A stretch of 64,000 nt of DNA from Heteronotia binoei (taxonomy: Eukaryota): NCBI RefSeq assembly GCF_032191835.1, contig NW_026800229.1, positions 248,001-312,000 of the forward strand, written 5' to 3'. A program made the position numbers and the translations under genes. The first letter of the stretch is position 1. Each line of letters starts with the position of its first letter. Below the pieces are notes generated by a model. The model searched no databases. It was not told where the DNA came from and was given only the letters and a program-made list of their open reading frames with translations. Positions 1-64,000 of this stretch are shown here, piece after piece.

Positions 1-221
1 GAACAAAGCAGGGTTGAAACAAACTTCCTTTTTTTCTAATGGCAAACTATAATGGATGTTATAACATCTTGAGAAACCATGCTCTCTAAACTAACAAAGC
101 CAGAATGTTACCTAGATTTATGGCACTTTGCACCTACAACAGCAGTCTGCTTTGTATCACCCTCCAGTGTTGTCTCAGCCCTGCTTTGTCCTAACACTAA
201 CAGACACAGATCCCTATTTGT

Positions 222-515
222 GATTCTTTTAATCTGCTAAAAACATTCCCATGATTCTGCACTGCCCACTTATATTAAAAATTGCTGCTTCCATTCCCAT
301 TTTGTCTGATGAAGTCTGCTTAAGAGCACACGAAAGCTGACATTCTGAATAAGTTGGTCTTAAAGATGCACTTGTCTACCGCTTTGTCTACCGATTCTTT
401 TAATCTGCTAAAGACATTCCCATGATTCTACACTGCCCACTTATATTAAGAATTGCTGGGTCCATTCCCATTTTGTCTGATGAAGTCTGCTTAAGAGCAC
501 ACGAAAGCTTACATT
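222..515 (+). repeat. Penelope-like-element terminal repeat, 171-bp tandem pair, each with a minimal hammerhead ribozyme-like core
   Basis: Direct repeat with 171-bp offset. Each copy has CTGATGA (306-312; 477-483), a stem-loop GTCTGCT-TAAG-AGCACAC, then GAAAGCT (332; 503), matching the CUGANGA...GAAA hammerhead core and palindromic AGCT typical of PLE repeats. Confidence 0.6.
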
Positions 516-2569
516 ATTTAAAGTTGCTTTCTTTCCCCTCTCCCCACCTATTTGCCTTCCTTTCCTTCCTTCCCTCCCTCCTTCCTCTCTTGCGCTCTCG
601 GACATCTGGCATGGAGTCTCTGCGGCTCTTGCCTTGTGCCAGTTTGGCCGCCCCTGAGCGATCCTGAGGCTGCTAAGTCGCCGGCAACTCACGAGTCAAC
701 CTGCTGCAGCAGAGCCCAATTTGACCCCCAGGAGAAGGAGGAGGCATTCCTGCCCCCCCCCCCATCCCCTGTGCTCTTTTTGGTGGCTGAAAGAGCCCGC
801 GCGCGCGCCCGAGCATTACTTGCTCCACTGGGATGCCGCCCATGCATGTGCAGAGTGCGGACTTTCCACAGTGACAATCCCCCTCCCCGCCACCCCCTCA
901 CGGACCTTGCGCTCTTTCGACTACTGAAATCCCTCCCCCTCCTCCCGCATTCCCAGTTCAAGCTCGGCCCTGCTGCTTGCCTGCTCACGAGCAACTAGGG
1001 CACCCCCCCCCCCCCCCCCAGTCTCTGGGGCGCACGTGTGGCCTTTGCAATGTCTCGCTGGGTCCTGAGTCAAGCAGCGGGCGGGGGTGGGGTGGGGGAG
1101 CAAAGGGCAGCTGGGTCCCGACAAGAGAGGGCGGCGGGGGGGGGGGGCTGCCCAGAAAGGAGAATCGTGGTTCCTCCCACTGGCGACATGCAAGAGCTTG
1201 GGGGTTCGCTAGATAGAGCCGGAGTCCCCTTGGAGAAACAGGGGCCCCCCAGCCCGCCCTGCCCAGCAATATCTAGCCAGGCAGCTGGCTGCCAGTTGGC
1301 AAGTGCCGGATCTGGCCCTCCTGCGATCCAGCCTCCAGGCGGGGGGAGGGGGGTGGAGGAAAGCCCGCTTGGCCGAGGGCACCCAAAGGCGCCTTCTGTC
1401 CTCCTCCTCCCGGCGCGCATTTCTGCCATATATATTTTATTGGAATTTGGAAAAGTGGAGGGATCCGGGAATGGGAAGGGGAAAGGAGTCACACAGAATC
1501 CTGAGCATTCTTTCTCTGCATCACCAAAATGCATAATAATACTCTTAAGTTTTAACAAGTTTATAGCCTATCGATTATAGTCAATCGTTTGCTACTATTC
1601 CAGCACATCAAACTGGGGAATACATTCGAGAAGGGCCACAGGGGCATTCCACAAAATCAAGTTCGTGCGTGAAGCCATCCAGGAGGAGGAGGAGGTCCTT
1701 CCTGACTTGAGAACTCTGGGATCTCCAGTGGAGAGAACTGAGCGACAGGGGAGGAGGGAGGAAGCCCCCCGCCCCGCTCTGCCTGAGACCCTGGAGAGCT
1801 GCTTCCGCCGGAGCAGCCAGTGCTGACCTGGGTGGACCCACGAGAAGGCAGTCCTCTTCCCTCCTGGGGCCTGGGAAGGCGGCTTATAAACCCTGCCGCT
1901 GGCTTCGCTCTCCGGGTCTCCCTTCACCTGCAAGCTTCAGCTTCAGCCCAGAGAACCCCCAGCTCTGGGCGGTCCCTTGCTCAGCAGCTGCTCCTTGGGA
2001 GCCAAGGCGAAGGGGCCTTCCGAATCTGGGTGGTGGGTGGGAGTTCTGCCTGCTTCCCATCGAGGGCTTGGGATCCTCCCAGCCGCTGGGACTCTGCGGG
2101 GCTTTCGGGAACCAGCCGTGGGTGTTTCTCCCGATGTTCTGAGCCTGGGAGGCTGCTCTCTTTAGCAGGGAGAGCAGCTCCTCCTCCGCATGGGGCAGAG
2201 GCTGCTGTGGCGAGACCAGAGGCCTGGATTGGGCCAGGTGAGTTTCCAAGACAAGGGCACGAACCTCCTTGGAGCTGGTGCCATGAGGGATGCCCACTAG
2301 TGGGGCCGGGGTGGTCCAGCCAGGGCAGACCTCAGGAATGGGGGCACCTGCCCTCCAGGGTGGTCCAGGGGTGGGCAAGCCACAGACCGAGGCCTTGCTT
2401 CAAACTCAGAGTGGTTGCATTTGATGGCTGCTGGGTGAACAGACCCAGGTGGGGGACTTTGCTTAACCCCCACCCACTGTTTGGAGGCTAAATTATCTGA
2501 GTTAAACTGCGGAGGAGACAGAGGTGTGCGTTGCTGGGGCAGTGTCATGAAAACCCTGAGATGCTCTGA

Positions 2570-3090
2570 GAGCCAGTTTGGTGTCGTGGTTAAGTGCGCA
2601 GACTCTTATCTGGGAGAACCGAGTCTGAGTCCCCACTCCTCCACTTGCAGCTGCTGGAATGGCCTTGGGTCAGCCAGAGCTCTGGCAGTTGCTGTCCTTG
2701 AAAGGGCAGCTTCTGTCAGAGCACTCTCAGCCCCACTTTACTCACAGGGTGTCTGTTGTGTGGGGAGAAGATATAGGCGATTGTAAGCCACTCTGAGATT
2801 CAAAGAGAAGAGCAGAGTATAAATCTGCAGTCTTCTTCTTCTTAGGTAAAAAGACTCTTATCTGGGAGAACCGGGTTTGATTCCCCACTCCTCCACTTGC
2901 AGCTGCTGGCATGGCCTTGGGTCAGCCATAGCTCTCGCAGGAGTTTTCCTTGAAAGGGCAGTTTCTGTCAGAGCTCTCTCAGCCCTACCCACCTCACAGA
3001 GTGTCTGTTGTGGGGGAAGGTAAAGGAGATTATAAACTGCTCTGGGTCTCTGATTCAGAGAGAAGGGTGGGGTATAAATCTGCAGTCTCC
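2570..3090 (+). mobile_element. Two adjacent tRNA-derived Squam3-type SINE copies (second is 5'-truncated)
   Basis: A-box-like TGGTGTCGTGGTT, B-box-like GGTTTGATTCCC (second copy), L2-like tail CACAGGGTGTCTGTTGTG...GGTATAAAT followed by (CTT)n; same family recurs many times in the window. Confidence 0.75.
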
Positions 3091-3438
3091 TCCTCCTTCT
3101 CTTGCAGCGCAGCTTTTGCCTTAGCAAAAAAACCCCTCCCTCTTGATGCTGCGGTGCAGCCAACTTGTGGCTGAGTGAGGAGGGGGCTTTTCTGGAAAAG
3201 CTGGTCTTGGAGTCGCTTTGGAGGGCTCTGCTGCTGAGCACTGACTGGCACCTCTTGGGGAGGTGGTTAAATGTGGAGCCACTGGATCAGAATGCAGCCG
3301 TTTCACAAAACCTCTCTCTCGCTCTGTGCCTTCTAGGTGGGCAGCCGTGTTGGACTGGAGCAAGAGAACAGAGTAGGAGCCCAGGCAGGCGCCTTTAAGA
3401 CCAACCAAGTTTTATTCTGGGTAGAAGCTTTTGTGCAC

Positions 3439-4318
3439 TGTGGAGAAACGCCATCTGAGAGTGTTGGTGCTTCATCCAAAAAGGCAGGGATCAGTAAATC
3501 CATTCAGCCGGCTTTGTAGCCTTCCCCTCACTCCCCCCCTCCCTTCCAGAGCCAAACCAACAACGCTAGGGGGAAAGTCTCCTAGAGAAGCAGGAAGTGC
3601 TGTTGTTCTTGCCATGTGCTAGGCAGGAAGAGTTTCTCAGTTGGAAGCCAGCGCTCGAGCGAGCATGTGGTGAGCAATGGAGGCTCCTGCCAGTGGGGGA
3701 GGCCTGCTCAGGAAAATGAGGCCTCCAGGCAGGCAGACTAAGTAAGTACTTCACAAGACAGGGCAAGTTTAGATCAGGGCCAGCCGGATGCGTTTATAAT
3801 CAACTTTATTTTGTTATGCTGTTTGCTGTGCTGGGCTTTGCTGTGCTGGGCTGTGCTGTGCTAATTTTGTAGATGCAACTGCTTTTGTTTTGGTGTTTTT
3901 CTTTTCCTATATTTTTCTCTTTTAAATAAATGTTTTTTTCTGTTTTAAATACTGGCAATCTCTGTACCACATAGATCCCCAAACCGCTTTAGGCCACGCT
4001 GTTTTTGAGAAGGGGGCCCCGGGGAAGGAGGAAGGCATGCAGTTGGATAAGGTGCCAATCCTCCAGGGGTGCCCCAAAGAAGCGCTGAGGTCTCTGTGAA
4101 ACCCAAGTGCAGGGTGGCAGAGGACCTTGAGGCCTAGCCTCATAGCTGGAGAGGGGGATTGGGAGTCCTGTTCCTCTCAATCTGAACCCCGGGACTGAGC
4201 AGGTGGTGGCAGCGCGCCCAAGGGGAAGGAGGAGACATAGCTCCCTCCAGGAGTTGGCGACTCCATAGGGAGCTGACGGGACCGGGTCTGAAGGCAGAAT
4301 CGGGCCGGTTCCGCCACA
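3439..4318 (+). repeat. 5' LTR
   Basis: Starts TGTGGAGAAACGCC, ends CCGCCACA; AATAAA at 3925-3930; (GCTGT)n tract ~3815-3862. Confidence 0.92.
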
Positions 4319-4320
4319 CT

Positions 4321-4338
4321 TGGCGGCAGCGGTGGGAT
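4321..4338 (+). promoter_or_regulatory. Primer-binding site complementary to tRNA-Leu 3' end
   Basis: TGGCGGCAGCGGTGGGAT, 2 nt after the 5' LTR; one mismatch to the complement of vertebrate tRNA-Leu(AAG/TAG) 3' end (TGGTGGCAGCGGTGGGAT). Confidence 0.8.
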
Positions 4339-4467
4339 AAGAACAAACAGAGAACTTGATTGGCCAGGCATTTTTGGTTTTTGATACGTGCAAGCACCCA
4401 GAGAAAGCAACAGCGGTTTTGTTTTCTTTTCGGGTCAACTGGAGTAGGGAAAGTTTAGCTAGTTAGG

Positions 4468-6807
4468 ATGGAGCGTGCTAAGAAACTGGAAATCCTGAAG
4501 ATGACAAAGCCACAACTCCAGGAAGAGTGCGCAAAGCACAAGCTGGAGTGTGACAACATGACTGTAGTAGATATGAAACTCCTCCTGTTGGAGTATCATG
4601 AGCATGCAGGGGCACCTGCAAAAGTGGCCCCCACCCAGTCAGACGCAACCTTGCGGCTACAGATGGAACTGGAGAGAATGCGTATCGAGGCGGAACGAGA
4701 GAGAGAGGAACGACAAGCAGAGAGGGATGCAGTCCGCAGACAGGAGGAACGAGAGAGAGAGGAACGACAAGCAGAGAGGGATGCAGTCCGCAGACGGGAG
4801 GAAAGAGAGAGAGAGGAACGACAAGCAGAGAGGGATGCGATCCGCAGACAGGAAGAAGCAGAGATCCGCAGACGGGAACAGGAAGAGCAACGTCGCCATG
4901 AGCTTGAGGTGCTACGTATGGAAGCTGAACTAAGCAAAGAGATCCAAGTCACCCCCAAGGACTTTGCAGTGTACCAAGAGGGAGAAGACCCCTCCATGTA
5001 CCTCTCCAACTTTGAGAGGGCAGCCAAACAGTGGGGGATTGCAGAGGAGGACTATATGTCTTACCTCTGTAGCAACCTGACTGGAGAGCTTTCAGCCATC
5101 TATTACAGCATGCCTATGGAAGATGGGGGGATAACTTTTGCGGCCTATAAAGCCACTGTATTTAAAAGGTTTAAACTGGGGCCAGACCACTCCCGAAAGC
5201 AGTTCAGGGGTTTGGCTCCACAAGAAGGTAAATCCTATTCTGAATGTGGGGTAATGAAGGAACAAACAGTTCCAGTGTTATTGGGCCGGGATTTGGTGGT
5301 TGGCCAGTACCCTATCAAGGCTGTACCCCGCAGCCAAACCCCCAGGGGAAGGTGGGAGGAGGAAGGCAACTTTAAGGAAGCCACCTCACCACCAACCAGG
5401 GAGGGGGAAACAGCCCAGGTTACTGAGGACGAAGAGAGGGCAGTCACCAAGGAGGGGGAGGGCCAGCCTGTCTCAAGCCCTGGAGTAGGGTGTTCCCAAG
5501 GGGAAGAGGGGTGTAGCTTTCCCCAAGTGCAGCAAGAGGCTGTGGATGTTCCTAGCGAGGAAGGGAACCTGTCTAGCGTAAAGGATGTGCATCCTGAAGA
5601 GACCGAGGTGGAGAGTGGAGATTTCACAGGAGGTTCTGAGAGCAGCAAGGCTAATGTGGGCTCAGAGGAGCACATAGCTGAAGGCTTGGGGGAACGGGAG
5701 CGGTTCCAGAAGGGGGTCCGGAGTGGCCTTAGGTTGGAACCGGTTCACCAAGTAGCTGTGGATCAGGAAGTGGGATCGTCCGAGACGCTCTCAGAACAGG
5801 TTGTCTTGAAGCAGGGCAGACAGGAGTCCTGGGAAGCTGTGGGACCTTCCAGGCAAGAAGGGGGTCAGTTTGGTAGTGCTGAGAAACCAACCGAGGGGAC
5901 TGAGAACCCAAGCCAAACCCTCAGGGGAAGGTGGGGGGAGGAAGGCAACTTTAGGGAAGCCACCTCACCACCAATCAGGGAGGGGGAGGACCAGTCTGTC
6001 TCAAACCCTGCAGGAGGGTGTGCCCAATGGGAAGAGGGGTGCCAATTTCCACAAGGGCAGCAGTATGCTGTGGAGCGTTCCAGGCAGGAAGGAGCTCAGT
6101 TGGCTGACACTGAAAAACCAACTGAGGGGGCGGAGAACCCAGATCAAACTTTGGCTGAGGGTTCTGGAAACAGTGGGACTAGGGGTGGCTTGAAGGAACA
6201 GGTGACAGGAAGTCTGGGGGAGCCAGAAATGTTCCTGTCTGAGGTTCAAAGTGACCCTAGGCTGGATCCACTGTGTGAGGTGGCAAGGGACCAGAAAGTG
6301 GAGTTCTCAGAAGCTGAGACAGGGGATAGGGTGATGGTCTTCCTACCCCTTCATACTGGTGAATGGAAAGTGGAAGGGGAGGGACCCCATGTGATTGTGG
6401 ATGACCTAGACGAGGCTACTTATGGGGTGGCTATGGAGAAGACGGGAAAGGCAGTTGAAGTGGGGCAGGTGAATATCTCACAGCCATTCTCTGCGAGGTC
6501 CATGGTGTTGCACATAGGTAGGAAGGAAGGAGACACAAAGAAGCTGGGACAGCAATTGTTTGGAGCCCCAGAGGTAGTTTTCTGGGAGGACAGAGTGGAC
6601 AGAGGGAACATTCCACCAATGAGGGATAAAGAAGGAGCAACTGTGTGGGAACTGGGCAGTTTCCAACCCCATATGTGGGGCCAGGGATTTCCTCCTTTGA
6701 TGGACCCCTCACCCCAGCAACAGCAGCAACGGAGGGAGAGCACCAAACTCCAGAGGTGGTCCTGGGAGACGGAGGAGTACATCTTAAAGACGGGACATTC
6801 CTTCTGA
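4468..6807 (+). CDS. 779-aa chimeric retrotransposon ORF: Gag N-terminal part, start of SCAN/CA-CTD, protease C-terminal end, acidic spacer, integrase C-terminal GPY/F-like segment
   Basis: Helical N-terminus, E/R coiled-coil repeats, capsid-like FERAAKQWG...YKATVFKRFKLGPDHSRKQFR, then abruptly VPVLLGRDL (protease end), and GDRVMVFLP...EGPHVIV...TYGV...VGQVNISQPF (GPY/F-like). Uninterrupted frame. Confidence 0.8.
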   Translation: MERAKKLEILKMTKPQLQEECAKHKLECDNMTVVDMKLLLLEYHEHAGAPAKVAPTQSDATLRLQMELERMRIEAEREREERQAERDAVRRQEEREREERQAERDAVRRREEREREERQAERDAIRRQEEAEIRRREQEEQRRHELEVLRMEAELSKEIQVTPKDFAVYQEGEDPSMYLSNFERAAKQWGIAEEDYMSYLCSNLTGELSAIYYSMPMEDGGITFAAYKATVFKRFKLGPDHSRKQFRGLAPQEGKSYSECGVMKEQTVPVLLGRDLVVGQYPIKAVPRSQTPRGRWEEEGNFKEATSPPTREGETAQVTEDEERAVTKEGEGQPVSSPGVGCSQGEEGCSFPQVQQEAVDVPSEEGNLSSVKDVHPEETEVESGDFTGGSESSKANVGSEEHIAEGLGERERFQKGVRSGLRLEPVHQVAVDQEVGSSETLSEQVVLKQGRQESWEAVGPSRQEGGQFGSAEKPTEGTENPSQTLRGRWGEEGNFREATSPPIREGEDQSVSNPAGGCAQWEEGCQFPQGQQYAVERSRQEGAQLADTEKPTEGAENPDQTLAEGSGNSGTRGGLKEQVTGSLGEPEMFLSEVQSDPRLDPLCEVARDQKVEFSEAETGDRVMVFLPLHTGEWKVEGEGPHVIVDDLDEATYGVAMEKTGKAVEVGQVNISQPFSARSMVLHIGRKEGDTKKLGQQLFGAPEVVFWEDRVDRGNIPPMRDKEGATVWELGSFQPHMWGQGFPPLMDPSPQQQQQRRESTKLQRWSWETEEYILKTGHSF

Positions 6808-7001
6808 ATGCAGCAATGCGACTTGTTGGCCAGAAGGGACATGGGCACCTAGGGTGCTGGACTTTGTGTATTATTGGAGAAATACCTGAATGTTTGTGTA
6901 ATGTTTTGGTTAACGGGTTTCTCCTTGTTTGTTTGGATTCTGCTACGGGGTCACCTCTGTAGGAGGCAACCCCTCCGGCTCAGAATTTAAGGAGGGGGAC
7001 G

Positions 7002-7881
7002 TGTGGAGAAACGCCATCTGAGAGTGTTGGTGCTTCATCCAAAAAGGCAGGGATCAGTAAATCCATTCAGCCGGCTTTGTAGCCTTCCCCTCACTCCCCC
7101 CCTCCCTTCCAGAGCCAAACCAACAACGCTAGGGGGAAAGTCTCCTAGAGAAGCAGGAAGTGCTGTTGTTCTTGCCATGTGCTAGGCAGGAAGAGTTTCT
7201 CAGTTGGAAGCCAGCGCTCGAGCGAGCATGTGGTGAGCAATGGAGGCTCCTGCCAGTGGGGGAGGCCTGCTCAGGAAAATGAGGCCTCCAGGCAGGCAGA
7301 CTAAGTAAGTACTTCACAAGACAGGGCAAGTTTAGATCAGGGCCAGCCGGATGCGTTTATAATCAACTTTATTTTGTTATGCTGTTTGCTGTGCTGGGCT
7401 TTGCTGTGCTGGGCTGTGCTGTGCTAATTTTGTAGATGCAACTGCTTTTGTTTTGGTGTTTTTCTTTTCCTATATTTTTCTCTTTTAAATAAATGTTTTT
7501 TTCTGTTTTAAATACTGGCAATCTCTGTACCACATAGATCCCCAAACCGCTTTAGGCCACGCTGTTTTTGAGAAGGGGGCCCCGGGGAAGGAGGAAGGCA
7601 TGCAGTTGGATAAGGTGCCAATCCTCCAGGGGTGCCCCAAAGAAGCGCTGAGGTCTCTGTGAAACCCAAGTGCAGGGTGGCAGAGGACCTTGAGGCCTAG
7701 CCTCATAGCTGGAGAGGGGGATTGGGAGTCCTGTTCCTCTCAATCTGAACCCCGGGACTGAGCAGGTGGTGGCAGCGCGCCCAAGGGGAAGGAGGAGACA
7801 TAGCTCCCTCCAGGAGTTGGCGACTCCATAGGGAGCTGACGGGACCGGGTCTGAAGGCAGAATCGGGCCGGTTCCGCCACA
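7002..7881 (+). repeat. 3' LTR
   Basis: Copy of 3439-4318, preceded by the PPT and followed by TSD TGCAC. Confidence 0.92.
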
Positions 7882-7959
7882 TGCACAGTGACACACTCAG
7901 AATTAAACTTCGTTGGTCTTAAAGGCGCCTGGAGGAGGAGAGAGGAGGAGGAGGAGAAT

Positions 7960-8175
7960 TCATATTCTCCTTTTCACGACCTGAAGGAGTCTTGGAGTGG
8001 CTTATAATTACAATCGCCTTCCCTTCCTCTCCCCACAACAGACCCCCTGTGAGGTGGGTGGGGCTGAGAGAGTTCTGAGGCCACCCAGCTGGCTGCACGT
8101 GGGGGAGGAGTGCGGAACTAAACCCGGTTCTCCAGATTACAGCCTGCCACTCTTAACCCCTACACCAGGCTGGCT
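7960..8175 (-). mobile_element. Squam3-type SINE, diverged
   Basis: Reverse complement of the SINE body (CCCCACAACAGACCCCCTGTGAGG...CCCGGTTCTCCAGATT). Confidence 0.6.
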
Positions 8176-8419
8176 CTTTCTGAGGTCCAGTGACCAGAAC
8201 TGCAGAGTGTTCCAAATGAGGCCGCACCAGAGAGCTCTACAGGGGCCGTTTTATTCTCAGACCCTTTCCTGAGACTTTGCCCTTTTCACCGCCATAGCAC
8301 TCTCAGGTGACATTCCATTGAGCTGTCTGCTACAAACCCAGGCCTTGGGTGTTATTTGCTTCCTTTTCTCCTTCTGTGATCCCGCTCCATGATATTGCAT
8401 ATAGGTTGCCCTGGGCAGC

Positions 8420-8930
8420 CGGATTCCACGGTTTTATACTGTGCACAGTTCTGGTCACCACACCTCAAAAAGGATATTAAAGCATTGGGAAAAGCAGAGC
8501 AGAAAAGGGCAACTAGAATGATTAAAGGTTTGGAACACTTTCCCTACGAAGAAAGGTTGAAACGCTTGGGGCTCTTTAGCTTGGAGAAACATCAACTGCA
8601 AGGTGACATGATGGAGATTTACAAGATTATGCATGGGATGGAGAAGGTAGAGAAAGAAGTACTTTTCTCCCTTTCTCACAATACAAGAACTTGTGGGTAT
8701 TCGATGAAATTGCTGAGCAGTCGGGTTAGAACGGATAGAAGTAAGTCCTTCTTCACCCAAAGGGAATAACACGTGGAACTCACTGCCACAGGAGGTGGTG
8801 GCGTCTACAAGCATAGCCAGCTTCAAGAGGGGATTGGATAAAAATATGGAGCAGAGGTCCATTAGTGGCTATTAGCCACAGTATATATATATGTGTATAT
8901 ATATGTATACACACACACATATATTGGCCA
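8420..8930 (+). mobile_element. 5'-truncated CR1 LINE (ORF2 C-terminus and 3' UTR) leading into the 67-bp array
   Basis: YCAQFWSPHLKKDI...RATRMIKGLEHFPYEERLKRLGLFSLEK is the CR1 ORF2 C-terminus; 3' UTR with (TA/CA)n microsatellite. Confidence 0.9.
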
Positions 8931-11900
8931 CTGTGTGGCACAGAGTGTTGCACTGGAGGGGCCACTGGCCTGATCCAACAGGGCTTCTCTTATGTTCTTA
9001 TGTGGCACAGAGTGTTGTACTGGAGGGGCCACTGGCCTGATCCAGCATGGCTTCTCTTATGTTCTTATGTGACACAGAGTGTTGGACTGGAGGGGCCATT
9101 TGCCTGATCCAACAGGGCTTCTCTTCTGTTCTTATGTGACACAGAGTGTTGGACTGGAGGGGCCACTGGCCTGATCCAACAGGGCTTCTCTTATGTTCTG
9201 ATGTGACACAGAGTGTTGGACTGGAGGGGCCATTGGCCTGATCCAACAGGACTTATCTTCTGTTCTTATGTGACACAGAGTGTTGGACTGGAGGGGCCAT
9301 TGGCCTGATCCAACAGGGCTTCTCTTCTGTTCTTATGTGACACAGAGTGTTGGACTGGATGGGCCACTGGCCTGATCCAACAGGGCTTCTCTTATGTTCT
9401 GATGTGACACAGAGTGTTGGACTGGAGGGGCCACTGGCCTGATCCAACAGGGCGTCCCTTATGTTTTTATGAGATACAGAATGTTGGACTGGATGGGCCA
9501 CTGGCCTGATCCAACATGGCTTCCCTTATGTTCTTATGTGACACAGAGTGTTGGACTGGAGGGGCCACTGGCCTGATCCAACATGGCTTCTCTTATGTTC
9601 TTATGAGGCACAGAGTGTTGGACTGGAGGGCCATTGGCCTGATCCAACAGGGCTTCTCTTATGTTCTTATGTGACACAGAGTGTTGGACTGGAGGGGCCA
9701 CTGGCCTGATCCAACAGGGCGTCCCTTATGTTTTTATGAGATACAGAATGTTGGACTGGATGGGCCACTGTCCTGATCCAACATGGCTTCCCTTATGTTC
9801 TTATGTGACACAGAGTGTTGGACTGGAGGGGCCACTGTCCTGATCCAACAGGGCTTCTCTTATGTTCTTATGTGACACAGAGTGTTGGACTGGAGGGGCC
9901 ACTGGCCTGATCCAACATGGCTTCTCTTATGTTCTTATGAGGCACAGAGTGTTGGACTGGAGGGCCATTGGCCTGATCCAACAGGGCTTCTCTTATGTTC
10001 TTATGTGACACAGAGTGTTGGACTGGAGGGGCCACTGGCCTGATCCAACAGGGCGTCCCTTATGTTTTTATGAGATACAGAATGTTGGACTGGATGGGCC
10101 ACTGGCCTGATCCAACATGGCTTCCCTTATGTTCTTATGTGACACAGAGTGTTGGACTGGAGGGGCCACTGGCCTGATCCAACAGGGCGTCCCTTATGTT
10201 TTTATGAGATACAGAATGTTGGACTGGATGGGCCACTGGCCTGATCCAACATGGCTTCCCTTATGTTCTTATGTGACACAGAGTGTTGGACTGGAGGGGC
10301 CACTGGCCTGATCCAACATGGCTTCTCTTATGTTCTTATGAGGCACAGAGTGTTGGACTGGAGGGCCATTGGCCTGATCCAACAGGGCTTCTCTTATGTT
10401 CTTATGTGACACAGAGTGTTGGACTGGAGGGGCCACTGGCCTGATCCAACAGGGCGTCCCTTATGTTTTTATGAGATACAGAATGTTGGACTGGATGGGC
10501 CACTGTCCTGATCCAACATGGCTTCCCTTATGTTCTTATGTGACACAGAGTGTTGGACTGGAGGGGCCACTGTCCTGATCCAACAGGGCTTCTCTTATGT
10601 TCTTATGTGACACAGAGTGTTGGACTGGAGGGGCCACTGGCCTGATCCAACATGGCTTCTCTTATGTTCTTATGAGGCACAGAGTGTTGGACTGGAGGGC
10701 CATTGGCCTGATCCAACAGGGCTTCTCTTATGTTCTTATGTGACACAGAGTGTTGGACTGGAGGGGCCACTGGCCTGATCCAACAGGGCGTCCCTTATGT
10801 TTTTATGAGATACAGAATGTTGGACTGGATGGGCCACTGGCCTGATCCAACATGGCTTCCCTTATGTTCTTATGTGACACAGAGTGTTGGACTGGAGGGG
10901 CCACTGGCCTGATCCAACAGGGCTTCTCTTATGTTCTTATGTGACACAGAGTGTTGGACTGGAGGGGCCACTGTCCTGATCCAACAGGGCTTCTCTTATG
11001 TTCTTATGTGACACAGAGTGTTGGACTGGAGGGGCCACTGGCCTGATCCAACAGGGCTTCTTTTATGTTCTTATGTGACACAGAGTGTTGGACTGGATGG
11101 GCCACTGGCCTGATCCAACAGGGCTTCTCTTATGTTCTGATGTGACACAGAGTGTTGGACTGGAGGGGCCACTGGCCTGATCCAACAGGGCTTCCCTTAT
11201 GTTTTTATGAGATACAGAATGTTGGACTGGATGGGCCACTGGCCTGATCCAACATGGCTTCCCTTATGTTCTTATGTGACACAGAGTGTTGGACTGGAGG
11301 GGCCACTGGCCTGATCCAACAGGGCTTCTCTTATGTTCTTATGTGACACAGAGTGTTGGACTGGAGGGGCCACTGGCCTGATCCAACAGGGCTTCTCTTA
11401 TGTTCTTATGTGACACAGAGTGTTGGACTGGAGGGGCCACTGGCCTGATCCAACAGGGCTTCACTTATGTTCTTATGTGACACAGAATGTTGGACTGGAG
11501 GGGCCATTGGCCTGATCCAACAGGGCTTCTCTTATGTTCTTATGTGACACAGAGTGGTGGACTGGAGGGGCCACTGGCCTGATCCAACAGGGCTTCTCTT
11601 ATGTTCTTATGTGACACAGAGTGTTGGACTGGAGGGGCCACTGGCCTGATCCAACAGGGCTTCTCTTATGTTCTTATGTGACACAGAGTGTTGGACTGGA
11701 GGGGCCACTGGCCTGATCCAACAGGGCTTCTCTTATGTTCTTATGAGGCACAGAGTGTTGGACTGGAGGAGCCACTGGCCTGATCCAACAGGGCTTCTCT
11801 TATGTTCTTATGTGACACAGAGTGTTGGACTGGAGGGGCCATTGGCCTGATCCAACAGGGCTTCTCTTATGTTCTTATGTGACACAGAGTGTTGGACTGG

Positions 11901-12540
11901 AGGGGCCACTGGCCTGATCCAACAGGGCTTCTCTTATGTTCTTATGTGACACAGAGTGTTGGACTGGAGGGGCCACTGGCCTGATCCAACAGGGCTTCTC
12001 TTATGTTCTTATGTGACACAGAGTGTTGGACTGGAGGGGCCACTGGCCTGATCCAACAGGGCTTCTCTTATGTTCTTATGTGACACAGAGTGTTGGACTG
12101 GAGGGGCCACTGGCCTGATCCAACAGGGCTTCTCTTATGTTCTTATGTGACACAGAGTGTTGGACTGGAGGGGCCACTGGCCTGATCCAACAGGACTTCT
12201 CTTATGTTCTTATGTGACACAGAGTGTTGGACTGGAGGGGCCACTGGCCTGATCCAACAGGGCTTCTCTTATGTTCTTATGTGACACAGAGTGTTGGACT
12301 GGAGGGGCCACTGGCCTGATCCAACAGGGCTTCTCTTATGTTCTTATGTGACACAGAGTGTTGGACTGGAGGGGCCACTGGCCTGATCCAACAGGACTTC
12401 TCTTATGTTCTTATGTGACACAGAGTGTTGGACTGGAGGGGCCACTGGCCTGATCCAACAGGGCTTCTCTTCTGTTCTTATGTGTGACACAGAGTGTTGG
12501 ACTGGAGGAGCCACTGGCCTGATCCAACAGGGCTTCTCTT
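8930..12540 (+). repeat. 67-bp tandem array of the CR1 3' terminus (~54 units) with a 735-bp higher-order duplication
   Basis: Unit TGACACAGAGTGTTGGACTGGAGGGGCCACTGGCCTGATCCAACAGGGCTTCTCTTATGTTCTTATG; diagnostic variant GGCGTCCC recurs at 9451/10186. Confidence 0.95.
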
Positions 12541-13304
12541 CTTTTCTGATAGGCTGTAATTGGCCTTCAGTGTCGGTGGATTGAAATTAAAAGAACTCTG
12601 GAAAAGCAAAGAAATATAAGTAACATTTTTGCCAAAGCACGATGTCAATGGAAGGTGCAAACTGGCCACACCCCACTCAGATGCACTATTTTGGGCTCCC
12701 GCATTTCATTGTCGTGTCTGAGCTTGTGGCTCCCCTCCTATGAATGTGCGCGAGGCTGGATTTGTGTCTACAGACCTGGCGGCTTCTCCCTCATCACGCC
12801 CGTTACTGTAATCTCTCTATTGCAGGAGCCTGGATTTGGGAGACTGTTTTAGACTGCAGCCTCGTTGGACTGCAGAGGATGAGTCCAGCAGCGCTTTTGA
12901 GAATAAGATTTTTTTTTGGGGGGGGGAGGGGATCTGAGCTGTCAAGAGTCCAAGCTACACGAGGAGTAGTGGAGATCTGAGCCCTCCCCCCTCCAACCTT
13001 TCCCCTCCGCTCCAAGCCATCTGAAGGTCAGGGGCCTGCTGTCTCTGCACCTTTTGCAAGCATCCTCTCTAGCACCTCTCCCACCTTCTGCCAGGGATAA
13101 AAAGACACAGAGATTGCCCTTGCTACTCCACTTATGTGGCGCTTGGACTCTCGAAAGCTCTCCTCCTGAAACTCCTGTGGGTCTCTAAGGGGCCCCTGGA
13201 CCCATATCTAACTGGATATGGGAAGGAAATACTCCGGAGGAGCCCAGGTGGGGATTCTGCTGCCATCTACAAACAGAGCGGACAAACAAGACAGAAGGAA
13301 AAGG

Positions 13305-13598
13305 AAAGGTCCCCTGTGCAAGCACCAGTCGTTTCCGACTCTGAGGTGACGTTGCTTTCACAACGTTTTCACAGCAGACTTTTTACGGGGTGGTTTGCCC
13401 TTGCCTTCCCCAGTCATCTCCACTTTCCCCCCAGCAAGCTGGGGACTCCTTTGACCAACCTCAGAAGGATGGAAGGCTGAGTCAACCTCGAGCTGGCTAC
13501 CTGAAAACCCAGCTTCCGTCGAGGATTGAACTCAGGTCATGAGCAGAGTTTAGGACTGCAGTACTGCAGCTTTAACACTCTGCGCCACGGGGCTCTGC
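13305..13598 (-). mobile_element. Sauria SINE
   Basis: Reverse strand begins AGAGCCCCGTGGCGCAGAGTGTTAAAGCTGCAG (tRNA head) and contains GGTTGACTCAGCCTTCCATCC and the GTGCTTGCACAGGGGACC tail. Confidence 0.8.
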
Positions 13599-14104
13599 AA
13601 GACAGAAGGACCACGGTGTAATTGTTGTGCAACAAAAAACCAATAGCACTGTGTAAATATTATCCCATCAAAGAGCTGGAAAGACAATATTTGTATTTTA
13701 ATAATTACTATCAAGATACAAGAATTCAAAAAATTCACAATATGATGCAGAATGCAGACACTGCAGAGTTGCAGCATTGAAAATACAAACAAGTAGAGCC
13801 TTGTAAGACTACGAGGACTGGTATAATCTCGTTTCTGCCTGCCCCCCTCTGGTCCAGTTACTTTTATATACTGTAGAACAAGGTGTAATAAACCTCATAT
13901 ATTTCTCATAGATGGACAGCACTTAGATGAGATGAGGGAATCACCAATCAAAGTGGAATCAAGTCAACTGTGAATTTCTGCAAGTGGGATACCACATTTG
14001 AAAGGCTGAAACCTTGATTGGGAATACAGCAGAATATGCTCCATTTGTAGATGGCAGCAGAATTTTCTACATTTTTAATCACCTCTTTGATGGGATTCTA
14101 TTTA

Positions 14105-14395
14105 TGTGGTGCAGAGTGGTCAGCTGCCGTACTGGACTCCAAGCTCTGCTCATGACCTGAATTTGATCCCTGTGGAAGCTGGGTTCAGGTAGCCGGTTCA
14201 AGGTTGACTCAGCTGTCCATCCTTTTGAAGTCGATCAAATGAGCACCCAGCTTGCTGGGGGGAAAGCGTAGATGACTGGGGAAGGCAAGGGAAAATCACT
14301 CCATTAGTCTGCCAAGAAAACGTTGGGATGTGATGTCATCCCTTGAGTCAGTAACAACTGGGTGCTTGCACAGGGGACTACCTTTACCGTTTTTT
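14105..14395 (+). mobile_element. Sauria SINE
   Basis: GTGGTGCAGAGTGG head, GGTTGACTCAGCTGTCCATCC core, GTGCTTGCACAGGGGACTACCTTTAC tail. Confidence 0.8.
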
Positions 14396-14429
14396 ACTAG
14401 TCCTTGGATCCATGAATGGAGGCTGGAAG

Positions 14430-14780
14430 TGATGATGATGATATTGGATTTATATCCCGCCCTCCACTCCGAAGAGTCTCAGAGCGGCTCACAATCTCCT
14501 TTCCCTTCCTCCCCCACAACAGACACCATGTGAGGTGGGTGGGGCTGGAGAGGGCTCTCACAGCAGCTGCCCTTTCAAGGACAACCTCTGCCAGAGCTAT
14601 GGCTGACCCAAGGCCATTCCAGCAGGTGCAAGTGGAGGAGTGGAGAATCAAACCCGGTTCTCCCAGATAAGAGAGCTCTGGCTGACCCAAGGCCATAGCC
14701 GCAACTCAAGCAGAAGAATGGGGGATCAAACCCGGTTCTCCCAGATAAGAGTCCGCACACTTAACCACTACACCCAACAT
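14430..14780 (-). mobile_element. Squam3-type SINE with a partial internal duplication
   Basis: Reverse complement of SINE; AAACCCGGTTCTCCCAGATAAGAG occurs twice. Confidence 0.8.
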
Positions 14781-15291
14781 TGCAAGAAGAATCATCCCCA
14801 AACCAGGGGGCAGTGTGTGTGTCTCCATGAGCACTAAAGACCAGCTCTTGCAAACGAGGGGAGCTGTTGGTGTAAGTTTGCTGAACTCCTTATGACTCGG
14901 GGAGGGAAGATGCAGAATTAGGGATCAGCCATTTTTCTCCAGGCCAGTTTGGCTAGGGATCCTGGAGGGTTTTGCCATCTTCTGGGCATGGAACTGGGGT
15001 CACTTGGGATGTATGCGTGTGTGTGTGGGGGGGGTGGGGAAGGCATTTGTGACGTTCCTGTGTTGTGCAGGGGGCCCCTTCCAGCTCTATGTTTCTAGGA
15101 GACCAAGTGGGGGTTCAGCTTGGATCAGCAGCTCAGATCTCCTGGAGCCCTTTTCTCTGCCCGGCACGTATCTGTTGCTCAGACAGATGGGCAAGGGACT
15201 TTAGAGAGAAGGGGGCGGGAGAAATCTCTCTAGGCATTTGCAGGATTTTTCAATAAGGTGTTTTCACACCTCCAGGTTGTGCAGCTGCAGC

Positions 15292-16248
15292 ATGGCCCTC
15301 TCCAACCAGACAGAGGACAGCCCCCTGCTCTTCATTCTGAGGGACATCCCTGGACTGGGCTCCGCACATCGCTGGCTGGTGATCCCGCTGGGCTCCCTGT
15401 ACCTCGTCTCCTTTGTGGGGAACGGCACCATTCTGGGCCTGGTCTGGGCCGAGCGGGGCCTCCACGCGCCCATGTACCTCTTCCTGTGCATGCTGGCCCT
15501 GGCCGACCTGGGCCTTTCGGCCTCCACTCTCCCCTCCATGCTGAGCGTCTTCCTGCTTCGCTCCAGAGTGGTGGCGGCTGAGGCCTGCTTCGCCCAGCTC
15601 TTCTCCATCCATACTTTCTCTGTCATCGAGTCGGCTGTGCTCTTAGCGATGGCCTTTGATCGCTTTGTGGCCATCTGGAACCCTCTGAGGTACACCTCCA
15701 TTTTGACCAGCTCTACGGTGACTAAGATGGGGGCGGCCATTGTTCTCCGAAGTGTCAGCCTCCACCTTCCTCTGCCCTTCATGCTGAGGGAGCTCAGATA
15801 CGGCAAGGCCAAGGGACTTTCTCATTCCTACTGTGTCCATCCAGACGTCCTCAAGCTAGCCTGCGTGGACACACGCGTGAACAGCGCCTATGGTCTTTTC
15901 GTGCTGCTCTCCACGCTCGGGCTGGACTTTCTCCTCATCCTCCTTTCCTACGCCATGATCCTGAAGATGGTGCTGAGCCTGGCTGCCTGGCGGGAGCGCC
16001 TCAAGGCCCTCAACACCTGCGTCTCCCACATCTGTGCCGTCCTCCTCTTTTATACCCCCCTGCTGAGCCTCTCCATGATCCACCGCTTTGGGAAGAAAAT
16101 GCCCCCGCAGGTCTACCTGCTTCTGTCCTACCTCCACTTCCTCCTACCCCCGGTGCTCAACCCAGTGATCTACAGCGTGAAGACCAAGGAGATCCGGCGA
16201 CGAGTCTGCGGGATGTTCCAGCACAAAGGTCGGGGATTCAGGCTCTGA
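15292..16248 (+). CDS. Class I olfactory receptor, family 51-like, intact single coding exon (318 aa)
   Basis: MALSNQT (N-glycosylation site), LHAPMYLFLCMLALADL, MAFDRFVAIWNPLRY, SHSYCVHPDVLKLAC, KALNTCVSHICAV, PPVLNPVIYSVKTKEIR. Acceptor-like TTTTCACACCTCCAG ends at 15275, so 15292 is more likely the start than the ORF-track start 15238. Confidence 0.95.
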   Translation: MALSNQTEDSPLLFILRDIPGLGSAHRWLVIPLGSLYLVSFVGNGTILGLVWAERGLHAPMYLFLCMLALADLGLSASTLPSMLSVFLLRSRVVAAEACFAQLFSIHTFSVIESAVLLAMAFDRFVAIWNPLRYTSILTSSTVTKMGAAIVLRSVSLHLPLPFMLRELRYGKAKGLSHSYCVHPDVLKLACVDTRVNSAYGLFVLLSTLGLDFLLILLSYAMILKMVLSLAAWRERLKALNTCVSHICAVLLFYTPLLSLSMIHRFGKKMPPQVYLLLSYLHFLLPPVLNPVIYSVKTKEIRRRVCGMFQHKGRGFRL

Positions 16249-17897
16249 TTCCAAAAGTGGATTTGAAGGGGTGGGGGGAGGGTAAGCTCTTTGGAGCTGC
16301 CTCCATTTGCTGCACAGCTGACCGAGAAATGCCTTCTGCCCTAGACATCAATATTCCAGCAAATCCAAAAGTGGATTTGAAGGGGTTGCGGGGGTGGTGG
16401 TAAACTCTTTGGACCTGCCTCCACTTGCTGTTTGCTGCCCAGCTGACAGAGAAACGCCTTCTGCCCGAGAGATCCTATCAATATTCCAGCAATTCAAAGC
16501 TGGCCAGCAGGGAAAGTATCCGGCCCAAGTTGCTGTTCTTCAAGCATCATGCGCTTTAGGGCTCAGGCTGGGGAGATGTAGGTTGACCCCCTCCTGACAC
16601 TCCGGCTACCCTTATACTTCCAAGAGAAAGCCTGAAGAGCAGGATGTGGCCAGGAAGCACCAACCCTCTCTCCGGGCGGACGGGCCTGCCCCCTTTGCCA
16701 GCCCGTGCAGAGAGGGGTTGGTTTCCTTTGCATTTCCCTCAGTGACCTCATCATTCTTTGAACTCTACACTGAGGCTATCATACTTCAGTTGCATTAGAA
16801 GACGAGCGTCGCAGGAAAAGACAATCGTGCTGGGAACAGAGGAAGGCCCCACATGTGGAATGCACTGCCAGAGGAAGTTGGGAGGGCCACAGCAACAAAC
16901 AGCTTTAAAAGGGGATTGGATGGATTCATGGAGGATGTCTTCCGGTGGCTCCTAGCCATCGAGACTGAGGGCAACCTCCACCTTCAGGCACTCAGCCTCT
17001 GAATCCCAAAGCCTGGAGGAAGGCCTCAGCCTGTGCCCTGCCTGGTGGAATGAGCTCCGGGCCCTGCGGGATCTGCTCCAGTTCCACAGAGCTCTTTTTG
17101 CCAGGCTTTCAGCGGAGGCAGTGGGCAGCACTTGTTACCAGCCTCCCCCCTTCATTTCCCCCCAGGGCTGTCAGATCTGCTGGACCCGGACAAGAGGCCA
17201 TGGCTGGGAGGCAGAACCTGCCAGTTTAGTCATTCTGTAGTTTTAGATGTTATATATTTAAGTTGGTCTTTTATTGTCTTTATGATGTAACCTGCCCTGA
17301 GCCTGTCCTGCGGGAAGCGCAGGCTAAACAATCAAGTGGTTGACCGCTGTATGAGACAGGCTCTAGTCCAGCTGTCTCTGCCCTATGGTTGGCTGTTCTG
17401 GGGAACTGATTAGCCCCTCCCTGCGTGAAAGAGGAGGCTGGACCCCCACTAGTCTGATCCTGTCTGATGCTCTGGTGACATGGGCTGACTGAATCAAGGA
17501 AACCAGAGGGGCCCTCCGTTGAGCCAGGCTGCAGAACGAGAGCACAAAGTCCCTATGAGTCAGAAGCAGCTTGGTTGCACCTAACACACAGCCACGTATG
17601 GTAATTGTCTTGCATGTGGTTTAACTGGTTTTAAATCCTTTTAGTGATGTACATTCAGGAGAGAGGTTGATTGTAATGGTTCTAAAAAGTGATATCTTCA
17701 CTGAATCACGGAATTAGAAGGGACCTCCAGAGTCATCCAGTCCAACCCCTTGCACAATGCAGGAAACTCACAAGTACCTCCCCCTGCTCTCTTTCATATG
17801 ATCAAAGTTCACAATATATCGTGTATGCTTTAAATTAGAATCCTAAAGTTGGAGGGGATCATACAGACCATCTAGTCCCACTGGTAGTTTTCAGCTG

Positions 17898-20008
17898 GTA
17901 AGAACCTAAGAGAAGCCCTGTTGGATCAGGCCAATGGCCCCTCCAGTCCAACACTCTGTGACACATAAGAACATAAGAGAAGCCCTGTTGGATCAGGCCA
18001 ATGGCCCCTCCAGTCCAACACTCTGTGTCACATAAGAACATAAGAGAAGCCCTGTTGGATCAGGCCAGTGGCCCCTCCAGTCCAACACTCTGTGTCACAT
18101 AAGAACATAAGAGAAGCCCTGTTGGATCAGGCCAATGGCCCCTCCAGTCCAACACTCTGTGTCACATAAGAACATACGAGAAGCCATGTTGGATGAGGCC
18201 AGTGGCCCCTCCAGTCCAACACTCTGTGTCACATAAGAACATAAGAGAAGCCCTGTTGGATCAGGCCAATGGCCCCTCCAGTCCAACACTCTGTGACACA
18301 TAAGAACATAAGAGAAGCCCTGTTGGATCAGGCCAGTAGCCCATCCAGTCCAACACTCTGTGTCACATAAGAACATAAGAGAAGCCCTGTTGGATCAGGC
18401 CAATGGCCCATCCAGTCCAACACTCTGTGTCACTTAAGAACATAAGAGAAGCCCTGTTGGATCAGGCCAGTGGCCCCTCCAGCCCACACTCTGTGTCACA
18501 TAAGAACCTAAGAGAAGCCCTGTTGGATCAGGCCAGTGGCCCCTCCAGTCCAACACTCTGTGTCACATAAGAACCTAAGAGAAGCCATGTTGGATCAGGC
18601 CAGTGGCCCCTCCAGTCCAACACTCTGTGTCACATAAGAACAGAAGAGAAGCCATGTTGGATCAGGCCAGTGGCCCCTCCAGTCCAACACTCTGTGTCAC
18701 ATAAGAACAGAAGAGAAGCCATGTTGGATCAGGCCAGTGGCCCCTCCAGTCCAACACTCTGTGTCACATAAGAACATAAGAGAAGCCCTGTTGGATCAGG
18801 CCAATGGCCCCTCCAGTCCAACACTCTGTGTCACATAAGAACATACGAGAAGCCATGTTGGATGAGGCCAGTGGCCCCTCCAGTCCAACACTCTGTGACA
18901 CATAAGAACATAAGAGAAGCCCTGTTGGATCAGGCCAGTAGCCCATCCAGTCCAACACTCTGTGTCACATAAGAACATAAGAGAAGCCCTGTTGGATCAG
19001 GCCAATGGCCCCTCCAGTCCAACACTCTGTGTCACATAAGAACATACGAGAAGCCATGTTGGATGAAGCCAGTGGCCCCTCCAGTCCAACACTCTGTGTC
19101 ACATAAGAACATAAGAGAAGCCCTGTTGGATCAGGCCAATGGCCCCTCCAGTCCAACACTCTGTGTCACATAAGAACATAAGAGAAGCCCTGTTGGATCA
19201 GGCCAATGGCCCCTCCAGTCCAACACTCTGTGACACATAAGAACATAAGAGAAGCCCTGTTGGATCAGGCCAGTAGCCCATCCAGTCCAACACTCTGTGT
19301 CACATAAGAACATAAGAGAAGCCCTGTTGGATCAGGCCAATGGCCCATCCAGTCCAACACTCTGTGTCACATAAGAACATAAGAAAAGCCCTGTTGGATC
19401 AGGCCAATGGCCCATCCAGTCCAACACTCTGTGTCACTTAAGAACATAAGAGAAGCCCTGTTGGATCAGGCCAGTGGCCCCTCCAGCCCACACTCTGTGT
19501 CACATAAGAACCTAAGAGAAGCCCTGTTGGATCAGGCCAGTGGCCCCTCCAGTCCAACACTCGGTGTCACATAAGAACCTAAGAGAAGCCATGTTGGATC
19601 AGGCCAGTGGCCCCTCCAGTCCAACACTCTGTGTCACATAAGAACCTAAGAGAAGCCATGTTGGATCAGGCCAGTGGCCCCTCCAGTCCAACACTCTGTG
19701 TCACATAAGAACATAAGAGAAGCCCTGTTGGATCAGGCCAGTGGCCCCTCCAGTCCAACACTCTGTGTCACAGAAGAACATAAGAGAAGCCCTGTTGGAT
19801 CAGGCCAGTGGTCCCTCCAGTCCAACACTCTGTGTCACATAAGAACATAAGAGAAGCCCTGTTGGATCAGGCCAGTGGCCCCTCCAGTCCAACACTCTGT
19901 GTCACATAAGAACATAAGAGAAGCCCTGTTGGATCAGGCCAATGGCCCCTCCAGTCCAACACTCTGTGTCACATAAGAACATGAGAAGCCATGTTGGATC
20001 AGGCCAGT
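17898..20008 (-). repeat. 67-bp CR1-3'-end tandem array (~31 units), no CR1 body attached
   Basis: Reverse-complement unit CATAAGAACATAAGAGAAGCCCTGTTGGATCAGGCCAGTGGCCCCTCCAGTCCAACACTCTGTGTCA. Confidence 0.95.
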
Positions 20009-20009
20009 G

Positions 20010-20255
20010 AGAAATCAAGAGTTTCCCGCTCAACATGAGGAGGAACTTCCTGTTAAGAGTGGTTCCTCAGTAGAGCAGGCTTCCTCGGGAGGTGGTGGGC
20101 TCTCCTTCCTTGGAGCTTTTTAAGCAGAGGCTAGATGGCCATCTGACAGCAATGCAGAACCTGTGAATTTAGGGGAAGTTTTGTGAGTTTCCTGCATTGT
20201 GCAGGGGGCTGGACTAGATGACCCTGGAGGTCCCCTTCCAACTCTATGATTCTAT
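20010..20255 (+). mobile_element. 3' end of a second CR1 family
   Basis: ...GGACTAGATGACCCTGGAGGTCCCCTTCCAACTCTATGATTCTAT, the classic CR1 3' terminus. Confidence 0.85.
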
Positions 20256-21688
20256 AATCCCTAAATTCCACTAACTGGGTACCCTAACTCAAGGGTACTC
20301 GATTAGCCTGCTAGGATCAGTACAGACAAAAGGAAGTTCTTATTTAAATTTATTAAAACGTGGCATTTGTCACCTCTGGCTGTAGTAATAGCCACAAATA
20401 GGGGTTACAGACAAGATTCATGGGTATAACTGAAGTGGTAAAGGGAACCTCCTTCACTTCGAATCACCAATTCATATGTAAACATGGGTCAAGCATCCCC
20501 CATATTTGCATACAAATGTAAATATGAATTGGTGATGAAAAACTGAGAGGCTGCTGGGTTCTATCCTGATGCTTCTGAAACAGGAAATCTGAAAGAACTC
20601 AAAGATTAAGACTATCCGATCCTGAGAAATACTTTTTTTTTCAAAATGGATGTTACCAGGACTTTTGTAGATAACAAAGTTGGAGTTTTGTAGCACCTTT
20701 AACACCAACAAAGTTTTATTTAGAACGTCAGCTTTCGTGTGCTAAGAGAAGAACGGCTTACGGAAAAATTATTTATGTGGAATTTGAGAATACTGGATTT
20801 AACTGAGTTGAACTTTTGATATGATGTGGCTACTTACGTGAGAAGAGTATTTTTGTATACTTTATTTACTAAAACCATCAGTTCTGCAGTTGAACTGTTG
20901 ACACTTCTTTCTAAAACAACACAGAAATATATTGTGATGAGCACGGAGTGCCTGACTATGCTGTGGGCAGCTCCCCTGTTCCCAGGCCTTGGCCTCTTGT
21001 GGCTGCAGGGGAGGCAGGAGACGAGGAGCCCCACCGGCCCGCTCTGAGAGAGCAGCAGAGGTTCAACACCCCCCCCCCCAGTGGAGCCAGGGCTGGGCTG
21101 GAGAGGTCTCCCGTCATCTGACTGGCTCCAGCGGCAGCCCCCGGAGAAGGGCCAGTTGCTGTGGCCTCAGCACATCGTCCCCCCTGGCTCAGCAGCGGCA
21201 GCAGCTCAAGCAGAGAAGGGTCTCTCCTGTCTCCTGGGAGCTGAACTGCAACTTTAATGCAAAACTTACAAAATGTAGAGTCACAAACCGTGTGGGGCAG
21301 CACTTGAACCCAAAAGCAACAGGTCAAACACGGATGCAGCTGTCAGCTAAAAACAGGCAAGGGGGGGGGGAAGAGCCCCCCTTCCTTGCAGCTGGGGGCC
21401 CAATTCAGGAAGAACCCAGAACTGCAGGAAGAGTGGGCTCAGCGAAAGTGCTGGATCTGGCCCAGTGGAGGCAAACCCCAAAGGCAGGCGGGGAAGCTGT
21501 CGCTGCCTCCCCCACGGAACACAAGGTGCCCCCTCCCACACCCGCGAGAAAACAAACGGCAGCAAGGAGCATGTCTCCTTGAACAATTGTACATTACAAT
21601 TTTGAAAAAAACAGAAAGAAAAGCAGAGCCCGGGCAGGCGGGCTGTGGTCCCAGGAGAAGCAGGCCCCCCACCCAGGCAAGGCAGGTC

Positions 21689-24600
21689 TCACTTGCTGCT
21701 CTTGAGGGTGCCGCACAGGCTGGCCAGCTGCACCTGGGAAGAGAAGACAGGCCTCCGTCAGCCCTGCCATGGGGGTGGGGTGGGGGCACTGTGCATCTGA
21801 CCCCCTCTTCCACGGCAGGTGGGGGCCCACTCTCCCAGCTGAGAGGGGGAAAGCAAGAGTGTGCTCATGCCTGCGCTGGAAACACAAGAGGCCCCAAAGC
21901 AGCACCAAGGGGAGGGCACTCTGCTGAGGGGCAGCCACGCCTGTCTGTCGCAGAAAAAGCCAGTCCCCGCCCCCCATCTTCTTCCCATCCAAATGCTCAG
22001 GGAGCAAATGAGCCCTCTTCCTCCCAAGACAGCAAAGGCCAAAAAGGCAGGCCAGGCAGGGCAAGGAAACGAAGGAGACGTCCTCCCTGGCTGGACTCAG
22101 GTATAGAAAAGCAAAATTCCATAAAGAGTCATTCCAGCTGGAACCAAAGAGTTAGGCTGGACTCATTCTGCCTAGGAGAGAGAGCAAAACCAGGAGAGAA
22201 GGCGGAGGACTGCTGGTGCTCTCTTTTGGGGCCCTGTGCCTGGGACTTCCTGCCCCCCATGGACCTTCCGCTGATCTCCCTCTCCCTCTGCCCAGGAGGC
22301 CCCACATGGCTCTTGCTCCAACACCGCTGGCCACAAAACTCCAGGTCAGGGGGGGGGGGGCCCTCACCGACAGCTTCTTCACGCTCCCCAGGGTGTCCGG
22401 ATTCAAGCGCAGCAGGTCCTGTCTGGAAAGCTCACTGGCTTTTAAGCAGATGCTCTGCAGAGAAGAGGGGAGAAGCTTGGCAGAGCATCTCGAGGAGTAC
22501 TGGGGCAGTGGGCACCAAGGGGAGGGTGTAGCCCCCCTCCCCCGCCCCTCCCCAAATCCTCTGTCCTACCTCCCCTCCCTCAGCAGGGACAGTGATGAAG
22601 ACATCCTTGGTGGCTGCAAGGGGGCTGCCGTTCACAGAGATGCTGAAGACCCGCTCTTGCGCTGTGGGGGCACGCAGGCCAGGCGTTTTGAAGACACTGC
22701 AGCCAGGGGAGGGAGGGGGGGGGGGAGGAGAGAAATGCACTCCAGAATTGCATATAGACAGCTCCCCCCGCCCCGAGAGATCCAGACCACCGGAAGCAGG
22801 TGGCATCTAGCACCACTCAAGGTGATGGCCAGGTCAAGTCAAGGCTGATGGGGAAGGAGAGCTCCAGAGGTGTGCCAACAGAGCAGAAAGGAGGCCAGCC
22901 TTCCCGCCACAGACACAGCCCATGTGCAGAGTGGCTCCCCCCCCCCCCCCGAGAGCCCTCCTCCCTCCAAGCAGGGAGCAGCTGAAACAGCCACAGGCTC
23001 ACCTGGAATCAAACTTCGGGGTGAGTAGAGGGGTAGCGCCCTTGTGAGCAGCCGAGTGGGCCGTCTGGCTGACTGACGGAGTGACAAATTGGACTTTGCT
23101 GGACCTGCAAAGACAGCCAGCCCAGTTGGCAGCTTCCTCAGTCGGCCCGGGGGAGAGCTGGGTCTCCATCCTCCAAGTTCCCCCCTTGCCAGCCCCTTAC
23201 CTCCGGCTTAGACGCGTAGACCTGGCCGTGGGAGGCCTGCTCCTCTTGGAACCCGGGGCCTTTCTGGTGGAGGTCTTTGCCTGAAGGACACAAAAAGCAC
23301 ATGACTTCCAGGTTCTGACCCACAGACAGACAGCTAGGCCAGGCACCAGCCCAGTGCTCAGCAAGGGATACACAAGAACATAAAACAAGCAACGGCTCAT
23401 CCAGTCCAACACTGTGCCATCGGGAGGTCCACCAGCAGGGCCAGAACTCCAGAAGCCCTCCTATTGCCCCCACCCAAGCACCAAGAATGCAAAGCATCAC
23501 TGCCCCAGCCATAGGAAAAGCCATATTGGATCGGGCCATTGGCCTGTCCATTCCAACACTCTGTGTCACACAGGGGCCAAAACCCAAGGGCCATCAGAAG
23601 TCCACCAGCAGGCCCAGAACTCCTCCCGCTCCCCCCCCCGCCAAAGCACCAAGAAGACAGAGCATCAGTGTCCCAGACATAAGAATGTAAGAGAAACCAT
23701 GTTGGATCAGGCCAATGGCCCATTCAGTCCCACACACTGTCACACTGTGGCCATCAGGAGGTCCACCAGCAGGGCCAGAACGCCAGAAGTCCTCCCACTG
23801 TTGCCCTCAAGCGCAAAGAATACAGAGCATCACTGCCCCAAACAGAACATTCCACCATTGCCTTGTGGCTCATAGCCACTGATGGACCTCTTCTCTATGT
23901 CGATCCCCTCTTGAGGTTGTCTATGCTTGTAGCCGCCACCGCTTCCCATGGCAGTGACTTCCACGTGTTAATCACCCTTTGGGTAAAGCCCACCGCTCCT
24001 TCATTTCATCAAGTGCCCATGAATTGTCCCCAGCTAGACCAGCCTCCTTTCCTTCCTTGATCAAGCAACGAGCTCACTGGATCAAGGGAATGCTGCTGAT
24101 GTTGTTTTCTGGGATTTCAGTAAAGCTTTTGACAGGGTCCCCCTATAAGGACTGCAGACTGGACTCTAGGAAAGTGAAGTGGATGGGAACTGCTCGGAGA
24201 ACCACACTCCAAGAGCAGTTGGCAATGGCCTTGCGTCTGAAGGGAGGGAGGTGTCCAGTGGGGGGCCACAGGGCTCTGTTTTGGGCCCGATACGTTTCAA
24301 TATTTTTATCAGTGATCTGGATGAGGGTGTGGAGGGGCTGCTCATTAAACTTTCAGATGACACCAAATTGGGAGGAGCAGTGAACGAAATCTGAACACAC
24401 CTTGGAAAAGTGGGAATATGTGAACAAGATGCAGTTTAACAAGGATAAATGCCTTGAGACCAAGTCCTAGGAGGAAAGGCTGAGGAACAGATCTGAGATG
24501 CCATCCAGGCTCTCACAGAGATCCCAGCAACACCAGCCAGACCATCCTCTCATCATGCGAGCTAAGTTGTCTTGTGCCAGCAAGGCCCCTCCTCCCTCCC

Positions 24601-27600
24601 TCCCTCTAGGGTGGATAAACAGGCCAGTCCCTTCGACAAAGAACGAATGGACTTAAGTCTGACATCAGAAGCCACAACATGCAAAAAACAGGGGGAGGGG
24701 GGACATTTTAACCTCCCAGGATATCCAGTTGCTGGGAGATCAGAAAGACAGCTGAATTGCAACAAGTAATGAAGCTCAAGACAAGGCACCCACTTGGACT
24801 GAAGCGAGACCTCAGTTTCCTGTCTCATGACCAATGCTGGTTTCTCCATGCCTACTACCTCTCTGCATACCACACTTAATCCAATCACGATTTAAACGGT
24901 CATCTGCCTGCTATTGCAGTATGAAGAAGAAACGCCATGTTAGTGTCAAGGGTCTTGCCAGGAATTTCTACTGCCTTCTGTTCTGATGTTTCCTTGCCCT
25001 TTTGCTTTTGCACCACTCTTTGCAACGGAGTTCTCAAGAAGACTCTGCTGGTCTGGCGGTTGCCTAGGCGACCGAGGCCAACTTGCAGGCCAGATGCACC
25101 TGGGAGGGGATGGACCGGAGGGTTCCCCGTGCGTATTTCCCTGCATTTCCTTTGAAATACAATGGGTGTATGGAATGTATATAAGGGAGGCAAAGACTGG
25201 TCCCTTATCCTGAACTTCATCAAGGTTCAATAAGCTGCTACTACACCAACGGTCTGTTTGATGTTCTTGAGAGCCTGAGGACTTGGCAGCTATCTCAAAA
25301 ATAGTGGAACACACTGTATGATCATCACGGCTTATTATAAGTTTACAAACTCTCGCATACACATTCCCATAACATATATGGAGCATGCAAAACACCATGT
25401 CATATTCATTCCAATTCACAATAAACCAAAAGTCCACAAAGAATCGGTATATGCCGAGCCAGTTTGGTGTAGTGCTTAAGTGCACGGACTCTTAACTGGG
25501 AGAACAGGGGTTGATTGCCTTTTCAGGCAAGCCTATAGTGATATCGACTGCTGAGTTGCTAAGAACAAAGAACCGCCATCTATAATACGATCATGGAACT
25601 ATTTAAACGGGCAGAACCAGCGCCAGAACAGTTATTGCTGCCAGACACATTTAATGTGATTTGAATTATGTATTTTAACTTAACTAACTGGTTTTTATAT
25701 GTTTAATTTTTTAATTGTTAAATTTAAAGTTTTATCCATTTATGTTAATGTAAGAATTGTTGTTAGCCGCCCTGAGCCGCCTAGGCGGGGAGGGCGGGAT
25801 ATAAATAAAATTTATTATTATTATTATTCCCCACTTGCAGCTGCTGGAATGGCCTTGAGTCAGCCAGAGCTTCCACAGGAGTTGTCCTTGAAAGGGCAGT
25901 TGCTGTGAGAGCTCTCTCAGCCTCACCCACCTCACGGGGTGTCTATTGTGGGGGAAGACGGTAGAGGAGATTGTGAGACTCAGAGTATAGGGCGGGATAG
26001 AAATCACCTTCTCTGTACAACAGCAGTAGTCAACAATAATGACTCCACATGTACTAGTTTTGGATTCAATAAGTTCAATAAGTTCAAACGAGGTCCCAGT
26101 GTTACTTCTCACTTCATTTTGATACTTTGTCAATGGAAAACACTCTTGTACAGAAGAACAGCAAGAAGAAAAAGAAGAAGACCGTAGATGTACACCCCGC
26201 CCTTCTCTCTGAATCAGAGTGGCTTACCATCTTCTTTACCTTCCCCTTCTCACAACAGACACCCTGTGAGGTAGGTGGGGCTGAGAGAAACTCTTCACAG
26301 CAGCTGCCCTTTCAAGGACAACTCTATGAGAGCTATGGCTGACCCAAGGCATTTCCAGCAGGTGCAAGTGGAGGAGGGGGGAATCAAACCCGGTTCTCCC
26401 AGATAAGAGAGCTCTGGCTGACCCAAAGCCATTCCAGCAGGTGCAAGTGGAGGAGTGGGGAATCAAACCCGGTTCTCCCAGATAAGAGAGCTCTGGCTGA
26501 CCCAAAGCCATTCCAGCAGGTGCAAGTGGAGGAGGGGGGAATCAAACCCGGTTCTCCCAGATAAGAGAGCTCTGGCTGACCCAAGGCATTTCCAGCAGGT
26601 GCAAGTGGAGGAGGGGGGAATCAAACCCGGTTCTCCCAGATAAGAGAGCTCTGGCTGACCCAAGGCCATTCCAGCAGCTGCAAGTGGAGGAGGGGGGAAT
26701 CAAACCCGGTTCTCCCAGATAAGAGACCTCTGGCTGACCCAAGGCCATTCCAGCAGCTGCAAGTGGAGGAGTGGGGAATCAAACCCGGTTCTCCCAGATA
26801 AGAGAGCTATGGCTGACCCAAGGCCATTCCAGCAGCTGCAAGTGGAGGAGTAGGGAATCAAACCCGGTTCTCCCAGATAAGAGAGCTCTGGCTGACCCAA
26901 GGCCATTCCAGCAGCTGCAAGTGGAGGAGTGGGGAATCAAACCCGGTTCTCCCAGATAAGAGAGCTCTGGCTGACCCAAGGCCATTCCAGCAGCTGCAAG
27001 TGGAGGAGTGGGGAATCAAATCCGGTTCTCCCAGAAAAGAGAGCTCTGGCTGACCCAAGGCATTTCCAGCAGGTGCAAGTGGAGGAGGGGGGAATCAAAC
27101 CTGGTTCTCCCAGATAAGACTCCGCACACTTAACCACTAAACCAAACGTATTCAACTTCCAAAATCACACCTGGGCATCTGCAGAGAAGCTTACCTTCCC
27201 TAGTTTCTGGACGCTGGCCTCCGGAGCTCCAGCAGCATCATTCCCCGGTCTGGATCGCTTTCCCTTGGGCAGAATGGGCTGCCCGGCCTCTTCTTCAATG
27301 GTTTCAATAGCCTGTTTGACCTTTTTACCTGTGAAGGTAACAGACCCTCAGGAGACCCTTCACTCCCACAGCCATCGTGGGAGTCCTTTCCCCAGAGAGG
27401 TCAGAGTGACAACCGCGGCCCTCCCCCGCTTCCACATTCTCCTCATCACACCCCTGGCAAGCAGGGGTCAGCTGTCCCGGATTACCCAGAGCCCATTCTT
27501 GCCCCTCTCTATTCCTCTGCACACCCACCTTTCCGGACGGTTTTCACGGGTGTCTGAATGGCTTCTGTTGCCCGTTTGGTAATCTCCAGGATGTCCAAAT

Positions 27601-30600
27601 CCACCTGCAGGCACAAGGGCAGCACTCAGTAAGGCTGGCTCCTTGGGCTGGCCAACACCACAGGCGGGACAGAGGCTACTTACCATGGCGGCCTTCTCCA
27701 GGGCCTTTTCACCTCCTCCCAGAACTGGAGAGGGGAAAAAAAAGGGACCTTTACTGGAGCAGAACTACAACCCTCCAAGGAACAAGGGGAAGCAGCATCT
27801 CAGGGAAAGTGAGAAGAGGCTGGGCGAAACCATCTTCAGGAGTCAAGGTCTCCCCTCTTCTGGACTAATTGGACACATGATGAAGTCCCAGCAAGCTCAC
27901 CCCAGTCAACAGAAGCAAATTTAGAAGCCACCTCCTGCTGCTGGAGCAAACAGCTTGGAAAAGACACATCCAGCCCCATGACTCCATGACAACTGGCACT
28001 GAGTCAAATGCAAACAGCACTCCCCCCCTCCCTGCCATGGATCACTTGCAGGTGCTGGAGTGCCAATTGGACCCCTCTGCCTCCATCCTCCGCACGTACC
28101 ATAGGTGACCCAGTTCATCTCATGCAGAGCTGCAGGCAAGCGGAGAAGTTCCAGGTTGTAAATGTTGTCGATCTCCTTCAAAAGGCTCTCACACTCTGAT
28201 AGCATGTTCTTTTTGCGGGCCTCGACTGCAGAAAAAAAAAAGATGAAGAAAGGCTGGACTAGGAATGGGGCACAAGCACTAGAATTGCTGAGAACTGTTG
28301 GAACAGAACAGAAGCCCTGCTGGATCAGTGACCCATCCAATCCAACACTAAAAAAACCCAGGCGCCATCAGAACATCCGTCAGTGGAGCCAGGACACTAG
28401 AAGCCATCCCACTGCTCCACCCCCCAAGCACCAAGAAGACAGAGCATCCCTGCCCCAGACAGAGGAACATAAGAGAAGTCATGCTGGATCAGGCCCATGG
28501 CCCCTCCAGTCCAACACTCTGTGTCACATCAGAACATAACAGAAGCCCTGTTGGATCAGGCCCATGGCCCCTCCAGTCCAACACTCTGTGTCACAGAAGA
28601 GAAGCCATATTGGATCAGGCCAATGGCCCATCCAGTCCAACACTCTGTGTTGCATAAGAACATAAGAGAAACCCTGCTGGATCAGGCCAATGGCCCCTCC
28701 AGTCCAACACTCTGTGTCACAGAAGAACATAAGAGGAGCCCTGTTGGATCAGGCCAGTGGCCCCTCCAGTCCAACACTCTGTGTCACAGAAGAGAAGCCA
28801 TATTGGATCAGGCCAATAGCCCATCCAGTCCAAAACTCTGTATCACATACGAACATAAGAGAAGCCATATTGGATCAGGCCAATGGCCCATCCAGTCCAA
28901 CACTCTGTGTTGCATAAGAACATAAGAGTGTTGCATAAGAACATAAGAGTGTTGGATCAGGCCAGTGGCCCCTCCAGTCCAACACTCTGTGTCACATAAG
29001 AACATAAGAGAAGCCATGCTGGATCAGGCCAGTGGCCCCTCCAGTCCAACACTCTGTGTCACAGAAGAGAAGCCATATTGGATCAGGCCAATGGCCCATT
29101 CAGTCCAACACTCTGTGTCACATAAGAACATAAGAGAAGCCATATCGGATCAGGCCAATGGCCCCTCCAGTCCAACACTCTGTGTCACATAAGAACAGAA
29201 GAGAAGCCCTGTTGGATCAAGCCAGTGGCCCCTCCAGTCCAACACTCTGTGTCACGTAAGAGAAGCCCTGTTGGATCAGGCCAATGGCCCATCCAGTCCA
29301 ACACTCTGTGTTGCATAAGAACATAAGAGAAACCCTGCTGGATCAGGCCAATGGCCCCTCCAGTCCAACACTCTGTGTCACAGAAGAACATAAGAGGAGC
29401 CCTGTTGGATCAGGCCAGTGGCCCCTCCAGTCCAACACTCTGTGTCACAGAAGAGAAGCCATATTGGATCAGGCCAATGGCCCATCCAGTCCAACACTCT
29501 GTATCACATACGAACATAAGGGAAGCCATATTGGATCAGGCCAATGGCCCATCCAGTCCAACACTCTGTGTTGCATAAGAACATAAGAGAAGCCCTGTTG
29601 GATCAGGCCAGTGGCCCCTCCAGTCCAACACTCTGTGTCACATAAGAACATAAGAGAAGCCATGCTGGATCAAGCCAGTGGCCCCTCCAGTCCAACACTC
29701 TGTGTCACAGAAGAGAAGCCATATTGGATCAGGCCAATGGCCCATCCAGTCCAACACTCTGTGTCACATAAGAACAGAAGAGAAGCCCTGTTGGATCAAG
29801 CCAGTGGCCCCTCCAGTCCAACACTCTGTGTCACGTAAGAGAAGCCCTGTTGGATCAGGCCAGTGGCCCCTCCAGTCCAACACTCTGTGTCACATAAGAA
29901 CATAAAAGAAGCCCTGTTGGATCAGGCCAGTGGCCCCTCCAGTCCAACACTCTGTGTCACATAAGAACATAAGAGAAGCCATGTTGGATCAGGCCAATGG
30001 CCCCTCCAGTCCAACACTCTGTGTCACATAAGAACAGAAGAGAAGCCCTGTTGGATCAGGCCAGTGGCCCCTCCAGTCCAACACTCTGTGTCACATAAGA
30101 ACAGAAGAGAAGCCCTGTTGGATCAGGCCAGTGGCCCCTCCAGTCCAACACTCTGTGTCACATAAGAACATAAGAGAAACCCTGTTGGATCAGGCCAGTG
30201 GCCCATCCAGCCCAACACTCTGTGTCACATAAGAACATAAGAGAAGCCCTGTTGGATCAGGCCAGTGGCCCCTCCAGTCCAACACTCTGTGTCACATAAG
30301 AACATAAGAGAAGCCCTGTTGGATCAGGCCAGTGGCCCCTCCAGTCCAACAGTCTGTGTCACATGAGAACATAAGAGAAGCCCTGTTGGATCAGGCCAGT
30401 GGCCCCTCCAGTCCAACAGTCTGTGTCACATAAGAACATAAGAGAAGCCCTGTTGGATCAGGCCAGTGGCCCCTCCAGTCCAACACTCTGTGTCACATAA
30501 GAACATAAGAGAAGCCCTGTTGGATCAGGCCCATGGCCCCTCCAGTCCAACACTCTGTGTCACATGAGAACATAAGAGAAGCCCTGTTGGATCAGGCCAG

Positions 30601-32964
30601 TGGCCCCTCCAGTCCAACACTCTGTGTCACATAAGAACATAAGAGAAGCCCTGTTGGATCAGGCCCATGGCCCCTCCAGTCCAACACTCTGTGTCACATG
30701 AGAACATAAGAGAAGCCCTGTTGGATCAGGCCAGTGGCCCCTCCAGTCCAACATTCTGTGTCACATAAGAGAAGCCCTGTTGGATCAGGCCAATGGCCCC
30801 TCCAGTCCAACACTCTGTGTCACATAAGAACATAAGAGAAGCCCTGTTGGATCAGGCCAGTGGCCCCTCCAGTCCAACACTCTGTGTCACATAAGAACAT
30901 AAGAGAAGCCATACTGGATCAGGCCAATGGCCCATCCAGTCCAACACTCTGTGTCGCATAAGAACATAAGATAAGCCCTGTTGGATCAGGTCCATGGCCC
31001 ATCCAGTCCAACACTCTGTGTCACACAGTGGCCAAAACCCAGGTGCCATCAGGACATCCATCAATGGGCCCAGGACACTAGAAGCCCTCCCACTGTGCCC
31101 CCCGCAGCACCAAGTACCCAGAGCATCCCTGCCCCAAACATAAGAACACAAGAGAAGCCCTGTTGGATCAGGCCAATGTCCCATCCAGTCCAACACTCTG
31201 TGTCACACAGTAGACAAAAAATCTATATGCCATCAGGAGGTCCATCAGTGAGGCCAGGACTCTAGAAGCCCTTCCACTGTCCCCCCCCCCCCACAAGCAC
31301 CAAGAATACAGAGCATCACTGCCCCAGACATAAGAGAAGCCATGTTGGATCAGGCCAAGGGCCCATCCAGTCCAACACTGTCACACAGTGGCCAAAACCC
31401 TGGTACCATCAGGAGGTCCATCAGTGGGGCCAGGACACTAAAAGCCCTCCCACTGTTCCCTCCCTCCCAAGCACCAAGAATAGAGAGCATCACTGCCCCA
31501 GACAGAATTCCAACAATACACTGTGGCTAATAGCCCCTGATGGACCTCTGCTCCAGATGTTTGTAGCCTACTACAGGGGGTTTTTTTTGGGGGGGGGGCT
31601 TGGGGCCAGTATCATCATTACTAGAAAAGAGTCAAGAGTCCAGGAATACCTTCTAGGCTCAGAAATTTGTGGCAGGAGAGGAGCTGTCGGGAGTCACTGC
31701 TGCTCCCTTCCTGTCTCAAGCTTTGTTATGGTGCTGCTACTGGCCTCTAGCAGCCCAAGCCCCTAATGTTGAGCTGGAAACTCTTTTGATTTAATTTCAA
31801 CCCAATGGTTCTGGTCCGACCTTCTGGGACCACAGAAAACAATTCCACACCATCCTCTAGATGACAACCCTTCAAGTACTTGAAGATGGTGATCCTATCA
31901 CCTCTCAGCCGCTTCCTCTCCAGGCTAAACATGCCCAGCTCCTTCCACCTTTCCTCATAGGACTTGGTCTCCAGACCAAAACAATTCCACACCATCCTCT
32001 ATAGGACAGCCCTTCAAGTACTTGAAGATGGTGATCCTATCACCTCTCAGCCGCCTCCTCTCCAGGCTAAATATGCCCAGCTCCTTCAACCTTTCCTCAT
32101 AGGACTTGGTCTCCAGAGCCCTCACCATCTTTGTTCCCCTCCTCTAGCTCCGTCAACCTCTTCTCATAGGACTTGGTCTCCAGACTCCTCACCATCTTTG
32201 TTGCCCTCCTCTGGATCCGTTCTAGGTTGTCTATGTCCTTCTGAAAATGTGGTGCCCAAAACTGAACACAAGACTCCAGATGAGGTCTAAGCAGAGCAGA
32301 GTAAAGCGATACCATCATTTTGCATGATATGGATGTTTTACTTTTCTTGATACAGCTCAAAATTGCATTTGCCTTTTTAGCCGCCGCATCACACTGTTGA
32401 CTCATGTTCAGTGTATGGTCCACTAAGACCCCGAGATCCTTTTCACACAGACTACTGCTAAGACAAGTCTCCCCCATCCAGTAACCATACATTGGATTTT
32501 TCCTTCCGAAATGCAGAAGTTTACATTGATCCCTGTTAAAATTCATTGCATTGGTTTCAGCCCAGTTTTCCAGCCTATCAAGGTCATCCTGTATTGCAGG
32601 GGCGGCCAATGGTAGCTCGCCAGGTGTTCTTTGCCTACAATTCCCATCAGCCCCAGCCAGCATGGCCGACGGCTGGGGCTGATGGGAGTTGTAGGCAAAA
32701 GCATCTGGAGCGCTACCCTTGGCCGCCCCTGCTGTATCCTGCCTCTGCCTTCTGCTGTGTTTGCACCCCTCCCCATTTTGCATGATCTGCAAATGCAACA
32801 AGCACCCCCTCCGTTCCTTCCTGCAAATCCTCCGAGCCCCCTAAATACACCCCCCCGCGGCCCACCTTCCGGGCGAAGTCCTTGAGGATGGCCTCGGCCT
32901 TCTTGCTGCGCAGCGAGGCCCTCCTGGAGCCCCCCCGGGTGCCCCTCTTCCGCGACGGCGCCAT
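21689..32964 (-). CDS. CDCA8: Borealin (chromosomal passenger complex subunit), 10 coding exons
   Basis: Exons, all GT-AG: 32964-32866 MAPSRKRG...[12 protein letters not shown]; 28225-28100 (V)[41 protein letters not shown]; 27724-27684 [13 protein letters not shown]; 27604-27529 [25 protein letters not shown]; 27328-27195 [13 protein letters not shown]...KLGK; 23280-23201 [10 protein letters not shown]...RLSR; 23104-23003 SSKVQFVTP...TPKFDS; 22696-22570 [42 protein letters not shown]; 22454-22368 SICLKASEL...KKLS; 21733-21689 [14 protein letters not shown]. Collinear with human Borealin (LKDFDREV, YNIEILRLPKALREMNW, QTPLK, FKTPGLR, NGSPLA). All phases join except exon 1/2 (total 917 nt, 1 nt short). 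Confidence 0.93.
23340..23990 (-). mobile_element. CR1 3' UTR fragments with ~160-bp tandem units (CDCA8 intron 5)
   Basis: Repeated GGTCCACCAGCAGGGCCAGAAC...AGCACCAAGAA...CATCACTGCCCC blocks joined to the 67-bp terminus; ORF2-end remnant at 23870-23990. Confidence 0.8.
24150..24460 (+). mobile_element. CR1 ORF2 reverse-transcriptase fragment
   Basis: [41 protein letters not shown] is the CR1 RT motif (FADD degenerate). Confidence 0.85.
26165..27150 (-). repeat. Squam3-type SINE with internal 79-bp tandem array (10 units), in CDCA8 intron 5
   Basis: GGTTCTCCCAGA recurs every 79 bp from ~26392 to ~27103; SINE head at ~27150, tail at ~26170. Confidence 0.9.
28480..31030 (-). repeat. 67-bp CR1-3'-end array in CDCA8 intron 1, with 55-bp deleted variants and a 661-bp higher-order repeat
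   Basis: Same unit; variant block GTTGCATAAGAACATAAGAGAAACCCTGCTGG recurs at ~28650 and ~29311. Confidence 0.95.
31765..32596 (-). mobile_element. CR1 (second family) ORF2 3' portion, with local duplications
   Basis: [31 protein letters not shown]...[32 protein letters not shown]...[14 protein letters not shown]. Confidence 0.9.
32597..32731. mobile_element. hAT-type MITE (135 bp)
   Basis: TIRs CAGGGGCGGCCAA...TTGGCCGCCCCTG; internally palindromic; flanks CTGTATTG / CTGTATCC (degenerate 8-bp TSD). Confidence 0.75.
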
Positions 32965-33320
32965 CCGGGTCCTGCGGGGGGAGAGAGAGGGGAGCTGAGC
33001 ATGCGCGGGGGAAATGCCCCCCCCCGCCCCGCGCGGCCTCCTCCCCCCCCCCCTCACCCGCCGCCTCAACCGTCCCAACCGCCGCAACCGCCGCCGCCGC
33101 CAAATTGAAACTGAGGCGCTTCCCCGGCAGGCAGCCAATCAGCGGCGCCGCTTCGGCCGCCAGCCAATCAGCGAGGCCGGGCACGGAGGCGGCGGAGGGA
33201 GAGCGGCCGCGGCAGCGCCGGGAGGAGAGCGCCGCCCTGCCGGTTGGAGGAGCGACGCTGCAGGAGCTGGAGGGTGCCCGCCGTCTCTGCCTGCTGTGCT
33301 GCCCGGCGGACTGCGAGGGA
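32850..33320 (-). promoter_or_regulatory. CpG-island promoter and 5' non-coding exon of CDCA8
   Basis: Dense CpG; CCAAT boxes at 33135 and 33164; TTTGGCGG (E2F-like) and CHR-like ATTGAA near 33096-33110; donor at 33057 and acceptor at 32972 define an 86-bp 5' UTR intron. Confidence 0.75.
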
Positions 33321-33529
33321 GGGAGGGAGGGAGGCTGCGACTGCTGCTGCTGCTCACGGAAGACTTATATTCTGCCCAGGCCCGACGGGATGTCACGCTC
33401 GCGGCAGGAGGAGGGAGGAAAGAGGCCAGCTGCAGGGTGCCCATGGGATGGGTGCTGCCTGGGCATAGGACAGAACAGAAGCCCTGCTGCAGCTCCTGAG
33501 CTTGGAGGAAGGGCGACTGCAGGGAGGCA

Positions 33530-33980
33530 CGAGAGAGGTTGACAAGATGATGCATGGGATGGAGAAGGCAGAGAAAGAAGGACTTTTCTCCCTTTCTCAC
33601 AATACGAGAACTCGTGGCCACTCCATGAAATTGCTGAGCAGACAGGTTAGAACGGATGAAAGGAAGTCCTTCTTCACCCAAAGGGTGATTAACATGTGGA
33701 ATTCACTGCCACAGGAGGTGGTGGCGGCTACAAGCATAGACAGCTTTAAGAAAGGATTGGATAAGCATCGAGCAGAGGTCCATCAGTGGCTATTAGCCAC
33801 AGTGTGTATGTGTTAAATCTTCATTCGCGAAGTCAAGCCGAGAGAGAGAGTATGTGTGTGTGTGTGTATACACACACACACATATATATACACACACACA
33901 TATACTGGCCACTGTGTGACACAGAGTGTTGGACTGGATGGGCCATTCGCCTAATCCAACATAGCTTCTCTTATGTTCTT
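33530..33980 (+). mobile_element. CR1 3' end with a single terminal unit
   Basis: KMMHGMEKAEKEGLFSLSHNTRTRGHSMKLL...WNSLPQEVV, then 3' UTR ending TTCTCTTATGTTCTTATG. Confidence 0.85.
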
Positions 33981-34830
33981 ATGGATCAGGCCAATGGCCC
34001 CTCCAGTCCAGCACTCTGTGTCACACAGTGACCAAAAAACCCAGGTGCCATCAGGAGGTCCATCAGTGGGGCCAGAGAAGCCCTCCCACTGTTGCCCCCC
34101 CCCCAAGCACCATGAATACAGAGCATCACTGCCCCAGACAGAAGAACATAAGAGAAGCCCTGCTAGATCAGGCCAGTGGCCCCTCCAGTCCAACACTCTG
34201 TGTCACATAAGAACATAAGAGAAGCCATGTTGGATCAGGCCAGTGGCCCCTCCAGTCCAACACTCTGTGTCACATAAGAACATAAGAGAAGCCATGTTGG
34301 ATCAGGCCAGTGGCCCCTCCAGTCCAACACTCTGTGTCACATAAGAACATAAGAGAAGCCCTGTTGGATCAGGCCAGTGGCCCCTCCAGTCCAACACTCT
34401 GTGTCACATAAGAACATAAGAGAAGCCCTGATGGATCAGGCCAATGGCCCTCCAGTCCAACACTCTGTGTCACATGAGAACATAAGAGAAGCCCTGTTGG
34501 ATCAGGCCAGTGGCTCATCCAGTCCAACTCTCTGTGTAACATAAGAACAGAAGAGAAGCCCTGTTGGATCAGGCCAGTCCGACACTCTGTGTCACACAGG
34601 GGCCAAAACCCAGGTGCCATTAGGAGGTCCATCAGTGGGGCCAGGACACTAGAAGTCCTCCCACTATGCCCCCCTCCAAACACAAGGAATACAGAGCATC
34701 ATTGCCCCAGACATAAGAACATAAGAGAAGCCCTGCTGGATCAGGCCAATGGCCCCTCCAGTCCAACACTGTGTGTCACACAGGGGCCAAAACCCAGGTG
34801 CCATCAGGAGGTCCACCAGTGGGGCTTCAA
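33980..34830 (-). repeat. Mixed 67-bp and ~160-bp CR1-3'-end tandem units
   Basis: 67-bp units at ~34130-34570 flanked by the longer 3' UTR unit. Confidence 0.85.
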
Positions 34831-34989
34831 ACTCTGTCTCTGCTCCAGAAGAACAGGGTTCACCCAGCACCTGTTACTTCTTACTCCTTTTATTTTTAAT
34901 GTTTAATTTGATATGTTTTATTTATTGTTGTTGCAATGTTTTAATGTTGTAAGCTGCCCTGAGCCTGCTTTGCGGGATAGGGCAGGCTA

Positions 34990-35201
34990 TAAATCGCAAA
35001 TTGAATTAAATTTACCCAGAGACTGTCAACTGAGCTGCCATGCTCAGATTCATGCATTTCCTCACAAGTATGTGCCACCTTTACATATAATGCAACACCT
35101 CTGCCCTTCCTTATTTGTCTGTCCCTTTTAAATAAGTTGAACCCCTGAATCCTAATATTCCAAAGGTGGGTGTCATCCCACCAAGTTTCAGCAAGCCCCA
35201 T
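34990..35201 (-). mobile_element. CR1 ORF2 endonuclease fragment
   Basis: GLAETWWDDTHLWNIRIQGFNLFKRDRQIRKGRGVALYVK is the CR1 APE-domain motif. Confidence 0.8.
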
Positions 35202-35584
35202 TAGGCCATGGCCCCCTTCCTAAGAACATAAGAAGCCATGTTGGATCAGGCCAATGGCCCATTCAGTCCAACACTCTGTGTACACAGTGGCCAAAAAAAT
35301 TGTGTGTGTGTGTATATATATGTATATATACACACACACACACACACACACATACGTATACACACTGTGGCTAATAGCCACTGATGGACCTCTGCTCCAT
35401 ATTTTTATCTAACCCCCTCTTGAAGCTGTATTCCTGTATTAGGAATGAAAGAGAAATGTTGTGGATATGACTCTCCAATCACTCCAGTGGCAAATTCAAC
35501 AAAAGCAACATATTAAAAGAGAAACTGGTTAACGGAGCAGCACCCACTCCAGAGATGGGGTCAGGGGCCAGAAAGTATTGTGAT

Positions 35585-36193
35585 TTGAAAGCCACCTTAC
35601 GAATGAAGGTTGGCAAGATTATGCATGGGATGGAGAAAGAAGTCCTTTTTGTTCCTTTCTCACAATACAAGAACGCATGGGCATTCAATGAAATTGCTGA
35701 GCAGTCGGGTTAGAACGGCTGAAAGGAAGTCCTTCTTCACCCAAAGGGTGATTAACATGTGGAACCCACTGCCACAGGAGGTGGTGGCAGCCACAAGCAT
35801 AGCCACCTTCAAGAGGGGATTGGATAAAAATATGGAGCAGAGGTCCATCAGTGGTTATTAGCTACAGTATATATATATATGTGTGTGTGTATATACACAC
35901 ACACAAACATATATTGGCCACTGTGTGACACAGAGTGTTGGACTGGAGGGGCCACTGGCCTGATCCATCAGGGCTTCTCTTATGTTCTTATGTGACACAG
36001 AGTGTTGGACTGGAGGGGCCACTGGCCTGATCGAACAGGGCTTCTCTTATGTTCTTATGTGACACAGAGTGTTGGACTGGAGGGGCCACTGGCCTGATCC
36101 AACAGGGCTTCTCTTATGTTCTTATGTGACACAGAGTGTTGGACTGGAGGGGCCACTGGCCTGATCCAACAGGGCTTCTCTTATGTTCTTATG
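35585..36193 (+). mobile_element. CR1 3' end with 4 terminal 67-bp units
   Basis: ORF2 C-terminus (35610-35861), microsatellite, then units at 35925-36193. Confidence 0.88.
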
Positions 36194-36389
36194 AACAAAG
36201 ACCCTGCTAGGCACAGCCAGTTCCAGAAGGTGGCGCTGTAGGGCCAGGTTGCATGTGAGAAAGGCAGCTGCTACGTTTGCATTGAGGGTTCCTGTTTTTA
36301 TCCGTGGAACAGGTTTGTTTGTTTGTAGGTCTCTATGTTTTTATTGTATTGCTCAATATACATTTTCAAGAGATACAGAACTTACTGAA

Positions 36390-38058
36390 CGCGTTCTCCT
36401 TCACCCAAACGGTGATTAACATGTGGAACTCACTGCCACAGGAGGCCACAAGTATAGCCACCTTCAAGGGGGGTTTAGATAAAAATATGGAGCACAGTTC
36501 CATCAGTGGCTATTAGTCACAGTGTGTGTGTATATATAAAATTTTTTGCCAGTGTGTGACACAGAGTGTTGGACTGGATGGGCCACTGGCCTGATCCAAC
36601 AGGGCTTCTCTTATGTTCTTATGTGACACAGAGTGTTGGACTGGAGGGGCCATTGGCCTGATCCAACAGGGCTTTTCTTATGTGACAGAGTTTTGGACTG
36701 GAGGGGCCACTGGCCTGATCCAACAGGGCTTCTCTTGTATTCTTATGTGACACAAAGTGTTGGACTGGAGGGGCCATTGGCCTGATCCAACAGGGCTTCT
36801 CTAATGTTCTTATGTGACACAGAGTGTTGGACTGGAGGGGCCACTGGCCTGATCCAACAGGGCTTCTCTAATGTTCTTATGTGACACAGAGTGTTGGACT
36901 GGAGGGGCCACTGGCCTGATCCAATATGGCTTCTCTGATGTTCTTATGTGTGACACAGAGTGTTGGACTGGATGGGCCACTGGCCTGATCCAACAGGGCT
37001 TCTCTTATGTTCTTATGTGACACAGAGTGTTGGACTGGAGGGGCCACTGGCCTGATCCAACAGGGCTTCTCTTATGTTCTTATGTGACACAGAGTGTTGG
37101 ACTGGATGGGCCACTGGCCTGATCCAACAGGGCTTCTCTTATGTTCTTATGTGACACAGAGTGTTGGACTGGATGGGCCATTGGCCTGATCCAACAGGGC
37201 TTCTCTTATGTTCTTATGTGACACAGAGTGTTGGACTGGAGGGGCCACTGGCCTGATCCAACAGGGCTTCTCTAATGTTCTTATGTGACACAGAGTGTTG
37301 GACTGGAGGGGCCACTGGCCTGATCCAACAGGGCTTCTCTTATGTTCTTATGTGACACAGAGTGTTGGACTGGAGGGGCCATTGGCCTGATCCAACAGGG
37401 CTTCTCTTATGTTCTTATGTGACACAGAGTGTTGGACTGGAGGGGCCATTGGCCTGATCCAACAGGGCTTCTCTTATGATCTTATGTGACACAGAGTGTT
37501 GGACTGGAGGGGCCACTGGCCTGATCCAACAGGGCTTCTCTTATGTTCTTATGTGACACAGAGTGTTGGACTGGAGGGGCCACTGGCCTGATCCAACAGG
37601 GCTTCTCTTATGTTCTTATGTGACACAGAGTGTTGGACTGGAGGGGCCACTGGCCTGATCCAACAGGGCTTCTCTTATGTTCTTATGTGACACAGAGTGT
37701 TGGACTGGAGGGGCCACTGGCCTGATCCAACAGGGCTTCTCTTATGTTCTTATGTGACTCAGAGTGTTGGACTGGAGGGGCCACTGGCCTGATCCAACAG
37801 GGCTTCTCTTATGTTCTTATGTGACACTGAGTGTTGGACTGAAGGGGCCACTGGCCTGATCCAACAGGGCTTCTCTTATGTTCTTATGTGACACACAGAG
37901 TGTTGGACTGGAGGGGCCATTGGACAGATCCAACAGGGCTTCTCTTATGTGACACAGAGTGTTGGACTGGAGGGGCCACTGGCCTGATCCAGCAGGGCTT
38001 CTCTAATGTTCTTATGTGACACAGAGTGTTGGACTGGAGGGGCCACTGGCCTGATCCA
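36390..38058 (+). repeat. CR1 3' end followed by ~22 tandem 67-bp units
   Basis: FTQTVINMWNSLPQ remnant, then array from ~36555 to 38058. Confidence 0.92.
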
Positions 38059-38900
38059 TTCCGTCAAAGGTGCCACCTGGATGTTTCGTAGATACTCTTC
38101 CACTTTTTCTTTACTTACGTTCACACCCTTGAATAAATTTGCATAGTATTTAAAGAATTCTCTTTTAATTCCTTCTTGATCCGCTACTGTTTTCCCATTT
38201 GCCATAATTTTATTTATAGTCTTATTTTCTTTCTTTCTTTTTAATTGCCAGGCCAGGTATTTACCAGGTTTGTTTGCACTTTCAAACGATTTCTGTTTCA
38301 AATTTTTTAAATTCCATTCTAGTTCTTTATTCAGCAAATGTTTAACTTGGGATTGTAATATCGTAATTTCTTTTATTAATTTTTTCTTCCCTGGTCTTTT
38401 TTTTAAATCCTTTTCTTTTTTATTTATTTCATTTTGCAGTGCTGATAGCCTTTCTTCTCTTGCTCTTTTGTCTTTATTATTCAATGTAATTAATATACCC
38501 CTCATTACTGCTTTATAAGTGTCCCATACTGTTTGATACTTCATATCATCCGTTTCATTTATTTGGAAGAATGCTGCAGTCTCCTTTTCTAAAAATGACA
38601 CAGTGTCTTTATTTTGTAGTAAATCCTCATTAATTCTCCATCTTCTTGATTTTCTTTGCAATTTTGTGGACCAGCATATTGGATTATGGTCCGCCCAAAC
38701 CTTTGGAAGAATCTCAATTTTTTTTGTTATGAGGCCCAAGCCTTGGGAACCCCACAACATGTCAATTCTGGAAAAAGAATTATGCCTTGCTGAGAAAAAT
38801 GTATAGTCTCTTACCTCAGGGTTGAACTTTCTCCAAATGTCTTCTAGATTTTCCTGTTTAATCAACTCAAAGAAAGAATTGGGCAGCTTCCCTTCTTTAT
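38059..38900 (-). mobile_element. L1-clade LINE ORF2 internal fragment (endonuclease C-terminus and tether), open frame
   Basis: DIWRKFNPEVRDYTFFSARHNSFSRIDMLW...WADHNPI...WRINEDLL...WDTYKAVMRG...SANKPGKYLAWQLK; strongly A-rich on the minus strand. Confidence 0.88.
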
Positions 38901-38984
38901 CAGGGCTTCTCTTATGTTCTTATGTGACACAGAGTGTTGGACTGGAGGGGCCATTGACCTGATCCAACAGGACTTTTCACTGTG

Positions 38985-39990
38985 CCCCACCCTCCACGCA
39001 CCAAGAATACAGGTCATCGCTTCCCAGACATAAGAACATAAGAGAAGCCATGTTGAATCAGGCCAATGGTCCATCCAGCCCAGCACTCTGTGTCACACAG
39101 TGGCCAAAACGCAGGTGCCTTCAGGAGGTCCTTCAGTGGGGCCAAAACACTAGAAGCCCTCTCACTGTGCCCCACCCCCAAGCACCAAGAATACAGGTCA
39201 TCACTTCCCAGACATAAGAGAAGCCATGTTGGATCAGGCCAGTGGCCCATCCAGTCCCACACTCTGTGTCACACAGTGGCCAAAAAACCCAGGTGCCATC
39301 AGGAGGTCCACTAGTGGGGCCAGAACTCCAGAAGCCATCCCACTGTGGCCCCCCCAAGCACCAAGAATACAAAGCATCCCTTCCCCAGACGTAAGAGAAG
39401 CCCTGTTGGATCAGACCAATGGCCCATCCAGTCCAACACTCTGTGTCACACAGGGGCCCAAAAACTTAGGTGCCACCAGGAGATCCATCAGTGGGGCCAC
39501 TATAAGCCCTCACACTGTGCCCCCCTCCCAAGCACCAAGAATACAGAGCATCACTGCCCCAGACATAAGAACATAAGAGAAGTCATGCTGGATCAGGCCA
39601 GTGGCCCCTCCAGTCCAACACTCTGTGTCACATAAGAACATAAGAGAAGCCCTGTTGGATCAGGCCAGTGGCCCCTCCAGTCCAACACTCTGTGTCACAT
39701 AAGAACATATGAGAAGCCATGTTGGATCAGGCCAGTGGCCCCTCCAGTCCAACACTCTGTGTCACATAAGAACATAAGAGAAGCCATATTGGATCAGGCC
39801 AGTGGCCCATCCAGTCCAACACTCTGCGTCTCATAAGAACATAAGAGAAGCCCTGTTGGATCAGGCCAGTGACTCATCCAGTCCAACACTCTGTGTCACA
39901 CAGGGGCCAAAAAAACACGTGCCATCAGGAGGTCCACCAGTGGGGCCAGGACACTAGAAGCCCTCCCACTGTTGCCCCCCCACCAAGTTC
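38985..39990 (-). repeat. CR1 3' UTR ~160-bp tandem units plus 67-bp units
   Basis: Longer units at 38985-39570 and 39890-39990; 67-bp units at ~39570-39890. Confidence 0.85.
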
Positions 39991-40559
39991 GCTGCAACTT
40001 CATGGTTCGTGTGCACATACACACGCACACACGATTGGTGAGATGATAGAAGTTAATGAGATTATTCATGGGGTGAAGAACATGGATCAAAGACCTTTTC
40101 CTCCCACTTCCATAATAGTAGAATTTGTGGGCACTGGATGAAGTTCATCAGCTTCTTGTTCAGGGCAGGCAAAAGGCAATACTTCTTCTCTCAGTGAGTA
40201 ATTGCCAAAGGATGTAGTGATGGCCATGAGCACAGACAGCTTTCAAAGGGTTTCAGAGAGCTTGAAGAGGGAGAGGTCCATCAGGGGCCACTAGCCTTGG
40301 CCAGAGCCAGAACACAACCCTGGGGAAGGCCTTGGCCTCCATGCCCTGTTGTTGGCCCTCCAGAGGCTCAGCAAAGGTGGCTTCCCTGAGCTTGTGAGTG
40401 TTGCTGAGCCCAAGGCCGTTTGCCTTGCCAGTATCTCCAACGCCCCCCAGCCATCTGCTTGGATCTAGAGGGGTGCCTCAAGCATTCCCTGCAATCGTGG
40501 CTCAGCAGATTTCGTTTCTGTGGTGTCAGAATCCAAGCACCGCCTGGGCGAGCCCCAGG

Positions 40560-40700
40560 GCAGGGGCTTTATCTCAAGCGGAGAAAAGGGTCTGCCTGAA
40601 GCCAGCTAAGGTATCAGAGGAGCCAGGCATGACTCAGCTGTGACTCAGCAGAACGGGAGGCAGGGCAAAAGTGCAGAGTCATGGCACATGCAGCTCACCC
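40560..40700. promoter_or_regulatory. Candidate erythroid enhancer (LCR HS2-like): tandem NF-E2/MARE plus GATA
   Basis: ATGACTCAGCTGTGACTCAGCA at 40629-40650 (reverse TGCTGAGTCACAGCTGAGTCAT); TTATCT at 40569-40574; unique, non-repeat DNA. Confidence 0.55.
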
Positions 40701-41199
40701 AGCCCCTGTTTGGGAGGGATGTCTTCCTCCAGCTGCTCTTTGCAAGCCCTTTTGGCTAGCAGAAGGCAGGGGAGGGAGGGGAGAGAGCTCCATTACAGAG
40801 GAAGGGGACTGACATTTGCTATTGGGCTCTTTTAGCAACATTCATGGCCTCCTCTGATTCTAGGAGGTGTTCTCTGCCCAAACCCTCTTTTGGTGAGGGG
40901 CAGAGAAAGACTACCCTACAGGAAGGTCCATGAGCACCTTAGTGACCAGCAGGGTCCATGAGTACATTAGTGACCAGCAGCAAGAATTTCAGGGGCAACA
41001 ACAGGGCAGTGAGGCCAAGGCCTTCCCCTGAGCAGAACATCAGAAGAGCCCTGCTGGGTCAGACCAGTGAGGGTCAACCTAGTCCAGCCTTCTGTCTCAC
41101 ACAGTGGGCAGCCAGTTCCTCTGGAGGGCCAACAACAGGGCAGAGAGGCTGAGGCCTTCCCCTGAGAAGAACATCAGAAGAGCCCTGCTGGGTCAGAGC

Positions 41200-43187
41200 A
41201 ATGGCCCATCCAGTCCAACACTCTGTATCACATAAGAACATAAGAGAAGCCCTGTTGGATCAGGCCAGTGGCCTTTCCAGTCCAACACTCTGTGTCACAT
41301 AAGAACGTAAGAGAAGCCCTGTTGGATCAGGCCAGTGGCCCCTCCAGTCCAACACTCTGTGTCACATAAGAACATAAGAGAAGCCTTGTTGGATCAGGCC
41401 AGTGGCCCCTCCAGTCCAACACTCTGTGTCACATAAGAACATAAGAGAAGCCCTGTTGGATCAGGCCACTGGCCCCTCCAGTCCAACACTCTGTGTCACA
41501 TAAGAACATAAGAGAAGCCCTGATGGATCAGGCCAATGGCCCCTCCAGTCCAACACTCTGTGTCACATGAGAACATAAGAGAAGCCCTGTTGGATCAGGC
41601 CAATGGCCCCTCCAGTCCAACACTCTGTGTCACATAAGAACATAAGAGAAGCCCTGTTGGATCAGGCCAGTGGCCCCTCCAGTCCAACACTCTGTGTCAC
41701 ATAAGAACATAAGAGAAGCCCTGTTGGATCAGGCCAATCGCCCCTCCAGTCCAACACTCTAGGTCACATAAGAACATAAGAGAAGCCCTGTTGGATCAGG
41801 CCAGTGGCCCCTCCAGTCCAACACTCTGTGTCACATAAGAAAAAAAGAGAAGCCCTGTTGGATCAGGCCAATGGCCCCTCCAGTCCAACACTCTGTGTCA
41901 CAGGAGAACATAAGAGAAGCCCTGTTGGATCAGGCCAATGGCCCCTCCAGTCCAACACTCTGTGTCACATAAGAACATAACAGAAGCCGTGTTGGATCAG
42001 GCCAGTGGCCCCTCCAGTCCGACACTCTGGGTCACATAAGAACATAAGTGAAGCCCTATTGGATCAGGCCAGTGGCCCACCCAGTCCAACACTCTGTGTC
42101 ACATAAGAGAAGCCATGTTGAATCAGGCCAGTGGCCCCTCAAGTCCAACACTCTGTGTCACATAAGAACAAAAGAGAAGCCCTGTTGGATCAGGCCAATG
42201 GCCCCTCCAGTCCAACACTCTGTGTCACATAAGAACATAAGAGAAGCCCTGTTGGATCAGGCCAGTGGCCCCTCCAGTCCAACACTCTGTGTCACATAAG
42301 AACATAAAAGAAGCCCTGTTGGATCAAGCCAATGGCCCCTCCAGTCCAACACTCTGTGTCACATAAGAACATAAGAGAAGCCCTGTTGGATCAGGCCAGT
42401 GGCCCCTCCAGTCCAACATTCTGTGTCACATAAGAACATAAGAGAAGCCCTGTTGGATCAGGCCAGTGGCCCCTCCAGTCCAACACTCTGTGTCACATAA
42501 GAACATAAAAGAAGCCCTGTTGGATCAGGCCAATGGCCCCTCCAGTCCAACACTCTGTGTCACATAAGAACATAAGAGAAGCCCTGTTGGATCAGGCCAG
42601 TGGGCCCTCCAGTCCAACACTCTGTGTCACATAAGAACATAAGAGAAGCCCTGTTGGATCAGGCCAATGGCCCCTCCAGTCCAACACTCTGTGTCACATA
42701 AGAACATAAGAGAAGCCCTGTTGGATCAGGCCAGTGGCCTCTCCAGTCCAACACTCTGTGTCACATAAGAACATAAGAGAAGCCATGTTGGATCAGGCCA
42801 ATGGCCCCTGCAGTCCAACACTCTGTGTCACATAAGAACATAAGAGAAGCCCTGTTGGATCAGGCCAGTGGCCCCTCCAGTCCAACACTCTGTGTCACAT
42901 AAGAACATAAGAGAAGCCCTGTTGGATCAGGCCACTGGCCCCTCCAGTCCAACACTCTGTGTCACATAAGAACATAAGAGAAGCCCTGTTGGATCAGGCC
43001 AGTGGCCCATCCAGCCCAACACTCTGTGTCACATAAGAACATAAGAGAAGCCCTGTTGGATCAGGCCACTGGCCCCTCCAGTCCAACACTCTGTGTCACA
43101 TGAGAACATAAGAGAAGCCCTGTTGGATCAGGCCAATGTCCCCTCCAGTCCAACACTCTGTGTCACATAAGAACATAAGAGAAGCCC
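41200..43187 (-). repeat. 67-bp CR1-3'-end tandem array (~29 units)
   Basis: Same unit in reverse orientation. Confidence 0.95.
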
Positions 43188-43269
43188 TGGTTTGGCCACT
43201 CCTGCACGAGCCGCAAACACGTGTGTCGCTTGTGCATTGTGGCTGAAGAATGTGGACCTGAATGCCTGG

Positions 43270-43600
43270 ACACATTGAAGCTGCCTTGCACTGAAGGAGA
43301 CCCTTGGTCCATCCAGGGCAGTGTTGTCTACTCAGACCAGCACCAGCCCTCCAGGGTCTCAGCAGGCAGAGAGAGGTCTTCACAGCACCTGCTGCCTGGT
43401 TCCTCCAACTGGAGATGCTGCTGGGGATCGAACCTGGAACCTTCTGCATGCCAAGCAGCTCTGGCAGCGACACTCAGGAGGAAATCTTTCCCATCCCCTC
43501 CTGCCTGGTCCTTTTAACTGGAGATGCTCCTGGGGATTGAACTGGGGACCTTCTGCATGCCAGGCAGAGGCTCTGCCATTGAGCTGTGGCCTGTCCCTGA
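43270..43600 (-). mobile_element. Squam2-type tRNA-derived SINE with duplicated head
   Basis: CTGGAGATG...GGGGATTGAACTGGGGACCTTCTGCATGCCAGGCAGAGGCTCTGCCATTGAGC (reverse tRNA head) and TGAAGCTGCCTT tail. Confidence 0.7.
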
Positions 43601-43732
43601 ACCTCAAACACCAGAAAGGCCCTGAGGAAATGGAGGCCGGAGTCCTGAGGCTCATAGCAGGACGGATGGAAGAAAAGGGCTTCCGAGGATTTGATCCTGC
43701 CTGAACCTTCTGCGCGGTTGGGCCTAGAAGAA

Positions 43733-45575
43733 GAAGAAGATATTGGATTTATATCCCACCCTATACTCTGAATCTCAGAGTTTCAGAGCGGTCACAATCT
43801 CCTTTACCTTCCCCCCCCCTTTACAACAGACACCCTGACTCTGAGCTCTGACAGAAACTGCCCTTTCAAGGGCAACTCCTGCGAATGCTCTGGCTAACCC
43901 AAGGCCATTCCAGCAGGTGCAAGTGGAGGAGGGGGGAATCAAACCCGGTTCTCCCAGATAAGAGAGTTCTGGCTGACCCAAGGCCATTCCAGCAGGTGCA
44001 AGTGGAGGAGTGGGGAATCAAACCCGGTTCTCCCAGATAGGAGAGCTCTGGCTGACCCAAGGCCATTCCAGCAGGTGCAAGTGGAGGAGTGGGAAATCAA
44101 ACCCGGTTCTCCCAGATAGGAGAGCTCTGGCTGACCCAAGGCCATTCCAGCAGCTGCAAGTGGAGGAGTGGGAAATCAAACCCGGTTCTCCCAGATAGGA
44201 GAGCTCTGGCTGACCCAAGGCCTTTCCAGCAGCTGCAAGTGGAGGAGTGGGGAATCAAACCTGGTTCTCCCAGAGAAGAGAGCTCTGGCTGACCCAAGGC
44301 CATTCCAGCAGGTGCAAGTGGAGGAGTGGGGAATCAAACCCGGTTCTCCCAGATAAGAGATCTCTGGCTGACCCAAGGCCATTCCAGCAGGTGCAAGTGG
44401 AGGAGTGGGGAATTAAACCCGGTTCTCCCAGATAGGAGAGCTCTGGCTGACCCAAGGCCATTCCAGCAGGTGCAAGTGGAGGAGTGGGGAATCAAACCTG
44501 GTTCTCCCAGATAAGAGAGCTCTGGCTGACCCAAGGCCATTCCAGCAGGTGCAAGTGGAGAAGTGGGGAATCAAACCCGGTTCTCCCAGATAAGAGATCT
44601 CTGGCTGACCCAAGGCCATTCCAGCAGGTGCAAGTGGAGGAGTGGGGAATCAAACCCGATTCTCCCAGATAAGAGTGCTCTCGCTAACCCAAGGCCATTC
44701 CAGCAGGTGCAAGTGGAGGAGGGGGGGAATCAAACTCAGTTCTCCTAGATAAGAGAGCTATGGCTGACCCAAGGTTATTCCAGCAGGTGCAAGTGGAGGA
44801 GTGGGGAATCAAACCGGATTCTCCCAGATAAGAGAGTTCTGGCTGACCCAAGGCCATTCCAGCAGGTGCAAGTGGAGGAGTGGGGAATCAAACCCGGTTC
44901 TCCCAGATAGGAGAGCTCTGGCTGACCCAAGGCCATTCCAGCAGCTGCAAGTGGAGGAGTGGGGAATCAAACCTGGTTCTCCCAGATAAGAGAGCTCTGG
45001 CTGACCCAAGGCCATTCCAGCAGGTGCAAGTGGAGGAGTGGGGAATCAAACCCGGTTCTCCCAGATAAGAGATCTCTGGCTGACCCAAGGCCATTCCTGC
45101 AGGTGCAAGTGGAGGAGTGGGGAATCAAACCCGATTCTCCCAGATAAGAGTGCTCTCGCTAACCCAAGGCCATTCCAGCAGGTGCAAGTGGAGGAGGGGG
45201 GGAATCAAACTCAGTTCTCCTAGATACGAGAGCTATGGCTGACCCAAGGTTATTCCAGCAGGTGCAAGTGGAGGAGTGGGGAATCAAACCGGATTCTCCC
45301 AGATAAGAGAGTTCTGGCTGACCCAAGGCCATTCCAGCAGGTGCAAGTGGAGGAGTGGGGAATCAAACCCGGTTCTCCCAGATAGTAGAGCTCTGGCTGA
45401 CCCAAGGCCATTCCAGCAGGTGCAAGTGGAAGAGTGGGGAATCAAACCCGGTTCTCCCTGATAAGAGAGCTATGGCTGACCCAAGGCCATTCCAGCAGGT
45501 GCAAGTGGAGGAGGGGGGAATCAAACCCGGTTCTCCCATAGAAGAGTCTGCACACTTCACCACTACACCAAACTG
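43733..45575 (-). repeat. Squam3-type SINE with internal 79-bp tandem array (~21 units) including a 475-bp hexamer duplication
   Basis: 79-bp periodicity; variant GTGCTCTCGCTAACCC recurs 475 bp apart; SINE head at ~45570, (GAA)n tail at ~43735. Confidence 0.92.
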
Positions 45576-45819
45576 GTCTCTGGGCCATTTCCCAGCTGCA
45601 GGTGGGTCACTCTTGGGATCAGCAGAGTTCCCGAGAGGGAATCCACTGCCACATCTCCTCACAGCCCTCTCTGGGAAGGAAGCCTCCTCACAGAACAAAG
45701 GTAAAGCCCGTGGGAGTCTGTGGGCAGCCCCCCTTCCTTCTCTCCCCTCTCCCCCCGCCCCCCGCACAGGGCAGAGGCCCCCCCAGAGGCTGCCCCGCAG
45801 CAATGCCCTCCTTCCCATC

Positions 45820-45920
45820 TCCTTTATCACAGCCTCCAGGGAGGGGGGGTGGTGGCTTCTATCAGGCCTCTGGGCCACAGGGCATGGGTGGGCCCTTCAG
45901 CTGCCTCAGCCAGATAGGGG
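45820..45920. promoter_or_regulatory. Candidate erythroid enhancer (LCR HS3-like): alternating GATA and CACC/GT boxes
   Basis: WGATAR at 45824-45829, 45859-45864 and 45912-45917; GGGTGG at 45847-45852 and 45886-45891. Confidence 0.5.
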
Positions 45921-46335
45921 AGGGAGCCCAGGGCCGCAGGGCGCATCTGGAAAAGGCAGCAGACCAAAGCGATGCAGCCAAGAAGACGTGAGCTGCGAGT
46001 GGGAAGGAAGGAAGAGGAGGACTCCCCCAAGCGAGGCGGCCCCTCCGTGGTCCCCAGGAAGGCTGCTTGTGCCACCGGGCAGCCTGAGAGGTTTCCGGAC
46101 TGCCTGGGCTTGCGTCGGGTCTGCTGCAGCTTCTGGCTGCCGAGAGGCCGGGGGGGCAGACATCAGAGAGCCAGAGCTCCTCCCCCCCTCCCAACCCAGC
46201 ATCCTGTCTCGGGGGCTGCTGGCCTGTTCATGGGTCTGAACATGCACCACTTCCTGAGCTTCAGAGCAAAAGGAGGATTTGAACCCAGGGCTTCCTTGGC
46301 CAAGGCTGTCACATTGCTTAAGACTGGCTCACTTC

Positions 46336-46526
46336 CAGTGTTCCCTCTAAGCTGAGTTAGTGTGAGCTAGCTCACCGTTTTTAAGCTGGCTCACACATTT
46401 CTGTCTTAGCTGAGGAAAAACGGCCCCAGAGCAATGTAATTTCTGCAGGAGCTCACCACTTTAGTGCCAGTAGCTCATGAAGTAGAACTTTTGCTCACAA
46501 GACTCTGCAGCTTTGAGGGAACATTG
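46336..46526. mobile_element. hAT-type MITE (191 bp)
   Basis: TIRs CAGTGTTCCCTCTAAGCTG / CAGCTTTGAGGGAACATTG; 8-bp TSD CTCACTTC / CTCACTAC. Confidence 0.8.
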
Positions 46527-48604
46527 CTCACTACCTGTCCTTCTGATCTTGTGGCAGGGCGTTCCAGATTCTCAGTGGACACACTCTCTACATTCTCAGG
46601 ACCTCATAAACACATTTCATGCCCTGCCTCCTTGCCCCCCCCCAATAAAGGACCCGGCTTCCTACAGAAGAGCCCCCACTGGCTGGCCATTTTGCAGCCT
46701 CAGCCTTCCCCCCCCCCACACACACACAGAGTCCAGCCAGGGGTCTCTCTCTCCACAAGTTATGCGGAAGGCACCTGCAAGCTGGCTTATATGTGTGCCA
46801 AATCACCCTGGCATGCCATTTGGACGTGCCTACAACTGACCCTCTGCTCAGGATGGTGGCTCAGGCTTGCCCAGTCAGGTCAGATCTCAGAAGCTCAGCA
46901 GAGCCAGCCTTGGGTGGGGCGGGAGACCCCCACGGAAGTCCAGGGTGGCTGTGCAGAGACAGGGAAGGGCAAAGCAATTCGGAAGGCCTCTTGCCTTGGG
47001 AACCCGACAGACCTGTTGATGGCACCTTCCACCCCCCAGCCCCCCAATACAGCTGAATGTGTGGTCTCAGCCCCACATTTTGTCCTGGAACCTCACCTGC
47101 CCCCAAACATGGAAGGGCTCTTTCTTGCAGACAGGCAGATCTATGCCAGTTGTTTGCACCTTCACCCGGCAATTAGAAGCAGAGCAAAAGAGGGTGCAAA
47201 AGGCGCATTAAAGTGGCACCAACTCCCAGGCTGGGGAAGCCAGTCTGCCACTCGTCCCTGTTGGCCCTGAGGCCATCGCAGTCGGGGAAGACAAGAGTCC
47301 CTGGAAAAGGCAGCAGGAGGAGAGAAAGACTCAACGGGAGAGGGATGGGCTCCATTCAGGCAGCCCCAGGGGCCCTCAGCTTGCAAGACCCCCCCCCCCC
47401 AAGGCTGTTCTGGAGGCCCTTCAGCCACAGGGTCACCTGACATCAGAAGGGACACCCCTCCAGCTCTACCGCCCCTGGAACTGGCCAAAGGGCACCACCA
47501 CAGTCCCAGCGCCTGAACTAGACCCCTTGTGGGCCACGGCTCTTCTCATGGGCTGCCTGGTCTGCCCATGACCTGCCTCAAGCCCAGAGGTGGCCTGAGA
47601 GTGCAGGAAACTTCCTGAGGAGCTCTGCTTCTGTGGCCCCCTCCTCCTCCAGAGGGCTTTTCTGCCCACCGGGGCTGTTTGGATCATCAGGAAGTGGGAG
47701 AAGGGGAGGGAAATGTCTGCTGGACACGCCATAATTCCCTGTGGAGAGCGACTCCCATAGGGAATAATGGAAAATTGACCTGCGGGTATTTGGGGCTCTA
47801 GCAGGGCTGTTTTTTGAGATAGAAGCACCAATTTTCAGCATAGCATCTGGCGCCTCTCCCCAAAACACCCTCCAAGTTTCAAAAGGACTGGACAGAGGGG
47901 ATCCAATTCTATGAGCCCCCAAGAAGGTGCTTCTGCCCTTCACTATTCCAAATGGGGGGAAAGCATTGAAAAGATACGTGGTCCCTTTAAATGTGATGGC
48001 CAGAACTCCCTTTGGAGTTCAATGATGCTTGTCACACCCTTGCTCCTGGCTCCTGGAGAGCCAGTTTTGTGCAGTGGTTATGTGTGCGGACTCTTATCTG
48101 GGAGAACCGGGTTTGATTCCCCACTCCTCCACTTGCACCTGCTGGAATGGCCTTGGGTCAGCCAGAGCTCTGGCAGAAGTTGTCCTTGAAAGGGCAGCTG
48201 CTGTGAGAGCCCTCTCCAGCCCCACCCACCTCACAGGGTGTCTGTTGTGGGGGAGGAAGGGAAAGGAGATTGTGAGCCGCTCTGAGACTCTTTGGAGTGG
48301 AGGGTGGGATATAAATCCAATATCTTCATCTACCTCACAGGGTGTCTGTTGTGGGGGAGGAAGGGAAAGGAGATTGTGAGCTGCTCTGAGACTCTTTGGA
48401 GTGGAGGGCGGGATATAAATCCGATATCTTCATCTACCTCACAGGGTGTTTGTTGTGGGGGTAGGAAGGTAAAGGAGATTGTGAGCCACCCTGAGACTCT
48501 TCGGAGTGGAGGGCGGGATATAAATCTAGTATCTTCATCTACCACACAGGGTGTCTGTTGTGGTGGGGGGGGAGAGGAAGGTAAAGGAGATTGTGAGCTG
48601 CTCT

Positions 48605-50965
48605 TCAAATATATTAGAAGTAGGAAACCAGCCAGGGAGGCAGTGAGGCCCTTGGATTCTCTCTCCCTCTCGGCTTGACTTCGCGAACGAAGATTTAAGA
48701 AAGGTGCAGTAGTCCACGTCTGCTGCAGGCTCGCTGGTGGCTGACAAGACCAATGCGGGACAGGCAGGTCCGGCCATAGTGGCTGCAGGGAAAAGTTGGG
48801 TTGTGGATGTGGATACCCTTCAGGCCTGCACAGAGGAAATTTTAGGTGAAGCGCAGTGTGCGCAGTACTGGCTCCACCATTTCACCATGGGGTCATCTGC
48901 CATGGCCCAGTAAGCCGGGATGCCGGCAGCGAGTCCTCCAGGTGGTAGATGTTACATTAACAAGCTCTGTCTGCCCGGGCTTCATGTTAGAGTTGTCCTT
49001 CTCTTGGCTGGCGAGGTTGGTGAGCCCAACCTGCCCATCCGGTTATACCACCGGGCATTTGGTCGCACCATGACGTGGCAAACTCTGTGAAAATGGGGGG
49101 GACCAGCGAGAAGGTGTTGCCACGGATGCAGTAATGTAGGAGAGGCCATTGGAGTGACCATCTGCCAGGCATAGCCGGACAGTGACCACGCGGCGTTCAC
49201 TACACCGGGAAAGGAGAGGCGATGTATTGCGCATACACTCTCCATGGGGGGGGCAGGACACCCAGAGGAAGCCCCCCCCCAGGCCCTTGGATTACCATGG
49301 GGTAAAAGGATTACTGAAGGATGATAGGGAAATGGCTGAGAAACTGAATGCATATTTTGCCTCCGTCTTCACTGTGGAAGATGAGAACTTTTTGCCTGCC
49401 CCAGAACCACTAATTTTGGAAGGGGTGTTGAAAGACCTGAGTTAGATTGAGGTGACAAGAGAGGAGGTCCTACAACTGATGGACAAATTAAAAACTAATA
49501 AGTCACCGGGTCCGGATGGCATACATCCGAGAGTTCTGAAAGAACTCAAAGTTGAACTTGTGGATCTTCTAACAAAAATCTGTAATCTTTCACTGAAGTC
49601 TGCCTCCGTTCCTGAGGACTGGAAAGTAGCAAATGTTTCCCCATCTTTAAAAAGGGTTCCAGCAGATATCCGGGAAATTACAGGCCAGTCAGTCTGACTT
49701 CAATACCGGGAAAGTTGGTAGAAACCATTAGCAAGGACAGAATGAGTAGGCACATTGATGAACACGGGTTACTGAGGAAGACTCAGCATGGGTTCTGCAA
49801 GGGAAGATCTTGCCTCACTAACCTGTTACATTTCTTTGAGGGGGTGAACAAACATGTGGACAAAGGAGACCCGATAGATGTTGTTTACCTTGACTTCCAG
49901 AAAGCTTTTGATAAAGTTCCTCATCAAAGGCTCCTTAGAAAGCTTGAGAGTCATGGAGTAAAAGGACAGGTCCTCTTGTGGATCAAAAACTGGCTGAGTA
50001 ATAGGAAGCAGAGAGTGAGTATAAATGGGCAGTCTTAGCAGTGGAGGACGGTAAGCAGTGGGGTTCCGCAGGGCTCAGTACTGGGTCCCATGCTCTTTAA
50101 CTTGTTCATAAATGATTTAGAGTTGGGAGTGAGCAGTGAAGTGGCCAAGTTTGCGGATGACACTAAATTGTTCAGGGTGGTGAGAACCAGAGAGGATTGT
50201 GAGGAACTCCAAAGGGATCTGTTGAGGCTGGGTGAGTGGGTGTCAACGTGGCAGATGCGGTTCAATGTGGCCAAGTGCAAAGTAATGCACATTGGGGCCA
50301 AGAATCCCAGCTACAAATACAAGTTGATGGGGTGTGAACTGGCAGAGACTGACCAAGAGAGAGATCTTGGGGTCATGGTAGATAACTCACTGAAAATGTC
50401 AAGACAGTGTGCATTTGCAATAAAAAAGGCCAAAGCCATGCTGGGAATTATTAGGAAGGGAATTGAAAACAAATCAGCCAGTATCATAATGCCCCTGTAT
50501 TAATCGATGGTGCGGTCTCATTTGGAGTACTGTGTGCAGTACTGTGCCGCACCTCAAAAAGGATATTATAGCATTGGAGAAAGTCCAAAAAGGGCAACTA
50601 GAATGATTAAAGGGTTGGAACACTTTCCTTATGAAGAAAGGTTAAAAAGCTTGGGGCTCTTTAGTTTGGAGAAACGTCGCCTGCGGGGTGACATGAGAGA
50701 GGTTTACAAGATAATGCATGGGATGGAGAAAGTAGAGAAAGAAATACTTTTTTCCCTTTCTCACAATACAAGAACTCGTGGGCATTCGATGAAATTGCTG
50801 AGCAGACAGGTTAAAACGGATAAAAGGAAGTACTTCTTCACCCAAAGGGTGATTAACATGTGGAATTCACTGCCACAGAAGGAGGTGGCGGCCACAAGCA
50901 TAGCCACCTTCAAGAGGGGGTTAGATAAAAATATGGAGCAGAGGTCCATCAGTGGCTATTAGCCA

Positions 50966-51000
<35 letters not shown>

Positions 51001-51078
51001 AATTTATTTATTTATTTTTTTGGCCACTGTGTGACACAGAGTGTTGGACTGGATGGGCCATTGGCCTGATCTAACATG
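48605..51078 (+). mobile_element. 5'-truncated CR1 LINE (ORF2 RT region with several in-frame stops) with 3' UTR
   Basis: FKYIRSRKPAREAVRPLD / GVKGLLKDDREMAEKLNAYFASVFT, KSPGPDGIHPRVLKEL, QHGFCKGRSCLTNL, YLDFQKAFDKV, FADDTKL; ends TTCTCTTATGTTCTTATG. Confidence 0.93.
48659..49280 (-). mobile_element. Non-autonomous, internally deleted RTE-clade LINE (622 bp) inside the CR1
   Basis: 13-bp TSD AGGCCCTTGGATT (48646-48658, 49281-49293); minus strand carries a 5' UTR-like segment fused to PTFPCSHYGRTCLSRIGLVSHQRAC (RTE C-terminal motif) and a (GA)n tail. Confidence 0.8.
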
Positions 51079-52419
51079 GCTTCTCTTATGTTCTTATGAG
51101 ACTCTTTGGAGTGGAGGGTGGGATATGAATCCAATATCTTCATCTACCTTACAGGGTGTCTGTTGGAGGGGGGGGGAGAAGGTAAAGGAGATTGTGAGCT
51201 GCTCTGAGACTCTTCGGAGTGGAGGGCGGGATATAAATCCAATATCTCCATCTACCTCACAGGGTGTCTGTTGTGGGGGAGGAAGGGAAAGGAGGTTGTG
51301 AGCTGCTTTGTGACTCTTCGGAGTGGAGGGCGGGATATAAATCCAATATCTTCATCTACCTCACAGGGTGTCTGTTGTGGGGGGGAGGGAGGTAAAGGAG
51401 ATTGTGAGCCACTCTGAGACTCTTCAGAGTCGAGGGCAGGATAAATCCAATATCATCTTCTTCTTCCGCCCCGAAAGCGCGCAGATATTCCTTTAGTTAG
51501 ACCTGGCAACCCTAGCGGGCAAAGGCCCTGAGGTGAAAACTGGGGTGCCCACCTTCCCAGCCTGCCCTGGGGCCTTTGCCTTCAGCACCTCCCTGGATGG
51601 GGCAGCTTCCCCTCCTGGCAGGAGGATGGAGTGTGTGGAGAGGTTAGGTTAGGTTTAGGCCTGCTCCAGAATCCCTGGGGCCTCTAAAACAGTGTGCAGC
51701 CCAAGCTGAGGAAGCAAAGAGAGAAAATGAGGGGGTAAGGGAAGTGTAGGGGCCATGCTGGAGGTGGGGGGCAGGAGGCGGCTGAGGAAGAGAGGGTGGT
51801 GGCAGCAGCGGCAGCAGTGTGAAATAGGCCCTTTGCAGCCCTGTTGGGTTCAGCCCCCAGGAAACACTGCTGTCTGTTGCTGCTGCCTGCGTTCTGTCCA
51901 AGCAAAGCTGCCTTCGGGGGCTTGTTGGCTGGCCTGTGTTTTGGGCCCACGTGCCTTCATGATATGGAGCCAGCCAGTGTGGTAGAGTACCTGGCATAGG
52001 GTCCAAAAGAGCTGGGTTCAACTCTCCACTCAGCTGTGGAGCTCATCGGGTGAGCCAGTGACAAACTCTCAGCCTAACTTGGGGGCTTGCTGACCTTCAG
52101 GGTGGGCCTGGAGTAGGGTGGCCAGGTGTGTTTTGGAAGACACCTGGAGACTTTGAAGGTGTTTCCAGGAGAGGGCGGGGTTTGGGGAGGTGAGGGGCCT
52201 CAGCAGGGTACAAGGCCAGAGAGTCTACTCTTCCAACCAGCCAGTTTCTCCAGGGTAGCTGATCTCTGCCAGCTGGAGATCAGTTGTGAAAGCAGGAGAT
52301 CAGGCCACAAATGGAGGCTGGCAACCCTAGCCCTAGAGATTTCCTGTATTTATATATCTGGTCTCCAGATCAGCTTCCCTGGAGAAAACAGCTGCTTTGG
52401 AGGAGAACATAAGAAGATA

Positions 52420-53300
52420 AGAGAAGCCCTGTTGAATGTGGACAAGGGCCCACCCAGTCCAACACTCTGTGTCACATAAGAACAGAAGAGAAGCCAGGTT
52501 GGATCAGGCCAACGGCCCCTCCAGTCCAACACTCTCTGTCAAATAAGAACATAAGAAAAGCCCTGTTGGATCAGGCCAGTGGCCCCTCCAGTCCAACACT
52601 CTGTGTCACATAAGAACATAAGAGAAGCCCTGTTGGATCAGGCCAGTGGCCCCTCCAATCAAACACTCTGTGTCACAGCAGAACATAAGAGAAGCCCTGT
52701 TGGATCAGGCCAATGGCCCCTCCAGTCCAACACTCTGTGTCACATAAGAACAGAAGAGAAGCCATGTTGGATCAGGCCAGTGGCCCCTCCAGTCCAGCAC
52801 TCTGTGTCACAAAGGAACATAAGAGAAGCCCTGTTGGATCAGGCCAATGGCTCCTCCAGTCCAACACTCTGTGTCACATAAGAACATAAGAGAAGCCCTG
52901 TTGGATCAGGCCAATGGCCCCTCCAGTCCAACACACTGTGTCACATAAGAACATAAGAGAAGCCCTGTTGGATCAGGCCAGTGGCCCCTCCAGTCCAACA
53001 CTCTGTGTCACATAAGAACATAAGAGAAGCCCTGTTGGATCAGGCCAGTGGCCCATCCAGTCCAACACTCTGTGTCACATAAGAACATAAGAGAAGCCCT
53101 GTTGGATCAGGCCAGTGGCCCCTCCAGTCCAACACTCTTTGTCACATAAGAGAAGCCTGTTGGATCAGGCCAATGGCCCTCCAGTCCAACGCTCTGTGTC
53201 ACATAAGAACATAAAAGAAGCCCTGTTGGATCAGGCCAATGGCCCCTCCAGTCCAACACTCTGTGTCACATAAGAACATAAGAGAAACCCTCTTGGATCA
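52420..53300 (-). repeat. 67-bp CR1-3'-end tandem array (~13 units)
   Basis: Same unit; ends in a (GGAA)n microsatellite (53303-53396) at the contig end. Confidence 0.93.
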
Positions 53301-53396
53301 AGCCAAGGAAGGAAGGAAGGAAGGAGGGAAGGAAGGAAGGAAGGAGGGAGGGAGGAAGGAAGGAAGAAGGGAGGGGGAGGAAGGAAGGAAGAAAGT

Positions 53397-53662
53397 NNNN
53401 NNNNNNNNNNNNNNNNNNNNNNNNNNNNNNNNNNNNNNNNNNNNNNNNNNNNNNNNNNNNNNNNNNNNNNNNNNNNNNNNNNNNNNNNNNNNNNNNNNNN
53501 NNNNNNNNNNNNNNNNNNNNNNNNNNNNNNNNNNNNNNNNNNNNNNNNNNNNNNNNNNNNNNNNNNNNNNNNNNNNNNNNNNNNNNNNNNNNNNNNNNNN
53601 NNNNNNNNNNNNNNNNNNNNNNNNNNNNNNNNNNNNNNNNNNNNNNNNNNNNNNNNNNNNNN
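53397..53662. other. Assembly gap (266 N)
   Basis: Run of N. Confidence 1.
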
Positions 53663-54119
53663 CTTTAACTTTAAATGCTTTCTCCAAGCCAAGCTGGCTT
53701 GGCTTAGAGAAGTGATTTAAAGAGAGACATGCCTTCTCCAAGCCAGCCAACGGGGCGGTGGGGGCTTCAAGAGCCACACAATATGTTTGAAAGAGCCACA
53801 TGGGGCTTCCGAGGCTCAGTGTGGCTAAGTGAGGCCTGATCAAACTGTGGCCCTGGGTGGGTAAGAAGGACTCTGCTGCGTCAGGCTGCACTCCGGCATG
53901 GTCAGAGGCAAGCATGGCTCCCACCTGTGCCCCCCCCCCTCTGTGCTCCAAAAATCACCACTTGACTCCCATTCCTTTGGATGCAACACACTGTGCCTAT
54001 CGCTGGAAAGGAGGCAGTGGCTGGCTGGCTGGCTTGCTCCCCCTCCCCCCCCCACTGCCCAAGGCACACCCTGTGCTCTGCCCGCCCGCCGTCGCCTCCC
54101 TTCCCTCGGGATCCTCCGC

Positions 54120-54286
54120 TCCACCAAACTTCCCTCCCCCCCAACTCCCGCCAAGGCCTGGGCACACCCGGCAAGGAGGAGCTTCTGGTATAAAATCCCT
54201 CAGGAGGAGGCCCAGCTCAGCTCCAGCCTTTCCCGAAGCAGCCCAGCCAAGCTCCCGAGCGATCCACCCCCACCCGCCAGCCAGCC
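54120..54286 (+). promoter_or_regulatory. Promoter and 5' UTR of beta-globin gene 1
   Basis: TATAAAA at 54189-54195; CCAAG at 54151 where gene 2 has CCAAT; 5' UTR GCTCAGCTCCAGCCTTTCCCGAAGCAGCC shared with gene 2. Confidence 0.75.
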
Positions 54287-55879
54287 ATGGTGCACTGGAC
54301 CGAGGAAGAGAAGAAGCTCATCACCACCATCTGGGGCAAAGTGGACGTAGCGGAAACCGGCGCCAAACGCCCTGGCCTAGTACGGCACCTGGGGGCTGGG
54401 GGGGAGGGTTGCCTTGGTCACCAGCAGGGGATGGGGGTGCCAGCTCCAGGCTGGAGATTTGGGGGTGGGGCCTGCAGAAGAGAATAGCCTCAGTGGGGTA
54501 CAATAATGCCACAGAGACCACCCTCCGTATTCTCTCCAGGGAAACTGATCTCCATAGTCTGGAGCTGAGCTGTAATTCTGGAGGATCTCCAGGTCCCACC
54601 TGGAGGATGGCACCCCTAGCTGGGAGTGTGTGTGAATGAGTGAGAGTGAGAGAGAGAGAGTTGGGTGCTGCTCCACAGAGCGGGCAAGCCTGAGCCTGTG
54701 TGTTTGCCTCGCCCTCCCCAGCTTGCTGGTGGTGTACCCCTGGACCCAGAGGTTTTTTGCGGATTTTGGGAACCTGTCCAGCGCCACCGCCATTCTGCGG
54801 CAACCCCAAGGGTGCGTGCCCATGGCAAGAAGGTGCTGACCTCCTTCGGAGACGCCATCAAGAACTTGGACAACATCAAGCCGACCTTTGCCAAGCTGAG
54901 CGAGCTGCACTGCGACAAGCTCCACGTGGACCCGGAGAACTTCAGGGTGAGCTGGCACAGGGGGAGGGGTGGGGGTGATCAGCTGAGCTCCTCTCGGGCT
55001 GCCCCAGTTCCCAGGAGGGGGCAGAAACCACCCCCGTCTCCTCTGCATCCACCTTCCATGGCCAGACCCTCCCATCTCCTGTCCGTGGGAGGGAAAATCT
55101 TCCAGGAGGGGGAGAAGAGAGCTGGTGAGGTGGGCAGGAGGGGGTGGGAGAGGTGGCAAATGAGGGCAGGGCTGATAAAGGCAAGGGGTCCCCCTCAATG
55201 CCCAGGGGACCCTTCATGTTCTTCACCCAAAGGGTGATTATCACGTGGAATTCACTGCCACAGGAGGTGGCAGCAGCTACAAGCATAGACAGCTTCAAGA
55301 GGGGGACTGGATCAACATCTGGAGCAGAGGTCCATCAGTGGCTCTTAGCCACAACGTATTGTTGGAACTTTCTGTCTGGGGCAGTGAGGCTCTGGATTCC
55401 TGATGCTTGATGGGGGCACAGTGGGACGGCTTCTAGTGTCCTGGCCCCACGGGTGGACCTCCTGATGGCACCTGGGTTTCTTTTGGCCATCGTGTGCCAC
55501 AGAGTGTTAGACTGGAAGGGCCACTGGTCTAATCCAACATGGCTTTTCTTATGTTCTTATATTCTTGGTGCTTGGGGGGGGGGGGACACAGTGGGAGGGC
55601 TTCTAGCATCCTGGCCCCACTGGTGGACCTCCTGATGGCACTTGGGGGTTTTCTGGCCCCTGTGTGACACAGTGTTGGACTGGAGGGGCCACTGGCCTGA
55701 TCCAACAGGCCTTCTCTTATGTTCTTATCTTCTCCCTCTTCTCTTGCAGCTTCTGGGCGACGTCCTCACTCATCGTCATGGCCGCCCACTTCGGGAAGGA
55801 CTTCACCCCCGCCGTCCACGCCGCCTTCCACAAGCTGGTCCGCGTGGTGGCCCACGCCCTGGCTCACCGCTACCACTAG
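54287..55879 (+). CDS. HBB: Beta-type globin gene 1, 3 exons, with four 1-nt insertions (assembly errors or recent pseudogene)
   Basis: Exons 54287-54379 (93 nt vs canonical 92), 54722-54946 (225 vs 223), 55750-55879 (130 vs 129). [26 protein letters not shown]..., [65 protein letters not shown], ...ALAHRYH*. AATAAA at 55932. Confidence 0.85.
55215..55725 (+). mobile_element. CR1 3' end in intron 2 of globin gene 1
   Basis: [17 protein letters not shown] remnant plus a duplicated 3' UTR unit. Confidence 0.85.
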
Positions 55880-57319
55880 TCCCCCTGCAGGCACCCCCTG
55901 CCCCGCTCCCCACCACGTGACATCACAGCCTAATAAACGCCATGGCCTGGCAACTGACTGGACTCCCTGTACTTTTGCTGGGGCTGGGAGGGCAGTGTGG
56001 GGGGGGAGATCTTAGGGGCTCTAGTGGGGCCAGGCAAGGGGGCTCCTTTTCCTGGTGTTACCCCAGACCTCCATGGCGGGGGGGGGGGGGGGAGGAAACA
56101 TTCCCACTGGGATCTGGGAGTGTTATATGTGTATGGGGGGTGGGGGTGGGAGAGGGTCCCCAGCAATTCCCTGCTGCTTTCAGCCCTCAGGTTCCCACAG
56201 TTTGTACTCAGTGCCATGGAACACCCAGGGGAGCGCGGGGTGGGGGTGACAGAGGCTGAACAATGAAGCACCATCTACCCCAGGAAGACCGGGTTCTCTG
56301 AGCTCTTGGTTCCCCACACCCCTGGCAGCCCTTCCCTCTCCCCCCGGCCCCCCCGCCTTGGCATGTGCCCCTTCCCCCAGACCGACCTGACTCTTGTCTG
56401 CAGCAGGAAACAGAGATCCTCTGGTCACACATGTCGAGGGAGGCTCGAGAGCATGCCCGTGGGTGGATTGGGGCCTTGCATGGAGGCCCCCCCTTTCTGG
56501 CACCTCTCCAGTTCTCTAGGGCTGTCTTGGAGGAGGGAGGTGCCGGGCCTGAGCAGCTGTGACCCTTGAAGGGGGGGCCAGCCCCAGCAGAGAGGGGGGG
56601 GGATTCAGCAGGGGACAGGCTGCTGCCTCACTTGGGCCTGGCTTCACTTAAACCTCGGCCCCCTCCCTCACCCTCCTCTCCGGCACCAGCAGCCGCCCCC
56701 CCACGGCTTCCATGCCCCCCCCCACCAAGGAAAGCTTGCAGAGACTTCACACCTCTCCCTCGCTCTCGTCTCCATCAGCACCTCCCCACATAACCCCCTC
56801 TCTAGCTTTTCCACTGCAGCCCCGTCTCCAAGACCAACTGGGGAGGGGAGAAGGAACCCCCCACAAAGCTTACTTCAGTGCTTCTTGTGAGGACGGGGTG
56901 GGGGGAGATGCCTCAGGTAGGGGAAAGGCACAGGTGGGGGGGAGGGAAGGAGGGCTTTTTGGAGGGTCTGGGGGCGGGTAGAAGGGGGGGGGGGCTAGGA
57001 ACACTCTGCTCAGAGACCCTCACACTCTGGAAGCAGCCCTGTCCTCGTGGCCTTCCAATGAATCTGGCACACTGCTTGTGGGGCTTCCCTGGAGTGGCAC
57101 CCCCAGTATCTGGCTCCCTTCAGATCAGCCCTGTGAGGTAGGCAAGGCAGAAAGAGGGGGGCAGCCCAGTTCTGGCCAGAGAGTTTAATGGCTGAGAAGA
57201 CAATTGAACCCAGGTCCCGCAGTCCCTCAGCCAGGAGTCCTCCTGCAGGCACCACCCAAGCTCTCCTTGGTCGTTGGATGGGATCTCCCCCCACACTTCA
57301 TTCTCAGGAGGGTGACGAA

Positions 57320-57890
57320 GAATGGGGAGGGGTCTGGAGACCAAGTCCTATGAGGGAAGGTTGAAGGAGCTGGGCATGTTTAGCCTGGAGAGGAGGAAGT
57401 TGAGAGGTGATAGGATCACCATCTTCGAGCCCTTGAAGGTGGCCAACGGTAGCTCTCCAGATGATTTTTGCCTACAACTCCCAACAGCCCCAGCCATTGG
57501 CCATGCTGGCTGGGCTGATGGGAGTTGTAGGCAAAAAAAAACATCTGGAGAGCTACCATTGGCCACCCCTGATCTAGAGGATGGGGTGGAATGGTTTTCT
57601 GTGGCCCCAGAAGGTAGGGCCAGAACCAAGGGGTTGAAATTAAATCAAAAGAGTTTCTGCTTAACATTAGGAAGAACTTCCTGACAGAGCAATTCCTCAG
57701 TGGAACAGGCTTCCATGGGAGGTGTTGGCTCTCCTTCCTTGGAGGTTTTTAAACAGAGGCTAGATGGCCATCTGACAGCAATGGAGATCCTGTGAATTTA
57801 GGGAGAGGTGTTTGTGAGTTTCCTGCATGGTGCAGGGGTTGGACTAGATGACCCTGGGGGGGGGTCCCTTCCAACTCTATGATTCTCTGA
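57320..57890 (+). mobile_element. CR1 (second family) 3' end carrying a hAT MITE (57437-57571)
   Basis: [22 protein letters not shown]; MITE related to 32597-32731 followed by ATCTAGAG (hAT target consensus); classic CR1 terminus at ~57885. Confidence 0.85.
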
Positions 57891-58439
57891 TCCTTTTGCT
57901 TGGGGCTCACGGGCTGTTCTATGCATTTGCCACCTTGGGGGGCTGAGTGCAGGACCTCAGAGGAGCCCTGCCGGATCTGGGCAGCAAGGGTCCCTCAAGT
58001 CCAGCCTCCTGCCTCATGCCATTACTCCCAAGGAGGCCTGATGACAGTGCAGAGGTCCCCCCCCCCCCGAGGCCCTTCCCTCCAGCTCTGGACTTTGGGA
58101 TATCTGTGCAGGAGAGCAGAAGTTGCTTCACTTGCAGGGCAAAAGTTCTTCTTTTTGCTTGTGTCTGAAAATCCTGCACTCACTGGACAGCTTGGCATTG
58201 CGGGGAGGTGATGGTGGAGAGAGCAGCATCTAACCCTGACCCTCCTTAGCAGCCCTTTTCTCCTGGGGAACTGCCCTCTGGAGTTGGGAGATCAGTTGGA
58301 ATTCTGGGGCATCCCCAGGACCCACCTGGAGGTTAGCACCCTCCTCTCCCTGGGATACCTGGCTGAGAAGCCCAGCTCCAGCCTCTCTGCTCTCCGAACT
58401 GTTTTTGGCGGCTGAGCCCCGTCCTCAGGTGAAACGAGA

Positions 58440-58706
58440 GCTGGTTTGGTGTAGTGGTGAAGTGCGCGGACTCTTATCTGGGAGAACCGGGTTTGATTCC
58501 CCCCTCCTCCACTCGCAGCTGCTAGAATGGCCTTGAGTCAGACATAGCTCTAGCAGAGTTGTTTTTGAAAGGACAGCTGCTGTGAGAGCTCTCTCAGCCC
58601 CACCCACCTCCCAGAGTGTCTGTTGTGGGGGAGGAAGTGAATGGAGATTGTGAGCCGCTCTGAGATTCGGAGTGGAGGGCGGGATATAAATCCAATATCT
58701 TCTTCA
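58440..58706 (+). mobile_element. Squam3-type SINE ~130 bp upstream of the globin gene 2 CCAAT box
   Basis: Full head, body and tail. Confidence 0.85.
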
Positions 58707-58824
58707 GAGTGCCCCTGGGCATGCACCAAGTGCCCAGCTGAAGAAAGAAGCCATGGGCTGAGACCCAGAGGCTGCTCTGTGCTGCAGTCCAGCCCCGCCT
58801 CCCCTCCCTCAGGCCCCCAAGCTC

Positions 58825-58981
58825 CTCCCCACCAGCCCCAGCCAATGGCAGGGCCGACTGTGTAGGGAGGAGCTTCAGGGCAGGGTATAAAAGTCCCCTG
58901 GGGGAGCCCTCGCTCAGCTCCAGCCTTTCCCGAAGCAGCCAAGCCGAGCTCTGATTGACCAGTCCCCACCCATCAGCAGCC
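58825..58981 (+). promoter_or_regulatory. Promoter and 5' UTR of beta-globin gene 2
   Basis: CACC-like CCCACCAGCCCC at ~58828, CCAAT at 58842-58846, TATAAAA at 58886-58892. Confidence 0.85.
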
Positions 58982-61580
58982 ATGGTGCACTGGACCGACG
59001 AAGAGAAGCAGCTCATCACGTCGACCTGGTGCAAAGTCGACCTGGGGGAAATCGGCGCCGAATCCCTGGCCTAGTAAGGACCCCCCACCCTGGGGTGCTT
59101 GGGGGGAGTGCGTGAGGCTGGGGGGTGGCCTCCTCAGGCAGGACAAGGGTTGTTGGGGTATGTGCAGGGGGTTGCCAGCTCCAGGCTGGAGAACTCCTGG
59201 AGATTTGGGGGCAGACAGCGCATCAGTCTTCACCCTTAATGCCTCCATTTTCTCCAGGGGAAGTGATATCTGCAGTGTGGAGTTTAGCTGTAATTTTTTT
59301 TGGGGGGGGGGGGGTCCCCAGGTCCTGCCTGGAGGCTGGCAGCCCTCGGTCACAACAAGAGGGCTTTGTTTTCTGCGGCCCCAGAAGGTCGGACCAGAAT
59401 CAATGGGCTGAAACTGAATCAGAAGAGTTTCTGGCTCCACATTAGGAAGAACTTCCTGACCTTTAGAGAGGCTCCTCAGTGGAAGAGGCTTCCTCCTTGG
59501 GAGGTGGTGGGCTCTCCGTCCTTGGAGGTTTTTAAACAGAGGCTGGATGGCCATCTGACAGCAATGAAGATCCTGTGAATTTAGGGGGAGGTGTTTGTGA
59601 GTTTAGAGCAATTCCTCAGTGGAACAGGCTTCCTCGGGAGGTGGTGGGCTCTCTTTCCTTGGAGATTTTTCAACAGAGGCTAGATGGCCATCTGACAGCA
59701 ATGAAGATCCTGTGAATTTAGGGGGAGGGGTTTGTGAGTTTAGAGCGGTTCCTCAGTGGAACAGGCTTCCTCCTTGGGAGGTGGTGGGCTCTCCTTCCTT
59801 GGAGGTTTTTCAACAGAGGCTAGATGGCCATCTGACAGCAATGAGGATCCTGTGAATTTAGGGGGAGGTTTTTGTGACTTTCCTGCATTGTGCAGGGGAT
59901 TGAACTAGATGACCCTGGAGGTCCCTTCCAACTCTAGGATTCTAAGACTCACCCTCTCTCTGTGTGTATTTGCCTCTCCCTCCCCCCACAGCTTGCTGGT
60001 GGTGTACCCCTGGACCCAGAGGTTCTTTGCCCACTTTGGGAACCTGTCCAGCGCCACCGCCATCTGCGGCAACCCCAAGGTGCGTGCCCATGGCAAGAAG
60101 GTGCTGACTTCCTTCGGGGAGGCCATCAAGAACCTCGACAACATCAAGAAGACCTTCTCCAGCCTGAGCGAGCTGCACTGCGACAAGCTCCATGTCGACC
60201 CCGAGAACTTCAAGGTGAGCTGGAAGGGGGGGGGGGGGTGGCCCTAAGCCCATATGAATGTATGAAGCTGCCTTCTACTGAATCAGACCCTCCTTGGTCC
60301 AACAAAGTCAGTCTTGTCTACTCAGACTGGCAGAGGCTCTCCAGGGTCTCAAGCTGAGGTTTTTCATGCCTACTTGCCTGGACCCTTTTGAGTTGGAGAT
60401 GCCAGAAATCGAACCTGGGACCTTCTGCTTCCCAAGCAGATGCTCTGCCACTGAGCCACTGTTACTCTCCAGGGTCTCCAGCTCGGGTTTTCCACGCCTA
60501 CTTGCCTGGACCCTTTTTGGCTGGAGATGCCGGGGATTGAACCTGAGACCTTCTGCTTACCAAGCAGATGCTCTACCTCTGAGCCACAGCCCCATTCATG
60601 GCTCTGCAGTGTCTCCAGCTGAGGTTTTTCAGTCTACTTGCCTGGACCCTTTTTAGTTGGAGATGCTGGGGATTGAACCTGAGACCTTCTGCTTACCAAG
60701 CAGAGGCTCTGCCACTGAGCCACAACCCCATTCATGGCTCTCCAGGGACTCAAGCTGAGGTTTTTCATGCCTTTTTAGTTGGAGATGCCGGGGATTGAAC
60801 CTGGGACCTTCTGCTTCCCAAGCAGGAGCTCTACCACTGAGCCAGCATCCCTCAAAAGTCTTTCACATCACCTCCCAACTGGTTCTTTTAACTGGAGATG
60901 CCAGGGATTGAACCTGGGACCTTCTGCTTACCAAGCAGATGCTCTACCACTGAGCCACCTTAGACATATGAACATCTGAAGCTGCCCCTTACTGAATCAG
61001 ACCCCCCCCCCCCGCCCCGGGGCCATCCAAGTCAGTCTTGTCTCCTCAGACTGGCAGCGGCTCTCCAGGGTCTCCAGCTGAGGTTTTTCACACCTTTGTG
61101 CCTGGACCCTTTTTAGTTGGAGATGCCGGGGATTGGTCTCCCTAGAGAACAATGGAGTGCCCAGCAGACATTTCCCTCCCGCCCGGGGCTTTCTAACCCT
61201 GAAGGGGGGGGCTCCAAACTGGGGGATCCCCTGCCCCCGCCTGGGGAGTGGCAACCGTAGATCCATCAGAGGGGCATGTTCTTGTCCCCCTCCCCCAAAC
61301 TGCATTTCTTGCCCAGTGCCCAGCAAGGGTTGCCACTGCAGAAGGGGCAAGAAGCCCCCTGGACCATGCCTTGTGTGCCCCTCCTCCCACCTGGATGCGG
61401 TCGAAGTGCCAGCCGAGGGGGACCCTTCACACTCTGCCTCTTCTCTTGCAGCTTCTGGGCGACGTCCTCATCATCGTCATGGCCTCCCACTTCGGGAAGG
61501 ACTTCACCCCCGCTGTCCACGCCGCCTTCCACAAGCTGGTCCGCGTGGTGGCCCACGCCCTGGCCCTCCGCTACCACTGA
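58982..61580 (+). CDS. HBB: Beta-type globin gene 2, intact, 147 codons
   Basis: Exons 58982-59073 (92 nt), 59992-60214 (223 nt), 61452-61580 (129 nt), the canonical globin sizes and phases. [147 protein letters not shown]; distal His63, proximal His92; AATAAA at 61619. Confidence 0.97.
59360..59945 (+). mobile_element. CR1 (second family) 3' end with ~120-bp internal tandem repeats, intron 1 of globin gene 2
   Basis: GGAGGTGGTGGGCTCT...AACAGAGGCTAGATGGCCATCTGACAGCAATGA repeated about 3-4 times, then CR1 terminus. Confidence 0.85.
60255..61135 (-). mobile_element. Squam2-type SINEs with tandemly repeated head/body, intron 2 of globin gene 2
   Basis: TTGGAGATGC..GGGATTGAACCTG.GACCTTCTGCTT.CCAAGCAGA..CTCT..CACTGAGCC repeated about 5 times. 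Confidence 0.75.
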
Positions 61581-61844
61581 GCTGCCCCCCTGGCCCTGCA
61601 GCAACCCCCTCCCCGCCCAATAAAAGCCGTCGTCTGCAGCCTCAACCGACTCCCCGTGTCATGGCCGGTGGGAGGGGGGGTGGGGGACGGAGCTGAGGAT
61701 GCAAACAGGGCTGGATGGGGGGGCGTTTCCTGTTCCCCCAGACCTCAATTCTAGTTCCCCAAGGAAGCGGGAGAAGCGGGGGGGGGGCAGGGAGAGGGTT
61801 TGGTGGAGGGGGGAGGAGATCTTTGCCTGCCTGTTCCCCAGCAG

Positions 61845-62420
61845 GTCATAAGAACATAAGAGAAGCCATGTTGGATCAGGCCAGTGGCCCGTCCAGTCCA
61901 ACACTCTGGGTCACACAGGAGCCAAAAAAACCCCCAGGAGCCATCAGGACATAAGAACATAAGAGAAGCCATGTTGGATCAGGCCAGTGGCCCGTCCAGT
62001 CCAACACTCTGGGTCACACAGGGGCCAAAAAAACCCAGGAGCCATCAGGACATAAGAACATAAGAGAAGCCATGTGGGATCAGGCCAATGGCCCCTCCAG
62101 TCCAACTCTCTGGGTCACACAGGGGCCAAAAAAGGGAGGTTCACGAGTGGGGCTAGAAGCTCTTTCACTTTACCCCCCTCCACCAAGCACCAAGAATACA
62201 GACCATCACTGCCCCGTACAACAATAAGTTGTGGCTAAGAGTCACTGATGGACCTCTGCTCCAGATGCTTATCCACTCCCCTCTTGAAACTGGCTATGCT
62301 TGCAGCCGCGGCCACCTCCTGTGGCAGTGAATTCCACATGTTAATCCCCCTTTGGATGAAGAAGGGCTTCTTTTTATCCATTCTAACCCGACTGCTCAGC
62401 AATTTCATGGAGGGCCCGCC
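61845..62420 (-). mobile_element. CR1 3' end with tandem 3' UTR units
   Basis: ORF2-end MKLLSSRVRMDKKK...WNSLPQEV on the minus strand plus repeated terminal units. Confidence 0.85.
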
Positions 62421-62899
62421 AGTTCTGGTATTGTGAGGAAGGGAGAAAGGGAGGAACGAAAAGGTCTCGCTTTCCAAACTCACCAGTCCCTTTACAGGGG
62501 GCAGATCCTGCCGCGGCTAGCCAGAAGAGGGGCGGAGAGGGGGGCACTTGGCTCAAGGGGGGGATTGCACACAACCCCCCTCCCGTTTCTGTCAGAGGGG
62601 CTGAAGAGTCACCCGCGGGTTGCCCCAGATCAGGGTTCTCCAACATGGTGCCCAAGAGGGCCTGGGCAGCCGCTGGCATCTTTCCGGGCACTCAGCCCTG
62701 GTTTTTTAGCAAGAGGAGGGGAAGCAAGGGGGGCTCCTGCCTGGCCGCTGGAGGGGAACTGCTGGGCCTCTTTCCAAGCGGGGGTTTCAATGCCGCCACC
62801 TCTTCCCCTCTGATAGAATGCTCGAGTGGGAAGGGGCCTCCAGGGTCATCTAGTCCAACCCCCTGCACAAGGCAGGGAACTCGCAAATAAAAAAAAGGC

Positions 62900-63190
62900 G
62901 AAGGGAGTCCCCCGTGCAAGCACCAGTCGTTTCTGACTCTGGGGTGACGTCGCATCACGACATTTTCACTGCAGACTTTTTACGGCTGGTTTGCCCTCGC
63001 CTTCCCCAGTCCTCTACGCTTCCCCCCCAGCAAGCTGGGGACTCCTTTGACCGACCTCGGAAGGATGGAAGGCTGAATCAACCTCGAGCCGGATACCTGA
63101 ACCCAGCTTCTGCCGAGATTGAACTCGGGTTGTGAGCAGAGCTTGAGCTGCGGGACTGCAGCTTTCCCACTCTGCGCCGCGGGGCTGAGC
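62900..63190 (-). mobile_element. Sauria SINE
   Basis: Same family as 13305-13598. Confidence 0.8.
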
Positions 63191-64000
63191 CCAGGATCCT
63201 CCTTGCTGTCAGAGGGCCAGCTAGCCTCTGCTGAAAAGCCTCCGAGGAAGGAGAGCCGTCTCCCTGCAGCTGGCTCCTGCTCCCCACAGCTGCCTTGTGC
63301 CGGCGCCCCCCGCCCCGCAACTGCTGCCCAGATGCTCCCAACCCGGCCCTGCCTAGTGGGATGGAGACCGAGGGGGGCCCTTCTGCTGCTCTTCCCTCCC
63401 CCCCCCCCCCCGCAAATCAATTCCTGGAATTAGGGTTTGTAGACTCTTTCGGGCTCAAGTGCAGTGTTCTGCTGGAGAAAGTTTTTCTTCCAGACGTTTC
63501 GTTCTCAGCTGCGGAGAACATCCTCAGTGGCGTTGCAGCCGGAGCAGGCGCTCGGACCTTCTTGGCTGCTGTGCATTGAGTGACGCTTGTAGCCGCCACC
63601 ACTTCTATGCTTCTATTCAAACTTTCTCCAGTAGAACCCGGCACTTGAGCCCGAATGATTCTACAAACCCGAATGATGTTGCCAGCCGTGAAAACCTGAA
63701 ATCTTTGATAATTCCTGGAATGGAAAACAAAGATGAGGTGGGGGCGTTTCTCTGCCCCAGGGGCCTGGGGGGAGTTGGCGGGAGCCTTGAAAGGACGTTT
63801 CTGGACTACCCCTGCCCCCCCCCCCAGACCGGGTCCGGTTTGCCCTTAGCTGTCAAGTCAAGGGAGCAGAGCATCTCTGGACATGTACAAAGAGCCCTGC
63901 GGAGGAAACACAACTTGGGGGCGAAGCCCGGAGGGAGAGGCAGGCAGCTGGGCCGACATAGCCATTGGGCGGAGCAAGGACAGAGCCTGGCCCCACGCTA

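Follow-up and report, generated by a model that had tools for sequence, protein, structure and literature searches.

In the gecko Heteronotia binoei, the Borealin gene CDCA8 lies inside an olfactory receptor (OR)-embedded beta-globin locus, between an OR51-like gene and the beta-globin genes. Our comparisons indicate that this single-copy orthologue was very probably moved there at the DNA level, from its place beside AIRIM, before the divergence of crown squamates. The window analyzed is a stretch of 64,000 nucleotides, and its features are listed in Table 1.

Structure and promoter of CDCA8

The gene is encoded on the minus strand and comprises ten coding exons with GT-AG borders, the coding sequence running from 32964 to 21689. 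Its 3′ UTR continues to lower coordinates, with ATTAAA at about 21258 and AATAAA at about 20866. From an internal Met in exon 2 through exon 10, the translations are exact, ordered substrings of the H. binoei RefSeq "borealin" (P0055). Homology searches were run exon by exon, with this public protein standing in for the full-length product.

Nine introns interrupt the coding sequence, the first of them in the ancestral position: it is phase 1 and falls in the same codon in gecko, anguid, snake, tortoise, and owl (junctions were compared in seven species; the Anolis acceptor could not be resolved at the coordinate used). The ten coding exons, together with this shared position of the first intron, exclude a processed retrocopy; the conserved CpG-island promoter likewise argues against such an origin.

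The promoter carries two inverted CCAAT boxes, at about 33168-33164 and 33139-33135, spaced 29 nt apart, and an E2F-like TTTGGCG at about 33104-33098. Gekko kuhli shares the conserved block 33096-33294, in which both CCAAT boxes keep their 29-nt spacing. The 5′ end of the gene probably consists of a short non-coding first exon followed by a small 5′ UTR intron. For human CDCA8, NF-Y is reported to be the driving factor (Dai et al. 2015, as cited in PMC6668781). We infer that H. binoei CDCA8 is driven by its own cell-cycle promoter.

Table 1. Positions of CDCA8 and its neighbours in the H. binoei window
Feature	Position	Strand	Remarks
OR51-like (class I) olfactory receptor gene, intact, single-exon	15238..16248	+	Tail-to-tail with CDCA8; Pfam 7tm_4 E 2.8e-111
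CDCA8 coding exon 10	21689..21733	-	14 codons and TGA; the stop codon ends at 21689
CDCA8 coding exon 9	22368..22454	-	Within the C-terminal dimerization region
CDCA8 coding exon 8	22570..22696	-	Core of the Pfam Borealin domain, PF10512 E 1.4e-11
CDCA8 coding exon 7	23003..23104	-	Sub-cut-off Pfam Borealin match; translation matches RefSeq borealin
CDCA8 coding exon 6	23201..23280	-	Basic linker; translation matches RefSeq borealin
CDCA8 coding exon 5	27195..27328	-	Translation matches RefSeq borealin
CDCA8 coding exon 4	27529..27604	-	Translation matches RefSeq borealin
CDCA8 coding exon 3	27684..27724	-	Translation matches RefSeq borealin
CDCA8 coding exon 2	28100..28225	-	N-terminal helix binding INCENP and Survivin; Pfam Nbl1_Borealin_N; PDB 58 bits
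CDCA8 coding exon 1	32866..32964	-	ATG at 32964; GG at 32870-32869
CpG-island promoter	32800..33400	-	GC 0.73, CpG o/e 0.83-0.87
HS2-like beta-globin enhancer core	40590..40720	+	GATA site and three MARE-like sites; CDCA8 promoter on one side, globins on the other
Assembly gap, 266 N, unfilled	53397..53662	.	Separates the CDCA8/HS2 side from the globin genes
Beta-globin gene 1	54287..55879	+	Exon 2 has two single-base insertions when compared with gene 2
Beta-globin gene 2, intact	58982..61580	+	Matches H. binoei RefSeq "hemoglobin subunit beta-2-like" (P0157), exons 1 and 3 exactly

A missing base in exon 1

The original prediction described a full multi-exon CDCA8 with its own CpG promoter. 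The ten exons and the promoter are present, but exon 1 is one nucleotide short as assembled: it reads GG at 32870-32869, against GGG in relatives (the junction was compared with six other species). Because this G is missing, exons 1 and 2 are out of frame with each other, and the gene as assembled lacks an uninterrupted reading frame. The defect is probably an assembly error.

The alternative is a real one-base deletion at the end of exon 1. Translation would then have to begin at an internal Met, or splicing to use another acceptor, yielding an N-terminally altered Borealin; or the gene would be in decay. Besides the shortfall relative to six species, this would fit a coding exon total of 917 nt and a 265-aa RefSeq model that begins at the Met inside exon 2 and carries no correction flag; an in-frame acceptor at 28252 would supply nine extra residues. 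We nevertheless consider it unlikely. CDCA8 is an essential gene, it is single-copy here, and exons 2-10 show no other defect. The H. binoei terminal branch (0.13) is ordinary among geckos, and dN/dS stays under 1. Two single-base run-length differences in the nearby beta-globin gene 1 likewise suggest that the assembly contains indel noise.

Probable identity as canonical Borealin

Both ends of the protein carry the expected domains. On the exon-2 open frame, the N-terminal Borealin helix is recognized by Pfam Nbl1_Borealin_N (PF10444) with E 7.7e-10, and human Borealin chains in the PDB (2RAW, 2QFA, and 6YIE) match this exon at 48-58 bits. The C-terminal Borealin (dimerization) domain, PF10512, is present on exon 8; the exon-7 match to it scores 19.0 bits (E 0.0016) against a Pfam curated cut-off of 19.5. 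Aligned with a mammalian Borealin as far as the last residue of the latter, the gecko protein shows 46% identity.

A gene tree of amniote Borealins, which contains no CDCA9, has the species-tree topology with one gene per species (SH-aLRT 100 for squamates, 99 for archelosaurs, and 95 for mammals), and the bird and turtle members of the clade are AIRIM-linked. No CDCA9 sequence was found among the homologues matched to H. binoei Borealin. CDCA9, also called Borealin-2 or Dasra-A, is a maternal paralogue in fish, frogs, and some reptiles, and zebrafish Cdca9 is reported to be 21% identical to the human protein (PMC7550704; bioRxiv 10.1101/2024.08.19.608573). The gecko gene shares its protein family and domain plan, but differs in its identity to mammalian Borealin, in its placement within the amniote Borealin clade, and in not being filed as CDCA9. 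Tree shape, identity, and outgroup synteny thus support the gene being canonical CDCA8 and not Borealin-2, as originally predicted.

Selective constraint is evident: dN/dS is 0.41 in the comparison with G. kuhli and 0.17-0.29 for squamates that are less closely related. The protein would be expected to do the ordinary Borealin job, as the member of the chromosomal passenger complex that forms a bundle with INCENP and Survivin. The NCBI name "borealin-like" is used for Anolis, Hemicordylus, and Paroedura, which the tree places in the common squamate Borealin clade with one gene per species. This naming is possibly due to broken synteny.

The surrounding OR and beta-globin locus

The receptor gene on one side of CDCA8 finds its best PDB match in consOR51, at 393 bits, with class II receptors reaching at most 139, which bears out its prediction as OR51-like. 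Its orthologue in G. kuhli occupies the matching place and orientation, with 82.6% nucleotide identity over 1249 nt. On the other side, the CDCA8 start codon lies 7.6 kb from the HS2-like core, which aligns with Protobothrops and Tiliqua sequence and is conserved in a snake and a skink. A consOR51-type OR, two beta-globin genes, and this conserved core characterize the window as an OR-embedded beta-globin locus. In Tiliqua the core lies beyond CDCA8, so that CDCA8 stands between the core and the globin genes.

A CTCF consensus scan returned one match, at 36223-36237, versus 1.6 expected by chance. The matched site is part of a stretch that G. kuhli also conserves, but we claim no boundary.

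The arrangement in other squamates

The order OR, CDCA8, globin recurs in separate assemblies of G. kuhli and the pit viper Protobothrops. In G. kuhli, the globins lie at 172.813-172.822 Mb (-), Borealin at 172.8507-172.8585 Mb (+), and the OR at 172.863 Mb (-); this linkage comes from record coordinates, the globin exons and HS2 being outside the 10-kb Borealin flanks of that species. Within 35 kb of Protobothrops sequence we found a globin gene, the HS2-like core, another globin gene, Borealin 5.6 kb further on, and then an OR. In the skink Tiliqua, Borealin and a globin gene are 6.5 kb apart, with two further globins and an OR beyond. Across squamates, the distance from CDCA8 to the nearest globin gene is 5.6-28 kb.

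The OR side alone was seen in two other lineages: an OR lies 6.4 kb 3′ of Borealin in the alligator lizard Elgaria (an anguid), and an OR-containing gene model lies about 10 kb 3′ of it in the agamid Phrynocephalus. In Paroedura, Sphaerodactylus, Eublepharis, and Candoia, Borealin and beta-globin are on contigs of identical size. Neither an OR nor a globin gene occurs within 10 kb of the Anolis Borealin gene. The evidence for globin linkage comes from geckos, a skink, and snakes.

The ancestral position beside AIRIM

In the owl Tyto alba and the tortoise Gopherus evgoodei, Borealin lies head-to-head with a CA109-like (AIRIM) gene. Human CDCA8, at 1p34.3, is likewise head-to-head with AIRIM (C1orf109). 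Separate contigs carry the two kinds of gene in the penguin Spheniscus humboldti: Borealin is on one of 9.7 Mb and a beta-type globin on one of 231.5 Mb. The squamate arrangement, checked as a possible ancestral state of sauropsids, is therefore not one, since CDCA8 is AIRIM-paired in owl and tortoise.

Head-to-head pairing with AIRIM is absent in H. binoei. Owl and tortoise AIRIM exon pieces gave no real match in the window or in the squamate loci, which upholds the earlier failure to recognize AIRIM exons on the divergent side; turtle AIRIM exon pieces detected owl AIRIM at E 1e-10 to 1e-13, but matched only repeats in the window and the squamate loci. The AIRIM-paired CDCA8 of ancestral amniote type and the squamate gene agree as orthologues in exon-intron plan, in the phase-1 codon of the first intron, and in a CpG-island promoter with CCAAT boxes. 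They differ in that the squamate divergent side lacks AIRIM and the neighbours are OR51-like and beta-globin genes. This lost linkage is the relocation itself and not evidence against orthology.

A probable relocation and its alternatives

These observations argue strongly for a relocation. The gene tree branches as the species tree does, each species having a single gene, and the arrangement common to G. kuhli, Protobothrops, and Tiliqua, with its OR side in Elgaria and Phrynocephalus, therefore dates to before crown squamates. A DNA-level move is the right kind of event, as introns and promoter are kept, AIRIM is absent, and the owl and tortoise genes are AIRIM-paired. A DNA segment with CDCA8 would have left its head-to-head pairing with AIRIM before crown squamates diverged, taking along all introns and its own CpG-island, NF-Y-type promoter. 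The gene would then have settled inside the OR-embedded beta-globin locus, with transcription pointing away from the globin genes, and would have been retained there in geckos, skinks, and snakes and, in the anguid and the agamid compared, next to an OR.

The prediction had allowed for either a DNA-level translocation or a duplication. The suggested second CDCA8 did not appear: among the best 120 of 292 protein matches, each annotated squamate has one Borealin, with isoforms counted as one. This absence from annotated squamate proteomes points to relocation and not to an extra duplicate. A duplicate whose parent CDCA8 still sits beside AIRIM elsewhere in squamate genomes would have to have escaped a copy count based on annotated proteins among those best 120 matches. 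We regard this as distinctly improbable, as a conserved second copy would have ranked among them, and all squamate sequences form one clade with the species-tree topology.

An assembly mis-join, by which CDCA8 and the globin and OR genes would not be true neighbours in H. binoei, could draw on the 266-N gap between CDCA8 and the first globin gene and on the contig being a 412-kb unplaced piece. The matching order in three other independent assemblies (G. kuhli, Protobothrops, and Tiliqua) makes such an artefact very unlikely, to the point of being negligible. Moreover, the CDCA8 side of the gap holds the HS2-like core, which is a globin-locus element in other species, and the OR beyond CDCA8 has its orthologue at the same position in G. 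kuhli. A recent translocation or duplication limited to this gecko lineage, as implied when the arrangement was taken as a feature of this genome alone, has nothing in its favour beyond the window itself and is already refuted by an arrangement common to Gekkota, Scincoidea, and Serpentes, with its OR side in Anguimorpha and an agamid.

Discussion

In mammals, birds, crocodilians, and turtles, the OR-embedded beta-globin locus (PMC5786229) resembles that of squamates in its class I OR flanks and upstream HS2-like MARE/GATA enhancer; the squamate locus differs in containing a non-globin, non-OR, proliferation-linked gene. The sauropsid globin-cluster study of Hoffmann et al. 2018 (PMC5786229) left the squamate beta-globin flanks unresolved and never named CDCA8, and our finding fills this gap. 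We found no literature report of CDCA8/borealin-globin linkage in squamates or lizards, and a paper on squamate rearrangements (PMC13005343) is silent on it.

The closest parallel is the alpha-globin locus, where NPRL3 spans the cis-regulatory elements of the alpha-type globins (PMC5786229). In both cases a broadly expressed non-globin gene has been kept beside or around globin enhancers over long evolutionary time. NPRL3, however, hosts the enhancers and its arrangement is ancestral to vertebrates, whereas CDCA8 arrived secondarily and the enhancer lies outside the gene.

The HS2-like core is observed close to CDCA8, and the globin LCR may reach the gene. If CDCA8 has been inside the active beta-globin regulatory domain since before the squamates radiated, the HS2-like enhancer may boost it in dividing, nucleated erythroblasts, or squamates may have evolved a boundary that shields the cell-cycle promoter from a very strong, tissue-specific enhancer; we put this forward tentatively, as a rather doubtful proposal based on proximity.

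The gene is ordinary and already annotated, and its interest lies in its address and age. It is uncommon for a single essential housekeeping gene to be relocated at the DNA level and then to become fixed in its new place throughout an order, and the new place of CDCA8 is among the most thoroughly studied regulatory domains of vertebrates. For annotators, the case is a warning that a relocated squamate CDCA8 can be labelled "borealin-like" although it belongs to the squamate Borealin clade. The locus lends itself to asking how a cell-cycle promoter in a CpG island can coexist with an enhancer of the locus-control type and, if either enhancer sharing or shielding is true, would be a natural experiment of roughly 200 million years in enhancer-promoter choice.

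A multi-exon Borealin gene between OR and globin genes

The original prediction of a multi-exon CDCA8 inside the OR-to-globin interval is borne out by domain content, exon structure and protein identity. The gene was searched one exon at a time, and the public protein was used as the full-length sequence. Pfam recognizes Nbl1_Borealin_N on the open frame with exon 2 and the Borealin domain on exon 8, with a match on exon 7 slightly below the curated cut-off. Exon 2 also aligns with the human Borealin chains in solved structures of the chromosomal passenger complex (48-58 bits). All 10 coding exons, mapped from sequence, have GT-AG borders, and the translations of exons 2 (from an internal Met) to 10 occur, in order and without a mismatch, in P0055, the RefSeq 'borealin' entry for H. 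binoei. The introns are rich in repeats and contain large tandem arrays, whose units are also found elsewhere in the window.

The neighboring OR gene is intact, and its consOR51 score is far above those of class II receptors. On the other side lie two beta-globin genes, the second of which matches H. binoei 'hemoglobin subunit beta-2-like'. The Borealin and globin protein matches identify the window as DNA of this species, Bynoe's gecko. Intron 2 of beta-globin gene 2 holds five tRNA-like units in tandem (Rfam tRNA, 46-59 bits), which are probably an array of tRNA-derived SINEs.

Positions of features in the window and in the compared loci (L001, Gekko kuhli; L008, Protobothrops; L009, Tiliqua scincoides; L012, Phrynocephalus forsythii)
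Feature	Position	Strand	Detail
OR gene	15238-16248	+	
CDCA8	21689-32964	-	
Tandem array, CDCA8 intron 5	26328-27119		79-bp unit x10
Tandem array, CDCA8 intron 1	28465-31025		67-bp unit x39
CpG island	32800-33400		5' of ATG
Exon 1 G run	32870-32869	-	GG vs GGG in other species
Promoter block	33096-33294		L001:7065-7268
Intron-array units, further example	34138-34578		
Conserved 48-nt block	36197-36244		L001:5911-5958
CTCF-like motif	36223-36237		one mismatch
HS2-like core	~40.6 kb		
Assembly gap	53397-53662		266 N
Beta-globin gene 1	from 54287	+	
Gene 1 exon 2, segment with insertions	54790-54815		compared with gene 2
Insertion 1, gene 1 exon 2	54793-54794		TT vs T in gene 2
Insertion 2, gene 1 exon 2	54810-54812		GGG vs GG in gene 2
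Beta-globin gene 2	from 58982	+	
tRNA-like units	60401-60958	-	
CDCA8-proximal globin, viper	L008:2811-4410		
CDCA8-proximal globin, skink	L009:2148-3538		
HS2-like core, skink	L009:24353-24454		record about 760.2 kb
p450 and OR-containing models, Phrynocephalus forsythii	L012:15671-22328		p450 model 215 aa

Linkage across squamates and outgroups

Borealin proteins were gathered by an exon-2 search and a full-length word search, their genomic positions were looked up, and flanking genes were examined up to 10 kb per locus. In Gekko kuhli, one chromosome carries two globins, Borealin and the orthologous OR inside a 50-kb interval, in the order and orientations of the window, with 28 kb between Borealin and the closest globin. 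A single 188-kb scaffold of the pit viper Protobothrops mucrosquamatus carries a globin, an HS2-like core, a second globin, Borealin and an OR, with Borealin 5.6 kb past the second globin and in the opposite orientation. In the skink Tiliqua scincoides, a divergent globin gene lies 6.5 kb from Borealin, with two further globins and an OR beyond. An OR gene lies 6.4 kb 3' of Borealin in Elgaria; in the agamid Phrynocephalus, a gene model that includes an OR lies about 10 kb 3'. In Paroedura, Sphaerodactylus, Eublepharis and Candoia, Borealin and beta-globin are on contigs of identical size, hence on the same chromosome-scale record. No gene is called within 10 kb of Borealin in Anolis.

Between Borealin and the OR-containing model, Phrynocephalus forsythii has a gene model with a p450 Pfam match, and the OR-containing model is itself fused to ribosomal S17 domains; both are probably annotation artefacts. 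The divergent globin found 5.6-6.5 kb from the start of CDCA8 in viper and skink has no counterpart near CDCA8 in the two geckos, where the spacer measures 21-28 kb. It could represent the early-branching snake beta-II lineage, lost in geckos; this lineage has been discussed previously (PMC5786229).

In contrast to the OR/globin linkage of gecko, viper and skink, Borealin is head-to-head with a CA109-like (AIRIM) gene in the owl Tyto alba and the tortoise Gopherus evgoodei, as in human. In penguin, separate chromosome-scale records carry Borealin and a beta-type globin. AIRIM exons had not been recognized on the divergent side of CDCA8, and tortoise AIRIM exon pieces, which detected the owl gene, likewise matched only repeats in the window and the squamate loci.

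Orthology and copy number

A maximum-likelihood tree of 40 Borealins, built without CDCA9 (Borealin-2), recovered squamates (100), archelosaurs (99) and mammals (95), with a single gene per species and the geckos as one clade. No second squamate Borealin copy was found among the matches listed. The first intron is in phase 1 at an identical codon in gecko, anguid, snake, tortoise and owl (the Anolis acceptor was unresolved at the coordinate used). Aligned over its full length, the gecko protein shows 46% identity to a mammalian Borealin; for zebrafish Cdca9 versus human, a preprint reports 21% (10.1101/2024.08.19.608573). Together, tree shape, identity and outgroup synteny indirectly suggest a CDCA8 orthologue rather than a CDCA9 paralogue. 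Comparison with Gekko kuhli gives a dN/dS of 0.41, and comparisons with more distant squamates give lower values. In squamate Borealins the stem branch is long (0.32) and the tips are longer than in turtles and birds, a pattern that may reflect only a generally faster squamate rate.

A proposed single relocation

The simplest account of these sequences is that CDCA8 relocated once, at the DNA level, to the OR-embedded beta-globin locus. The gene would have brought its introns and core promoter along but left AIRIM behind, after the split of lepidosaurs from turtles and archosaurs and before the divergence of crown squamates, and its ancestral site would no longer be occupied. The translocation or duplication originally proposed thus stands as a DNA-level move, with introns and promoter kept, but not as a recent event in this gecko, since three other independent assemblies share the arrangement. 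Nor is it ancestral in sauropsids, as owl and tortoise keep the Borealin-AIRIM pair instead. An assembly mis-join fails against the same three assemblies, and also because the CDCA8 side of the assembly gap bears the globin-locus enhancer core.

A one-base defect in exon 1 as assembled

As assembled, the coding exons total 917 nt. In other species, exon 1 has an extra G before the GT donor; its absence from the assembled sequence means that exon 1 cannot be joined to exon 2 in frame, and the RefSeq model consequently begins at the exon 2 Met, without about 40 N-terminal residues. CDCA8 is an essential gene. Because the gene is both essential and single-copy, the remainder is clean and run-length insertions also occur in beta-globin gene 1, an assembly error is the most likely explanation. 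In that globin gene, two single-base run-length insertions shift the frame of exon 2 relative to gene 2, and an H. binoei protein match was among the hits for gene 2 only; gene 1 is either a pseudogene or affected by run-length errors of the assembly.

Promoter and HS2-like enhancer

The HS2-like core, a GATA site with three MARE-like sites, is conserved in gecko, skink and viper. In the window, 7.6 kb separates it from the start codon of CDCA8, and the first globin gene is about 13.6 kb away. What this shows is proximity; the enhancer might add erythroid expression to CDCA8 or be blocked from it. Its position varies, being between CDCA8 and the globins in gecko and between two globin genes in viper. 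The skink core (GATA and tandem MAREs) is inverted relative to gecko and lies 8.6 kb past the CDCA8 3' end, on the side away from the globin genes. CDCA8 therefore sits between that enhancer copy and the globins; another HS2-like copy could lie in the roughly 2.8 kb between the two skink loci compared. Between the CDCA8 promoter and the core, a 48-nt block conserved in Gekko kuhli contains the window's only CTCF-like motif, a count not above chance.

CDCA8 does have its own CpG promoter, as predicted. The island (GC 0.73, CpG o/e up to 0.87) contains an E2F-like site and a pair of inverted CCAAT boxes at a distance of 29 nt, and a promoter block with both boxes at identical spacing is conserved in Gekko kuhli. 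In Gekko kuhli, about 2.7 kb separates this block from the downstream ATG exon, versus only about 130-330 nt in H. binoei, and the 5' UTR intron therefore differs greatly in length. Twin CCAAT boxes are a layout typical of cell-cycle genes, and because it is retained, we infer that CDCA8 is still driven by its own promoter.

Follow-up and report, generated by a model that had tools for sequence, protein, structure and literature searches.

A conserved tandem MARE element upstream of the Heteronotia beta-globin genes as a candidate squamate counterpart of the LCR enhancer HS2

In a 64-kb stretch of Heteronotia binoei DNA (here called the window), we identified a tandem pair of MAREs upstream of the beta-globin genes, within a block that, judged from its sequence, very probably represents in lizards and snakes what the HS2 enhancer is in the globin LCR of mammals and birds. 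We consider it likely that a distal erythroid enhancer is centred on the tandem site, and that it belongs to a set of two or more conserved upstream elements jointly forming a squamate beta-globin LCR. A first-pass annotation of this DNA had proposed an HS2-like squamate LCR element at the same place, and the proposal gains support from the position of the block, its conservation in six squamates, its motif footprint and the presence of a partner element.

The tandem MARE site and its genomic setting

The plus strand at positions 40628-40650 of the window reads CATGACTCAGCTGTGACTCAGCA, and its reverse complement, TGCTGAGTCACAGCTGAGTCATG, is an exact match to the minus-strand tandem sequence given in the first-pass annotation. 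The arrangement described there was also borne out, i.e. two AP-1 cores 11 bp apart, one of them a full NF-E2 site, with a GATA site ∼55 bp away. The TGACTCA cores begin at 40630 and 40641, and both carry a GC extension on the Maf side (GCTGAGTCA, minus strand) that turns an AP-1 site into a MARE. In MARE 1 (40630-40638, minus strand), TGA.TCAGC is invariant across the six squamates described below. MARE 2 (40641-40650, minus strand) lies 11 bp from MARE 1 and has the full NF-E2 consensus, TGCTGAGTCAC, with TGACTCAGCAG invariant in the same six species; it is the single occurrence of TGCTGASTCA in 64 kb. A third MARE position, absent from the earlier description, was found at 40672-40682 on the plus strand (TGCAGAGTCAT); it has one mismatch, is inverted relative to MAREs 1 and 2, and its TGC..AGTCA is invariant.

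The GATA consensus site is at 40569-40574 (TTATCT on the plus strand, AGATAA on the minus strand). Its distance to the first TGACTCA core is 56 bp, and TTATC is invariant in the six squamates. A second GATA core lies on the minus strand at 40612-40615, within GGTATCAG on the plus strand (40610-40617); it reads TGATAC on the minus strand and so does not fit WGATAR, and its TATC is likewise invariant in six squamates. Further upstream, a conserved block at 40498-40532 (plus strand) holds TGGCTCAGCAG, a MARE with one mismatch, followed by GTTTCTGTGGTGTCAGAAT, which contains a TGTGGT RUNX-like core; this block is near-invariant across four gecko alignment rows (three species). It is followed by a GC-rich box, GCACCGCCTGGGC, at 40537-40549 (plus strand), which is kept among geckos. 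Two features of the motif map count against an HS2-like reading: the MARE element has only one consensus WGATAR, compared with two in human HS2, and no consensus KLF site was found within it.

Heptamers matching TGASTCA are not enriched in the window (13 observed, 13.5 expected). The spaced pair TGASTCA-N4-TGASTCA occurs once, compared with none in 100 dinucleotide shuffles, and the first-pass annotation had likewise seen no other such tandem site outside SINEs. The two tandem units form a direct repeat with 10 of 11 positions identical, so the pair was probably made by slippage. These properties raise the question of whether the two motifs came together by chance, or by local 11-bp slippage, and lie without function in neutral or repeat-derived DNA, as might be suspected from the lack of heptamer enrichment, the ease with which slippage yields such a repeat, and the satellites and SINE fragments that surround the site. 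The single-copy status of the element in relatives, and the lack of a second copy in the window or, off the syntenic position, in 11 other loci, speak against such an origin; together with the gecko-to-snake conservation set out below, they leave it very improbable.

The element sits in a single-copy island (40380-40980), for which self-BLAST gave no second copy within the window. In contigs assembled from four DNA runs of three relatives and aligned at ≥80%, positions 40449-40840 have a depth of 6-16, as expected of single-copy sequence. The flanking repeats (40200-40390, and from 40990 onwards) are high-copy, with a depth of 1e4 to 4e5 at 40200-40390, and 39900-39990 and 40990-41170 are repeat members by self-comparison of the window. 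The earlier description of the site as lying in unique DNA thus holds for 40390-40980. A profile search returned no additional copy of the MARE element in the window or, outside the syntenic position, in 11 other loci, and so the element is not a dispersed repeat. A transposable-element or repeat origin of the MARE core was ruled out by its single-copy depth and the absence of other copies. An RNA gene was considered and dropped, since an Rfam search of 39900-46200 at E up to 0.1 gave zero family matches, and a coding or small-ORF reading was ruled out by alignment indels of 1, 2 and 11 bases, none a multiple of three; the block is therefore neither an RNA gene nor coding.

The surrounding intergenic space is crowded with kilobase-long arrays of one 67-bp unit, in both orientations, together with a 79-bp unit (8934-12547, 17899-20009, 28465-31025, 36555-38058, 41167-43189 and 52407-53306; also 26328-27119 and 43887-45546), and 67-bp satellite arrays lie on both sides of the island. 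One repeat fragment next to the island (40308-40388) reaches a summed depth of 1e5 to 4e5 in the contigs of relatives. Just upstream of an OR51-like ORF, three AP-1/MARE-like sites fall within 900 bp (13476-14350), namely GCTGAGTCA at 13476 and 14205 and TGAGTCA at 14344. The CTCF/insulator motif CCASYAGRKGGCRS had zero matches in the window and five relaxed matches.

The ATG of the first beta-globin gene is at 54287, 13,637 bp downstream of the tandem site when the only N run of the window (53397-53662, 266 N) is counted, in line with the ∼13.6 kb estimated in the first-pass annotation. The OR51-like gene, a single-exon ORF, lies at 15238-16248. The MARE element is thus placed between this gene and the first of two beta-globin genes, as expected for an HS2-type element, and amniote beta clusters have a comparable placement among olfactory-receptor and globin genes (PMC5786229).

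Conservation of the MARE element in squamates

Motif-centred conservation of the element was found in six squamates, which is the result of the multi-species squamate alignment that the first-pass annotation had put forward as a check. The comparison sequences were 10-kb flanks around the beta-globin genes of other species, and the public H. binoei contig (L001) was either excluded from the comparisons or truncated at position 5200 or 5306. For the search beyond geckos, nhmmer profiles were built from gecko and five-species alignments. Profile searches (nhmmer E 1e-22 to 1e-37) placed orthologous blocks in Paroedura, Sphaerodactylus, Rhineura, Candoia and Protobothrops, in each case with a beta-globin gene 4.7-9 kb downstream. 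By BLAST of 40380-40980, Paroedura picta has a match at L003 2785-3104, 7 kb upstream of the first beta gene (76%, E 2e-63), and Sphaerodactylus townsendi has two blocks, at L005 740-1229 and 17757-18247, which lie 9 kb upstream and 6.5 kb downstream of one called beta gene (71%, E ∼1e-74). The orthologue of Rhineura floridana (L008 5187-5371, minus strand; nhmmer E 6e-34) is 4.7 kb upstream of a beta gene and ∼4.6 kb downstream of another globin gene. In the snakes Candoia aspera (L009 1294-1421, plus strand; E 6e-30) and Protobothrops mucrosquamatus (L012 4007-4120, minus strand; E 2e-22), the element lies 8.6 and 5.9 kb upstream of a beta gene, respectively; in these three loci beyond the geckos, the profile gave a single match each. 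The two Sphaerodactylus copies are near-identical and 17,017 bp apart, which fits a tandem duplication of the entire enhancer-plus-gene unit.

Overall, the element is linked to beta-globin genes in six to seven species. The six squamates with the block span Gekkota, Amphisbaenia and Serpentes, or Gekkota, Laterata and Toxicofera by NCBI lineage, and the occurrence of the element in all three of these lineages dates its origin to the base of Bifurcata, i.e. nearly the entire squamate crown, as far as the sequence matches indicate. Two species gave no match. In Tiliqua, no match to the element was found in the 10 kb that precede the first beta-globin gene, including 5.5 kb upstream of the second element described below, and in Eublepharis it was not found in the sequence searched, which reaches 2.7 kb upstream of the second element. 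The MARE element may have been lost in these species, or may be located further out.

Conservation within the block is concentrated on the motifs. In a repeat-filtered comparison of the whole window, covering ∼20 kb upstream of the genes, the only blocks aligning among geckos were the MARE block and 45591-46062. In the gecko alignment, the tandem MAREs and the sequence on either side of them, out to the GATA site and the third MARE, form the best-kept stretch, and the columns invariant across six species are TTATC, CTGCC, TATC, GGAG.C.GGC, TGA.TCAGC, TGACTCAGCAG and TGC..AGTCA. All six squamates retain the GATA site, the tandem MAREs at 11-bp pitch and the third MARE position. Over the 67-bp core, identity to Heteronotia is 88% in Paroedura, 90% in Sphaerodactylus, 79% in Rhineura and 71% in Candoia, compared with 42%, 37%, 30% and 22%, respectively, over the right flank. 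We read this pattern as purifying selection on precisely these motifs over about the whole squamate crown. Conservation from gecko to snake, at a syntenic place and with invariance centred on motifs, contradicts the view that the MARE pair arose by chance or slippage and has no function.

A similar pattern was seen among close relatives, where single-copy contigs of three relatives are ∼86% identical over the island. The contig of one relative (X1) covers 40488-40741 with 35 differences and, among the 34 of 35 that were listed, none falls in 40601-40667; the contigs of the other two (X2 and X3) follow the same pattern, with no listed difference in 40601-40667. The chance that a fixed 67-bp stretch stays unchanged at 13% divergence is ∼7e-5. 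A search of sequencing runs for this DNA returned five DNA-like runs and no RNA run.

Each species has at least two perfect MAREs, but the sites that are perfect differ between species. Paroedura has lost site 1 (TGATTCAGC) and has a perfect site 3 (TGCTGAGTCA), and site 3 is the same perfect sequence in Candoia and Protobothrops. In the boa Candoia, TGACTCAGC is repeated three times with a pitch of exactly 11 bp (L009 1355-1420), an inverted perfect TGCTGAGTCAC adds a fourth MARE, and the arrangement looks like a slippage expansion of the tandem pair. These differences are consistent with a turnover of binding sites during which the function of the element would have been retained.

The orientation of the element also varies, since Rhineura and Protobothrops have it inverted with respect to the globin genes, and Candoia and the geckos do not. 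This mixed orientation implies at least two local inversions of the element, or assembly errors.

A second conserved element and the predicted squamate LCR

Between the MARE element and the globin genes, we found a second conserved element at 45591-46062 (core 45811-45927, plus strand), which combines GATA, CACCC and E-box-GATA motifs. Its GATA motifs are at 45824 (minus strand), 45859 (minus strand) and 45912 (plus strand), and its CACCC boxes are at 45847 and 45886 (both minus strand), with GGGTGTGGG among them in other geckos. An E-box-N8-GATA composite, CAGCTGCCTCAGCCAGATAG, occupies 45898-45917 (CTG-N8-AGATAG), with CAGCTGCCTCAGCCAGATAGGG invariant in the alignment of the element. Composites of the CTG-N8-GATA type are typical of GATA1-TAL1-LDB1 sites.

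The second element has BLAST matches in Paroedura, Eublepharis and Sphaerodactylus, and its core was detected by nhmmer in Rhineura (E 8e-10), Candoia (7e-6), Tiliqua (3e-4) and Protobothrops (4e-4). It is therefore known from eight squamate species, and in every case it is on the plus strand with a beta-globin gene downstream. The order MARE element, GATA/CACCC element, globin gene is the same in six of them (Heteronotia, Paroedura, Sphaerodactylus, Rhineura, Candoia and Protobothrops). Thus, as in an LCR, which has several separate elements upstream of its cluster, the squamate locus has two conserved elements in a fixed order.

Based on work on mammalian and chicken LCRs, we propose how the two elements could act. 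In the nucleated red-cell lineage, heterodimers of CNC-bZIP and small-Maf proteins would bind the two MAREs, which are spaced by one helical turn, as well as the inverted third position. NF-E2 p45 paired with MafK is the likely activator, and BACH1 or NRF2 might compete for the same motif. GATA1 would bind the invariant AGATAA 56 bp away, and the MARE- and GATA-bound factors are predicted jointly to open chromatin and recruit co-activators. The second element may recruit GATA1-TAL1-LDB1 and KLF1 and serve as a platform, and both elements would then loop to the beta-globin promoters 8-14 kb away. Protein binding, chromatin opening, looping and enhancement are all taken here by analogy from the mammalian and chicken systems.

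The motif TGACTCAGC doubles as an antioxidant-response element and as an AP-1 site, and so the sequence alone is silent on the factor that binds it and the tissue in which it does so. The block could accordingly be a conserved enhancer that is not erythroid, an AP-1 or NRF2/ARE element serving another gene, with its linkage to globin an incidental matter of synteny. A possible target is a CDCA8-like gene on the minus strand, between the OR51-like ORF and the globin genes; its first two coding exons are near 32.9 and 28.0 kb (from ORF translations), which puts the first exon ∼7.5 kb from the MARE element, on the side opposite the globin genes. Against incidental synteny, the element remains within a few kilobases upstream of a beta-globin gene in each of the six to seven species where it is linked to one. 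In Rhineura it lies between two globin genes, and in Sphaerodactylus two copies surround one called globin gene. Moreover, the 10-kb flanks of Paroedura, Candoia and Protobothrops contain no other called gene that could be its target, and the invariant GATA site, with a partner element of GATA, CACCC and E-box-GATA motifs, has the signature of an erythroid element. We therefore regard a non-erythroid role as improbable, and favour the MARE element as an erythroid enhancer of the globin genes.

The presumed targets of both elements are the two beta-globin genes of the window, each with three exons on the plus strand. Gene 1 (54287-55879) was defined by ORF translations, an exon-2 alignment and a public gene call, and gene 2 (58979-61580) by ORF translations; Heteronotia binoei hemoglobin subunit beta-2-like matches exon 2 of gene 2 at 99% identity. 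From 54200 to 64000, the window is 100% identical over 9.8 kb to the public contig JAVQKZ010000210.1 (GCA_032191835.1). This contig is N-free in the stretch retrieved, and the N run of the window noted above therefore looks like deliberate masking. Exon 2 of gene 1 (54780-54820) has two extra homopolymer bases relative to gene 2 (a T at ∼54793 and a G at ∼54810), which give a net shift of +2 and a stop a short way downstream. Both bases are also present in the public contig, although a product of 147 aa is annotated there. Gene 1 may be a real pseudogene or the product of an assembly error.

Relationship to bird and mammalian LCR elements

Many features of the gecko element recall mammalian 5′HS2. 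Both lie upstream of the first beta-like gene, at a similar distance and in an olfactory-receptor neighbourhood. In each, two NF-E2/MARE sites stand in tandem at a spacing of about one helical turn, and GATA motifs occur within ∼60 bp of them (PMC2504316); within an LCR of several elements, the gecko element would likewise be the one rich in MAREs. Human HS2 requires its tandem NF-E2 motifs for formation of the site and for GATA-1 occupancy, and its full enhancer function depends on the two GATA motifs beside the NF-E2 pair (PMC2504316). More generally, NFE2 (p45 plus small Maf) binds the strongest globin enhancers of the alpha and beta clusters, and much LCR activity resides at NFE2 sites (PMC12452803). 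Unlike human HS2, the gecko element has its GATA motifs on the gene-distal side (5′ of the MAREs), and these consist of one consensus site and one non-consensus core; the third MARE of squamates, and the fourth of Candoia, also set it apart from mammalian 5′HS2. The pitch of the tandem pair differs as well, being 10 bp in human HS2 and 11 bp in the gecko.

Among birds, the chicken LCR sites HS1-HS3 are the closest comparison, since they too are sauropsid and form separate erythroid hypersensitive blocks upstream of the first gene (PMC3502096, PMC4879735). Chicken HS1-3 carry H3K27ac and eRNAs in erythrocytes (PMC4879735) and contact globin promoters (PMC3502096). The proposed gecko enhancer would differ from chicken HS2 in one respect, the activity of chicken HS2 having been ascribed to GATA sites and not to NF-E2 (Abruzzo and Reitman 1994, as cited in PMC4879735).

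A candidate avian counterpart was found in the house finch, where a region 7.7 kb upstream of rho-globin (L011 2214-2381) is collinear with the gecko profile over ∼170 bp, as a weak match (nhmmer 12.8 bits, E 5e-4). Dinucleotide shuffling of the locus gave no equal score in 300 trials (best 11.9 bits), and the five-species core profile matched the finch block at only E 0.011. The matched blocks are, in order, TGGCTCAGCAG, TTTCTG.TGTCAGA, GCAC.G.CC, TTATC, (G/T)TATCA, CCAGGC and GTGACTCAGCA, and the most confident portion corresponds to the upstream block at 40498-40532. The counterpart of the gecko GC-rich box is GCACTGTCC, and the position aligned to the second gecko GATA core has a consensus TTATCA in the finch. 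In content, the finch block combines a pair of perfect MAREs, 122 bp apart and not in tandem, with two GATA sites and one CACCC motif; one of the perfect MAREs and the CACCC motif are interspersed between the matched blocks. In the sparrow cluster (L010), the profile had no match in the intergenic regions or in the 2.2 kb upstream of the cluster. Together, the finch data are suggestive of an avian LCR site homologous to the squamate element.

Whether the squamate element, the finch block and mammalian 5′HS2 share a single origin is less certain. True orthology of the three is possible but somewhat doubtful on our assessment, and the chance is not far short of even that the squamate element is an erythroid globin enhancer which arose independently of mammalian HS2, resembling it through convergent use of the same factors. 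Such convergence would account for the order of GATA and MARE sites relative to the genes, which is reversed compared with human HS2, for the weakness of the finch match, and for the GATA-dependent activity attributed to chicken HS2 in the 1994 work cited above. It fits less well with the collinearity of the finch match over 170 bp, its expected place upstream of rho and its score beyond all 300 shuffles. The reversed order also loses weight, since the MARE element flips orientation within squamates and orientation is therefore little informative on homology to HS2. If the three are orthologous, the amniote ancestor already had a MARE-plus-GATA LCR core at the time the beta cluster took up its place among olfactory-receptor genes. 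This core would then have survived through turnover of its sites (two to four MAREs at shifting positions) and repeated local inversion.

To our knowledge, beta-globin LCRs have been dissected only in mammals and chicken. A full-text literature search for globin LCRs together with lizard, snake or Anolis returned no relevant description, in agreement with the first-pass annotation, which knew of no functional description in lizards. A comparison of sauropsid globin clusters makes no mention of an LCR, locus control or an enhancer (PMC5786229). The element itself is as expected from mammals and birds, and what squamates add is variation in site number, compensation between sites, and inversion. 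Our analysis provides exact coordinates for two candidate gecko LCR elements, with orthologues in seven further squamate species. Once aligned, these orthologues amount to a natural mutagenesis series, with two, three or four MAREs, compensated site loss, both orientations and, in a skink, a possible loss of the element. In animals with nucleated, transcriptionally accessible red cells, it becomes testable whether the amniote LCR is ancestral or was repeatedly assembled, and a second question is opened, namely how free a strong enhancer is in the number, order and orientation of its sites.

Two other globin enhancers use similar motifs. The chicken betaA/epsilon 3′ enhancer contains NF-E2 and GATA motifs and lies 3′ of an adult gene, whereas the gecko element is upstream of both genes of the window. 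Rhineura shows a placement like that of the chicken enhancer, between globin genes, and Sphaerodactylus probably does too; in the other four species (Heteronotia, Paroedura, Candoia and Protobothrops), the element is instead upstream of the first or only globin gene seen. The alpha-globin enhancer HS-40/MCS-R2 has the same vocabulary, with paired MAREs flanked by GATA and CACCC motifs, and it resides in an NPRL3 intron of the alpha cluster, on another chromosome and unlinked to the beta locus.
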